64,000 nt of DNA from Eledone cirrhosa (taxonomy: Eukaryota). Where the stretch lies: contig OZ024743.1 of assembly GCA_964016885.1 (NCBI GenBank), forward strand, positions 247,628,001-247,692,000, given 5' to 3'. Every line of letters starts with the position of its first letter. Positions within the stretch are counted from its first letter, which is position 1. Under the pieces are notes generated by a model, which had not been told where the DNA came from, made no database searches, and saw only the letters and a list, made by a program, of their open reading frames with translations. The translations under genes were made by a program, and so were the position numbers. Positions 1 through 64,000 of the stretch are shown in pieces.

Positions 1-719
1 TGTAAGATAACACATAATTAAAAAAAAATTTTTTGAAATTAAAAGTTAATGAGGTTTATGAATGGTGATGTTTATGATTAAAGAAAAAGGAATTAAGAAT
101 AGTATTTATTTAAGGTTTATATATTGAAGGGTTTAATAATATATGCGAAAAGGAATTTATTAATATGTATTATTAAAATAAAAATATTAAGGAGATAAGG
201 TGAATGAAGAAGAGATTAAATGAATTATGAACTTAGAGGAATTAGTCAGGGTTTAAGTTTGTTTTTATGTATTGTAATATGAACAAGTAAATAATACGTT
301 TAATACGAGCACCGAAGGAGAGAAGAAAGAAGAAAATTTAAGGAAGAAAAAATATAACGTCAAAAAATATATATGTTTACAAAATTTCCTAATGGTAATA
401 TTAGTATATATTAAAAATATAGTTTGTATGGCCAAGAATATAAGGAAAATGCTATAGTGAGTAATAATATGAATTAAGAAGTAATTGAGAAGTAAAAGTT
501 ACAGATTAAAGATTAGAAATTAAAAAAGAAAAAAGGAAGAAAGGAAAAAAGAAGAAAAAAAGAAGAAAAATAGAGGACCGCTAACGACATAGAATGAGTA
601 AATTGTATAATATAATATACTGAAATAAGGTAGAAAGATGGGTATATTTGTAAAAGATATAAACGCGTTTGAGAAAAAAAGATTTTAAACTAATTAGGTA
701 TTGAGATATTAGCTGCATA

Positions 720-915
720 CTTTATGGAAAGTTCTATGGGATTTATGCAAGCAGAGCGAAAATAAATCCGTACGTCTATTTATTATAGAATTAAAATTAG
801 AGATAATGGTAAATTTCTCGGCTAGGCAGAGATTACATGTTCTGGATAGGGAAGAATTCTAGTAAGGAGAAGCGTTGCAAACCTTCCTCTAAGAGATGTT
901 GTAGTTAATATTTTT
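720..915 (-). mobile_element. Degenerate Penelope-like element, GIY-YIG C-terminal remnant
   Basis: Minus strand translates KNINYNIS*RKVCNASPY*NSSLSRTCNLCLAEKFTII...IINRRTDL, matching the W..(A..Y)..CxLC..E..I...LNKR end of the PLE ORFs at 32166 and 39664; followed by an AT-rich 3' region toward position 1. Confidence 0.55.
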
Positions 916-1419
916 GTTTCTAATTTTGGCACAAGGCCAGCAAATAAAGGGACGTATACATAATTTATGTGCTAAATTTCGTAAACAAATAATTTCGTAA
1001 AAATAAATAATTTAAAATTGACTTCTTTTCAAAGTTGCACTTCCGGTATATCGTCAGCACCACCTGCCATATATATATATATAGAAAGAGAGAGTGTGTG
1101 ATGAGAGAGATAGAGATTTTCTACACACTGACGCGTATGAGTGTGCACATACATACATCTATATGTATGAGTATATAACTATTATGAGTATATAACTATA
1201 ATCGCGCAAACACAAACTTATAAAAATACACACTCACCGACATAATTCACACAAAACACATACATTCACACATATTTTCACACAAACATACATACATTTA
1301 CACATATACATTTACACAAACACACACATACAGTCATGATAGTGTTCAGTTTAATTGGAAATGGGAGGGTAAAACAAGTATAACGTTTTATTTATTTATT
1401 AACTATTTTTTTTTAACTC

Positions 1420-1705
1420 ATTTAATATAATGGTTACAGAACGAAAACACTAACAAATATAATATATACAAAGGAAAGGGAAAGGAAAAAAAGAAAGAGA
1501 AAAAATACACAAGCAGGTAATACACACATCTTAGACCACAGAACAAATACAGGCGAAAGAGTGGAAAAGAGCCGCTACTAGAGCAAAAGATAACAATATA
1601 GCGAGGAGCACTGGGAAACCTCTCTAATAATTTTTGAGGCAAGCCAGCACGCTCGCAGCGTTACCTGGGGTGATGGCGAGGCTGAGGTGGTCCAATATGC
1701 ACACT
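1420..1705 (-). mobile_element. CRE-clade non-LTR retrotransposon 3' fragment
   Basis: Encodes LAITPGNAASVLACLK (the RGNAASVL end of CRE-type restriction-like endonuclease); homologous to 1960-2466 and 20085-20590. Confidence 0.55.
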
Positions 1706-1959
1706 ACATATGCTAGCAAAAAACCGCCTGAATGGCGGTTTTTCTGCTAGTTGTTATAAATAATTTAGTGTTAAAAAGCATGAAAAAATATATATAGCCT
1801 CGAAAAAAGCCATAAAAAATTGCAGAAGGTATTAACAATTCTGCAAATATGCTGTGGTTTCCATGATTATTAGTTTCTAAGGAAAATTCCGCAAATGGCA
1901 GGACCAAGAATGCCAGTGGTACACTGTACAATACTTAATTACATAAATATTTTACATAA

Positions 1960-2466
1960 AAATATAAAATCAAAACAAAGGAAAATATTAATTCAACACT
2001 AAGTAATGTCTGTTAATCGGTCACATACTACAAGGGATGCTGGAGCTTCCCTCTAATATTCTTTGAGGCAACCCAACATGCTTGCAGCATTATCACAGCT
2101 GATAGCAAGGCTAAGATGCTGAAATAACCAAGCTCTCTCATGGGCATCACCTAATCCCTCAATAAGGCAACCTGCCAATGATGACAAAGAACTTCATTAT
2201 CAATGGCCCAATTCCTCCAAATGTCTTGACCACCACAGGTTGATATAAAATAGTTTGCTGATAATTCCTAGTATTCTAACATTTTATTCTATTCGGCTAC
2301 CAAAGTAGTGGCCCTCACTTTTACTGCATTATCCAAAATGTGGGACGGAGCTAAAAAAATGTCACTGACTATGGCATTCCAAATGAGATATCTCCTTACC
2401 CTGGGACAAATAGTAAGATCTTCTGGTCTTTTCTCATCAAGTCTGGACAGTCCAACCAACTCCAGA
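1960..2466 (-). mobile_element. CRE-clade non-LTR retrotransposon RLE fragment
   Basis: Minus strand LVGLSRLDEKRPEDLT...YLIWNAIVSD resembles GL.R.DGKRPDG.T..W...L.WD.T of CRE-type RLE; degenerate. Confidence 0.6.
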
Positions 2467-3389
2467 AATTAAGGGATATTTACTCATCGTGATTTTGTCT
2501 CTACTAGAAACTAAATGCTGCCGTGGATATGAATGTATGTTTGAGGTACTTGGATGTATTAATTATTTATATACATGCATATGTAAATTTGTGCATGTGT
2601 GTGTATGAGTGTATATGAGTGTATATGAGTGTATATGTGTAAGCTTGTGTGCAGGTCTGCGTCTCAATGTCCAGAAACTATGATGTAACAGTATTGTATT
2701 CTCACATCCACCTCATCCCCTCCCCCTTGTTTATCTAGAACAGTCATTCTTTTCTTTTTTTTAACGAAAATCATGGTGTAGTGGTACTGTAAAGCACTAC
2801 AATAACTCTAATACTAAACCTGTTTCTTATAAACAAATGAAAACTACCTTACATTAAAAGTTTTTATTAAAAAGAAATACAGAGAATATATTCACACATA
2901 CATATAAACACACACACACTCACATGCACACACACTCATATATAAACACACACACACACACACACTGACACATAGGTACAAATACATACAGGCATATACA
3001 CTCACACACAGAGAAATATGTGCACATTGATATACACATACACACACATGCACACAGACACAAACTGACATAGACATCCCCACAGGTACATACAGACACA
3101 GAGGCAAACATTACCTAATGGATACTTCATTATGTCAGTAAGAGTGAGACAGCATTTATACTTATATTTTGTCAAACAGGCTATCATATATGAGTGTATG
3201 TGTATGTGTTTCTGGGGATATGTACCCATGTGTCAGTGTCTGTATTTGTGTATTATTGAGAAGCAACACTGAATCATGGTTAGGGTGCTCAGTCACTTGC
3301 ATGTTAATTTCACAAGCAGGTTGTTCCATTGGCCAAACCACTGGGGAACTCATCGTCGAAACTGACGGAGGTTTACTACTCATATATTA

Positions 3390-3605
3390 TACTGGCAGTA
3401 TTGGTAGAGTATCAGACAATATGCTTTGCGACATAGAATTACGGCCCATTACGTTCCAAGTTCAAATTCTGCCGAGATAGCTTCGTCTTTCATCATCCAT
3501 ACAGGGTCAATAAAATAAAGTACCAGTAATGCACTGGGGTCGATTTAATTGACTTTCCCCTCCCTCAAAATTGCTGGCCTTGTGCCTAAAGTAGAAACAA
3601 TTATT
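3390..3605 (+). mobile_element. SINE family A (tRNA-like head, CTTTCATCC..GGGGTCGATAAAATAAAGTACCAG core)
   Basis: B-box-like GTTCAAATTC, conserved core and tail ttgctggccttgtgcctaaagtagaaac; related copies at ~14545-14685 (+), ~17215-17400 (-), partial 17870-17960 (-), tail at ~915-945 (-). Confidence 0.7.
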
Positions 3606-3681
3606 AACTGTACATTGTAAACCTATTGATCTTAGGCCTTCAGTTTTCATCTGGTATAGGATTTTAATGACTTGTTTGTTT

Positions 3682-3818
3682 GTATGTCTGTGTGTGTATT
3701 TATGAATGTGTGTGTATATGTATGTATGTCTGTGTGTGTATTTATGAATGTGTGTGTATATGTATGTATGTCTGTGTGTGTATTTATGAATGTGTGTGTA
3801 TATGTATGTATGTCTGTG
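3682..3818 (+). repeat. 42-bp tandem repeat (~3.2 copies) built from TG/TA motifs
   Basis: Unit gtatgtctgtgtgtgtatttatgaatgtgtgtgtatatgtat; 14-aa periodicity in overlapping spurious ORFs. Confidence 0.85.
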
Positions 3819-3943
3819 AAAAGTCAAGAGATGGCATTTCTTGAAACTGAGATGTAGCCATTACGTATGTATGTATGTATGTATGTATGTATGTATGTAT
3901 GTATGTATGTATGTATGTATGTATGTATGTATGTATGCATGTA

Positions 3944-4215
3944 TGTGCCTTTGCTCACTATAAAAGCTTCACGGCACAGGCATTGCTTTATATCTGGAGA
4001 TCTCTCTGCACTTGTCGTCACATGGTACCATGGGCCCAGCACTACGTGCCAATAATTGTCACAAGTGTAGTGTTTGTACCAGAGTTTTCACGTCGCTGGC
4101 TGGACTAAAAAGTCACACTCATTCAGCGCATCGGTAGGGGTTCTCCTACATGGATATAAAGTAGTGGCCGTACTCGAAAACGAGTTGGCAGCCACCATAT
4201 GCATGTGTATGTTTG
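3944..4215 (+). mobile_element. Non-coding retroposon with (ATGT)n tail, 3' half
   Basis: Near-identical to ~34115-34380; preceded by (TATG)n 3866-3935. Confidence 0.75.
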
Positions 4216-4456
4216 TATGTGTATTCATCTACATGTGTATATGCATGTATATGTGTATATGTAGATATGTGCATGTGTTCCGATGTAATGAAATAGTAAC
4301 TGCATGATGGTACAAGCATATGTACACCCTCAAATGATCATAAGTATACACATACATTTTTACATATACATATACACTGGGTAATCGTTGTGTTCTCAGC
4401 TGGGTAGAGAAAAGCATTGATGGGAATGGGATGAAAGCATGGCGCAAGCATTATAA

Positions 4457-4667
4457 CCCTTTAGCATTTACATTACTCTATATTTACTATTGTATTTTCA
4501 TGGTAAAGGCATAATTATCCAAAATAATATTGAATCTATGAGATTTTGATATTATTTATTTTAAGAAAAATACCTTGACATCAGTATGAGTGGCTGGTTA
4601 CAGCCGGTTTGAACAGAAAGAAGTGAGAGAATTCTGGCTGATTATGGCCGGTTTAAATGCTAAAGGG
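4457..4667. mobile_element. piggyBac-like MITE
   Basis: TIRs ccctttagcattt / aaatgctaaaggg; degenerate TTAA flanks; second copy in opposite orientation at 48970-49170. Confidence 0.7.
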
Positions 4668-4999
4668 TTACAGCAATTTTTCCTCACAAAAGCAGGAGTT
4701 AGCCTTGTGCCAACCGTTTTAGACACACCTTACAACACAGGGATTCGCTGCACTTATTCTAAACCGGATAAAGCTATGTCTGATAAAGATATAATTTATT
4801 AATTATCTAAATGAAATTGTGATACAATCTTACTCATTTTTAGATTAATAATATCCTATGTCACCTCTACTACAAAATGGGTTCAGCACTATCTGATCCA
4901 CTTCACCTTTACAAATGAAATAGCTTCTCTCTCTCCTACCTGTACTATATATGAACCTATTGCCACCACCACTACTTTGACTGTTGGCATAGTCTTACC

Positions 5000-5282
5000 T
5001 CCTCTACCTATCTACCTACCTACCTGTCTACCTGCCTACCTAGCTGCCTACATATCTACCTACCTACGTACTTATCTACCTATGTACTTCCCTACCCACC
5101 TACTTACCTGCCTACCTACCTACCCACATACCTGCCTACCTACCTGCCTACCTACCTATATATCTACCTACCTACGTACTTATCTACCTATGTACTTCCC
5201 TACCTACCTACCAATCTACCTACCTACTTACCTGCCTACCAACCTACCTACCTACCTACATACATACATATCTACCTAACTA
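5000..5282 (+). repeat. (CCTA)n degenerate microsatellite, 5' flank of Tx1 element
   Basis: ctac/ccta repeats that resume at ~8312-8385. Confidence 0.9.
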
Positions 5283-5289
5283 TCTGCCC

Positions 5290-8200
5290 TTCAATGACTT
5301 TGAGATCTACGCATCTCTCTGTCAGCCAGGAGGTGGAGGGGGAGTGGCTGTCATGTTTCAGAAAAACCTGGACGTTGAAGTACAGCAAGTACACTTGGAC
5401 CTGGAGGGTAGACTGGTAGTCCTAGATGTGAACAGTGTTGGAGGTGAAGCCTTCAGACTGGTGGCCGTTTATGCCCCGACTGGGCAATCGCGGCCAGACT
5501 TCTTTAAGCGTCTAGAGTCTTTTCTGGGAACGTCTCGCTCCTTGCTTTTAGTGGGGGACTGGAATGGTATCCTAGACGTACAATGGGACTATGTAGGATC
5601 GATCATGTCCTAGTAGAGAGTGGTGCAACAGCCTCAAAAATTTAATCGGCCAATTCCAACTGGACGATAGGCTGCGTGGTCAGAAGTAAATTACGTGCTA
5701 TAGCAAACGAGGGAGCGAAAGCTGTTAGCTGGGCCCGAGTGGCAGAGGCAAAAAGTGGCAACAAGTCCACGATTCGGTCTTTGAAAGACCAAAATGGACG
5801 TGTGCTACTTGACCCCAAGCGGGTGTACGCGGCCTTTCAGCGGCACTTTGCGCAACTGTTCAAGCAGAGTGGCGGTGCATTGAATGGGGCAATGGACTTC
5901 GGTTCATACCTCGACGGCCTGCCACGTCTCTCAAGCATGGTCGCCGAGTTCTGTGAAAGACCAATCACAACCACTGGGCCACTGCAGGAAATGCAAATCA
6001 CCCGGTCTAGATGGTCTACCCTATGAGTTTTACATAGGTATGCCGGACTTGTTCTCTGGCGTCCTCAAGGCCATCTACTGCAACTGGCAGCAGAACGGGA
6101 GAATTCCCAGTTTTGCAGGCAGGGGCGTAGTAATGCTGATCAGGAAAGACGAGAATAAGGGGGGGGGGGCGAACTAAGCAACTTTAGGCCCATAACTCTG
6201 CTCAACACAGAGTTAAAGATTTTGGCCAAGGTGTTGGCAACGAGGTTGGCACTTGTCGTCGAGAACCTGGTAGGGAAAGCGCAAATGTGTGCAATCCCGA
6301 CCAGGTCCATACACGACAACCTCCACCTCATGCGATACATCATAGAGAGGGTGGGATGTAAACATGGCTTTGGTGGGGCTCTGATCAATTTACGTCAGTC
6401 TAAGGCGTTCGATAGGGTCGACCATCGATACTTGGAATCGGTTCTCAAGGCAGCCGATTTCGGACCCGTCTTCAGAGGCTGGATCGCCGCAATGCACACC
6501 AACATCTGCTCAATGGTCAAGGTGAACGGCTACCTATCGGAGCCGTTCGCAATTACGCGTTCTATCCAACAGCGATGCCCTCTCTCCTCCATTCTATACG
6601 TACTGACTCTAGAGTCACTACTGCGGAAGTTGGAGCTGCTGCAGGGCATGTCGTTGGAACCAGGACTGTGGAAAGCAGCGTCGGCTTATGCCGACGACGT
6701 GACGTGACAGTAATGGTGTCGGAAACCTTGGAAATTGGGGCGATCGGCAACTTACTGCAGGAATAAGAAAGGCTCACAGGAGCAAAACTGAACCTGGACA
6801 AGTCTGTCGGATTGCAACTCGGAACGTGGAGAGGCAAATCGATGCCGTCCGACAGCGTCGTCGGACGCTGGATGGACGGACCGGTGAAATTGCTTGGGGT
6901 CTGGTTCAGTCCGGATCTCCAGGTGGAGAAAAACTGGAACGAGGTCATGGCCAAGGTATTTGCGCTCACCCAAAAGTGGGCAGAGTGCAAACTATCCTTG
7001 AAAGGTCGAGCGGAGGTGGCGAACACTTTGATAGCGTCCGTCATCTACTACCGCTTGACCATCGTGCCTTGTCCTCGTGAACACCTCACCAAGATGGAAC
7101 GCATGCTCTTCCAGTTCCTTTGGAAGAAGCAGGCTCCACTGGTGAGGAGATCCGTCTGCTGTCAGCACCCTTCCAACGGAGGGCTGGGAATGCCATGGCT
7201 GATGATGCGCAAGCATGCGCTGAGGTTATGGCATCTACAGGTATTCCTCACTGATCCCCAACCGGTGTGGACACCGTTTGTGAAACAGGCCTTCCCGCAA
7301 CTTGTCTCGCTGACGGAGCTGCAGTCCTGGGTCAAGCGGAGACCGAAGAAGATGTTCACCTGGCACATTGAATGCGCTCAGGCGCTCACAGTCCTCTGTC
7401 AAGCAGGCACGGCAATCAGTGGAGACTCCACTTCAACATTCTATAGAGGGTTAGTACGTCACAAGGACGACGACGTGCTCGGAGAGACTCTAGGCATTGA
7501 AGACGACGAACTCACCAGTCTATTTGGTAGGACTTTCCACCCGGGACCTATGGACAACTTCCAGAGGTCGCTGGCCTGGCAGTGCTACCGAGGAGCTCTA
7601 CCAGTTCATGACAAGATCTACAGGCACGGCCGCCCCAGCAGGGATCCTTCCAAGAGGACGTGTCCAAGATGCGAGCAGGACATTGAAACCATCTTGCACG
7701 CAATTGTACACTGCCCAGGCGTAACTGACCTGTGGAACTATGCAGAACAACTGCTGTCGCATATGGGACAAATCCAGTTAATTGCCGAGTCCATAGTAAG
7801 GATCAAACCGCCGACTTCTTTCAAAAACGAAAGAGAGGCGGTTTTCCTCTGTATAGTGGCTATGGTGAAAGAGGTTATATGGTGGACGAGATTGAGAGGA
7901 CTGAGGACAGATGCCTTTCTCTCCGGACAACTCATTCCCTTCTTTAGGTACCACTTTAGAAGGAGAATCAGAGTAGAGTGAGAGGCACTGCACCCCAGTA
8001 AATTTGCTGAAAGGTGGGTGAATGTGGCAAAAATGGCCCGAGTGATTGGGCCTTCTCTGTATATAAACCTGTAGGTTGAAGAAGAGAGCAAAAGGAAGAA
8101 AGGAGCACTTGCACAACACGCTCCTGAAGTTGAGGGCTGTTCTATCTATGGGGTATTAAACAACCCATTTGTAGCGCCTCCCCCCTATTGGAGATTTCGA

Positions 8201-8310
8201 TTGTTATATTTGTTTGTTTAATATTTTTACACGATTGTATGTAAAATCCCCGGCATGTGTCCTTGTTTTTCCCCCTTTTCTTGTGCGCCCTTGTGGCTAA
8301 TAAAGAAATA
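5290..8310 (+). mobile_element. L1-superfamily Tx1-like LINE, ORF2 pseudogene (APE, RT, C-terminal Cys-rich domain)
   Basis: FRLVAVYAP, LVGDWNGILD (APE); KSPGLDGLPYEFY, SKAFDRVDHRYL, YADD (RT); CPRC..ETILHAIVHC; frameshifts, internal deletion near 5670; AATAAA at the 3' end. Confidence 0.92.
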
Positions 8311-8427
8311 TATCTACCTACCTACCTACCTACTTACCTACCTACCTACATACATATATACGTACCTACATACCTGCCTCCCTACCCACCCACTATTAAC
8401 ATGTCTATACTACTTGTTTTTGAGAAA

Positions 8428-8700
8428 GTGCATGGCGTAGTGGTTAGAGCATTGGGCTTGTAATTGTGAGGTTGCAAGTTTGATTCCCATACCAGGTGAT
8501 GCATTGTATCCTTGAGCAAGACACTTTATTTCATGTGGCTCCAGTTCACTCTAGCTGAAAAAAATGAGTTGCAGCATCACTAGTGCTAAGCTGTATCAGC
8601 TTTTGCCTTTCCTTTGGACAACATTGGTGGCGAGGATGTAAGAGACTGGTATGCATAGCTGACTGTTGGTCTTCCATAAAAACACCTTACTCATGCTTGT
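8428..8700 (+). mobile_element. tRNA-derived SINE family B
   Basis: A-box TGGCGTAGTGG, B-box-like GTTTGATTCC, then tccttgagcaagacact...ctccagttcactc; related copy at ~15715-15850. Confidence 0.7.
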
Positions 8701-10619
8701 GCCTTTCTAAACCTATGATTATTCCTGACCAAAGGGACCTACTACTACTATTTGTTTATAAAGTCAGTGTTTTTTTTATTTGGTATCTGATGGAAGGAGC
8801 AGTGCCCGTAGCCTTCACAGGCCCATCAAAACCAAAGAGATTAATGCTGTTGATGTTCTACAATTGTTGTTAGTCAACTCATATAGGAAAGATATAGGAA
8901 GGGAGTTATAGAGGTATGACTGTATGCAGTGGTTAGTGTATTGTCATGGGTGATGAGTGGAGGAGAGATGAATAGGTGGGGAGTGCCTGAGCAGTGGTGG
9001 CATGAGACCAGCCAGTACCATTTTCCTTGCTAGCATGGGTTCCATAGGTTAGTTGAGTTGTCCCATTATGAGGCAAGACAGATCCGATGACTATGTCATG
9101 CTCATACAGAACTGATTCTGGCTAGGCTTCAATGGCTTGATGCCCTTCCTAATGCCAACCACATTTACACTGGGTGCTTTTTATCATGGCATCAAAGCAG
9201 CCACTTTACTATGTGGTCTGGGCACTTTTTGTCATGGCACCTACATGACCACTTTACAGTGTGGACTGGGTGCTGGGCGGAGAAATGCATGAGAATTGGA
9301 GAGGTAGATCTCTAGATATACAGTTAGTTAATCAAAGAAGGAGCTTATAGCACTACAGACGTAATAAATAGCAAAGTTACAAAAAAAGAAGAAAAATATG
9401 CAGGTGAATTAACAAAAGCATCTATATTCCTCATCAGTCACCCCCTGGGCAGTGCAATTTCGTGCATAAGAGTCTTATTGCATAATACTGAGTTCAGGTT
9501 GCACAACAACTTAAAACAAGCCACAAAAAAGTGCATGCTTATTCACATACAAATGCATCAGTTGCATGCTTGTACAAATGTTTCTGTTTCTGTGGTTTTA
9601 CAGGTGCATCAGGCTGCAATGCAATGCCAACAATATTCCATGATGCTTGCTGCCTTATTTGAGTAATATGCAATATGTCCTTGTGGCAGCAAGGTCTTTG
9701 AGAGAACGTTTTCAAAATAGAACCAGAATGCTTTCAAGGTTTTCAGGATGGTGGTGGTCCTCTCAAAATTGTGGAGGAAGGAGTGTAAGATATTCTTACA
9801 AGAAAATAATTACCAAAATATTTATGACTTGCTGAAATGCATTGATGACTACAGCATTAAGCTGAAAAAAAAGCTCCAGATTTATTCTTGGAATCAATCA
9901 CAAACTTTCTATGATTTGGGTGACTAAGAAATGTATTTTAGTGCAAACAGTGTAGCTATCTGGAGAGAAGTGTAATCTATATTGGGATGTATGTTTTGAA
10001 GAACAGCATTTGATGTGTATTGTGTGGTGTTTTTCGTTGGGTTAGGGTGGCAGATTGAAGGACCGCTCCAGGGGTATAAACCCTAGTTATGCCCCAGCTT
10101 AGTGCTTAATATACTGTATTTACAGTACTGAGCTTCAGTTTGATATAAAATATTAATCTCAGATGAACCATTGATTGACTCATTAATAACCTCCTTGAGT
10201 TTATACATTTAACAAAGCTATTGTTTTTTTAATGTATTAATAAAACAAACAAACTGGAAGTGTTAGTATATTATTGTTTCCCACACAATTCAAAATTATG
10301 GCTTGCTGAATGTTATTAAAAATTAAATCAAAGTTATTAAAGGTGACAGAGTTTTCCCATATATTATGGACTTCAAAGACAAAAAGAAAATGCACCGTGT
10401 TACCCATTACATAAAAGAAAAACTGTCTACTTTTTAAAAATAGGACATTATCTCGAAGAAGAATATCATGAATCAAAATTTTCTTATTTTTATACTATAA
10501 CATACAGAAATCAATGGCAGTCGAAACAAAATTGAAAAGAAAAAAAAAGTTATCTGAAATAAGCTAGTGACATATTCTGAAAGAATTTAGAATGACTATG
10601 GCACAAAATCACCTAAAAT

Positions 10620-10915
10620 CTGAGAAGTGTCAAACATGGACTCTGAACAAAACCCTGGAGTGAAAACATACAACCTGTGAGATGAGATGTCTTTGGCAAG
10701 CAGCTGGCAAAATAAGAAAGAGACAGATGAAAAACAAAAACATCAAACAGATGGTTGGTGCCATACCTAACAACCAGTTCATAGCTCAACAATACATCAT
10801 TGATTACCTGATTAGAACGCCAATTAACCAACTGACTCTGGAAGCCTATAACACCAAGTACTGAGGTATCAGAGCTAGAGGAAAACCACACCAGCAGTGG
10901 ATTGATAGTTTAGCT
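10620..10915 (+). mobile_element. RTE LINE C-terminal remnant
   Basis: CQTWTLNK..EMRCLW...N.NIK...GIRARGKP..WID matches the RTE post-RT domain; stops present. Confidence 0.55.
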
Positions 10916-11769
10916 GAAAGTTTGTCGAGCACTTTATAAGAGGTTAGTTGGGGTCACAATTTTAGCAGAAATATAATAATCACCATTCCAGCAGAAAACA
11001 TAATAATTACCATTTTAGCAATAAGGATATGATAGTAATATCACCAAGACTTTAGCATGTTTTTACTTATTTATTTAACAAAGGTTAAGAGGTGGATTAA
11101 GCTGGCATGCCAAAAGAAATGAAATAAATCAATTAAGATTGCAAGAGAAAGTACGGTCGACTGGCCGAGGAGCTTGGCCAGGCTCGTAGTAATGTTTTGT
11201 CATTACATATTGTTTGTGCTAGCAGAGCAAAAGAAGAAGTGGTGTTTACCTTAGCATGGTCAAACTGCAAGACAGAGATTTCTGAATCGATGCGGGAATT
11301 TTTCCCTCAGTGTCTGTAACATGACACTACTACAGGCCTAACACCATGCTACAGATCAACTTCATCTTTCTATAATACCTTCCTGATAAAGGACCTGGAT
11401 AAAGAAGAAAGAGGCCATTATTTACAAACCTGTTCTGGATATTTGTTCCCATAAAATTGATAATGTGCAACAGAAAAGACAAGCCAAACAAATTTGAACA
11501 TTCAATCCAACTCTGGGATAACCCTATTGTAATGATATTTCCAATGAAATACACTGTATTTGAATTCATTAATGAAGAATTAAGATTTGCTGAAATTATT
11601 AATTATTTCATTATTAAGATGAATATTTCTGACAGAACTTAAAGGTTTTTATATCAAATTATGGTGGGAGATTTTAATTCAGAAGACACGCCTTCCCATG
11701 CATACAGACTCAAACATACACCTAGAAGGCACCTCTTAACCACTATACCCTCACCCACTCACTCCTGTC

Positions 11770-12073
11770 CACACCGCCCTTACACTGTGAACAAAATATA
11801 TCCAGCCCACACTGTAAAGTGGTCATATAGGTCTCACGACAAAAAGCACCCAGCCCATGCTGTAAAGTGGTCGTGTAGGAGTCACAACAAAAAGCAACCA
11901 GCACACACTGTAATGTGGTTGGTGTTAGGAAGGGCATCTAGCCATAGAAACCTAGCCAGAAAGAGTCCTATATGAGTAAGACATGGTCACCTGACCCAAC
12001 TTACCTCAAATGGGACGACCTGTCTAACCCATGCTAGTGTAGAAAATGGACGTTAAACGATGATGATGATGAT
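11770..12073 (+). mobile_element. SINE family C with internal tandem units and RTE-like (GAT)n tail
   Basis: Repeated ccagcccacactgtaaagtggtc units, ggtgttaggaagggcatc core, tail acccatgctag...ggacgttaaacgatgatg; other copies ~9030-9275 (-), 12990-13150 (-), 13570-13768 (+), 35020-35248 (+), 57178-57445 (-). Confidence 0.8.
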
Positions 12074-13245
12074 AGGAACTCTTATAGTAGGTGATTTTGT
12101 TTCATAGAACCAGAGGTGGATTTTGCCTAAGGATGAGCAGTTAATATTTCTGAGTGAGCATTCTTAATTCAGTCTTAGTATAACTACATAAAGATGTGCT
12201 ATTGTAATCCAGTCACATCAGATATTACTAGTACTCTAATGTGATCTAAAATAATCTAAAAACTAGTGATAAACAACAGTCAAAAGATAGGCTTTATCTT
12301 CAGGAAACAGCAAAATCATTAACACTTGAATTACACACCCCAGATATTTCTTAAAATTAATTGAACTATATAATTATATGATAATTATTAATTAGATCTT
12401 TAAGTACCTTTTCTCAGAACTTTATAATTAGACCTTTAAGACCTTTTCTCAGAACTTTATCATGGAAAAATGACATCTTATCATGAATATGAACCTTTAA
12501 ATCTCTCACAAAAAACACACAATACTAGTGCAGACACCATAAACCAACTATAATTAAATTGACTATTGATTATACTGTCTTGTTTTTAATCTTGTTAAAG
12601 CACATCTAAAAAGACTTGTAGGGAGGCATATAGTTCTTCCAGTGAGGTAAACCTATATTAGTTGAGGACTTCTCATGATTTTGCATCCTATTTGAAATTG
12701 TTGATATTGTCATCATTGTAATTGATATATATATATATGAGTTAATAATATGTGAAAATAAACTCTGATCTCGATGGTTTCAGTATAAAGCCACAAGTAC
12801 ATTTTTGAAAAAAAAAAAAAATTTTTTTAAAGAATTAAAAAAATGTTTAAATATGTAACTATACGACCTCGATAGATTGATTCTTTGGTGTTTTTTTAAA
12901 ATAAATATTATACATCAGCTCTGATTAAACCCCATTTCATCGAGCTTATAACCCTCTGGTAAAGTTTCAACCTAATAATAACAATATTTTCATCATCATC
13001 ATCATCACCGGGTTAGCATGGGTTAGATGGGTTGACCTGTTGTGGGCAATGCCAGGTCAGGTGATCATGTCTTGCTCATATGGAACTGATTCTGGCTTGA
13101 TTTCTACAGCTGGATGCCCTTCCTAACACCAACCTCATTTACAGTGAGTACTATATAGGAGGATTGTGAAAATTATCAATAAATAATTTTATATTACACA
13201 AAAATTATTTATCCTGGAAAAACATATGGCATGCAGTGCATGTGT

Positions 13246-13296
<51 letters not shown>

Positions 13297-14928
13297 AGGG
13301 TGAAGGGTCTATACCCATTCCTTCATTTTTTAGGATAAATTGTGAACATGCAATATTATTTAAGAAGTATAAGTAAAGAAAACTCGTGTTTGCTTAGCAA
13401 GAAAAGAAGAAAAGGCAGTGAATTAATTGTTTTCCTTTCTAATTCCCTTTGAATAAAGGAGTGGCAGGTCAAAGAGGCAACAACAGAGAAGAAAAAGCCA
13501 TGCTGTTAGCTTTTTTAATATAGTTTTTTCCTATAGAATAAAAAACAATGGAGTGGGAATTGGAGGGAAAAGCAGAATTTGTTTTGCTTGCCTACCAGTA
13601 GAAATGAAGCACTGATGTTTTTTTGGCCCTGCGAAGCTGAGAGCAAAGACTTGTATATTAAAAAAAAACTGTAACCTGATTTGACTTGCCTCAAATGGGA
13701 CAACTCGTCTAACCCATACTAGCATGGAAAATAGACATTAAACGATGATGATGATGAAGACGATGATTCACTTAATTTGGTTCTTTCTCAATCAGCTTCA
13801 AATATTCATGAATGTTGAATTTTCTTCCAAACTTTAAAAGAAATTTCAACATTTTTCTCTAATGGATGAAATCATTGGAAGGTGATTTCCAAAGTTACCT
13901 GATACATGCTGGAATTATTCATCTCGACAAGTATCCATTTTATTTGACAAAATTACTGTGTTTTCTGAACTATTTTCAAACATATTAGAAAATCCAGAGC
14001 ATTGGAGTGCTTCAGAATTAGCACAGACAAAGGGAATTCATAGTTATCCTAGAACATGTTCAGTTTAAATTTTTATTAGAGGTTTTTGAAATCATATGAG
14101 AGGCTCAGAAATTCTGTTTTTGATTCTTCAAAAAAGTTCACTTCATATTTTGAGGTGTATTCATGAGGTTGAAAACTTCAAAAGCAATTGGTTCAGGAAT
14201 TTTACTGCTGGGTTTTGGATAATGTTGCTGAACCGCCAGAGAAACCTGGTCGACATCAAGAACCAAAAGTTGTATTAAGAACTTTGTTTAACAACTTTTG
14301 GGATAAAGTTATTGTTCATGGTGAGCCAAGATTTATGAGACAGTTCAAATTTGTTGAATTGTTGAATCTGAAGCTTTTTCACGCTTACGAAAAGAATTTC
14401 CGATGAAAGTGTTTCATCTTTGGATGTCTATATAAGTATATTGATTTGGAAAGATTGAAATGCAAGCTGAAATTAATTTATGCTGCAGATTTTGCAAAGC
14501 AAGCATCAAGCATTGAAGAATACATAATACAGGAACTTGAGAGTTACATCCATTTACGGACTGAGTTCAAATCCTGCCGGGGTTAACTTTGCCTTTCATC
14601 CTTACGGGGTTGATAAAATAAAGTACCAGTAATGTACTGGATAATTGCTGGCCTTGTGCCAAAAGTAGAAACAATTATTATTATTCAATATAAAACTCAC
14701 AAATATATATATATACATACACATGTTAGCGTGTATGTGGACGTTAATCGATGATGAGGATGATGAAACACACACAGCTATATATATACACACATAGATG
14801 TGTGTGTGTCAGTTTACTGCATGTGTTTTCATATCAACAATATTTAAAGCAACCAGTGACATTTGTTTATGTCCCATGTAAATAACATGTCCCACAGTAT
14901 AGCAGTTGACAAAGATGAGCAGCATACA

Positions 14929-15475
14929 CAGGGTGGCACACAAAAAAGTAGCCGAGATTCTATAGCATAGTGTTGACTTCTTTGGACTTCGAGTAATCCT
15001 TTGATGAGTGTCCTGAATAACTTCTGGTATTCAAACTGTAGGGTTTCTTTGTTCTGGAGCATTCTGCACTGACCCCAATCTACACTTCTTAACCAACTTT
15101 TGTACCATTCTCTTTGCTGGTAAGCTTTTACCTGGAAACTTTGATTCAAAAATTTCACGTGTTTGCTTAACAACCTGTTCTCACATACGCTTCCACAATC
15201 TCCACTCTCTTTGCTATTGAGTACATCATCTTCCAGAAAAAGCTATAGATGTTCACTCAATGCGATCTTATAATCAACCAATGTGTTGAGGATGCAGTGA
15301 GGATAACGTAGCAAACAGTCGACTAGTGTCATCTTTGTTCAGCAGTTACAAGTAGTTGAAAGAAAACAATGACACTTGCAAATAAAAGGCTGGCTACTTT
15401 TTCGTGTGTGTAAAATTTATTTCTGTATTTAAACTGTGCTATGGAATCTGGGCTACTTTGTCATGTACCACCCTG
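14929..15475 (-). mobile_element. Tc1/mariner deletion derivative
   Basis: Degenerate ~25-bp TIRs cagggtggcacacaaaaaagtagcc / ggctactttgtcatgtaccaccctg; decayed interior. Confidence 0.5.
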
Positions 15476-16429
15476 CATTATACTTATAAAGTATAGATAG
15501 GCATCAGGAAGGACATCTTGTCATGAAAAACTGCTTTAAAAGGTCTTGATGATAATGATGGTGGTGCCTAGACTTTAGTTCCTACAGATGTTATAAGTAA
15601 CTATCAATTGATAATGAATATGTTCAATTGAGCACAACCCATGGAAAAGGTATGGTCAATTGAATTGACCTTACTATATTATAAAGGGCTTTGTAAGAGC
15701 CAGCGTAGTGAAGGACATGGCCTAGTGGTTTGGGTGTTGAGCTCATGATAATAAGGCCATGAGTTTGATTCCTAGACTGGGTGGTGTATTGTGTTCTTGA
15801 GTAAGACTCTTCAATTCACATTGCTCCAGTTCACTCAGCTGCAAGTTAACCTTGTGGAAGAGTCATTTTAGCCATTTAAAAATGTACAAACCTTTTAACT
15901 TTATATTAAACTAACTGAAGTACCCAGCTTCGCCCAGGTAAACATATGATAAGAGAAGACTGGTAAAAGAAGAAACGACTGTATTGGATGTATTGTCTGG
16001 TTTACAGCATGAAGTGAGACCGTGGTGTGTGTGTGACAAAAAAAAAAAAAAAACTAAATATTTAAAAACAGTAAAAAATCTTCCAGATACACCAGATTCT
16101 TCGTTTTACCATTAAAATAACTCCCTTCCATGCTTTAATTGTTTTTTTAGTTTTTTCTACGTGGCTTTTTTTTTTACTCAGACTCTTTTTCTAAGATTTT
16201 TAGTTCTGTGATTGAATTTCCACTCACAGTGGAGCTTCAAAAAGAGAGGATGAAACAAAGGTAATCAGGTATGTGACCCACGACAGACCTGTAGAATCCG
16301 TGCCAGAATGGAAGAACAGACGAAGCTTTTTTGTTGTTATATATATCTTACTTTTAATTGTTTCATGAATTCTAAATAAAATTGAATAATCATGTTAAGA
16401 AATGAATGGAAATTCACCGGTTTCGACGA

Positions 16430-16690
16430 TAAGCGTTCCAGTTGTTCGATCAACGTAACAGCCAGCTCATAAATTATCGCATATGTAGCTGAACATACGT
16501 CTACCTTTAATATAATTCCCAGGGAGATTCAGCGTGACGCACAGGCCAACCATTGAATTTTTTAAACAGTTTCCATCTCCCCAATTTTACTCACACGGCA
16601 TGGGTCAAATCAAAATGACGTTTGCCCAAGATACCAGGTAGTGGAACCGAACTCGGAGCATAATGGTTGCGATGCAAACTTCTTAATAAT
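16430..16690 (-). mobile_element. tRNA-derived SINE, degenerate
   Basis: Minus strand ttaagaagtttgc...gagttcggttccact...cttgggcaa, a typical SINE head arrangement. Confidence 0.45.
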
Positions 16691-19315
16691 CATATTAAGA
16701 ATATTTAAAAAATCACACAAAGCAAAAATGTAAATTGATGCAGGCATCAATATTTACTATTTACGATTTTTCTCTAGGTCCGTAACATGCTATTGTTAAG
16801 GGGAGATAACTGACTAATTATTTTCTTTTAGGGTTAAGGTAGAGTTTTCTCCAATACATTGTATTTGCAGGGACAAAATTACTTTTAGTGTGCTTTCACG
16901 TATGGACTTTCTCTTTTTGATACACACGCAATAAAATGCGTGTACATGCATAACATTCACAGGCATAACGAAAGAACACGTATGGGTTAGATCACAGCCA
17001 ATTTCTTCTAGAGAAAAAAGAGAAAAGAAGTATCGATACAAGTACTTGTCTGCTGTTTTCCTTATCGACTCTGAAAGGAAGAAAGGCAACGACCTCGGCA
17101 GGATTTGAACTTAGAGCGCAGAGAAATGGAACTAATACTACGAGGCATTCTGTTTGATGCCCTTATGACTACCAATTTGTCGCCTATATACATATATAAC
17201 ATACATACATATAATTGTTTCTACTTTAGGCACAAGGCCAGCAATTACTCAGTGCATTACTGGTACTTTATTTTATCGACCCCGTAAGGATGAAAGGCAA
17301 AGTCAACCTCGGCGGGATTTGAACTCAGATCGTAAAGGGACGTAACTATGCTAGAAAGCATGGCGTCCGACCCTCTACCGATACTGCCAATTCACCATAC
17401 ATATAATGATCATTGTCGTCATCATCATCATCATCATGAATAACGTCAAAGTTTTAAAATTTTATGTTGTTTTATTTCTCTCCAGATCAGACCGGATTGT
17501 GCCGACTTATGATCAAAAGTATTCCAGTCGTAACCAACTTGTCTTTTTGTATTTTTGTATATCAAAGACTAAAATGCCTAATGTAACCTTTGTTTATGAC
17601 AGTAGGGAAGATCAAGCTGCTTTTCTAACATGTATTTTGTGGCTCCATTAGCGTATAGGATGGAAGGGGTTGATGTACAGGTATATCATAATTTGTTATA
17701 ATACCACATAAGTCCCACTGTCATGAAATGTTGTCCCATGGTCGGTGATTGGCCCTGGCCATTAGTGGGATTTGAATCCCTAGCCAGAATTTAAACTCAA
17801 AATGCAAAGTGCTGGACAGATACTAAAATACATCATGTCTGGCATGCTTACAATTCTGCCAATCCACTGCCATTTTATCAACCCTGAAAGGATGCAAGAT
17901 AAAGTGGACTCTGGCAGGATTTGAACTCAGAGTGCAGAGAGTTGGAATAAATTCTACAAGATATTATACCCTAACATCTTTGATGATTCACTCACACTTA
18001 CTTTTAAGTGTATATAAAAGATATAAGATGAGTGTTGCTAAATCAGTTTTCCTATATGAAATCTTATCACACATCTCCATTTAATTTTTATTATTAAGCC
18101 TTCCTATATTGTTCAAAGTATTTACTATTTACAAAACTTTTATATTCACTGCAAATAATTTGCTTCATATCTGCCTACCTCTAGAACCAAGTTCCCCTCT
18201 CTTCCTCATTGCTCTTTTATCTATGTTGCCTTCAATGAACAGAGATAGTATTGAGTGATAGATACTCTTTAGGCTTGTGAGATTCAAGACAACCTCTCTA
18301 GAGCTGGTGCTATGATAAAATACACTCAGTACATTTTGTAAGGTGATTGGTATTAAGAAAGGCATCTGACGATAGAAACTGTGTTAAAATGGAATGTAAA
18401 AGTAAGACAAGCACATCTGGTGAACTTCCAATCAATTTATTTCTATCCAATTTCACTTACATGACTTGGTGTTAAGAATACATATGTAAAATAAAAAAAA
18501 AAATGCATCTCCAAACTATTTAAATGACTTTATCCATCCCTCCCCTCTAGGATATATGTCCCACATTCAGAATTACTGCTTTATAAAATGAAAATGAGCT
18601 CCCGACTTGAATGCTGTTTACACATATGACATATATGGATTAAAGATGAAGTGTAGATGAAGAGGAGAGATGGAGACAAAGGACTTTGACAATTAATTAC
18701 ATTATTTAGCTGACTAACCAACTCATTGATGGATTAATTATCTGGTTAATCTTCTCTTCTTCTTGAGTCATCCTTTCATTTATTTTGCTTTTTCTAATAG
18801 CTAGAATATATGCAGCTCATCACACCTACATACTCATAGATTTCTCTGCTAACTGGAGCAGTTGTGCCAACCCATTGTTGAATTAATAGTCGATCATCTG
18901 CGAAGCCACTGGTGTTCACAATGACAAGGTCATCTAATTAAACTGATGGGAACCACATGAGCTGCTGCTTGATATGAGATAAGTAGGATTTTTATTGAGG
19001 CTTACTCCTCTAGATCCAACCTGTTCTGCTAGACTATCCTATGATCACCATGTCAGAGGCACTTTGTGTAGAATGTGGCTTTTCTCCATGCAGCTCGATC
19101 TTCAAATTGAGAGAGGCTAGGTGCTCAGCTTAAGTGAGTATATAATGTGTGTCATCAATTCGCTGAGTGGCATGTTGAACAAACACTGATTCTCAGAGAC
19201 GCCTCAAAAGACTATCCAGTGCCAACCAGTGAAATCTACTACAGCTCAGCAGATTCTTAAATTAATATATACATATTTACACACCCACATGATAGATACA
19301 TATGTACACAATATT

Positions 19316-19498
19316 GGATGGCCGTTGACTCACATCAATTTCGCCCTTTGTCAGGTTTATTTTTCATTCTGCAAGGTGTCCAAAATCACTCTCTAAGCAA
19401 ACTTAGTGGGGTTGCCAGTTTAGTTGCTGACGACCTGACCACGAGACAGGTTGTACTGGGTTACATGTTCCCAGTAGCACTCAAGCGTGACCTGACTA
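19316..19498 (-). mobile_element. 5' part of the (ATGT)n-tailed retroposon
   Basis: Reverse complement aligns with ~33759-33948. Confidence 0.7.
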
Positions 19499-19640
19499 TT
19501 GATTAATATTAAAACTAAACTAGAGCATACGTTTTGATTGACAGCTAGAGCCTAACAAAATATAACCATATATTTAAAGTATGTTAGCTTATTGTAAGTT
19601 ATTGTTTATTTAATAAACAATCATTTTCGAAAGAGTTAGG

Positions 19641-19980
19641 TGAATTTGAATTTTTAACGTATGTTAGCTTAATGTAAGCCGCTGCCACGCAGGTTTGATT
19701 ATGAAATAGTTGACCAAATTTGACATAGAGATGAGGACAAGTGTATGCTCAGCGCTCTTAGCTGATAGATATGGCTTTAAAATGTTGGGTAAGAGGTCAA
19801 TCTTTTTTTGGCATAATGGTAAGGCAGCTATCCGACAGATGGCAGATTCCATGTTCAATTCCCATGGGCGACTCTGTCAACTTTTTACCATCATATATCC
19901 AGCTTGTTTGACAGTTTTATAGTTAAACTTGCATGGTAGCAAATTACACTACGCTAACATACTTTAAAAATTCAAATTCA
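19641..19980. repeat. Inverted-repeat (MITE-like) element
   Basis: 28-bp IR tgaatttgaatttttaacgtatgttagc / gctaacatactttaaaaattcaaattca, 1 mismatch. Confidence 0.55.
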
Positions 19981-20084
19981 TTTAATGCTTTGGAAAATCA
20001 AAAATAACTTTTTATTATTCACAGTTGTATAAATAACATTACAAATTGTTTATAATTCTTACAGAATGAAAAATATTAACACAA

Positions 20085-20590
20085 ATATAAACACATATAA
20101 TAAATACAATAAATTATTGCTAGGAACCTTGTAATGCACAAAAATATATGACCAAAGCAAGAGAAAAAGAAAAGGAAAGGAAAAAATAAAAATGACCATC
20201 AATTCACCACCAAGTGCGACAATTGGCTGCACATCAAGGGTCAATGGAAAATTTTGAGGCAAGCCAACACACTCGCAACATTACTGCGGGTGATGGCGAG
20301 GTTAAGGCAGTGAAACAACCAGCCACCCTCATGGGCATCACCTGACACCTTGGTAAGGCGAGCCGCCAATGAGGACAAGAACTTCGCTGTCAGCAGCCCA
20401 GCTCTACCAAACACTCAAACACCACAGGCTGGAAAAAATAGTTATTTGCTAGTTCCTTGTATTTTAGGATTTTATTCCGTTCGGCAATGGAAGCATTGAC
20501 CCACACACTTATCTCAGCAACTATGTGTGGGCGGGAGCAAAAGAGTCACTGACTATGGTGTCCCAGATGAGACATCTGCCGCTTACCCAT
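20085..20590 (-). mobile_element. CRE-clade non-LTR retrotransposon RLE/3' end
   Basis: GRCLIWDTIVSDSFAP...AERNKILKYKEL...QPVVFE...LAARL..SGDAHE..WLF..LNLAITRSNVASVLAC. Confidence 0.7.
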
Positions 20591-21134
20591 AAAATGATTA
20601 TTTATTTGATAACAATACCTGCTTCAACACACGATTTTACATCAAGTACCTTGTAAATATCAAAACAAAATTTCAAATTATGTTTTCAAAATAATTTTAC
20701 TGTCAAGCTGTTTTTTTTTCTTGTCTATTGTGCTACAACAGTCATTGCCCTAATTGTACCTCCTACACTATTCTATTCCTTCTATAAACTATGATGCACT
20801 CAAATCACATTTCCTTTTGGCAATTCTAATATCTATATACTCACAGACTTATAAAACTCACACGTCTTCCGTTTAGTTATTAAATATTTACTACAGCCTG
20901 CAATTATTTCTCCCCCCCCCCCTCTCTCTCTCACTCTTTCTAAGAGATGTCAACATGAATGGACCTGTTATTTTTATCTAAAGACATTTTTTCCAACCCC
21001 CCCCCCCCCCAATCTATCTTATTTCACATTCTTTCTTCCTGCTATATCAAGCGTTAACCTAATATATCCCTTTCATATACTGTACCGATTGTGTTGTTAT
21101 TTCTGCTTACCTTTTACATACATATATATATATA

Positions 21135-21860
21135 TGTCAACACGTCTCCCTTCTGACGACTGAAAACAGATAAAATATGGTTTTTTGAAAGCAGATATTT
21201 TATCTGTTTTCAGTCGTCAGAAGGGAGACGTGTTGACAGCGATAAGTATGAGGGTGTGGAGGGAGGGGGAAACAACTTAAATTTAAACATATACACGAGA
21301 TGTGCATATACAAATATATATACATAAATGCACACATACATAGACACACATATATACATGCATAGATACTCATACACACGTATAAAAAAACACACACACA
21401 TATGCATGTGTATATATATATATTTATATACATATATATATACATAAAAATATAAAATAAACATACGTTCACACACACATACACATGCTTGCAAAAATAA
21501 ATATACACATACACAACCACACACATACACACGTATATATAAAAACATGCATACAAACATATTACACACACATCCACATACATACACATAAAGGTCTACA
21601 ATAAAGAGCATAGGTTCATAACCTACGTACATACGTAAACAAATGCGTGCGCGCGCACACGCACGTAATAAAATCAACACACGCATACAAAAATCATACA
21701 TAAATCCACACACACATAATAACCCATATATACAAAAGTATATATACAGCCGCATACACACACACATATACGTAACCACATACATATAACCATATAAATA
21801 AAATAAACATATACAAACACACACACATATATATATACACAAACACATATATATACGTAT

Positions 21861-21937
<77 letters not shown>

Positions 21938-23065
21938 CACACACACGCACACACAGACACATACACACACATACACACACACAATAAAAATCAAAATACT
22001 ATAAATGTATGTACACATAAGCCTGTCTGCATAAGCGCCCGCACACAGCCCAATGTAAGTACAATAAAAGACCTAGTGGGTAAGTAAGGACAAAAGGGGA
22101 GTAAAACTGAAATAAAATAATAAACACAATTAATAAGAACATGCAAGGGAAAAAAGTGTTGTAAAAGATTTGTGATGAGATCTAGATAAAAAGATGAGAT
22201 CTGGTTAAAAAGTGAACTGAGTAAAGTATAAAGATGGTGGGTGTGTATGTGTAAAAGGTAAGGTAGAATGTAGGGGAGGGGGGGGGGGAATTATAAGTCA
22301 CTGAAAAAAATTATAAAAATAAAAATAAAAAGATATATAGAAGGTGATGAGGGAGAAAAAGTATATATGGGTAGAAAGTATGAGTTCATAAGATTCGTGC
22401 TGAGTGGAAGGCATGATGAGTAAAGAAGAAGCTCAAGGTGGTTGAGTAATCGTAGGAATGTTAATCCAGTTAAAAAGTAGATGCGATTTCAGATGCGGAC
22501 AACATCTGAAGATCTCGGTCTTAGAGTTGAGGCAAGTGGAAGGGGCTTTCAAGTTTTGGAGAATTCCAAATTTTTACCGTGGTGCACAAAGAACATTTCT
22601 TTGTGCCCCTTTGGTATTCGCTTGAATGGTCTAAAATAGACAAATCAATAATATACGGAATGTTTTTGTCTTTAAATTCCCACACTTTATTTGCCAGCGC
22701 CGCTGCTGTTCTTTTATCAGGGTGGTTATTAATCATTAACTAAAACTATTAAAACTGTTAAAACTAATGTAGGGGGAACATTCCTCGACTTCCTAGACAA
22801 ACATTTCCCCCCTATCATAGATTTAATAAGATATTTAATAGAAATGTAGTCTAAATCAGTTACTCTTGCTGCCCATCAATGAAGACTAAAATTATCAACT
22901 CTAATCGTACGAGAGTGAATCCAGGATGTAGTTGCAGGAAGCCGGAAGAATGCCCATTACAGGGTAAATGTAATACTAAATCCATTGTGTATGAGGCCAA
23001 ATTGACACCGATGATTAATAAGCAGCCAACCAGGAGTGAACGATATATTGGCATGACTCATGACT
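21135..23065 (-). mobile_element. PLE with 5' inversion, microsatellite-rich 3' UTR and terminal hairpin
   Basis: Minus 22736->22500 encodes GIY-YIG C-part (LANKVWEFK..CSLC); plus ~22760-23065 encodes the upstream linker CSC..CPLQGKC..SIVY..RYIGMT; hammerhead-like hairpin at 21135-21238. Confidence 0.75.
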
Positions 23066-23096
23066 TTTTTTTCTCTTTCTCGATACGTAAATACTG

Positions 23097-23136
<40 letters not shown>

Positions 23137-23239
23137 TATATATATACACATATATATACACATATATATACACATATATACCTATATATACACATACATA
23201 TACACATACATATATACACATACATATATATACATACAA

Positions 23240-23340
<101 letters not shown>

Positions 23341-23364
23341 CATACACACACATATATATATATA

Positions 23365-24771
23365 TTATCAAGGTATTTGAGAGGGTGGTGAGATCACGAA
23401 TAACCCACTTTCTTGAAAGCAACGGCCTGCTGAACTCCAACCAACATGGGTTCCATAATGGAAGGGACTGCCTAACGCAGCTCCTGCATCACTTTGACGA
23501 TGTTTTGAGAGCCTTGGGAGAGGGCTGCAACACTGATGTCATCTACCTTGATTTCAGCAAGGCCTTCGACAGGGTTGATCATAAGATTCTACTGAAAAAA
23601 CTATCCAATGTTGGTGTCTCTGGAAGGTTACTACAGTGGATCAAATGTTTCCTGACAGGCAGAACCCAGCATGTTGTAGTCGAAGGAGTAAAATCAAGCC
23701 CAGCCAAAGTCAGCAGTGGCGTCCCACAAGGTACTGTGTTGGGTCCACTTCTTTTCATCATCTACATTAATGACATTACTGACATCATCAAACACAGTAA
23801 CATCAGAATCTTCGCAGATGATTCCAAGTTCAAAGGGTCATCAATGAGGTGGGTGACAGCACTTGCCTTCAGTCAGACCTACTGGCTGTTATCCAATGGG
23901 CAGAGATGAATAATATGCTGTTGAATGAGGATAAATGTGAGTTAATCCACTTTGGAAAAAAGGATGCCCTGAAACTACCATACTCTCTTCCTTCGGGTGA
24001 AACTCTAGTGGCTTCCAATAACATCAGAGACCTGGGAGTAATTGTGAACAACAATGTAAGCTGGGCCACTCATATAAACAGCAAAGTTGATATGGCCCGC
24101 AGAATGTGTTCCTGGATTCTCAGAACTTTCCAGTCGAGAGATATCCACCCTGTTGTCCTTCTCTTCTCCACTTTTGCCCGACCCCATCTTGAATACTGTT
24201 GTCCACTGTGGTCACCCCACACGAAACAAAGTATCATGAAAGTTGAAGCACCCCAAAGGTCAATACAAAAAAGATAGTTGGCATGACAGGCCCTGACTAT
24301 TGGGGTCGATTAGAAAAGCTCAAACTTTATTCTCTTCAACGTCGCCGTGAGCGCTACATCATCTGTATGATGTGGAAAATATTCCATCAGCTTAGCCCAA
24401 ATGATGTTGGCATCACCTTTAGTGTACACCCAAGGCTTGGGCCCCGTGCTATCCGCCAACGACAAAAATCCCACTCGCATCACATAACAACAATACGGCA
24501 CAATTATTTTACCTCAATTGGCTCTGCACTCTTTAACGTTACACCAAAACACATCAAAGCAGAGACAGACCCCATCAAGTTCAAGAAGTCTTTGGATAAA
24601 TTCCTTCAAAAAATCCAGGATAAGCCTCCTACACCCGGATATGCCTCCGTAAACAATAACTCTCTGCTCGAGTGGGCCATGGTGCCCAAACACTGATTTG
24701 TAAGACTTCGCCAGGTGGTGTTATTAAGTTAGACTAGCCGAAACCTATCAAAGTTATCAAAGTTATCAAAG

Positions 24772-24775
<4 letters not shown>
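23365..24775 (+). mobile_element. CR1-like LINE, 5'-truncated RT with (AAAGTTATC)n tail
   Basis: NQHGF, YLDFSKAFDRVDH, SGVPQGTVLGPLLF, FADD, RPHLEYC; frameshifts; three AAAGTTATC-type units at the 3' end; TA-repeat flanks. Confidence 0.9.
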
Positions 24776-24842
<67 letters not shown>

Positions 24843-25151
24843 CACATATATATATATATACATATATAAACACACACATACATACACACACACACATATA
24901 CACATATATATATATATACATATATAAACACACACATATATATATATATACATACACATACATACAAATACACATATTCATACACACACACATACATACG
25001 TATACATACACATATATATATATACACACACATATATATATATATACATACATATATATATACATATATATACACATATAACCATATACATAAATATACC
25101 CACATACATACATATATAATATACATATATATATATATACATATACACACA

Positions 25152-25244
<93 letters not shown>

Positions 25245-25290
25245 ATACATACAGATACATACATACACACACACATATACACATACATAC

Positions 25291-25334
<44 letters not shown>

Positions 25335-25861
25335 ATATTTGGGGAGGGTCATATTTGCGTAATATTGCCAGAATTAATAACAGAACACACTCACTGTTTG
25401 GTTGGTTTTCGCTTCTCGCTGTCTTTTATATATATATATCTGCGATCTAACTTACTCGGTCCTCAATGTTGCCATTGACTGACCGGCGGTCAAAAATAAT
25501 ACAGATACAATATAGACAAACACATATATATATAGTTTACATAAATCTTTCGTTGCACATCTGCAACATCGTCAGTGGTGTTATATTCATTGTTCCTCCT
25601 GTTGTGTTGTATGTCTACGCCATTTTTTTTTTTTTTTTTGTTCAGTCTGTCTATATATTTATTTATTTATTTGCTTGTTTGTTTATCTTATTTTATTTTG
25701 TCTTCTTTGCGCATGCGTTTGCGTGTGTGTATAGTGTTATGTGTGATGTGTGATGTGTGACTAGTGTGTATAGTGTTGTCTGCTGGGTGACTAGTGTGTG
25801 TTTATGTGCTTGTGTATGTATTTATTTATCTTATTTTATTTAATTTAATTTACTTATTTAT

Positions 25862-27799
25862 TTATACTTCTCTTAGGTCAGTGTTGTTTGTTTGGGTGTT
25901 GTTGTTGTTCCACTCATTCTTTCTGTTTAGCTTTGGTCTTCTAATTTCTATTTCACTGGCCTCTCTGATTTGCCTATCTGCTGGGTCATTCCTATGTTTA
26001 GATATTATTCTAATTTCTATGTTGTCTATGTTACCGTCATGATGTTGTCTAGCATGTTCGTATAGTACTGACCCGTTTTTTCGTCCTTTTAGTTCCCCCC
26101 AGTGTTGGTCTATCCTTTCACCTATGCTACGAGCTGTCTCACCTATGTATGTTGTTGTCGTGTTTCTGCAAGTACCCTCTGTACATCTTATGCTATAGAC
26201 TACGTTTCTAGTTTTACAGTTTATCCGGGGGTTCACCTTACATATGATACATTTCCTATTGGTACAGTGGGTTTTCTTAAAAGGGTAGGTTTTGCTGATC
26301 AGGGATTTTATGGTGGTTCCTGGCTTTTCTACCACCTTTATTTTTAAGTGGGTCTTTCTCAGGGCCTTTCTACACTGGTTAGCTAATTTCCCTCCAGGGG
26401 TGGCGTCCACAAACATGACACTCTGATATCTCTGGTTGTCGTACCATGATGTGGCCTTCCCTATCTTATGTCTAGCCCTATCTAAGCTATTCCATGATTT
26501 GCTCCTGTATAGTGGGCAAATTCCTTTCATGTCCAGTTCTATGAGGGTCTTATACTTTTCCATGGCTCCTTCGTATACTCTGACTCTGTCTCTTTGGTTG
26601 TAGCCAGAGAACTGCATGCGGTTGATGAAGTGTTGGATGTGTCCTTCCATTTCTGTTGGGTCGCACATGCTGGACACATTCTTCATCACTCGTACCAAAT
26701 CTGCGATCAGAATATTAAACTTAGCACTACTGGACATTGCTGAGTTTTTGAGTATCAGGTATTTGGAGGCCATGGGTTTAGCATAGTGTGAGTGGAGAAT
26801 TTGGGCTCTCTCGTCTATAGTGTTAATCCAGAGTTCTGTGTCTAATACAGGTAGTCTATTGTTAGGGTGTTTGGAAGGGAAGTCTATAGTTACAGTTATA
26901 CTCTGGTGTATGGAATTAGCTATCTGCTGGATGCTTTCCATCGTGCTACGTTCTAAATCAAACTTGTTAGTGCTCTCTAGTGGGGGTGTTCTTATAACTA
27001 TATTGATATCGTCTACATAACGAGAGTACATGATGAGGTCTATGGAGCTTTCATTAAGGAGATCTTTAAGTCTCCTTTCCCACCATACCATGAAAAGGTT
27101 GGCAACATCGCCAGCTATGCTGACGCCGATGGCTGCTCCCTCATTTTGGGTGTAGATTTTCTCATTGAACTTAAATATGTGGCCCTTTAGGGTAGTTTTG
27201 ATACTAGCCCCTATTGCATGTGCGACCATTTTTCTTACCTGATCAGTGTTTTGGGGGGTCCGTATAGCTTTGGTCCACCCAATCCACCTTCCTATGGGAG
27301 TCTTTTTAGCCATTGAGGTTATGGTGGGGGGTCTACCTCTTATAGGTCTACTAGGGCAGAAACATCTAAGGTCATGGCTGTCTAGGTAGTCAGTGTCGTA
27401 GGTAAGTCTAAGTAGGAGGCCCAGTTCGTCTGTGTCGACGTCGCAGAACTCCACCTCACTCTCAATGATCATCTCCACACATCTTTTCACAGCAAAATCA
27501 ATGTTAATGGATGGGTACAGTGACACCACATCCATGCTGCCTATTATGCAGTTGGATAGGCTCCTGTTTTTGTTGCACTCACTGATTCTGCTGAGGAGGT
27601 CCTCTGTACTTTCACATACATCTGGGGACATCTTGATTATGGGGCGTATAACCATTGAGAGGAAGTAGGAGATCCTGTAGTTGCTAGCTATATTAGCTCC
27701 GCATACAGGTCTTGTTGGTGGTCCTATTGTCGGGTCGTCGACTGTCTTGTGGTCTTTGCGGAGCCCATACAAGGGTGGTATGCCATTGTTAGACGCCTG
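25862..27799 (-). CDS. PLE RT + GIY-YIG ORF, 5'-truncated but uninterrupted (left arm)
   Basis: LYGLRKDHK, PTRPV, SMDVVSLYPSI, GAAIG..A.LFM, RYVDD, CxxxxCxxC, NVVY..C...YIGET.R...R..H. First ~62 aa of the listed 707-aa ORF are antisense of the right arm. Confidence 0.9.
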   Translation of the reverse strand, partial: QASNNGIPPLYGLRKDHKTVDDPTIGPPTRPVCGANIASNYRISYFLSMVIRPIIKMSPDVCESTEDLLSRISECNKNRSLSNCIIGSMDVVSLYPSINIDFAVKRCVEMIIESEVEFCDVDTDELGLLLRLTYDTDYLDSHDLRCFCPSRPIRGRPPTITSMAKKTPIGRWIGWTKAIRTPQNTDQVRKMVAHAIGASIKTTLKGHIFKFNEKIYTQNEGAAIGVSIAGDVANLFMVWWERRLKDLLNESSIDLIMYSRYVDDINIVIRTPPLESTNKFDLERSTMESIQQIANSIHQSITVTIDFPSKHPNNRLPVLDTELWINTIDERAQILHSHYAKPMASKYLILKNSAMSSSAKFNILIADLVRVMKNVSSMCDPTEMEGHIQHFINRMQFSGYNQRDRVRVYEGAMEKYKTLIELDMKGICPLYRSKSWNSLDRARHKIGKATSWYDNQRYQSVMFVDATPGGKLANQCRKALRKTHLKIKVVEKPGTTIKSLISKTYPFKKTHCTNRKCIICKVNPRINCKTRNVVYSIRCTEGTCRNTTTTYIGETARSIGERIDQHWGELKGRKNGSVLYEHARQHHDGNIDNIEIRIISKHRNDPADRQIREASEIEIRRPKLNRKNEWNNNNTQTNNTDLREV

Positions 27800-27800
27800 A

Positions 27801-29555
27801 TGTGAAAGTACAGAGGACCTCCTCAGCAGAATCAGTGAGTGCAACAAAAACAGGAGCCTATCCAACTGCATAATAGGCAGCATGGATGTGGTGTCACTGT
27901 ACCCATCCATTAACATTGATTTTGCTGTGAAAAGATGTGTGGAGATGATCATTGAGAGTGAGGTGGAGTTCTGCGACGTCGACACAGACGAACTGGGCCT
28001 CCTACTTAGACTTACCTACGACACTGACTACCTAGACAGCCATGACCTTAGATGTTTCTGCCCTAGTAGACCTATAAGAGGTAGACCCCCCACCATAACC
28101 TCAATGGCTAAAAAGACTCCCATAGGAAGGTGGATTGGGTGGACCAAAGCTATACGGACCCCCCAAAACACTGATCAGGTAAGAAAAATGGTCGCACATG
28201 CAATAGGGGCTAGTATCAAAACTACCCTAAAGGGCCACATATTTAAGTTCAATGAGAAAATCTACACCCAAAATGAGGGAGCAGCCATCGGCGTCAGCAT
28301 AGCTGGCGATGTTGCCAACCTTTTCATGGTATGGTGGGAAAGGAGACTTAAAGATCTCCTTAATGAAAGCTCCATAGACCTCATCATGTACTCTCGTTAT
28401 GTAGACGATATCAATATAGTTATAAGAACACCCCCACTAGAGAGCACTAACAAGTTTGATTTAGAACGTAGCACGATGGAAAGCATCCAGCAGATAGCTA
28501 ATTCCATACACCAGAGTATAACTGTAACTATAGACTTCCCTTCCAAACACCCTAACAATAGACTACCTGTATTAGACACAGAACTCTGGATTAACACTAT
28601 AGACGAGAGAGCCCAAATTCTCCACTCACACTATGCTAAACCCATGGCCTCCAAATACCTGATACTCAAAAACTCAGCAATGTCCAGTAGTGCTAAGTTT
28701 AATATTCTGATCGCAGATTTGGTACGAGTGATGAAGAATGTGTCCAGCATGTGCGACCCAACAGAAATGGAAGGACACATCCAACACTTCATCAACCGCA
28801 TGCAGTTCTCTGGCTACAACCAAAGAGACAGAGTCAGAGTATACGAAGGAGCCATGGAAAAGTATAAGACCCTCATAGAACTGGACATGAAAGGAATTTG
28901 CCCACTATACAGGAGCAAATCATGGAATAGCTTAGATAGGGCTAGACATAAGATAGGGAAGGCCACATCATGGTACGACAACCAGAGATATCAGAGTGTC
29001 ATGTTTGTGGACGCCACCCCTGGAGGGAAATTAGCTAACCAGTGTAGAAAGGCCCTGAGAAAGACCCACTTAAAAATAAAGGTGGTAGAAAAGCCAGGAA
29101 CCACCATAAAATCCCTGATCAGCAAAACCTACCCTTTTAAGAAAACCCACTGTACCAATAGGAAATGTATCATATGTAAGGTGAACCCCCGGATAAACTG
29201 TAAAACTAGAAACGTAGTCTATAGCATAAGATGTACAGAGGGTACTTGCAGAAACACGACAACAACATACATAGGTGAGACAGCTCGTAGCATAGGTGAA
29301 AGGATAGACCAACACTGGGGGGAACTAAAAGGACGAAAAAACGGGTCAGTACTATACGAACATGCTAGACAACATCATGACGGTAACATAGACAACATAG
29401 AAATTAGAATAATATCTAAACATAGGAATGACCCAGCAGATAGGCAAATCAGAGAGGCCAGTGAAATAGAAATTAGAAGACCAAAGCTAAACAGAAAGAA
29501 TGAGTGGAACAACAACAACACCCAAACAAACAACACTGACCTAAGAGAAGTATAA
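27801..29555 (+). CDS. PLE RT + GIY-YIG ORF, 5'-truncated but uninterrupted (right arm)
   Basis: Translation identical to the left arm over the listed 557 aa. Confidence 0.9.
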   Translation, partial: CESTEDLLSRISECNKNRSLSNCIIGSMDVVSLYPSINIDFAVKRCVEMIIESEVEFCDVDTDELGLLLRLTYDTDYLDSHDLRCFCPSRPIRGRPPTITSMAKKTPIGRWIGWTKAIRTPQNTDQVRKMVAHAIGASIKTTLKGHIFKFNEKIYTQNEGAAIGVSIAGDVANLFMVWWERRLKDLLNESSIDLIMYSRYVDDINIVIRTPPLESTNKFDLERSTMESIQQIANSIHQSITVTIDFPSKHPNNRLPVLDTELWINTIDERAQILHSHYAKPMASKYLILKNSAMSSSAKFNILIADLVRVMKNVSSMCDPTEMEGHIQHFINRMQFSGYNQRDRVRVYEGAMEKYKTLIELDMKGICPLYRSKSWNSLDRARHKIGKATSWYDNQRYQSVMFVDATPGGKLANQCRKALRKTHLKIKVVEKPGTTIKSLISKTYPFKKTHCTNRKCIICKVNPRINCKTRNVVYSIRCTEGTCRNTTTTYIGETARSIGERIDQHWGELKGRKNGSVLYEHARQHHDGNIDNIEIRIISKHRNDPADRQIREASEIEIRRPKLNRKNEWNNNNTQTNNTDLREV

Positions 29556-29841
29556 ATAAATAAGTAAATTAAATTAAATAAAATAAGATAAATAAATACA
29601 TACACAAGCACATAAACACACACTAGTCACCCAGCAGACAACACTATACACACTAGTCACACATCACACATCACACATAACACTATACACACACGCAAAC
29701 GCATGCGCAAAGAAGACAAAATAAAATAAGATAAACAAACAAGCAAATAAATAAATAAATATATAGACAGACTGAACAAAAAAAAAAAAAAAAATGGCGT
29801 AGACATACAACACAACAGGAGGAACAATGAATATAACACCA

Positions 29842-29885
29842 CTGACGATGTTGCAGATGTGCAACGAAAGATTTATGTAAACTAT
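29842..29885 (+). ncRNA. Hammerhead-ribozyme-like motif in PLE pseudo-LTR
   Basis: CTGACGA-t-gttgca-gatg-tgcaac-GAAA; core mirrored at 25548-25575 (-), homolog 31528-31555; stem I not convincingly formed. Confidence 0.6.
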
Positions 29886-30128
29886 ATATATATGTGTTTG
29901 TCTATATTGTATCTGTATTATTTTTGACCGCCGGTCAGTCAATGGCAACATTGAGGACCGAGTAAGTTAGATCGCAGATATATATATATAAAAGACAGCG
30001 AGAAGCGAAAACCAACCAAACAGTGAGTGTGTTCTGTTATTAATTCTGGCAATATTACGCAAATATGACCCTCCCCAAATATAACAATATCTGTTTCGAC
30101 ACACGATTTCATATAAAAAACCTCGCAA

Positions 30129-30208
<80 letters not shown>

Positions 30209-30302
30209 ACATACATACATATATACATATACACACATATACACATATATACAAACACATATATATACATATATACACACATATATATAAATACACACAC
30301 AT

Positions 30303-30375
<73 letters not shown>

Positions 30376-30379
<4 letters not shown>

Positions 30380-31748
30380 TTTTGCGAGGTTTTTTATATG
30401 AAATCGTGTGTTGAAACAAATATTGTTATACTTGGGAAGGGTCATATTTGTGTAATAATATTGTAATATTGCCAGAATGGAAAGACACATCCAGCACTTC
30501 ATCAACCGCATGCAGTTCTCTGGCTACACCCAAAGAGACAGAATCAGAGTATACGAAAGAGCCACGGAGAAGTATAAGACCCTCATAGAACTGGACATGA
30601 AAGGAATTTGCCCATTATACAGGAGCAAATCATGGAATAGCTTAGATAGGACTAGACATAAGACAGGGAAAGCCACCTCATGGTACGCCAACCAGAGATA
30701 CCAGAGTGTCATGTTTGTGGACGCTACCCCTGGAGGGAAATTAGCTAACCAGTGTAGAAAGGCCCTGAGAAAGACCCACTTAAAGATCAAGGTAGTAGAA
30801 AAGCCAGGAACCACCATAAAATCCCTGATCAGCAAAACCTACCCTTTTAAGAAAACCCACTGTACCAATAGAAAATGTATCATATGTAAAGTAAACCCCC
30901 GGATAAACTGTAAAACTAGAAACGTAGTCTATAGCATAAGATGTACAGAGGGTACTTGCAGAAACATGACAACAACATACATAGGCGAGACAGCTCGTAA
31001 CATAGGTGAAAGGATAGACCAACACTGGGGGAACTAAAAGGACGAAAAAACGGTTCAGTACTATACGAACATGCCAGACAACAACACGACGGTAACATAG
31101 ACAACATAGAAATTAGAATAATATCTAAACATAGAAATGACCCAGCAGAGGCCAGCAAAATAGAACTTAGAAGGCCAAGGCTAAACAGAAAAAAATGAAT
31201 GGAATAACAACAACACCCAAACAAACTGATCTAAGAGAACAACACTGACCTAAGAGAAGTATAAATAAATAAATAAATAAATACACACACAAGCACAATA
31301 ACAACAAACACATATAAACACACACTAGTAAACTAAGATAGAATACAATAACCAATACACAGTCACCCAAACAAGAACACACATAAAAAAAAACACTATA
31401 CACACACGCAAACGCATGCTCAGAGAAGACAAAACATAAATAAATAAACAAATAAATAAATAAATAAACAGACTAAATAAAGATGGCGTAGGCATACAAT
31501 GCAACGGGAGGAAACATAACAGCACCACTGACGATGTTGCAGATGTGCAACGAAAGAATAGACTATATATATGTGTTTGTGTCTATATTGTATCTGTATC
31601 TTTGACCGTTGGTCAGTCAATGGTTACATTGGGGACTGAGTAAATTAAATTAACCGATATAAAAGACACAGAAGCGAAAACCAACCAAACAGTGAGTGTG
31701 TTCTGTTATTAATTCTGGCAATATTATTACACAAATATGACCCTCCCC
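30376..31748 (+). mobile_element. Second copy of the same PLE family, 5'-truncated, with ~100-bp inverted 3' end
   Basis: ORF 30477-31037 closely resembles the C-terminal third of 27882-29555; frameshift near 31030; 30376-30478 is the reverse complement of the element 3' end including the tail. Confidence 0.9.
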
Positions 31749-32099
31749 ATATATATATATATATATATACACACATAAACATGCCCAAATGCAGGTACAT
31801 GTGTACGCACGTACACACAGCGATATGCATACAAACGAACGGCCACTCATACAAATACATTCAAACATGTACTCATAAATATACACATATACACAGGCTC
31901 ATAAAAACAGCTCTACAAGCAGAAAATGCAGTTAGGTAAGAGGTACTTACATAACCATAGTTCCGTGTTTCAGGTTGAGGAGGGGTAGGGGTGGGGTGGG
32001 AAGGAGGTAGAGGGGCTATTTTGTCGGCTGGCGTTTAAAAAAAAAAAAGGTGGAAGCCGTTTTTAGCCATCGGGCATTAACACTGGCTTAAGGCATTTA

Positions 32100-33620
32100 A
32101 AAGTTGCAAAGATTTTGTGCATGCAGTTCGGGTAGTGTTCAGAGAGTTTGTTCAGTAGCGGGCCCTTAATTTAATAAAATTTCGTAGCTCTCTGAGATAC
32201 AAAGATCGCAGCACTTGTGTCCTCCGTTGTATGAGCGCGCTTTCTGGAGTATTTTCCATTTAAGCGTGAAGGGGGTGGAGTTCCTTTTGAGGTCCCAAAC
32301 ATAGGAGGCGAGGGTTGTCTGGTTTGATTTGTCCGGTCTTCTGTAGGAGTGGGTATGGGCATACCACCGGGTCTTAAAGTTATTGGAAGCCATGCCAATG
32401 TAAGTCTTTTTGTTGTTGCAATCATCGGTGCCTGAGATGACATCGCATTTGTATACGATATCATTTGTCAGGCATTTGTTTTCAAGTGGGCAGGCTTCCT
32501 TATTTAGGCAATTACATAAGGCCCCAGTTTGGGGACCGGGTTCGGAGGTGGTTGGCTTATTTAATTTTTTAGAATTGTGATTGGCTATATTCCTAGCTAG
32601 GCTAGGTGTGGTGGAGTAGGAGAGTCTTATTGTGTTCTTATTAAAGATGGTGTAGTATCTATGTTGTATGGGGAAGTGTGTGTTCAGCAAAGTGAAGAAA
32701 TTCCTAGCTATAGGTGTAGAGACCTCTCTATTGAAGGGAGGGTTGTACCAGCTAATCTGCCTATGCCTATTCCTCCTATGCAGTCTTGCGGTGGTTTCTA
32801 GGTAGGTTATCTTTTCTTTAAATCCGCTGCGGTCGAGGGCGTCGTTGTGGTAGGAGGCAGAGGCGTTAAAAATATCTTCATTGGCAGAGAGGCCAGAGAT
32901 TCTAATAGAGACGCTTTTTACTAAGTTATCAGTGATGTTTTTGGGGTGGTTAGAATTAACATTAATATATCTAAGGGACTCATTTGGTTTGTGGTACGGG
33001 TAATAGAGGGAAGTATCTAGGTCGAGAGTGACATCTAAAAAGTTGGCCCTAGTCATATTAGATTCTATAGTTATACTAAATCCTAGATTACGGAAGAACG
33101 AGCTTAAGTTTCTCCGAAACCCATCGGTGGTTCTGGGGTTAACCTTGTGCAGGTCGAAGAGGCCGTCGTTTCAGTATAAACCTCCGGTTAGGCCAGTAAA
33201 GAGGTTCTTCAGGTGGCGTAAAATGTACCGGCCCACAAGGTCGCTAATTTCAGCCGAGTCACTCGCTCCCATGCTGACGTCAAATGGGGTCTGAGACTTC
33301 TTGTTGATCCAGTAAGATCCATCATGGTATAGGAAGGTCTTACGGGCATGGAGGATAACATCTTGCTCAGCATCGGTTATGGTGGTAAAATTTCTGGCAA
33401 AGGTAATTGCGTCCTTCAGGAGGGGCTCCGAGAAAGAAGCATAGTAGTTTTCTATGTCGAGTTGCAGGAAGCGAGTGTGGCGTTTGTCGGGTAATTCTTG
33501 GAACCAAGATATTGCCTCAGATGTTCTGCTCCAGAGTGGGAGTGGTGAGGCAGCCCGCAATGATAGTAGAACTCTATCTAGGATCTTCTTACTGATAGAG
33601 CCGATGTCCGAACGAGTGGG
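32100..33620 (-). pseudogene. PLE of the YRDD-type lineage (RT + GIY-YIG), inactivated
   Basis: FLQLDIENYY, FDVSMGASDSAEISDLVG, GLY*NDGL, NFLDVTLDL, HP, CNC..CPL..C..IVY, YIGM, CDLC. Confidence 0.9.
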
Positions 33621-33758
33621 GTGTATGTGTTTATGTATTTTGTATATGTGTATATATATGTGTGTATATATGTGTATATATGTGTATGTAGATGTGTTTG
33701 TATATATGTGTATATTTATATGTATGTATGTTTGTATATATGTATGTATATGTATGTG

Positions 33759-34385
33759 TCAGGTCACCAGTTGGTGCTACTGGTAACATGTATCCCAGTA
33801 CAACCTGTCTCATGGTCGGGTCGTTGGCGACTGAACTGGCAACCCCACCAAGGTTTCTTGGTGAGGAGCGTGACTTTGGACATCCTGCAGGACTAAAGGC
33901 AAAACCTGTCAAAGGGCAAAGGAGCTCTTAAGAGTCAATGGCCATCCAAAATCACCGGGAGAGATGACCCCTTAGCCTTTGTCAAGGAAGAATTCTAGGA
34001 GAAGGAAAACTCTGATATAACACCTGCAACTCTGATGGTATCCAATGATGTTGACTTGTTCTTCTTTTTGGTAAATATCATCTTGGTTTAGAGAATGGGA
34101 CTGGCTTTGTGCAGTGCCTTTGCTCACTATAGAAGCTTCACGGCACAGGCATTGCTTTATATCTGGAGATCTCTCTGCACTTGTCGTCACATGGTACCAT
34201 GGGCCCAGCACTATGTGTCAATAATTGTCACAAGTGTAGTGTTTGTACCAGAGTTTTCACGTCGCTGGCTGGACTAAAAAGTCACACTCATTCAGCGCAT
34301 CGGTAGGGGTTCTCCTACATGGATATAAAGTAGTGGCCGTACTCGAAAACGAGTTGGCAGCCACCATATGCATGTGTATGTATGT
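33759..34385 (+). mobile_element. Non-coding retroposon (~620 bp) with RTE-5'UTR-like head and (ATGT)n tail
   Basis: Contains ctggcaacccc and ctaggagaaggaaaactctga motifs; partial copies at 3944, 19316 and ~49688-50075; TATG flanks. Confidence 0.65.
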
Positions 34386-34388
34386 GCC

Positions 34389-34968
34389 CTCAAGCACTAT
34401 CTCGACCTTCGCCCTTCCCTCCACCCCCACCCTCCTTCGCCTCGCCGAGCTGGTCCTCACCCTCAACTGTTTCTCCTTCTCGGGTGAGTTTTACCAACAG
34501 GTCACGGAGGTAGCCATGGGCACAAACTATTCCAACCTTTTCGTTTGCCATGTTGAGGCCCAAATCTTTGCCCAGTACACCGGCCCCACGCCCGAACTGT
34601 ACGGTCGTTACATCGACGACTGTATCGGAGCCACGACCCTCATCCGAGAACAGCTCGACTCCTTTCTCTCCTTCTTCTGCTCTTTCCACCCCTCCCTCCA
34701 CTTCACCACCTCTATCGCCACCACCCACGTCCACTTCTTAGACATCTCCATCGCCTTCGACCCCTCCCACCACTCCCGCGTCACATCCGCCTTCTTCAAA
34801 CCCACCGACTCCCACTCCTACCTCGATTTCACCTCCTCCCACCCTCCACACACTAAACACTCTATTCCTTACTCCCAACTCCTCAGGATCCGCCGCCTCT
34901 GCAGCCGAGATGCTGACTTTGAGTCCCAGGCCATTTCCCTCGTCAGCCATTTCATCTGCAGAGGTTAA
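34389..34968 (+). mobile_element. Neptune-like PLE RT fragment, C-rich
   Basis: LLRLAELVLTLNCFSF...VAMGT...RYIDDC...FLDISI...KPTDSHSYL..SSHP..TK.SIPYSQLLRIRRLCS. Confidence 0.85.
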
Positions 34969-35299
34969 CCCCCCCCCCCCGCCGTAGAAAACCCGCCAGA
35001 CGTGTAGGTGTCACGACAATAAAACACACAGTCCACGGTGTAATGTGGCCGTGTAGGTAACACGGTAAAATCCTCCCAGTCCACACTGTAAACGTGGTTG
35101 GTGTTAGGAAGGGCATCCAGCCGTAGAAAACCCGCCAGACAGTCCTGAGCAAGACAACCAATCTTGCCTCAAGTGGGACAATTCCCGTCCAGACCCATGC
35201 TAGCGTGGAAAATGGACGTTAAACGATGATGATGATGATGATGATGATGTATGTGTGTGTATATATATATATATATACACATACAAAAAAAAAAAAAAA

Positions 35300-35550
35300 T
35301 TTGTCCGGGAAAGACTGCCCTAACACCGGCCAGAGTTACCTCCCTTGACCTGCTGCAAAATCAAAACAACCTATTTTTGCGAGCAATGAACCTTGATCTG
35401 GATTTAACCTCCAAAACTCTTTCCGAGCAATACAAGGAACACTTTTGATTATTTATGCCCTTGAGAAGCCCAACTGGGCGAAACGTACGTAGGTGCTGTT
35501 TTAAATAAACATGTTTTAACGGTCTATTCTCCGATTTTTTACTTTCCCAC
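35300..35550 (+). mobile_element. Short PLE 3' end with variant hammerhead-like motif
   Basis: TTGAGAA-gccc-aact-gggc-GAAA-cgtacg-TA at 35461-35491 just after a stop codon; TA-repeat flanks. Confidence 0.45.
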
Positions 35551-36319
35551 GTATATATATATATATATCGTTTCTGAATTTGTTTAGCAAGATTCTTTAT
35601 CTGAAATCGTGTGTTGAAACCGATATTGTTATACTTTGGGAGGGTCATGTTGCCAATAAGAAACACACGCACCAGTTGCTTTCACTTCAATTTATTATAA
35701 TAAATTTATAAATTTATAAATTTCTGGTTGGTTGGTTGGTTCCACAACCAGATAGTTGTTTATATATTGTCATAATTCTTTCGTCACACACTCTGTGACC
35801 TCTTCAGTGACTGGGGATTCTTTTCTTTGTTTCTGTGCCTCTCCTTTGTTCTGTCCTACGCCATTGTCCTACGTAGTGTAGGAGAACGGATAAATGAACA
35901 CTGGCGAGACCTTCAAGATAGTAAAGAATCATCTGTACTCTACCAACATGCTAAAATAGAACACAAGGGTAAATTAGAGAACATAGAAATAAAAATAGAA
36001 TCTACACACAGAAAAGACGCAATGTTTAGACAAATTACAGAGGCAATAAACATAAAAGAATTACAACCAAAATTAAATAGAAAATATGAGTGGAACAGCA
36101 ACATCACAACTTACAATTAAGGACAAAATGAAAACACACACACACATAGAACAAACAACCAACCAGTAACATGTAAATAAACAAATAAATAAATGAACAT
36201 AAACACACAGACACCCGGATGTGGCGCATGCGCAGACTGAGCACACAACACACACACAGAAACAAAATGGCGTAGGACAGAACAAAGGAGAGGCACAGAA
36301 ACAAAGAAAGGAATCCCCA

Positions 36320-36362
36320 GTCACTGAAGAGGTCACAGAGTGTGTGACGAAAGAACTATGAC
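36320..36362 (+). ncRNA. Minimal type-I hammerhead ribozyme motif
   Basis: gtca-CTGAAGA-g-gtcaca-gagtg-tgtgac-GAAA-gaac-TA-tgac: stem I gtca/tgac, 6-bp stem II; mirror copy 35769-35811 (-). Confidence 0.7.
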
Positions 36363-36430
36363 AATATATAAACAACTATCTGGTTGTGGAACCAACCAAC
36401 CAACCAGAAATTTATAAATTTATAAATTTA

Positions 36431-37136
36431 CTAGCAGTAAAGCCCGGCGTTGCTCGGGGTCGCTCAGTAGCTGTGTTAAAGTTACAATGTTAAGTTTCTT
36501 TTTTGGCTTAAAGTCTGTCTGCACGACTGTCTGTCTGCACGACTGTCTGTCTGCACGACTGTCTGTCTGCACGACTGTCTGTCTGCACGCCTAACAAAAT
36601 TTACAGATACATATATTTTAAATAAACTTATATAATTTTTGCTTTTTTTTACGAAATATTTGCTTGTTTTACGTAGTCTTTAAATAGACTTGTTTTCAAG
36701 TAAAAATATTGTTTTAAAAGGCTTTTAAATGGAAATGAAGCAAAACGGAAGCTTAGTGTTCGAACTGATGAATTTTGCAGGTCAAAATTTTGCTGGCTCG
36801 ACAACTGTTCGTGTATTGTGTTAATGTCATTTTAAACGCTGAGAAAGCCAGCGTAATTTTTTTAATTTTTGCACGCAGAAAATGTAAACAACGTAAGACG
36901 CTCAATGTAAACAGAACAAAGGGAAATAACTCGCCACTTACGCTCAAAAATCGATACATTAGATTCGATTTCGTCACATAGGGTGGGTCAATTTGAAATA
37001 TTTTTTTTCCGATGTCTTCGCTAGGGCTCAATGTACAAGTATAGCAATTTCGGTGCAATTCCGTCAGAGATTCTAAGAGGAGATGTGTGCCAAAAATCGA
37101 TAGACAGACAGACAACCACAGCTTTATATATATAGA
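36431..37136 (-). mobile_element. Non-autonomous Helitron
   Basis: 5' TCTATATATA, 3' hairpin cccgagcaacgccggg then CTAG, between A and T; absent from the mirror arm; contains a 16-bp tandem repeat (ctgtctgtctgcacga) at ~36515-36589. Confidence 0.8.
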
Positions 37137-37801
37137 TTATAAATTTATTATAATAAATTGAAGTGAAAGCAACTGGTGCGTGTGTTTCTTATTGGCAGCA
37201 TGACCCTCCCAAAGTATAACAATATATATATATATATATATATGTATATAAAATATTAAAAAAATAATGAATAAAACAATGAAACAGTTCCTTATATTAA
37301 ACAAAAAAGTTCATTATTTAACGATCGTTTCTAGGACATATATGTGTTAGAATTGGTATGCATATTCAAGAGATCTATGTACAAAATTATACAAATTATC
37401 AAATATAATATACATACCAACACATACATATGCCGTCTTCAGAAATAATGAAATATATTTATTGATAATAACAACAATTCAAAATTACAGGTCTGTTTGG
37501 GAACAGAGTTCAAATTGACCAATGAAATACACAAAAATATATCAAGAAAATACAGTTAGGTGTGTGTATATATGTAAGTAACTTCGTTCACAGATATGCA
37601 TAAAAATATATGTTCACATGCATACGCATGTCGAAAAAATGTATGTAAATACAAAAATTCAGGGCTAATGTCTCTGTATGTTTATAATCTACAGATAAAA
37701 TACACACGCATATAAACATATATAGATTCATATATACACACATATATATACACATTCACACACACACGCGCATATACACATAAACATATACATACCTACG
37801 A

Positions 37802-37875
<74 letters not shown>

Positions 37876-38138
37876 GTATATATTATTATTATAACTATAT
37901 GGATATTTAGGCGCACACATAAACACTGCCACATATATTTTTACATCCAGATGCAGAAGTGGGTAAGGGGGTCAGTAATTACTAAGGGTGTCAGAGAACT
38001 GCCTATTTATAAAATGTATCTATAAATTTAGAAATAAAAAGAAATATATTAAAAAAAAAAAAAAAAGTATAAACAAGTAAAATATATACTCATACATAAA
38101 ATACACACCGATATACATATATATATATATATACATAT

Positions 38139-38205
<67 letters not shown>

Positions 38206-38449
38206 CATATATACACACATACATACATACATACATAGAGACACATACATATACATATATAAATACATAGACACACATACAAACACACATATATATATAC
38301 ATATATTCACAACACACATACATATATACACATATATGTACACACACATACACACACATATATATATACATATATATACATACAGACACATATATATACA
38401 CACATATATATACACACATATATACATACATATATACATACACACACAC

Positions 38450-38486
<37 letters not shown>

Positions 38487-38602
38487 TACATATACGTATA
38501 TATACACACACATACACATATCCATGTATGTATATACACATACAACCACACACTCACACAACTCAGACATACATAAATAAAGAGATATACATACACACAT
38601 AT

Positions 38603-38681
<79 letters not shown>

Positions 38682-38692
38682 CATACACATAA

Positions 38693-38723
<31 letters not shown>

Positions 38724-38737
38724 TATATACATACACT

Positions 38738-38799
<62 letters not shown>

Positions 38800-39009
38800 C
38801 ACACATATATATAAGTATATATAAAAGAAATAAATAAAGAAATAAATACACAGTCAGACAATTATGCACACATATATATATATGTACATACACACATCTC
38901 TACAAATATATATACACACATACACACGCACACATACATATATACATACACACATACATATACATAGACATATATATACACACATATATATACATATACA
39001 TACATATAT

Positions 39010-39056
<47 letters not shown>

Positions 39057-39612
39057 CATAGACACTTATTTACATGCGCACATATGTATTTTTATACTCA
39101 CATATAAACACCCAAACATACATACCTACTTACATACACATACATTCATCCACGCTTACAAATACAAATAATTATAGGGGGGGGGGGATTAAAATTATTA
39201 GTGGGAAATAGTAAATATAGGTTTCAAGGAACATAGAATATTAATCTGCATTTAGATCATAATATATGTTTACATAGTAGTTTCAGTATTAGGAAATGTA
39301 AGAAAGAAGGCAAAATTATGCATTTTAATATAAGTAGACTATTAATTAAAGGTTAACTAAATTAAAATTAGTTAATATATTGATTTCTAAGGTGTATACT
39401 ACTTAGGTTTATAATATTTGAAGCGGAATTTTGAAGTTAAACAGTAGTAGAGTATTAATTATATCATAACTAAATTAAAATATTAACATTATGGTATCAA
39501 TATTAGGAAATGAATTTAGTAATAGGGAAAACCAAATCAAGTATTTCATGGGTAGTAGAATATAAATTATAGGTTAACTAAATTAAAAATTATATATATA
39601 CTTATTGAATTT

Positions 39613-41160
39613 CAGAATGAATACTGGACCAGAAACACATATAGTAATCTACTTGATATTACTATGGGTTCAAGCGATTCTGCCCAAATTACTGATCTTG
39701 TGGGCCTCTTTCTTCTTTTCAACATAAATGCTTCCTTTCCCCACCTTAAAGGTGGTTTATATCGTGATGACTGTCTTCTTCTTTCCAACAACCTTAGCCT
39801 CTCAGAAATAGAAAAAAACAAAAAGCTTATTAGAACTTTCCTTAAAGACTATTATAGTCTTCATATTACTGTTGAAAACACAAGTAAAGTTGTTAATTTC
39901 CTAGATATAACTTTAGACTTAGCTACGGGTATCTACCAACCTTACCATAAACCCAACCAAAACTTACACTACATACACTCACAATCTAATCACCCTAAAT
40001 CTATCCTTAAAAACCTTGCATATAATATATCACTTAGAATTTCTAACCTTTCGTCTAACCAAGATGTATTTGATAAAAATGCGACCTTCTATAACGAAGC
40101 TCTAGATAGAAGTGGCCACAAAAATAGATTAGAATATATACCTTCTACTAAAAATACTATAAACATACAACCTAATATTACCAACAAACACCAAATGAAA
40201 AGTACACACCTAAATGCCACCCACACTATACCCCAAAATACCAACAACTCCTCTAATATAAAGTATAGTAACTCTCAAAAAACTACTCATCATAAAACTC
40301 TAATAAATGTTAATAATAAAACTCCTAATAAACAAGATAAAACACCTAAATCAATAAATCTAACTAAAAATGTGCGTGGTGAGGTCATTAACATTAATCC
40401 TCCTAGTAAACATCACGATACAACCTATAAAAATAATAAACAACATAGAAACCGTAATAGACGAGTTACTTGGTATAATGCTCCATTTAATTTACAAATT
40501 AAGGATAATATTGCTAAAACATTTTTTTATATCCTAGAGAAAAACCTCCCGCCAAACCACAAATACCATCAAATCTTAAATAGGTCAACAGTTAAATTCT
40601 CATACTCAACAACCAAAAACATAAAACAAAATATAAGTGCCTATAATGCATATAAATGTAAAAATACCATAAGTATACCACCAATACATCAAACTAACCA
40701 TAATATCTCCTCAAATACAGAATTAACGAAAGGTTGTAACTGTAGAAACAAAGCAAACTGCCCATTAAAAGGAAATTGTCTTTTTAACAACATAGTTTAT
40801 AAATGTAAAGTTAAAACTAAAGATTCTATTTGCTCATATATAGGAGCTACTTCTAACAATTTTAAGGTAAGGTTTAATACCCACAAACATAGTTTTAAAA
40901 ATGCCGCACTGGCTAATACAACATCTCTAGCAGAAAAAATTAATAGTTATAGAAATAAGAATATAGAATATGATATGACCTGGAGGGTGCTCAAAAGAGC
41001 CACCCCTTATCAAAATAATAGAAATGAATGTAGATTATGTTCCCAAGAACTATTTGAAATAATGAAATCTAAGGATATCCTATTAAATAAGCGACAGGAA
41101 TTAATTATATCGTGTAATCATAAACTGAGAAAAACATTTAAATATTATAAACCTAATTAA
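39613..41160 (+). CDS. PLE RT + GIY-YIG ORF, 5'-truncated, open to stop
   Basis: MGSSDSAQITDLVG, GLYRDD, NFLDITLDL, SNHP, CNC..CPL.GNC..IVY, YIGAT, CRLC, LLNKR..C.HK. Confidence 0.9.
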   Translation, partial: QNEYWTRNTYSNLLDITMGSSDSAQITDLVGLFLLFNINASFPHLKGGLYRDDCLLLSNNLSLSEIEKNKKLIRTFLKDYYSLHITVENTSKVVNFLDITLDLATGIYQPYHKPNQNLHYIHSQSNHPKSILKNLAYNISLRISNLSSNQDVFDKNATFYNEALDRSGHKNRLEYIPSTKNTINIQPNITNKHQMKSTHLNATHTIPQNTNNSSNIKYSNSQKTTHHKTLINVNNKTPNKQDKTPKSINLTKNVRGEVININPPSKHHDTTYKNNKQHRNRNRRVTWYNAPFNLQIKDNIAKTFFYILEKNLPPNHKYHQILNRSTVKFSYSTTKNIKQNISAYNAYKCKNTISIPPIHQTNHNISSNTELTKGCNCRNKANCPLKGNCLFNNIVYKCKVKTKDSICSYIGATSNNFKVRFNTHKHSFKNAALANTTSLAEKINSYRNKNIEYDMTWRVLKRATPYQNNRNECRLCSQELFEIMKSKDILLNKRQELIISCNHKLRKTFKYYKPN

Positions 41161-41620
41161 TAATATATATTTTAGAAATTAATATATAATTTAATTTAAA
41201 TGTAGTTAACCTATAAATTTAATTTAATTAAAATTCTAATACAGATGAGATTAAAAAATATTGTGTAATCATAAATTGTGAAAAACTTTTAAATATTATT
41301 AACATAATTAATATATACTTTGTAAATTAATTTATAGATTAATTTTAGTTTATTTAACCTTTTATTAAAATTCCTTTACAGATGAAATATAACAAAATAT
41401 CGTGTAATCAATAACAGAGAAATATTTTTTAATATTATAAACCTAATTAATGTACAATTTAGAAATTTATTTATAAATTAATTTTAATTTAGTTAACCTA
41501 TAATTTTAATTTAACTAGCTTAAAATTAAAATTCCAATACAGATGGATTGCAGAATATCATGTAATCATAAACTGAGATAAATTTTTAAATATATACCTA
41601 ATTAATATATTCTTTATAAT

Positions 41621-41727
<107 letters not shown>

Positions 41728-42366
41728 TTTAATTTTTGTTAACCTATAATTATATTCTACTATAGATAAAATACAAAATCTGCTTTAATTATTATAAACC
41801 TAATTAACATATACTATAGAAATTAATATATAATTTTTAATTTAGTTAACCTATAATTTATATTCTACTACCCATGAAATACTTGATTTGGTTTTCCCTA
41901 TTACTAAATTCATTTCCTAATATTGATACCATAATGTTAATATTTTAATTTAGTTATGATATAATTAATACTCTACTACTGTTTAACTTCAAAATTCCGC
42001 TTCAAATATTATAAACCTAAGTAGTATACACCTTAGAAATCAATATATTAACTAATTTTAATTTAGTTAACCTTTAATTAATAGTCTACTTATATTAAAA
42101 TGCATAATTTTGCCTTCTTTCTTACATTTCCTAATACTGAAACTACTATGTAAACATATATTATGATCTAAATGCAGATTAATATTCTATGTTCCTTGAA
42201 ACCTATATTTACTATTTCCCACTAATAATTTTAATCCCCCCCCCCCTATAATTATTTGTATTTGTAAGCGTGGATGAATGTATGTGTATGTAAGTAGGTA
42301 TGTATGTTTGGGTGTTTATATGTGAGTATAAAAATACATATGTGCGCATGTAAATAAGTGTCTATG

Positions 42367-42417
<51 letters not shown>

Positions 42418-42615
42418 ATATATGTATGTATATGTATATATATGTGTGTATATATATGTCTATGTATATGTATGTGTGTATGTATATATGTATGTGTGCG
42501 TGTGTATGTGTGTATATATATTTGTAGAGATGTGTGTATGTACATATATATATATGTGTGCATAATTGTCTGACTGTGTGTATTTATTTCTTTATTTCTT
42601 TTATATATACTTATA

Positions 42616-42675
<60 letters not shown>

Positions 42676-42727
42676 AGTGTATGTATATATGTGTGTGTGT
42701 GTGTGTATATATATATTTATGTGTATG

Positions 42728-42772
<45 letters not shown>

Positions 42773-42886
42773 ATGTGTGTGTGTATATCTCTTTATTTAT
42801 GTATGTCTGAGTTGTGTGAGCGTGTGGTTGTATGTGTATATACATACATGGATATGTGTATGTGTGTGTATATATACGTATATGTA

Positions 42887-42923
<37 letters not shown>

Positions 42924-43413
42924 GTATATATGTGTGTATATATATGTGTCTGTATGTATATATATGTATATATATATGTGTGTGTATGTGTGTGTACATA
43001 TATGTGTATATATGTATGTGTGTTGTGAATATATGTATATATATATGTGTGTTTGTATGTGTGTCTATGTATTTATATATGTATATGTATGTGTCTCTAT
43101 GTATGTATGTATGTATGTGTGTATATATGTATGTGTATATATATATATATATATATGTGTATATGTATATATATGTATATCGGTGTGTATTTTATGTATG
43201 AGTATATATTTTACTTGTTTATACTTTTTTTTTTTTTTAATATATTTCTTTTTATTTCTAAATTTATAGATACATTTTATAAATAGGCAGTTCTCTGACA
43301 CCCTTAGTAATTACTGACCCCCTTACCCACTTCTGCATCTGGATGTAAAAATATATGTGACAGTGTTTATGTGTGCGCCTAAATATCCATATAGTTATAA
43401 TAATAATATATAC

Positions 43414-43489
<76 letters not shown>

Positions 43490-43854
43490 TCGTAGGTATG
43501 TATATGTTTATGTGTATATGTTTATGTGTATATGCGCGTGTGTGTGTGAATGTGTATATATATGTGTGTATATATGAATCTATATATGTTTATATGCGTA
43601 TGTGTATTTTATCTGTAGATTATAAACATACAGAGACATTAGCCCTGAATTGTTGTATTTACATACATTTTTTCGACATGCGTATGCATGTGAACATATA
43701 TTTTTATGCATATCTGTGAACGAAGTTACTTACATATATACACACACCTAACTGTATTTTCTTGATATATTTTTGTGTATTTCATTGGTCAATTTGAACT
43801 CTGTTCCCAAACAGACCTGTAATTTTGAATTGTTGTTATTATCAATAAATATAT

Positions 43855-44007
43855 TTCATTATTTCTGAAGACGGCATATGTATGTGTTGGTATGTATATT
43901 ATATTTGATAATTTGTATAATTTTGTATAATTTTTTACATAGATCTCTTGAATATGCATACCAATTCTAACACATATATGTCTTAGAAACGATCGTTAAA
44001 TAATGAA
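43855..44007 (+). ncRNA. Type-I hammerhead ribozyme with expanded stem II
   Basis: ttcattattt-CTGAAGA-[114 nt]-GAAA-CGATCG-TT-aaataatgaa; perfect 10-bp stem I; mirror at 37310-37452 (-). Confidence 0.75.
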
Positions 44008-44201
44008 CTTTTTTTGTTTAATATAAGGAACTGTTTCATTGTTTTATTCATTATTTTTTTAATATTTTATCTTGACTCTGTATTCCGTTTATCTTTCACC
44101 GAAAGTGATTTTTGAATGCATCTCTTCTTTCCATGATATCCGGATTACATTGAGTTCTTCATACGGATTGGACACTACCGTAATCTCTTGGTAGATTTAT
44201 C

Positions 44202-44302
<101 letters not shown>

Positions 44303-44339
44303 GTGTGTGTGTGTATGTGTATGTGAATGTGTTTGTTGA

Positions 44340-44730
44340 CACCTGGAATATAGCTTAAGAGAAATATGACAATAATGATAGACACCCAATATTTTGAACT
44401 GGTTTATAGAATTCTCTTGGCCTTTGTCACTCTAAGTAGAGCTTTAAACAATTAGCTTTTAAAGAATTTCTCTTTTCTTTAAATCCATCAACCATGACCG
44501 ACTCACAACCACCTTATAAACACCTGAAATATAGGCATTGTTAGCTTAAGAGAAAATTAAAAATAAGGAGTGGCACCCCATTCTGAACCTGTTTATAGAA
44601 TCCTTTCTGCCTTTGTCACTCTAAATATAAACTATAGACTTAAAGAATTAGCTTTTAATGAATTCCCTTTTCTTTCAACAAATGACCTCCAGCCACCCCA
44701 CTCTCCACCCTCCCTACCACCTGAAAAGAT
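44340..44730 (+). repeat. Diverged ~180-bp tandem repeat, 2+ copies
   Basis: cacctg..agcttaagagaaa..gtttatagaat..gcctttgtcactctaa..aattagctttta repeated at ~44340 and ~44521. Confidence 0.7.
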
Positions 44731-44830
44731 ATAAATACCACTACATTTATTTTTGGAAAGCCAAATTCCTGATGATTTCTAAAGAATGAAACAGTTCTAG
44801 TCCTGTAGAATCTCATCTATATTAAAACTG

Positions 44831-44861
<31 letters not shown>

Positions 44862-45076
44862 ACTTTCTATACACACACACGCATATATATATTCTTGGTG
44901 TCACTATTTGTGTTCACTCTGGGTAAAAATATATCAATTCCTCACTCATGTGGTAACTGACTCTTATAATTTGCGTTCATCTGCTATCGTGCAGCTGCAA
45001 CTTTGGTTATACTCATTATTATTATTATTTTCTCCTTGTCCTTATAATTAATTGTTTAATTAATTGTTTGTAAACC

Positions 45077-47570
45077 TCATCATCATCATTCGTCGACTAC
45101 TGTCGAGATGATGGATCTCACTCTCATGCCCCAGAATTCCCTGTCCCCCATCGCTGCCCCAGGTCCTGTCTACTGATTCCCGTATCCCTAGAGATAACGT
45201 CAGGGAATGACAGCTTCCTACTCCTAGTCAGGCTGGAGTCAGGGTTCCAGAGCAAAAGAGCGGATATGATTTCATTGCTGGCACGGTGACAGTGGCCAGC
45301 AAATTGAGCTCTCCGGGATTTTAGGAGGGCAGAGGCTCGAGGGAGTTTGCCATAGATTTTAGACAAGGTGGGTTGTCGTTTCCAGGATAGGTTTTGCTGC
45401 ACTCTCATTAAGAGGCGGGTATATGCGCCATCCAATCTCCTCTCAAGTTGTGATGTTAGTGTCCAAGTTTCGGATCCATAAAGTAATATGGGCTTAATGG
45501 TTGCTTGGAATATTTCCAGTTTTAGCTTGTTGGTAAGTTGAGATGTCCATATGGCGTGCATGTCATTGCACGCTGACCATACCATACCCTTCCTGGTTAG
45601 AAAATCTTTTTTGGAGGAGGAGATATATGAGCCAAGATACTTGTAATCTTCCACCTGCTTAAGGGTGGTACCATTAAGGGTTTTGATGGGGTAGTTTGGG
45701 CTGTTTGCGCATCTGTTCACATACTCAGTCTTGGATTCGTTGAGGTACAGTCCAACACAGTTGGACGCTTGCTCTAATGACTTCAAAAGACTCTCAGCAT
45801 TTTCCAGTGACCGACTGATCAATGCGATGTCGTCAGCAAAGTCGGTGTCGGTCAAGTATTTTGCTGGGTAGCGTGAGCTTCTCCTAGGCTGTAGTTGGTA
45901 TCCCCTATCCTGAATCCCATCCACAGACATGCGCAAAACATAATCCACAACAATGATAAATAGATACTGAGCAAGGGTATCGCCCTGTAAAATTCCAGCG
46001 AGGATTGAGAAAAGTGGTGTTTCCCCATCTGAGGTCAGGACAGTTGATTTGGTATCTGTATACATTACACGTATGGCCGCGATGATTTTATCAGGAATCC
46101 CATAGAGTTGTAGAATTTCAAACATCCCCGACCTGTCAACTGAGTCGAAGGCTTTTGAAAAATCAACAAAGATGAGTGCAAGGTCTAGATTGTGGTTTTG
46201 GGACTCCTCTATAAGTCAGCGAAGGCAGAGAATCTGGCTAAGTGTTGATCTACCTCTCCTAAATCCATTCTGGTTGTTACGAAGGATTGGCTCAAGAAAT
46301 GGGATTAAGCGGTTAAGAAGAAGCTTGTTGTATATTTTTGCAGCAATTGCCATGAGAGAAATTCCTCTATAGTTGGTGGCTAAAGAAAGATCTCCTTTTT
46401 TGGTCGTGGGGATAATTTGAGCTGCATGCCAGACGCTAGGTGGTTTATTGGTCTCGAAAGTATGGTTACATAAGTTGAGCAAAAGGATGTGGAAATGCTC
46501 ATCCTTCCAAATCAGAGTAGGTATATTATCCGGCCCAAAGGCTTTTGAGGCTTTGAGCTGTTTGATGGCTTCTTTGAGCTCAGGCATGGTGAAAGGAGAG
46601 GTGTTGATTCCTAAAGGCTCTGAAACCTGAACGGATGGCAGTTGATAGTTATCAGGGAGTCTGGCCTTTTTCCCTAGAAGGTTTTTAAAATGAGCAGACC
46701 AATTTTCAAGACGTTTTTTGGCAGAGCCTCCTTTGATTCTAACTGCAGAGTTTGAGTTTTTGCCTGAAAGATCTTTGACAACCTTCCAAGCAAGATGATG
46801 GTGTTTGCTGATGTGATGTTGCGATAGCTGATCAATCCTACCTGAGATATAGTCGGCTTCAGCATTAAGATAAGCGTCGTCTAGTGATTTTTTGGACATG
46901 ATAAGCTGTATCTTTTTCCCTTGAGATGGTGATTGATGGTGAGATTGGGATATTGACCTAAGATGGGCCCTTGCCTCAACTACCTTCTCTGAGGCGCCAG
47001 GTTTCATTTGGCTTCGGCTTTTCTTTTTAGGTAGGGTGGCAAGTGCAACTTCCTCTGTTGATTGCTTAAGACAGTCATACACATCCTCAATATTATCGTC
47101 ATTGATGTCAGAAGTTGAGAGAGATTGAAATCTGTTATAGACTTGAAGCGTGAAGCTATTGGATAGTTGTTTGTTGGAAGAAACGGCTTTCCAGTCTATT
47201 CTTTTCATGGGATGAGGTTCGGCCCTCTTGGATATCCTGAGACTAAGTTTGATTGTTGCCGAGATGACTCGATGATCTGAGCTGACAGAGCTAAAGGAGG
47301 AATAAGATCTAGAATCTTTGATTGAGTTTCTCAATTTCTTGCGAAATATCAAATAGTCAATCTGAGCTCGTTTTTGGTTTGGGTATTCGAAGGTCCAAAG
47401 CTGGCCTCTGGTCTTCATGAAGCTGTTGTTTGAGCTGAATAGACTGAATTCCTCCATGAAGTCCTTGAGATATTCCCTGTTTCAGTTAGTAACCTTATTG
47501 TATGTGAACTTTACTTCATCCGGGCCAAGTTGAGCATTGAGGTCTCCAGCGATGATAAGAAAGTTGTAAA
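45077..47570 (-). mobile_element. RTE/RTE-X LINE, 5'-truncated (APE end + RT), (GAT)n tail
   Basis: QIDY, SDH, NYRGISL, NQNGFR, GILQGDTLA, FADD, LLYGSETW; internal stop/frameshift near 46130-46216. Confidence 0.9.
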
Positions 47571-47619
47571 CCTAGTTGAAAGCTTATTTGAGGCTGAGAA
47601 AAAATCCTTTGTTCGCACT

Positions 47620-48095
47620 TTGAATGTATCCACCAAAACTTCAGCCAACTGACCTTCCTCTTTTTGAGAAAGGTCATGTGACCTCACGACCAAATTTACT
47701 GATACAGTTGACTGATAGTGTTGTCTAAGAACCCGAAGAAAATGGATATATGAAATGTAAAATCTCTTGATGAAGGGATATCCCTGTTCCATCAAAAGAT
47801 GCATCACTGACTTACATATACATTAAGCAACTTGGAATGTATCTCTCCAGAATCCCAGAAACCTATCGAAGACTTTTATCAATTTTTATTAATTCACATC
47901 TACTTCAGATGATCCAGGTTAGTGTTTGACCTGTTTGTATATATCGATGTCAAGTAGCAACATGATTCTGATCACATTATTCTTGGTGTCGCTATTCCTT
48001 AATTTTTTGTGATCATGCTGGGTAGAAATATATCAATTCCTCACTCTTTGTTCATCTGCTATAGTGCAGCTGCAACTTCGGTTATATTCATTATT
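47620..48095 (+). mobile_element. Degenerate PLE-like 3' end; terminal ~120 bp repeated at 44890-45025
   Basis: Weak LRTR.KWIYE..L..KG similarity to Neptune GIY-YIG end; the direct repeat is clearly visible. Confidence 0.35.
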
Positions 48096-48249
48096 ATATA
48101 TATATATTCCTCTACCTCCACCAACTGCGTAGTTGAATCCATGTTTTCAAGGCCTAAGCCCAATATAGGGCTAGACGAGAGTACGCCCCAGCTCTGGTCC
48201 AGTCTGCCCTCACCTCAGCCCGTGAGGTCGATCGCACCACTGCATTTAT

Positions 48250-48434
48250 ACCCCAACCACCAACTACCCTTCCCCTTCACCTACCACCCTTCCACTTTGC
48301 CTCTCCAGAGAACGGTCCTCTGTCTCTTCCGCAACCTCCAGTTAGACCCCTCCTCCTCATCCATCTTCCAACTCCCACCCCTCCCCTGCTTCAAGTGCGC
48401 ACACAACCTCCAGAATCTCTTTGTCCGCAGTTAA
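48250..48434 (+). mobile_element. Neptune-like PLE linker fragment, C-rich
   Basis: PF.FTYHP....QR.....FR.LQ.DP....IF..PPL..FK...NL...VRS; same composition as 34389-34968. Confidence 0.65.
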
Positions 48435-48969
48435 GTTTATACAATAGCCAGGTACTTTGAGGTAGAGATTTCAAAAAGAAAAGTTATTTTCCTTTCAAAT
48501 ATAAAGTTTATTTGTTTATACACATATATAGTATTATTTTCTGAGTACCATAAACGATAGAGTTCTTAGAAGGAAATGAAAGTATCACCAATTTGAACTT
48601 AATCATAAAACATGGAGCCTGCCAGATTGTCCATGATCAATAGGAAGAGGCCAGATGGTTTTCTCTTTTCCCCTCATCTCAATACTCTAGAACAGTATTT
48701 TTCAACCTTTTCGTCCTTGTGCCTCATTTTTGGTGTCAAAAAGATTTCAGTCCCTCATAAGCTCAAATAGAAATTCCATGTAACATTAAAGCAGTTTGTT
48801 TTCATAATTTAACACCAGTGGAAAAAAAAAAAGTAGAATTTCAAAGGCCACCTATTTTCCTTGGGCCAACTCTAGGCAAGATCTGATTCATTGTTATTGT
48901 TATTGTTCATTTACTTTGTTGATTCTATGTGTATGGAATCAAAACATTGCTGCACCTCACCACTCTTAA

Positions 48970-49170
48970 CCTTTTAACATTTAAACCAGTTGTACCCGGC
49001 CAGAATTCTCTCACCTCTTTCTGTTCAAACTGGCCATAACTGGCCACTCATACTGATGTTAGGGTATATCAAAATCTCATAGATTTGATATTATGTGAGA
49101 TCTTACGTGAGATAAAGCCTTTATCACAAAAATACAATAGTATATATAGAGTAATGCAAATGCTAAAGGG
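48970..49170. mobile_element. piggyBac-like MITE with TTAA target duplication
   Basis: TTAA at 48966-48969 and 49171-49174; TIRs; interior homologous to 4457-4667 in reverse. Confidence 0.8.
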
Positions 49171-49219
49171 TTAAGCATGAAAAACATACAATTAGAAGAG
49201 CCCTTGCATTTGTTCTAAA

Positions 49220-49405
49220 TGTTAAGCCTCACTCTCATTAAAGGTTTGTCTGGGCAAATACACATCCTAAACATAGCTAGAATTGCATCTAACCGACTGG
49301 TCCTTCTCTTAACAAGCAGAAAATACTTCAGCCCACAATAACTTCTGACCTTCTATAATGCTCAGGTAAAACCCACAATGGAGTGGTGTTCCTATTTGTG
49401 GGACT
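49220..49405 (+). mobile_element. CR1/L2-group LINE fragment
   Basis: HILNIARIASNRL.LL..RKYFSP..LLTFYNAQVKPTMEWCSYLW. Confidence 0.6.
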
Positions 49406-49450
49406 TATTTCAATTTATTATTTATTGACAATCTCTATTTGCCAAAAGCA

Positions 49451-49606
49451 AGAACATGGGCGGTGGAGGTGAGAGCAGACCTCAGATCGCTGAAACTCAC
49501 CGAGGAGATGACGAAGGGCCGTGAAAAGTGGAGAGATGCTGTGCTGAATAGGACCGGTCCAACCCTTGCAAGCAGGGAAAAGTGGACGTAAGATGATGAT
49601 GATGAT
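49451..49606 (+). mobile_element. RTE 3' end fragment
   Basis: Closely similar to ~56995-57160; (GAT)n tail. Confidence 0.85.
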
Positions 49607-50149
49607 GGAAGTTACAATTATTATTTCTAAGTCACTTCTTTCCTGAGCAATGTCAGATTCTATTGTTACTATATGTATGTATGTATGTACAAAGGGCAGA
49701 GGAACTCATAAGAGTCAATGGCCACCCGAAAGTGTGTAAATATGTATATACACATGTACCGCGCGGTTAAACCACTGGAGTGAAGGACCCCTAGCCTTTG
49801 TCAGGGCATTCTTCTAGGAGAAGGCAACTCAGGAAACTGGGATAACTCCGATATAAAACCTGTGGCTCAGTAGTTACCGATGATGTTGATCTTTTCTTCT
49901 TTTCGGGTTATAGCTACTGTCGCTCAGAGGGTGGGATTGGCTCAGTGCACAGTCTTTCCTCACTTTAAAAAATATCTTCACGCACAGGCATTGCACGATA
50001 GAATTAATTAATAATTATTAATAATGGTATATCATGCAATGGCCATACTCGCTAACGATGGAGCAGCCATCATGTATGTATGTATGTATGTATGTATGTA
50101 TGTATGTATGTATGTATGTATGTATGTATGTATGTATGTATGTATGTAT

Positions 50150-53100
50150 CTCTTTCTCTTAATTTCGAGTACATTTTTTTTGACCGGCCACCTTCCTGGT
50201 GGCAAGGTTGTAAAAGAAAAGAAATTGTCATCCCTTGAATCGCAAGAATGTTTTGCAAATTTTGAAGGTGCCAGCTATCGCAGCCATTTGTAGACTATGA
50301 ATTAGGGAGCTACGCTTTTTGTCCGCAAATCCAAGTTCAGTCATACTTTGGTCCAAGCGGGTTGGTATATAACCCGTAGCTCCAATAATGATGGGTATGA
50401 AGCTAAAGGTGTATCTTGGATACTGGATTTGTAAACTCCTCATCAATGGTCCGTAGATGTCCTTCTGTATTTTTCTGACAACGTTTACACCAAGTGGGCA
50501 GCTGATCTCCACAACAGAACACGTTTTCAATGTGTGGTCTCAAACAACAATATCAGGCCGGTTGTGCTTTAATTTGGTGGCAGTTTTTATTTTCAGGTTC
50601 CACCAGTATTCTTTAGTGCCATCTGTCTCAATATATTCTTCCTCGTTTGTTAATTTTGTTTTCCGAAGTGCGTTCCAGATGGTTCTAGCTATCCCATCGT
50701 GTCTCATGGGGAGGTAGTAGCGAGATGACATTCTTTCGCAGCTGGCTTACATCCTCAATCTTTGTTTTACATAGCCTACATTTATTGTCAGCTGCTGGCC
50801 CTTCTCTTTTGTGCAGCAGATATTTGGTAGGGAGTTCTTGTTTCTGTATTGCATAGAGATATCCCTCAAGGTGTGATGTCATAAACTTGTCGGAACTCCA
50901 TGCCAGGCTTTTTGAGTGGTTTATCCCCTCTATGGTCTGTGTTTTACGCCTCAAGTATCCATGCACAACTTTTTCTGTAAATTGGTCAATTTTTTAATCT
51001 TGTTTGAACATTGAATAGGATCTTCCGATTTCTCTGGGTGAGAGATTTATATCAGGCTTTATTCCATATCTCTCCTCCAGATCAGTCGCTATTCTAATGA
51101 TATTTTTTTTTCATGCTCATAAACCTGGGCAAGATGGTTGCCAACCTTTTTCTCTGTTGAAGGTGTTGCTTCAGTGTTACTATCCGGGTCTCATATGTTG
51201 TTAATATTGATTTTAGACCCCGGCCACCTTCCTTGCGTGAGAAGTATAGCCTATCCACATCACCATTGATGTTAAAGTTCCCAGTAACACTGAGAAGTTT
51301 TCGAGTTCTAACATCCATCTCACTTAGTTCTTGCAATGACCAGTTCAGCAGGCCAAATGTTGGCGTTAGAATTGGCACAGCATAAGTATTGTGGGCAATG
51401 TATTTGTTGTATGCTGACAGTTCTGATGACCATATTTTCTTTACTCTTCTGAGGTATTCAGTTCTGGTTCTCTCCTTATTTATGGGTCCATCATATCTGA
51501 CATTCTCATCCTGTCCAAGATATCTGTAGTTGTCACCTGACTGCAGAGGTTGTATTGTCAGGCCGTTCATCTCTAGATTTCTAGAGGAGGGCACAACTCT
51601 TCCACGTTTTACTGCCAAATATGCACACTTGAACTCACCAAATTTCATTTTGATGTCGGTTGAAAATTGTGTAATGAGGTCCAATTGTTTCTTGATGTCA
51701 TTGATATTTGGCCCATACAACTTCAGGTCATCAACAAAGAAAAGATGGGAGATACTTCTGGGCCCACTTCTTTGTCCACCTTGTTTCCTGAGTAGGTAAG
51801 ATAGTGGATTCAGTGAGAGAACGAAGAGTAGCACTGAAAAGCTATCACCCTGAAAGATGCCCTTCTGGTAATGTATCTTATCAGTCTTAACTTGCTCCTT
51901 CTCACCTCTAAGGATCAAATTGGTGTACCAGTTCTTGGTCAGGCGTTCAACAGCAGCTACCAATGGTTGTGGGACTTTAGCTAACTGTAAAGCCTTAATA
52001 ATCCACCCATGAGGTACACTATAAAATGCTTTTTGATAGCCCAGCCACACCACAGTCATGTTTCTGCGATTCTTTGTTGTTTTTTCCTGAATCATTTTGT
52101 TAGTTAGTAGGTGATCTATACAACCCCACACCTCCCTCTTTCCACCAGCTTGCTCAGGTGTTATGATGTTGGTTGCACAGTGATCCTGTAAGAACAGGTT
52201 AAGGCACCCAGTATATAATTTATACATATATGTTTTGGCAGGCTATTGGGCGGTAATTTTTAGCAAATGTGGTTTGGCTATTTTGGGGAATGAGGAGATT
52301 AGTGGCATTTGATAACCATCTGGGCAGTTCTTGTGTGCCTTTAATGGTTTCTGTAAACAGCCGTATGAGATCTTGCCGATAGAAAGTGAAATTCTTCAAC
52401 CAGTATCCTGTAATGAGGTCTGGGCCTGGCGATTTCCTATTCGACATTTTCTGTAGAGTTGTTTCCAGTATTGACCCATCTATGTCATATTGTTTTGTCT
52501 GGACATGTTGGCAGTAGTCCTGTTCCAGTTCTTTTAGCCAATTAGCTTGTCTGTTGAATCCGTCATCCGTTTCCCATACAGATCTCCAGTAGCTCTCAAC
52601 CCGTTCTTTTGAAGTGGTGTCGTTTACAGGGACTGAGCTTTTGCCACCGAAGCTGCGATAAACTGATTAGGGTCTCTGGCAAACAATCTATTTAGCACTT
52701 GTTGTTTATGTGCTGTTGACTTATATTTTAGTCTTTCTGTTGTAGCTGTGAGTTGTTGTTTCAACTGGTGTAATTTGGAGTTCAAAGTTTTAAATTTTGT
52801 ATCTCCAAATCGTCTCTCTAACTTTTTCTTTAGGTTTTCCTGGTGTCGTGTGAAGTTGCTCTCTATGTTGCATTTCATAACGACTGCGATGTGTGAGATA
52901 CTTCGTCTCAGGGACAACATTTTGGTTTTTAAATTTCGCATCCACGCTGGTTCAGGCTTTCTGTTTGTATCTTGATTGCGTGGTTTTAGATTTGTGTTAT
53001 ATGATAGCAATGTGACAGCTGAAACATATAACAAAACATTAAGCGTTTCAAATGTCGTTTCTACACCTTTAGATCGTATAGCCTTCAGATAATTGCCAGC

Positions 53101-54218
53101 TATTTCGTTTACCGCTTCCAATTCCAATTTAGTGGGTTCTTTACTGATTCTGGTGTTGTATGGTCTGTCACTCTGATTAAGGCTGTGTATCTCTTGAAAC
53201 ATATCGTTCCATATCACTTGTAGGGTGTCCACAAGTTTTTGGTGCTCTGTTTGTTCAGTAGACTCCTGAATTTCAGCCCCGTTGTTGATATGGTGACAAT
53301 TACTACTAGAGTTAGCTGACCTTTCTCGCTGTTCTTCAGTGGAAGTGGGATGGATTTCAGCAAAATTGTTGGTGAGCTGTTCACTGTTAGATTTAGCTGG
53401 CCATTCTCTTTGTCTGTCAGTGGAGGTGGGGTGGTTGTCTACAAGGGCTGTATTTGTAGTATCACTCAATTCCGTTAGATGTATCAATTTACATCTAATG
53501 ATACGTTTTGCCTGTTCATTTAAATGCTTTGGAGAAAAGTCTAATTCTGGGTGTTTGGAGTTCCATAAAGTTTTTAGCCTTTGCATAAAACCGAACTTTT
53601 GGGGTTCAGATTGTTTATATGCTTCATATAATACTTTATTAAGCTCGTAGCTCCACTGTGTACAGCGGTTGTAGTTGCGATTTGGTCGAAGGAGACTTGT
53701 ACTTTTTGCCATGATGAGTTCGTCTATTCACTAATATTTCGTATTTATTTTTCAAAATAGTCGATGATCTTCTTTAAAAGTTACGACAAAGTTCTGTAAG
53801 AATCAAATTTAAAGTTATTCACAGCTTGGGTAATATTTCTTTTCAGTTAGTTTTTAATTCTACAACTGTGTTTTAAACGTTGTTCTTGAATCGTTTGAAT
53901 CGAGAACAAAAAGAACCGTTACTTAGTATATTTCTTTATGAATGTAATATAATATAACAACGCTGTATTTATATGTTAAAGTTTATGTATCATTCATATA
54001 AATAGGTGTTGTACAACTTATTCACAGTTCAAACACTTATGTTTTTGTTTCTGAATCGAAAACGTTACTTGTATATTTCAAACACTTATGTAGAATTATT
54101 GTATGTAATCTTACCGCGTAATGTAGCTCAACTTTTTCCAATATATGGTATGTTGCCTTCATGTAAGCCGTAATTACACACGTCCGATTATCGGACACTG
54201 ACCACAACGGTCGCCATT
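50150..54218 (-). mobile_element. R4/Dong-clade RLE retrotransposon, apparently full length, frameshifted
   Basis: ORF start 53712; KSPGPD, NYRPIAC, GIFQGDS.S.LLF, HLFFVDDLKLY, CRLC, RHD, RPDIVV..EI; flanked both sides by (ACAT)n. Confidence 0.9.
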
Positions 54219-54240
54219 ATGTATGTATGTATGTATGTAT

Positions 54241-55888
54241 CTCTTTCTCTTAATTTCGAGTATATTTTTTTGACCGGCCACCTTCCTGGTGGCAAGGTTG
54301 TAAAAGAAAAGAAATTGTCATCCCTTGAATATCAAGAATGTTTTGCAAATTTTGAAGGTGCCAGCTATCGCAGCCATTTGTAGACTATGAATTAGGGAGC
54401 TGTGCTTTTTGTCCGCAAATCCAAGTTCAGTCATACTTTGGTCCAAGCGGGTTGGTATATAACCCGTAGCTCCAATAATTATGGGTATGAAGCTAAAGGT
54501 GTATCTTGGATACAGGATTTGTAAACTCCTCATCAATGGTCCGTAGATGTCCTCCTTCTCCTGTATTTTTTCTGACAACGTTTACATCAAGTGGGCAGCT
54601 GATTTCCACAACAGAACACGTTTTCAATGTGTGGTCCCAAACAACAATATCAGGCCGGTTGTGCTTTAATTTGGTGGCAGTTTTTATTTTCAGGTTCCAC
54701 CAGTATTCCATAGTGCCATCTGTCTCAATATATTCTTCCTCGTTTGTTGTTAATTTTGTTTTCCGAAGTGCGCTCCAGATGGTTCTAGCTATCCCATCGT
54801 GTCTCATGGGGAGGTAGTAGCGAGATGACATTCTTTCGCAGCTGGCAACAATGTGGCTTACATCCTCGATCTTTGTTTTACATAGCCTACATTTATTGTC
54901 AGCTGCTGGCCCTTCTCTTTTGTGCAGCAGATATTTGGTAGGGAGTTCTTGTTTCTGTATTGCATAGAGATATCCCTCAAGGTGTGATGTCATAAACTTG
55001 TCGGAACTCCATGCCAGGCTTTTTGAGTGGTTTATCCCCTCTATGGTCTGTGTTTTACGCCTCAAGTATCCATGCACAACTTTTTCTGTAAATTGGTCAA
55101 TTTTTTAATCTTGTTTGAACATTGAATAGGATCTTCCGATTTCTCTGGGTGAGAGATTTATATCAGGCTTTATTCCATATCTCTCCTCCAGATCAGTCGC
55201 TATTCTAATGATATTTTTTTTTCATGCTCATAAACCTGGGCAAGATGGTTGCCAACCTTTTTCTCTGTTGAAGGTGTTGCTTCAGTGTTACTATCCGGGT
55301 CTCATATGTTGTTAATATTGATTTTAGACCCCGGCCACCTTCCTTGCGTGAGAAGTATAGCCTATCCACATCACCATTGATGTTAAAGTTCCCAGTAACA
55401 CTGAGAAGTTTTCGAGTTCTAACATCCATCCCACTTAGTTCTTGCAATGACCAGTTCAGCAGGCCAAATGTTGGCGTTAGAATTGGCACAGCATAAGTAT
55501 TGTGGGCAATGTATTTGTTGTATGCTGACAGTTCTGATGACCATATTTTCTTTACTCTTCTGAGGTATTCAGTTCTGGTTCTCTCCTTATTTATGGGTCC
55601 ATCATATCTGACATTCTCATCCTGTCCAAGATATCTGTAGTTGTCACCTGACTGCAGAGGTTGTATTGTCAGGCCGTTCATCTCTAGATTTCTAGAGGAG
55701 GGCACAGCTCTTCCACGTTTTACTGCCAAATATGCACACTTGAACTCACCAAATTTCATTTTGATGTCGGTTGAAAATTGTGTAATGAGGTCCAATTGTT
55801 TCTTGATGTCATTGATATTTGGCCCATACAACTTCAGGTCATCAACAAAGAAAAGATGGGAGATACTTCTGGGCCCACTTCTTTGTCC
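54241..55888 (-). mobile_element. Second R4/Dong copy, 5'-truncated, in tandem
   Basis: Near-identical to 50150-51778; intact CRLCKTKIEDVSHIVASC (CCHC); separated from copy 1 by ~22 bp (ACAT)n. Confidence 0.92.
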
Positions 55889-55890
55889 CC

Positions 55891-56096
55891 TGTTGACTGC
55901 CTGGTCCCTCGAGTTGCCCCCGTCCTCCTGCTTCCGGTCAGGCATCCCCCAACTTCCGGCAATCCCCCTCCCACGGCAGCTCTACAACGCTCCCCCCCTC
56001 TATCTCGCGGGAGCCCCACAATATCTAACCAAAATTATTGGTTAAATATTCCTCTTCAACAATAACCAAAAACTTCACTTCAATTGGTGACCCCGA
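55891..56096 (+). mobile_element. LTR retrotransposon 5' LTR + primer-binding site (tRNA-Trp), internal region lost
   Basis: TG...CA (55891-56082) followed after 2 nt by TGGTGACCCCGA, complementary to the eukaryotic tRNA-Trp 3' end. Confidence 0.65.
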
Positions 56097-56142
56097 ACAC
56101 ATGGACTATTTACAAAAACTTTGCTTCAAATATATATATATA

Positions 56143-57160
56143 CTTGGGAACTTCTCTATGCTGACGATCTGGTTCTTATAGCAGAATCAGTAGAGGAGCT
56201 AGAGAATAAATTCTGGCTATGGAAACAGCAGTTGGAAGCAAGAGGACTGAGAGTGAACCTAGCTAAGACAAAAGTGTTGATGAGTAGAAAAGAGGACAAA
56301 ACTCTGATTCCGTCAGGGAAATGGCCATGTTCGATATGCAGAAAAGGAACTGGCATAAATTCTATAAAATGCACACAATGCAGATCGTGGGTACACAAGA
56401 GATGTAGCGGGATAGCAGGCAAACTAACAGGTAGGGAGAAATATGTATGCAGTAGATGTACAGGGAAATTAGACAGTAGAAGTCGCATTGATAGACACAT
56501 TTTTCAAATGCGGGCGGGTGCTATAGAAGTGGTGGATAGCTTCTGGTACCTAGAAGATCAGATTAGCATGGGAGGGGGGTGTTCCAAGGCCATAGTATCT
56601 AGAATAAGGACGGGTTGGAAGAAGTTTAGGGAGCTGCTTCCTCTGCTGACGAAGTAGGGTTTCTCCTTGCGTACGAAAGGCCGGTTATATGATGCCTGTG
56701 TGAGGAGCTCGATGTTGCATGGTAGTGAGACATGGGCAGCAACTGCAGAGGATATGCGACGGCTGGAAAGAAATGAGGCAAGCATGCTCCGTTGGATGTG
56801 CAGTGTCAATGTGCGTGAACGACCCAGCATGAATGTGTTGAGAGAGAAACTGTGTCTGAGAGGGATAGAATGTAGTGTACGGGAGAGGAGACTGAGGTGG
56901 TATGGACATGTGATGCGCATGGAGGATGACCGATGGGTAAAGAAGTGCCAGGAAATGCCAGTTGAAGGAAGACGTGGTAGAGGTAGACCACGAAAAACAT
57001 GGGCGGAGGTGGTGAGAACAGACCTCAGATCGCTGAAGCTCACGGTGGAGATGACGAAGGACCGTGACAAGTGGAGAGATGCTGAATAAGACCCGTCCCA
57101 CCCTTGCAAGCAGGGAAAAGCGGACATAAAATTATGATGATGATGATGATGATGATGATT
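56143..57160 (+). mobile_element. RTE LINE, 5'-truncated, (GAT)n tail
   Basis: LLYADD, Cys-rich finger, LHGSETW, RLRWYGHV, RGRPRKTW; one stop at 56657. Confidence 0.9.
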
Positions 57161-57464
57161 TATAAATATATATATATGTCATCATCATCACCGTTTCACG
57201 TCCATTCTTCCACGCTAGCATGGGTTAGATGGGTTGTCCTGTTGTGGGCAGTGTCCGGTCCGCTGACCTTGTCTTGCTCATACGGGAACTTATTCTGGCT
57301 TGATTTCTACAGCTGGATGCCCTTCCTAACACCAACCTCATTTACAGTGAGTGCTGGGTGCTTTTTTCCCGTGGCGCCTACACGTCCACTTTACAGTGTG
57401 GGCTGGGTGCTTTTTTGCCGTGGCACCTTCATGACCACTTGTAGTGGGAGGGGGGGGGGTATAT

Positions 57465-60140
57465 TGTCTATATGCTTCAGCTTCGGCTTGTACCCATGGG
57501 AGGTCGGGTACTCTGTATTACTGCGTGACGCCAGAGGTCACGGTCGTGTGTCATTGCCCTTGAGAGGTGCAATTGGGTAAGGTTAGCTTTTATCACCTCA
57601 TCCCAGGTCTTCTTGGGTCTCCCCACTCCGCAGCTTCCATCGACTTCTAGTGCTTTGCACCTTTTTATGCAGCTGTCATCCTTCATACGCATCACATGTC
57701 CATCCAACGCAACCTCCTCTCCCGCACACAGCATTTGATTCCTCTTATGCTCAGTCTCTCTCTCAATTCGTTTATGCTTTGCTGTTCGCATATATTACTA
57801 TTATGCATCCATTGGAGCATGCAGCCTTCGTTTCTATCTAATCTACGCAAGTCTTCTATAGACTGCGCCCAGGTCTCACTACCATCTAACATTGCTGTTC
57901 GTATACACGCATCATACAGTCTGCCTTTCATTTTGAAGGAAAAGTCTTTTGCAGCTAGCAGTGAGAGTAGCTCACTGAACTTCTTCCATCTCGTTCTTAC
58001 CCTAGATATTGTACTTTCTGAACACCCACCTCCGCTGCTAATTCGGTCACCTAGGTAGCAGAAGCTGTCTACTGTTTCTACAGAATCTTCCCAGAGTTTG
58101 GTGGTGCTTGTTTCCAGTGGCTGTGCACAGCTGCTACATGTGAAACCTACATTCTTAGTTAAGCTTCCTGAGATCCCACTACATCTCTTGTGTACCCATT
58201 GTTTGCATTTGGGGCATAGAATGGATTTTCTACCTACACCTTTCCTACATACTGAGCAAGGCCATTTACATGAGGGGATCTGGGTTCTGTTTTCTTGTCT
58301 ACTTACAAAGACCTTAGTCTTTGTCAGGTTGACTTTGAGACTTTTTCTTTCTAGTCCCTGCTTCCATGTTTGGAATGTCTTCTCTAATTCTACCATAGAT
58401 TCAGCTATAAGTGTGAGGTCATCTGCATACAGTAGTTCCCATGGGCATCCGGTCTTAAACTTCTCCTGCAGGACTATGATGAACAGGAGAGGGCTAAGAA
58501 CAGAGCCCTGGTGGACACCGACCTGTATGCTAAATTCCTCGATATAGTCATTGCTAATCCTAACTTTGCTGACTACTTTCACAAGCCATTCATCTACTCC
58601 TAGTTTTCTAAGAACCCACCAGATTATAGCACGGGGTACTCTGTCAAAGGCTTTCTCCAGATCGACGAATGCCAGGTAGAGTGGCTTACTTTTATCTAGG
58701 TACTTTTCCTGTAACTGCCTCACAAGGAAGAAGGCATCAGTGGTGCCTTTTCCTGGCACAAACCAAATTGCATCTCATCTAGTTTTACCTGGTCCCTAAT
58801 CAACTGTGCTATAACTCTTTCCGTTACTTTCATGACCTGGTCCATCAGCTTTATACCTCTATAGTTTCCTCCATCTAGTGCATCACCTTTACCCTTGTAG
58901 CAGTTGACAATGGTGCTGCTGCTTCTAACCTTTGTATCACACCCTCTAGTATTACCTGGTTAACAATACGTGTGGTTATGGTGTGATCTATCGACCCAGA
59001 TGCCTTCAGCATCTCGGCAGCTATACCCGATGGACCGGTTGCCTTCCCCGTCTTCATATTTTTGATTGCCTTACTTACTACACTGCTGCTGACTTATACT
59101 GCTGGCCCTTCTATAGGGTCTACTTGGGGTGGGGTCTCTTTTTCCCATGCATACTCCTCATTTAGTAATCTTTCATAATGGCTCTTCCACGCATCTTTCT
59201 TCTCATCACTTGTGAGGGCAAGCTCACCTTTATCATTCCAGATACACTTCTCTCCAATGACATCACTATTCTCTCTGACACACTGCCTCGCAATCTTGAA
59301 CATCTCCTGTTTCTGGTCCTCATGTTGCAAAACATGCTTGAACTTTCTATCCTCTGCTTCCCTTCTAGCTAAGTATACTTGTCGCCTAGCTTCCCTCCTG
59401 GTCTCTATGTAATGTACCCTGCTTCCCCCGTTCTTCTATTCTTTCCATGCCTCTCTCTTAGCCTTAACTGCCTCATCTACCTTATTGTTCCACCACCAAA
59501 TCACTCTCCTCCTGCCTGTGGTCTTGCTCCAACCACAGATCTCGTCTGTCGCCTTTAGTAGATTATTTTTTTTTTTAGGGACTCCCAGTGCTCTTCTACA
59601 TTGAATGTCTCTATCTGGTCTTCTTTACTGTGATAGGCATTGAGTAAAATATCATTAAATCTGTTACTGGCTGAGGGCTCTTTCAGCTTCCAGATCTTTC
59701 TTCTCCAGGTTGCCCTCTGTTTCCAAGTTCGTCTAGTTCTGGCAGTGAGGTCGCTGACACCTAAGTTATGTTGGGAGGTACATTCCTCACTAGGGAAGGC
59801 TTTTGTATTTACGACCGTCCATCTATCACGACCGTCCATCTATCATCCTAAGTTCGTCTGGCAACCCCGATTGGGGTGCGTAAGCTGATATTATTGTGGC
59901 AATTTTTTTATTCAGGACTAGTCTGAGTTTAATGATTCTTGCGTTCACCCTGTTCACTGAGATTACCTTATCTATCCATTTTTCAGCTAATAGTATACCT
60001 ACACCACCCATCCCATTGTCATTTCCCACCCAGAAAAAAATTGTAGCACTGACTTTTGCCTACAAGGACTCTAGCGGACTCTTGCACACAGCATACATCA
60101 ATTTCCTTTCGCTCTACCATCTCTACGATTTCTCCTGCTC
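57465..60140 (-). mobile_element. RTE LINE pseudogene (APE + RT)
   Basis: GGVGILL, ISAYAPQ, KATGPSGI, FVDLEKAFDRVP, GVHQGSVLSPLLF, LLYADD; many frameshifts. Confidence 0.92.
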
Positions 60141-60585
60141 TTCCTTTCAATATATTTATATATATATATATATATATATATGTATAGGAATTTACCTCTC
60201 ACAGCTCACACCAAATACCCAAACCTACACAAATTATCATCTATACCTCTCACAACACACACTCACACACCTACTCACGGCACTATCATTTGCCACTATT
60301 CTTTATGTAATAGGTTATGTACGTCAAGAGACTGCATTTACCCGGGAGAAAACACTCAATCTCTACAAACAACAACATCCGACACCAAAGCACATATTCC
60401 AAAATAACATCACCACCATCATCACCACCACCACCACCACACCACCAATAACTTCACCAAATGTTAAAACACACAAATATATACACACAGCTAACCCAGA
60501 ATTCCCAAATCTGCTGCTATTCCCAGCAAGACAGATTATGTCTGCAGTGTGATTGTCCTTTTACCCATCTTCTGGGGACTTGTAC

Positions 60586-60817
60586 AAATAAAAATAAAAA
60601 TAAAAATAAAAATAAAAATAAAAATAAAAATAAAAATAAAAATAAAAATAAAAATAAAAATAAAAATAAAAATAAAAATAAAAATAAAAATAAAAATAAA
60701 AATAAAAATAAAAATAAAAATAAAAATAAAAATAAAAATAAAAATAAAAATAAAAATAAAAATAAAAATAAAAATAAAAATAAAAATAAAAATAAAAATA
60801 AAAATAAAAATAAAAAT
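60586..60817 (+). repeat. Perfect (AAAAAT)n hexamer array, ~38 units
   Basis: Direct inspection. Confidence 0.95.
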
Positions 60818-60949
60818 GGGACTCCTACCCAATATAAAACCCACAACTATAGACACAGTTCCCTAAACAGGAAAACTCTTTTTTAGCCATAATGAATATG
60901 GCAAAAAAACTGCAAAAAGCATTTTAGCCACCACCCAACACCACCTTCC

Positions 60950-61880
60950 ACTACCACCCTGCTGCACAAACTTTCATTGCTACCATTAACAAACAAATCC
61001 CCAAAACAATCAAAATCAGCTGTCACTTTAGCCTCAACATTTTTGTTTAATACTCAAAGCATCAGCCCTTCCACCAATACTCAAAAATGGAAGATCAAAT
61101 TTCTTGAGAATTAGGTTGATGACCACCCTAACCACATCTCTTTCTTCGTCCTCACCGAGACCCATCTCAATAACCTCCACTTGTAAGCCGAGGTGAGAGT
61201 GAAGAATTTTAAAGCTATCTGTGCAGCTTGTGCTGGCAGAAGAAAGGGCAGGACTGCCATTTTTGTACATGATTCATTTTCTAATGGATAGTGTGAAGCA
61301 GTCACTGTGTTCAGTAAAACCAACAACTTAATAGTAGTTGGGCTCTACAGGGCACCCAAAACGCTTCTACCATGCTCCAAGGAATGCCTCAACAGCATAA
61401 AATGTTTCATCCAACAGTGTCACCCTGGCAACATCTTAATGATGGGGGACTTCAACCTTCCTGGTGTTGACTGGTTCACAAACAGTTTGATACCAGGTTT
61501 TCCCACCTCAATCCCTGACAAAGAGGCAGTAGAATCACTTCTTGACTTTATGGATGAGTTTTTCCTGTCCCAACTTGTGCTCAAACCAACAAGGTGCCAC
61601 AAAAACGTCTTGGGCCTAATGTTCAGTAATCACATTGGCACTATCCACAATATAACAATGGAAAAAACTCTACTCTCAAACCATGACACCGTTCTCTGTG
61701 ATCTGAGATTCCACCGTCCAAAAAGTAAACCCGATAACATCTCTCCAGTTCCTCCATTTGACACCATGGATCTTCATAATGCAAACTGGGAAGTGATCAA
61801 TAATGATTTTGCACATGTCGATTGGTCTTTCACACACACTCACACATCCACTAACATCAACATATCCTAGCAGACATTTG
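60950..61880 (+). mobile_element. CR1-like LINE APE endonuclease region
   Basis: GLYRAP, MGDFNLPGVDW, LSQLVLKPTR, LSNHDTV; ends where the RTE begins. Confidence 0.8.
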
Positions 61881-61884
61881 TAAG

Positions 61885-64000
61885 TCCTAAATAGAACTAC
61901 TGTGACAATAATATCCGCGTATGCACCCCAATCCGGACTGCCTGATGTTATAAAAGACAGATTCTATGAGTCGTTAATGCTCACTACCTCCCAAATAACC
62001 AACAGTGACTACATAATTATTGCCGGTGACCTAAATGGTCACGTTGGACAACATTGTGACGGCTATGACGGAATCCATGGAGGCTATGGGTTTGGTACTA
62101 GAAATGAGGAAGGCTCCAGAATCCAGGAATTCTGTGACGCAAATAACCTAACTATCTGTAACACAAACTTCAGAAAACGAGACAATCACTTGATCACCTA
62201 CAGATCAGGGGAACACGCCAGTCAGATAGATTATATCCTTACCAGAAGACATGACAGAGTGTCTGTTGTAAATCCCTCCCCCATGAAGAATGCACCTCCC
62301 AGCATAGCCTCATAGTTAGCGACCTCATAGTCAGGACGAGATGTACTCGACAACAGAGGAGAACTACTCTAAGGAGAAGAATATGGAAGTTAAAGGACCC
62401 CACAGCCAGTAATAAATTTAAAAGCATATTACTTGATGATTTTGACAGTAAGGAAGAGCAATTAGAATCATACAATATAGAGGAACAGTGGGAATTCCTG
62501 AAAGCTAACCTGCTGAAGGCGACAGATGAAATCTGTGGCTGGAGCAAACCTATAGGCAGGAGGAGAGTAACTTGGTGGTGGAACAGTAAGGTGGAGGAGT
62601 CAATCAAGGCCAAAAAGCAGGCTTGGAAAGCATGGCGGGGGGGGGGAGTAGAGAAGACTATCAAGTGGCAAGGAGGGAAGCTAGGAGACAAGTGTACTTC
62701 GCAAAAAGGGAAGCAGAGGAAAGAAAGTTCAAGCATGTTCTACTACGAGAGGACCAAAAACGCGAGGTGTTCAGGATTGCTAGGCAATGTGTCAAGGAAA
62801 ACCGTGATATTGTCGGGGAGAAGTGTGTCCGTAATGATGATGGTGTACTTGCCATCACTGACGCTGATAAGAAGGTAGCTTGGAAGTGTCACTACGAGGG
62901 GCTACTAAATGAGGAGAATAAATGGGACAAAGACAGTCTGCCCCACAACGATCCAATAGAGGGAACAGCAGTGCAAGTCGAAGGTAGTATAATAAGTAAG
63001 GCAATCAAAGATATGAAGACAGGCAAGGCGGCTGGGCCTTCGGAAATAGTTGCTGAAATGCTGAAATCATCTGGAACGGTGGGACACACTATGGTGCCCC
63101 GGATAGTAAACCAAGTCAGACAGAATGGGGTCATACCAAAGGACTGGCGTAGCATCATCATCATTAACTGCTACAAGGGTAAAGGAGATGCCCTAGATAG
63201 GGGAAACTATAGAGGCATTAAATTGATTGACCAGGTCATGAAGGTCACAGAAAGAGTTATAGCGCAACTAATCAGAGAGCAAATTGAGCTAGATGAAATG
63301 CAGTTCGGGTTTGTGTCAGGTAAAAGTACCACAGACGCTCTTTTCCTTGTTCGACAACTACAGGAGAAGTACCTAGCTAAAAGTAAACCCCTATACTTAG
63401 CTTTTGTTGACTTGGAAAAAGCCTTTGTCCCTCGCTCCATTATCTGGTGGGCTCTCAGAAAACTAGGTGTCGATGAATGGCTTGTGAGAGCTATACAAGC
63501 CATGTATAAAGAAACAGTCAGTAAGGTTAGAATTAACAACGAATATAGTGAAGAGTTTAGCGTAAAAGTTGGTGTTCATCAGGGCTCTGTTCTCAGCCCC
63601 CTCCTATTTATTATTGCCCTTCAGGCTATAACAGAGGAGTTCAAGACCGGCTGCCCATGGGAACTTCTATACGCAGATGACCTAACGCTCATAGCTGAAT
63701 CGATGGCTGAACTGGAGAAGAAATTCCAAACATGGAAGCATGGCCTAGAATCAAAAGGCCTTAAAGTTAACTTGTCTAAGACTAAATTGCTAGTATGTAG
63801 GAAGGAGAATAGGGCACTGGTCCCATCTGGGAAATGGCCATGCTCAATGTGTAGGAAAGGCGTAGGCAGAAACTCCATTTTATGTCCCAAATGCAAAGTA
63901 TGGGTGCATAAAAGATGTAGTGGGACCACAGGTAAGCTAACTAAGAATATAGATTTTATATGTGGCCGGTGCTTAGGTGCAATAAGTAGTAGCAAGTGCC
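61885..64000 (+). mobile_element. RTE LINE pseudogene running off the window
   Basis: ISAYAPQ, AGDLNGHVG, QIDYIL, NYRGIKL, GVHQGSVLSPLLF, LLYADD; same family as 57465-60140. Confidence 0.92.

What the first reader, a model, noticed from the sequence alone, without database searches (positions are those of the whole stretch)
25327..30131. Apparently perfect 2.29-kb palindrome of a PLE with two open RT-GIY-YIG frames
All mirrored ORFs are identical and coordinates sum to 55417 from outer to inner end, so there is no net indel over 2291 bp, even across poly-A and TA runs. The 182-bp spacer is simply more upstream coding sequence of the left arm. This implies a very recent single event from a probably active family, or ongoing arm-to-arm conversion. 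The minus frame also stays open across the junction.
Basis: seen in the sequence. Interest (0 to 1): 0.75.

Follow-up and report, generated by a model that had tools for sequence, protein, structure and literature searches.

The report
One RNA, two primers: Penelope palindrome
This perfect 2.3-kb mirror repeat is one young insertion of a very abundant Penelope-like jumping gene that routinely lands as two back-to-back partial copies, a layout already described; related copies show that both halves come from one template, likely one RNA copied twice from the two cut DNA ends.

Summary
Observation confirmed: the arms 25327-27617 and 27800-30090 match at 2291 of 2291 bases. The 182-bp spacer is upstream element sequence, and the right arm carries a 41-bp extra tail. 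It is not special. The element is a Neptune-like PLE (4.1-kb unit, intact 1210-aa copies elsewhere, about 1,900 short and 1,860 long exact end motifs). Of 60 held-out long-tail ends, 53 have an inverted partner, and 4 of 20 long pairs are letter-perfect. Both frames lack the N-terminal 565/626 residues, and the open frame across the junction is common (8 of 69 arms). Conversion is not needed, because older pairs diverge. Head-to-head copies with a one-sided tail are published. What the family adds: 106 of 108 resolved pairs join one arm ending at ORF +26 to one ending at +69/+84. The short-tail arm usually reaches further (47 vs 20), which argues against simple fold-back. One insertion shares 19 A>G changes in both arms and nowhere else in the genome. 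Best model: both target ends prime on one RNA at staggered sites, and the cDNAs are then end-joined. This scan noted the same pattern before on other DNA. No read spanning the junction was found or available.

The parts
25327..27799 (-). Left copy: 5'-truncated PLE (unit nt 1696 to 3' end) with the SHORT 3' end at ORF +26; includes the spacer
25327..27617 (-). Left arm of the perfect inverted repeat (2291 bp)
27618..27799 (-). 182-bp spacer = extra upstream coding sequence of the left copy (LYGLRKDHK, TRPVCG)
27799..27800 (.). Blunt head-to-head junction, 0 nt microhomology and no insert
27800..30090 (+). Right arm of the perfect inverted repeat (unit nt 1878 to ORF +26)
30091..30133 (+). One-sided tail: right copy has the LONG 3' end at ORF +69 (last two bases shared with the TA run)
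25862..27799 (-). Truncated RT-thumb-linker-EN frame, aa 566-1210 of the family ORF
   Evidence: (RVT_1 E 1.3e-4, below curated cutoff)
27801..29555 (+). Truncated RT-EN frame, aa 627-1210
27800..28015 (-). 72 stop-free antisense codons extending the left frame across the junction (chance)
29842..29875 (+). Minimal hammerhead-like core in the pseudo-LTR (CUGACGA, extra U, 6-bp stem II, GAAA, palindromic GAUU, UA); helix I only 2 bp; mirror at 25542-25575
   Evidence: read from sequence against features in PMC4209133; no Rfam hit; activity untested
30065..30067 (+). Start codon of the family ORF inside the pseudo-LTR/tail, used as +1; mirror at 25350-25352
24773..25326 (.). TA/CA microsatellite target, left flank
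30134..30376 (.). TA/CA microsatellite target, right flank (differs from the left flank)
30377..31769 (.). Older insertion of the same family (86-94% identity) with the same layout: short minus arm with long end (+71), long plus arm with a short end

Best explanation
The palindrome is a single, very young, non-autonomous insertion of an abundant (TA)n-targeting Penelope-like element whose normal product is two 5'-truncated copies joined head to head; it likely forms when both cut strands of the target prime reverse transcription on one RNA molecule at two fixed, staggered sites and the two cDNAs are then likely joined by end-joining repair. Shown here: the structure; the fixed 3' ends at ORF +26 versus +69/+84; one of each per insertion; a shared template for the two arms; and microhomology or short inserts at the junctions. 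Inferred: the GIY-YIG domain cuts both strands of (TA)n. One 3'-OH primes at +26 (leading RT) and the other at +69/+84 (trailing RT). The trailing RT either stalls where the leading cDNA sits, giving very short long-tail arms, or displaces it and copies on, giving long identical arms as here. The two free cDNA ends are joined, each serving as primer for the other's second strand. The arms are perfect because they are two fresh copies of one template, and the spacer is the extra distance that one RT travelled. The insertion itself would make no full-length protein and is likely inert, apart from predicted hairpin RNA if it is read through.
For: Strict pairing: 33 of 34 divergent end pairs from exact-pattern lists on C1 0-181 Mb are short+long (p=4e-9 against 50:50). 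All 60 fully resolved junctions of 67 parsed are short+long (partly the same loci; of the 7 unresolved, L069 proved long+long). In the held-out set 46 of 47 resolved partners are short. Genome-wide exact counts are 1896 short vs 786+1072 long. The +26 site is a fixed site, not a microhomology landing: two alternative TA-like sites gave only 3 and 2 ends, and several solo copies end at +26 with the 5' end joined straight to TA. The short-tail arm reaches further 5' in 47 vs 20 of 81 end-anchored pairs (14 ties; p=0.001), and long-tail arms stop within 75 nt in 15 vs 4 of 81 (p=0.013). Shared template: in young pairs 74 lineage substitutions are shared vs 10 discordant, and a length marker is shared in 22 of 22 pairs (14.3 expected). 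L165 shares 19 A>G changes within 65 nt in the sense strand of both arms, and that stretch occurs exactly twice in the 3-Gb assembly, once per arm. Junctions: microhomology of at least 2 nt in 44 of 68 insert-free junctions (14% expected), and inserts in 38 of 106. In vitro, a Poseidon PLE cuts and extends both strands from two RT start sites that bound the tail and is predicted to be a dimer (PMC11167929).
Against: All of it is inference from genomic scars. The L165 editing marker shows one template but cannot by itself separate two RT passes from fold-back copying (its long-tail arm is the longer one); only one extra A>G in the short arm hints at separate passes. Apart from L165 there is no A>G excess among shared private changes (1 of 21 in young pairs). 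Near-symmetric junctions are enriched (14 of 81 within 15 bp vs 2.9 expected), which fold-back also predicts. Two pairs are long+long (L069, L164). Very short short-tail arms are harder to detect than short long-tail arms, which may inflate the 15 vs 4 contrast. PMC11167929 saw no difference in start site between strands in vitro. The focal junction has no microhomology and was not seen in reads.
Confidence: 0.62

Rival explanations
1. Fold-back/self-priming: one cDNA from the long site folds back and copies itself, ending at +26; later central deletions create the spacer (self-priming was proposed in PMC3846280).
For: Explains identical arms, one tail per insertion, the L165 shared edits and the excess of near-symmetric junctions.
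Against: Without deletion, the long-tail arm must always be the longer one, but the short-tail arm reaches further in 47 vs 20 pairs, including this locus, and sometimes by several kb (L054: 3888 vs 192). Solo copies ending at +26 exist. A better TA microhomology site, the (AT)6 run, is almost never used (3 vs 1896).
Confidence: 0.13
2. Two primers, but two RNA molecules from the same source locus, held by a dimer that assigns a different start site to each subunit.
For: Explains strict short+long pairing, shared lineage alleles, and arm-specific poly-A lengths in 9 of 25 pairs. A dimer is predicted for PAc.
Against: Two independent RNAs would not share 19 editing-type A>G sites unique to one insertion. 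It does not predict long-tail arms stopping near +26.
Confidence: 0.15
3. Ongoing arm-to-arm gene conversion keeps an older palindrome perfect.
For: 21 private substitutions are shared by both arms in 42 young pairs; some may be conversion.
Against: The focal arms equal the family majority at every substitution site in the overlap, and their 1750-bp coding part is letter-identical in 3 other loci, so there is nothing to convert. Arm-private changes (50) outnumber shared private ones (21), and old pairs diverge.
Confidence: 0.05
4. Assembly or polishing artefact from chimeric fold-back reads.
For: No listed contig from 6 public runs spanned the junction. Polishing could hide a few arm differences.
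Against: The flanks do not mirror each other. The two ends fall exactly on the family's two different fixed ends. Over 100 other loci show the same layout with distinct junctions and age-graded arm divergence.
Confidence: 0.05

Closest known systems
Typical insertion unit of endonuclease-positive Penelope-like elements: inverted 5'-truncated copy, partial tandems, 30-40-bp tail often at one end (PMC8557442 passages; PMC3846280 main text)
   Same: Head-to-head inverted truncated copy, one-sided tail, pseudo-LTR that includes the ORF start, tandem units in other copies, (TA)n target, Asn-rich insert in the ORF.
   Different: Three fixed ends (+26, +69, +84; tails of 43 and 58 nt); the tail is not optional but nearly obligatory on exactly one arm (106 of 108 resolved pairs); both arms here are long and letter-identical.
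Neptune (or Nematis) clade PLEs
   Same: C-terminal EN, CX4CX2C linker before the EN, two Cys between the GIY-like (VVY) and YIG motifs plus two His, TA targeting.
   Different: No tree was built against named references, so Neptune vs Nematis is not settled; DKG reads DKS; about 150-aa Asn-rich block at aa 250-400.
PAc (Poseidon, Anolis) in vitro mechanism (PMC11167929, parts 1-2 of 4)
   Same: RT start sites inside the ORF start that bound the tail; both strands cut and extended; AT-rich target.
   Different: That work saw no strand difference in start site and did not address inverted products; here each insertion uses one short and one long site, and all three sites share 2-4 nt with (TA)n.
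LINE-1 twin priming (recalled from memory, not read here)
   Same: Two target primers on one RNA, inversion joined by microhomology.
   Different: L1 products are non-overlapping; here the arms overlap for up to several kb, which would need strand displacement or a second pass, and the start sites are fixed.

Membership tests
EN+ Penelope-like element | Single long ORF with RT followed by C-terminal GIY-YIG EN | tested here: met
   1210-aa ORF in natural copy L053. RVT_1 E 1.3e-4 on the truncated frames, below the curated cutoff; no Pfam hit for the full ORF or for the EN alone. Atlas top cluster 0.97 with HTH_animal 100%, RVT_1 40%, GIY-YIG 28%. EN assigned by motifs VVY..YIG..R..H..E and a weak pairwise match to a Pfam GIY-YIG-positive frame (E 0.023).
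EN+ Penelope-like element | CCHH motif with two Cys between GIY and YIG | tested here: met
   VVYSIRC-TEGT-C ... YIGET ... H ... HARQHH read from the translation; definition from PMC8557442.
EN+ Penelope-like element | Pseudo-LTRs / partial tandems including the ORF start | tested here: met
   Tandem 4.13-4.15-kb units in L042/43, L053, L056, L065/66, L082, L086/87.
EN+ Penelope-like element | Inverted 5'-truncated copy and one-sided tail | tested here: met
EN+ Penelope-like element | Hammerhead motif in the pseudo-LTR | tested here: inconclusive
   Core boxes, extra nucleotide, G-C closing pair and palindromic loop 3 present and conserved in 106+ copies, but helix I is only 2 bp and Rfam gives no hit.
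EN+ Penelope-like element | RT groups with PLE/telomerase RTs in a tree | not tested
   No named reference set was fetched.
EN+ Penelope-like element | Target-site duplication | tested here: inconclusive
   Not discernible inside TA microsatellite, as noted for TA-targeting PLEs.
Neptune/Nematis | CX2-5CxxC linker between RT and EN | tested here: met
   CTNRKCIIC at aa 1077.
Neptune/Nematis | Clade placement by RT phylogeny | not tested
   No tree built.
Penelope/Poseidon | No Cys linker | tested here: not met
   Linker present.
Naiad/Chlamys | N-terminal EN | tested here: not met
   EN motifs at aa 1098-1182, after the RT.
Hydra | CCHH absent, CxCX5C linker, DKT | tested here: not met
   CCHH present, CX4CX2C linker, DKS.

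The most novel reading that the evidence does not exclude
PLE integration is obligate two-ended priming on a single RNA. Both strands of the cut target start RT at two different fixed sites 43-58 nt apart, the trailing RT collides with or displaces the leading cDNA, and the two cDNAs are end-joined. The one-sided tail and the head-to-head repeat are then one phenomenon, and ADAR-edited insertions such as L165 are single-molecule records of it.
Probability: 0.55. Interest if true: 0.6.

Novelty: new member of a known kind. Interest (0 to 1): 0.38.

Why it matters
The locus itself is ordinary. How PLEs make their tandem/inverted structures is stated as open in PMC8557442. This young, abundant family gives counts that discriminate between models: obligatory short+long pairing, which arm reaches further, and an editing-marked template shared by both arms. 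These translate directly into a barcoded-RNA assay in the published in vitro system. Practically, thousands of fresh long inverted repeats in one genome are predicted sources of dsRNA and of assembly trouble, and such palindromes should not be read as conversion-maintained or as artefacts.

Tried and rejected
Junction in public runs: Logan contigs of X1, X2, X4, X5 and X2, X3, X5, X6 showed only the normal colinear element in the listed rows. Many rows were not shown, contigs drop rare variants, and the runs may be other individuals, so this is no evidence either way. No RNA holder was listed. Genome DNA searches with 3'-UTR and RT-core fragments returned nothing, because common words are skipped. 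A two-ORF frameshift seen in the tandem at L065/66 was rejected as a family trait, since other copies have one intact ORF. A peak of 5' ends at the predicted hammerhead cut (about unit nt 3941) was not seen; the visible hotspot is the poly-A tract (18 ends in 3840-3859). A general A>G excess among shared private changes was not found outside L165. Rfam gave only microsatellite-driven miRNA hits below threshold. PDB sequence search gave only weak RT matches. One apparent long+long pair (L070) was two adjacent short+long insertions. Literature searches listed no paper proposing one-RNA two-primer formation of PLE palindromes; most subscription papers and the supplements of PMC11167929 (Fig. S2) and PMC8557442 were not seen and may bear on this. 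Empty allele and spanning long reads could not be tested.
Full report
Observation. The mirror is exact: 2291 of 2291 positions pair for the sum 55417, from 25327/30090 to 27617/27800. The spacer is colinear element sequence, the junction is blunt, and the right copy has 41-43 extra 3' bases. Both outer ends run into TA microsatellite, and the flanks differ. The frames are open but cover only aa 566-1210 and 627-1210 of the family ORF. The antisense read-through of 72 codons is matched or beaten by 8 of 69 arms examined.

The family. The window lies in a 3.0-Gb assembly. An RT fragment had 1194 candidates, of which 40 were scored and nearly all were 97-100% identical. Natural copies show a 4130-bp unit with a 1210-aa ORF, intact in L042, L053, L057 and L067. 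The unit has a DKS motif, RT motifs, a CX4CX2C linker, a CCHH-type EN, an Asn-rich block and a hammerhead-like core 223 nt before the ATG. Profile support is weak for Pfam but strong in the Atlas. By the features in PMC8557442 (passages) it is a Neptune/Nematis-type EN+ PLE; no tree was built.

The palindrome is the default product. I parsed 38 stretches chosen by RT match (biased to young, long copies), 60 chosen by end patterns and 60 held-out stretches anchored on long ends. In the held-out set, 53 of 60 have an inverted partner (46 short, 1 long, 5 interrupted, 1 beyond the stretch), and 7 are solo or unresolved. Four of 20 pairs with at least 1 kb overlap are letter-perfect, including this one. 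The published descriptions already call the inverted truncated copy and the one-sided tail typical (PMC8557442 passages; PMC3846280 parts 1-4 of 5).

Fixed, paired ends. 3' ends fall at ORF +26 (a few at +19 to +25), +69 or +84. Exact patterns give 1896, 786 and 1072 matches (lower bounds), and two control sites with equal or better TA homology give 3 and 2. On C1 up to 181 Mb, 33 of 34 divergent pairs are short+long. All 60 fully resolved junctions of 67 are short+long (overlapping), and L069 is a true long+long exception. With the held-out set this makes 106 of 108 resolved pairs.

Which arm is longer. Among 81 end-anchored pairs, the short-tail arm reaches further in 47, the long-tail arm in 20, with 14 ties. 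Long-tail arms are 75 nt or shorter in 15 vs 4, many stopping between +14 and +58. Near-symmetric junctions are enriched (14 vs 2.9 expected). A fold-back copy cannot be longer than its template or add a tail, so fold-back needs large later deletions in most insertions, this one included. Junctions show microhomology of at least 2 nt in 44 of 68 insert-free cases (null 14%) and inserts in 38 of 106. Reading this as polymerase-theta-type joining is recalled knowledge and inference.

One template. In 42 young pairs, the arms share 74 lineage substitutions against 10 discordant, and 21 private ones against 50 arm-specific. Length markers agree within pairs beyond permutation (22 of 22; 35 of 36; poly-A 16 of 25). 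Following a lead from an earlier scan note, I looked for A>G. There is no general excess, but L165 shares 19 A>G changes in 65 nt in both arms, and the stretch occurs only in those two arms genome-wide. This fits one hyper-edited RNA copied into both arms. It does not by itself exclude fold-back.

Conversion and artefact. The focal arms equal the family majority in their overlap, and their coding part is letter-identical in 3 other loci. Older pairs diverge. Youth therefore explains the perfection. An artefact is unlikely, given non-mirrored flanks and ends at two different family sites, but no spanning read was available.

Mechanism. Most likely both cut strands of (TA)n prime on one RNA at staggered sites, and the cDNAs are joined head to head (0.62). 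This agrees with PAc cutting and extending both strands from two start sites (PMC11167929, parts 1-2 of 4). The rivals are two RNAs from one source (0.15), fold-back plus deletion (0.13), conversion (0.05) and artefact (0.05). Circular or multimeric templates for tandem copies are proposed in PMC4209133 (parts 1-2 of 4), and the private frameshift shared by three tandem units in L065/66 fits that. Part 1 of 5 of bioRxiv 10.64898/2026.07.22.740005 was read and added nothing on inversions. My reading was formed before I consulted earlier scan notes; they report the same layout and model in this and other genomes and are not independent support.

Verdict. Real, known kind, ordinary as a locus; moderately useful as quantitative evidence on an open mechanism. 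Interest 0.38.

Noticed in passing
L165 (G000:C1:199771927-199777110), unit nt 3621-3685: 19 clustered sense-strand A>G changes shared by both arms (20 in one arm), unique in the genome: a hyper-edited RNA fixed as DNA by retrotransposition.
   Followed up: yes
L065/L066 (G000:C1:14380729-14400728): Three tandem units share one private frameshift absent from other full-length copies, which fits repeated copying of one (circular or multimeric) template.
   Followed up: partly
one search runs for window:26900-28500: The RT stretch is held at high word share in runs of three coded organisms (0.93, 0.86, 0.82) and at 0.2-0.35 in five more; close relatives or horizontal transfer, not resolved.
   Followed up: no
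L053 ORF aa 250-400: Asn-rich block (about 50% N) upstream of the RT, a position different from the inserts described in Adineta PLEs.
   Followed up: no
window 30377-31769 and 35578-36433: Two older relatives with the same head-to-head layout beside the focal insertion.
   Followed up: partly
window 37248-39597 vs 41826-44070: Large inverted repeat (89%, with a 545-bp stretch at 100%) that includes microsatellites; no match to this PLE's ORF; origin not worked out.
   Followed up: no
window 32166-33758 (minus): Fragments of a different retroelement with a weak Pfam GIY-YIG hit (E 0.006), probably another PLE family.
   Followed up: no
window 50127-51785 and 54218-55894; 58133-59799 vs 62275-63966; 21135-21238: A 97.6% direct duplication within LINE-like coding sequence; two oppositely oriented LINE-like copies at 75%; a 104-bp hairpin.
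   Followed up: no
L069, L031, L163: A short interspersed repeat of about 190 bp inserted into PLE arms, with a 14-bp duplication in L069.
   Followed up: no

What the first reader, a model, noticed from the sequence alone, without database searches (positions are those of the whole stretch)
25327..37225. A repeated rule for fold-back PLE insertions: shared 3' terminus, tail on one arm only
Three insertions (25327-30131, 30376-31748, 35569-37225) from two families with divergent pseudo-LTRs share the terminus ATGACCCTCCC-AAA(G)TATAACAATAT-(c)..TTTC.ACACACGATTTCA.ATAAA.AA.CT.GC.AAAC. In all three the arm with the shorter 5' extent keeps the ~40-nt tail. The longer arm stops early, twice at exactly TATAACAATAT (25327, 37225), running into (AT)n. 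Inner junctions show microhomology or short templated duplications (gtcctacg at 35866; taatattg near 30464). Inference: one cDNA is primed at the RNA end and a second internally by ATAT pairing with the TA target, then the two are joined head-to-head.
Basis: partly seen in the sequence, partly recalled or inferred. Interest (0 to 1): 0.75.

Follow-up and report, generated by a model that had tools for sequence, protein, structure and literature searches.

The report
Penelope insertions primed from both ends
These three mirror-image insertions are cut-short copies of a very common Penelope-type jumping gene in a layout already described; across the genome one arm nearly always ends at one fixed point and the other arm at a second point further on (usually about 60 bases), whichever arm is longer, which suggests that each cut DNA strand likely starts its own copy of the element's RNA at a different internal site.

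Summary
The three insertions are real fold-back copies of two families of a Penelope-like retrotransposon (C-terminal GIY-YIG, CxxC linker, hammerhead cores), with 43,806 exact genome hits to the terminus. The shared terminus is the start of the ORF (MTLPKYNNI...). One-sided tail: confirmed, 93 of 96 sampled units, and about 1:1 genome-wide (19,589 tail-less, 19,286 tailed). Tail-less ends fall at one position (11,483 against at most 272 earlier). The proposed arm-length rule fails: the tailed arm is shorter in 49, longer in 38, equal in 6 (p=0.28). 'Primed at the RNA end' also fails: the ORF runs on past the tail, and both ends are internal sites ending in ATAT or TAT. Inner junctions are enriched for microhomology and templated inserts, and both arms usually share one source. 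Best reading: each nicked (TA)n strand primes its own cDNA at one of two fixed internal sites, and the cDNAs are end-joined. The layout and two internal starts are published; strict one-of-each pairing was not in the papers read, but this scan noted it before on other DNA. Added here: counts, a control site, a candidate hairpin after site 2, a 46-nt reiteration.

The parts
25327..27799 (-). Insertion 1, tail-less arm (family A): 3' part of RT, linker, GIY-YIG, pLTR and first 26 nt of the ORF, ending at ...TATAACAATAT in (AT)n
   Evidence: 99% to tandem copy L128, -2451..+25
27800..30131 (+). Insertion 1, tailed arm (family A), -2269 to about +68; open frame 27801-29555; blunt junction with the other arm at 27799/27800
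30065..30090 (+). Shared terminus = ORF codons 1-9 (MTLPKYNNI); site 1 (AATAT) at its end
30091..30131 (+). Tail of insertion 1, ending at the secondary family-A end (CTA, +68/69)
29842..29869 (+). Hammerhead core CTGACGA-stem II-GAAA in the family A pLTR (mirror copy 25548-25575; also 31528-31555)
   Evidence: activity untested; no Rfam hammerhead hit
29791..29799 (+). AAAATGGCG motif, shared by both families, where arm 5' ends pile up (candidate RNA start)
30375..30463 (-). Insertion 2, short tailed arm (family A), tail ending at CTAAT (+71)
30464..30475 (.). Insertion 2 inner junction with an 8-nt templated duplication (taatattg) followed by short microhomology
30476..31748 (+). Insertion 2, long tail-less arm (-1303), ending early at +12, a rare end type
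   Evidence: rarity shown for family B
35569..35865 (-). Insertion 3, tailed arm (family B); 54-nt tail 35569-35622; 5' end at the AAAATGGCG pile-up (-238)
35866..35871 (.). Insertion 3 inner junction: templated insert GTCCTA copied from 12 nt upstream
35872..37225 (+). Insertion 3, tail-less arm (family B, -638..+25), hammerhead core at 36324-36352
36431..37136 (.). Later 706-nt non-PLE insert inside the arm, Helentron-associated-like ends (label recalled)
   Evidence: two related copies in sampled segments

Best explanation
These are 5'-truncated insertions of a Penelope-like retrotransposon, likely made by double priming: the element's endonuclease is inferred to nick both strands of a (TA)n tract, and each 3' end likely primes its own cDNA on a read-through RNA, one at site 1 (+26 of the ORF) and one at site 2 (+86 in family B; +84, less often +69/71, in family A). 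Shown: one arm ends at each site in 93 of 96 units; both sites are inside the ORF and end in a 3-4-nt match to the target; arm lengths are unrelated to the site; both arms usually carry the same variants. Inferred: the target end pairs with AUAU/UAU while the protein, perhaps through a small hairpin at +91..+105, fixes the positions, since a better-matching site in the pLTR is almost never used; each cDNA stops independently, often at the putative RNA start near AAAATGGCG; host end-joining fuses the two cDNA 3' ends, leaving 1-4-nt microhomology, blunt joints or short templated inserts. When one cDNA is very short or absent a single-arm copy results.
For: Pairing: 93 of 96 units have one tailed and one tail-less arm (about 48 expected if each arm chose freely); genome counts 19,589 versus 19,286 and, for family B, 11,483 versus 11,874. 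Precision: at most 272 matches (multi-counted; 81 on one strand) for ends at +6..+23. Internal sites: tandem copies read through into the ORF, 446 family-B read-throughs, 12 perfect repeats of +63..+109 inside a tailed arm. Control: pLTR site ACAATATATA runs into (AT)n 15 times against 5,947 intact, and 2 of the 8 fetched are mere microsatellite expansions. Independence: Spearman 0.12, p=0.26; cDNA length T<N in 44 of 93; the tail-less arm reaches further in 49 units, which a fold-back copy of the tailed cDNA cannot do. Junctions: microhomology of 2 nt or more in 19 of 34 insert-free joints against 16% in simulated joints, p=2e-7; 6 of 15 inserts of 3 nt or more are templated against 11% shuffled. 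Same source: 278 concordant to 37 discordant subfamily sites in 41 pairs against 567 to 1480 in 205 random pairs; 49 versus 11 private shared variants. In vitro, a Poseidon protein cuts and extends both strands, starts at two internal sites bounding the tail and is modelled as a dimer (PMC11167929, parts 1-2 of 4).
Against: No step is shown biochemically. PMC11167929 found no difference in start site between strands and no homology between start site and cut DNA, so the strict pairing and the ATAT match seen here were not reproduced in that system. Target-site duplications cannot be read in (TA)n (1 of 93 flanks informative), so nick geometry and order are unknown. One RNA versus two RNAs is unresolved: no A>G excess among shared variants (9 of 37 versus 23 of 182 unshared); both arms exceed the pLTR length in 15 of 93 units; 2-4 of 41 pairs look discordant. 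Three units break the rule as called (1 tail/tail, 2 tail-less/tail-less, one of these a tail broken at +37). 87 terminal arms had no partner called, 47 of them with complex or interrupted 5' junctions. The hairpin rests on one compensatory change and has no twin after site 1.
Confidence: 0.7

Rival explanations
1. One priming event plus endonuclease resolution: a single cDNA or hairpin intermediate is made, and the tail-less end arises where the GIY-YIG endonuclease cuts the element's own DNA at a target-like ATAT.
For: [quoted passage not shown] Both ends here look like (TA)n target. It would explain shared variants between arms.
Against: A hairpin copy of one cDNA cannot give a tail-less arm that reaches further 5' than the tailed one (49 of 93). 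More target-like ATATATA runs in the pLTR are almost never ends. The two ends match RT start sites in the one system tested (PMC11167929).
Confidence: 0.13
2. Template switch to antisense: one RT starts at one site on the sense RNA, switches to an antisense RNA or strand and runs back to a fixed stop at the other site.
For: PMC3846280 (passages) proposes self-priming on an antisense template; 6 of 93 units turn at the same position in both arms, mostly at an AT palindrome; template switches occur in complex junctions.
Against: Needs a precise stop at +26 in about 98% of cases with no known cause; most turn points differ between arms and are independent; both arm types pile up at the same sense-RNA 5' motif.
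Confidence: 0.07
3. One reading: first cDNA from the RNA 3' end carries the tail and is always the shorter arm; the second is primed internally.
For: True for 3 of 3 window insertions; adding 6-8 micro-tailed arms tilts the 5'-extent count to about 57 versus 38.
Against: 49:38 overall and 33:38 in the symmetric subset; 44 of 93 by cDNA length; the tail end is internal. RNA 3' ends were not measured here.
Confidence: 0.05
4. Post-insertion rearrangement or assembly artefact (inverted duplication after a single insertion).
For: Insertion 1 arms are 100% complementary.
Against: Thousands of copies, unique junctions, fixed asymmetric ends, and the same two ends in contigs of two runs with other organism labels.
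Confidence: 0.02

Closest known systems
Insertion architecture of endonuclease-positive Penelope-like elements (PMC3846280 passages; PMC8557442 passages and supplement rows; PMC2377424 passages)
   Same: 5'-truncated copies, partial tandems, an adjacent inverted truncated copy, a tail on one of the inverted pLTRs, terminus running into the first ORF codons, asparagine-rich ORF insert, (TA)n targeting.
   Different: Main tail is 58-60 nt rather than 30-40; the passages call the tail optional, whereas here it is on exactly one arm in 93 of 96 units.
Poseidon of Anolis carolinensis, internal initiation (PMC11167929, parts 1-2 of 4)
   Same: Two internal starts inside the ORF bound the tail; both DNA strands cut and extended; AT-rich target; hammerhead motif.
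   Different: There the starts are not homologous to the cut DNA, lie in an AC-rich stem-loop at +111-118 and show no strand difference; here both end in ATAT/TAT, lie at +26 and +86, and pair one-to-one. Different clade (CxxC linker present).
L1 twin priming and dual priming (PMC2837659, passages)
   Same: Both nicked strands prime; head-to-head cDNAs joined, with variable microhomology at the inner junction.
   Different: L1 twin priming starts at the poly(A) end plus a variable internal site and gives non-overlapping fragments of a minority of insertions; here both starts are fixed and internal, arms overlap in sequence, and it is the usual outcome.
Nematis/Neptune clades of PLEs (PMC8557442)
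   Same: C-terminal GIY-YIG with CX4CxxC linker and CCHH residues; the short linker resembles the Nematis rows by eye.
   Different: Large N-terminal and Asn-rich extension (1,317 aa); clade not placed on a tree.

Membership tests
EN+ Penelope-like element | Single ORF with RT and C-terminal GIY-YIG endonuclease | tested here: met
   Intact 1,317-aa family-B ORF in L222; GIY-YIG PF01541 E=1.9e-5 on its C-terminal 134 aa; RVT_1 E=1.3e-4, below the curated cut-off, for the window ORF; whole-ORF Pfam scan gave no hit.
EN+ Penelope-like element | Tandem or partial-tandem pLTR organisation with inverted truncated copy and one-sided tail | tested here: met
   Tandem arrays L128 (4147-nt period), L222, L223; 93 of 96 units.
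EN+ Penelope-like element | Hammerhead motif in the pLTR | tested here: inconclusive
   CTGAnGA-stem II-GAAA in both families with different paired stems (141 matches); stems I and III minimal; Rfam found no hammerhead at E<=5; cleavage untested.
EN+ Penelope-like element | RT groups with PLE/telomerase RTs | not tested
   No labelled reference sequences could be given to the tools; DKSG and YVDD motifs seen; 89 homologues, nearly all unnamed.
Nematis/Neptune | CX2-5CxxC linker upstream of GIY-YIG and CCHH residues | tested here: met
   C-IDKK-CITC then C...VYSIRC...C...YIGE...H...H, definition from PMC8557442.
Nematis versus Neptune | Phylogenetic placement | not testable with these tools
   Only compared by eye with supplement rows: short linker is Nematis-like.
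Naiad/Chlamys | N-terminal endonuclease | tested here: not met
   Endonuclease is C-terminal.
Hydra | CCHH absent, CxCX5C linker, DKT motif | tested here: not met
   CCHH residues, CX4CxxC and DKSG present.
L1-type twin priming | First primer at the RNA 3' end, non-overlapping inverted fragments, flanking TSD | tested here: not met
   Both ends internal and arms overlap; TSD unreadable in (TA)n. It works like dual priming but is not the L1 case.

The most novel reading that the evidence does not exclude
Double priming is the standard integration route of this PLE clade: a dimer nicks both strands of (TA)n and assigns one strand to each of two fixed internal RNA sites 60 nt apart, positioned by a conserved hairpin just beyond site 2 and locked by a 3-4-nt base-pairing with the target, as telomerase aligns its primer; the RT can even realign and repeat a 46-nt template segment. 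This would explain the tail, the inverted arm and the microsatellite bias together.
Probability: 0.45. Interest if true: 0.65.

Novelty: new member of a known kind. Interest (0 to 1): 0.42.

Why it matters
How Penelope-like elements build their inverted, one-tailed insertions is an open question in the papers read (PMC8557442, PMC11167929). About 20,000 ends of each type in one genome give sharp, testable predictions: strict one-of-each use of two sites, a short base-pairing at both, and independent cDNA lengths.

Tried and rejected
Arm-length rule: rejected. RNA-end priming of the tailed arm: rejected. Structure in the tail: single-sequence folds z = -0.58, -0.32, +0.76; no consensus pair on 30 of 81 distinct tails. 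Extra nucleotide-level constraint on the terminus: identical codons 11 of 17 versus 312 of 577 elsewhere, p=0.46, although amino-acid identity there (18 of 22) is above the rest of the N-terminus (99 of 219). A-to-G editing as a single-molecule mark: no excess. TSD search: 1 of 93, 0 of 923 shuffled; uninformative. RNA data: only two RNA runs with 6-7% of the words, contigs only, no start, end or expression evidence. Rfam: only (AT)n/microRNA chance matches. PDB: only a weak GIY-YIG match, E=0.22. Twin hairpin after site 1: not found. Search for third-family read-throughs gave 11 hits, 2 true read-throughs, both with the family-B hairpin unchanged. Family A counts for long (2,156) and short (490) tails use patterns of unequal breadth and are lower bounds only. 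Paper searches found no paper stating strict pairing or double priming for PLEs; Arkhipova 2006, Evgen'ev and Arkhipova 2005 and Pyatkov 2004 were not read and may hold it; figures and the bioRxiv supplements were not visible; the text supplements of PMC11167929 had no hit for tail or inverted.
Full report
Observation. Insertions 1 and 2 belong to one family (A), insertion 3 to another (B). Each has one tailed and one tail-less arm, the tailed arm being the shorter in all three. The duplications taatattg and gtcctacg are real; insertion 1 has a blunt joint.

Identity. The terminus motif has 43,806 exact matches in the 3.0-Gb genome and none for the reversed control. Tandem copies show that it is the start of the [12 protein letters not shown]. 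Family B has an intact 1,317-aa ORF in L222; the sampled family A array is frameshifted. [quoted passage not shown] The closest named protein is from Octopus vulgaris (69%); the host was not pursued further. Both pLTRs carry a hammerhead core that Rfam did not detect. Sharing of the terminus between families needs no more than protein conservation: synonymous identity is not raised (11 of 17 versus 312 of 577, p=0.46).

Sample. I fetched all 151 stretches built around the first listed hits on contig C1 (0-29.3 Mb) and merged them with search loci into 154 segments, 772,294 bases. Seeds were exact motifs of both end types, so old and very short arms are under-sampled. 96 head-to-head units were called; 87 terminal arms had no partner called.

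One-sided tail. 93 of 96 units have one arm of each type, where free choice predicts about half. Genome-wide there are 19,589 tail-less and 19,286 tailed exact ends. In family B 11,483 tail-less ends fall at +26 against at most 272 matches, multi-counted, for earlier ends; 11,874 tails end at +86 and 446 read on. Contigs of two runs with other organism labels show the same two ends, a weak extra.

Arm-length rule. The tailed arm is shorter in 49 units, longer in 38, equal in 6 (p=0.28); 41:30 in 77 simple units; 33:38 when both arms reach the ATG. By cDNA length it is 44 of 93, and lengths are uncorrelated. Six to eight further tail-less arms have a tailed partner of under 20 nt; adding them gives about 57:38 by 5' extent, still no rule. 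Three of three by chance is 0.13-0.18.

Both ends are internal. The tail is codons 9-29 of an ORF that continues. Family B ends at AATAT (+26) and AAATAT (+86); family A at AATAT (+26) and at TAT (+84) or CTA/AAT (+69/71), where its best match to (TA)n lies. In L224 a tailed arm consists of 12 identical repeats of +63..+109 before the normal end, so its template ran past the tail end, though later slippage may have amplified a first duplication. Matching is not enough: a 7-nt match in the pLTR runs into (AT)n 15 times against 5,947 intact, and a TATA seven bases before site 1 is rarely used. Earlier scan notes on Hydra-type elements (e1-8804881, e1-10350054) prompted a search for a hairpin after each site: a 5-bp stem at +91..+105 is the only in-register 5-bp stem shared by A and B in the first 720 nt and differs by one synonymous compensatory pair; pairing probability 0.99 in B, 0.27 in A; there is no twin after site 1. 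This is a lead resting on one event. The tail itself shows no conserved structure.

Inner junctions. Of 62 well-resolved joints (77 simple one-tail units plus 3 others examined; poorly anchored ones dropped), 19 have microhomology of 2 nt or more, 8 of 1 nt, 7 are blunt, 13 have 1-2-nt and 15 longer inserts; microhomology is enriched (19 of 34 versus 16%, p=2e-7) and 6 of 15 long inserts are templated versus 11% shuffled. This resembles polymerase-theta-type end joining (recalled label).

Template. Arms share subfamily and private variants far above random pairs (278:37 versus 567:1480; 49 private in 41 pairs versus 11 in 205), so both usually come from one source locus. One molecule is not shown: no A>G excess (tested after note e1-10280452), and 15 of 93 units have both arms longer than the pLTR. 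Arm 5' ends of both types pile up at AAAATGGCG (family B 23 of 187 in 26 nt, 3.9 expected; family A 10 of 92, 4.0 expected), a candidate RNA start; RNA data could not test it. Some arms span more than one unit (L128/L228, L229, L230), so templates can be multimeric.

Mechanism. Best reading (0.7): both nicked strands prime, one at each fixed internal site, and the cDNAs are end-joined. A fold-back of one cDNA is excluded for the 49 units whose tail-less arm reaches further. Rivals are endonuclease resolution of a DNA intermediate (0.13) and a switch to an antisense template (0.07). Nick geometry is unreadable in (TA)n.

Literature. Inverted copy with a tail at one end, and a terminus covering the first ORF codons: PMC3846280 (passages), PMC8557442 (passages), PMC2377424 (passages). 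Two internal RT starts bounding the tail, both strands extended: PMC11167929 (parts 1-2 of 4), which reports no homology at the starts and no strand difference. Twin and dual priming in L1: PMC2837659 (passages). PMC13282606 and bioRxiv 10.64898/2026.07.22.740005 (passages) added nothing on mechanism. Seven searches found no statement of strict pairing; older subscription papers were not read. The scan itself reached double priming on other windows and genomes; these notes are not counted as support.

Verdict. A real, very abundant, known kind of insertion. Interest 0.42.

Noticed in passing
L224 (G000:C1 about 132,947,000-132,947,600): Tailed arm made of 12 identical 46-nt repeats of ORF +63..+109 plus the normal end, joined to a 40-nt tail-less arm; looks like repeated realignment of the RT on a short template stretch, telomerase-style, or later slippage.
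   Followed up: partly
L128/L129/L228, L222, L223, L229, L230: Near-identical multi-unit tandem arrays (over 3 units in L128/L228) still bounded by one tail-less and one tailed end; suggests multimeric or circular templates. Both families carry long Asn-rich ORF inserts; L222 holds an intact 1,317-aa ORF.
   Followed up: partly
window 37248-44070: Inverted duplication with 2.4-kb arms (92% alike) of microsatellite-rich flank around a second RT/GIY-YIG-like ORF (39559-41160) and a 139-nt tandem repeat.
   Followed up: no
window 32166-33600 (-) and 34240-34968 (+): Fragments of two further, unrelated PLE-like ORFs (GIY-YIG E=0.006 for the first).
   Followed up: no
window 36431-37136: 706-nt insert with ACTAG...CCCGGCG and AGCTTTATATATATAG ends and a 16-nt tandem repeat; Helentron-associated-like (label recalled); two relatives in sampled segments.
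   Followed up: partly
window 29699-29799, 31412-31488, 36224-36272: GCGCATGCG palindrome upstream of AAAATGGCG is kept in both otherwise divergent pLTRs; resembles NRF1 and YY1 promoter motifs (recalled) and coincides with the pile-up of arm 5' ends.
   Followed up: partly
L137 (G000:C1:16998103-16999097): One fold-back unit flanked by a direct duplication of at least 60 nt, the only informative flank among 93.
   Followed up: no
six sampled units, e.g. L187, L211, L035: Both arms stop at the same position, mostly in the TTTATAAATTTATAAA palindrome, giving perfect hairpins with up to 26-35 nt of overlap.
   Followed up: partly
window 20609-20674: Decayed tail-like fragment (77% to family B +16..+86) without (AT)n flank.
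   Followed up: no
window 50127-51777 and 54218-55888: 1.7-kb direct duplication (97.7%) within LINE-type RT fragments.
   Followed up: no
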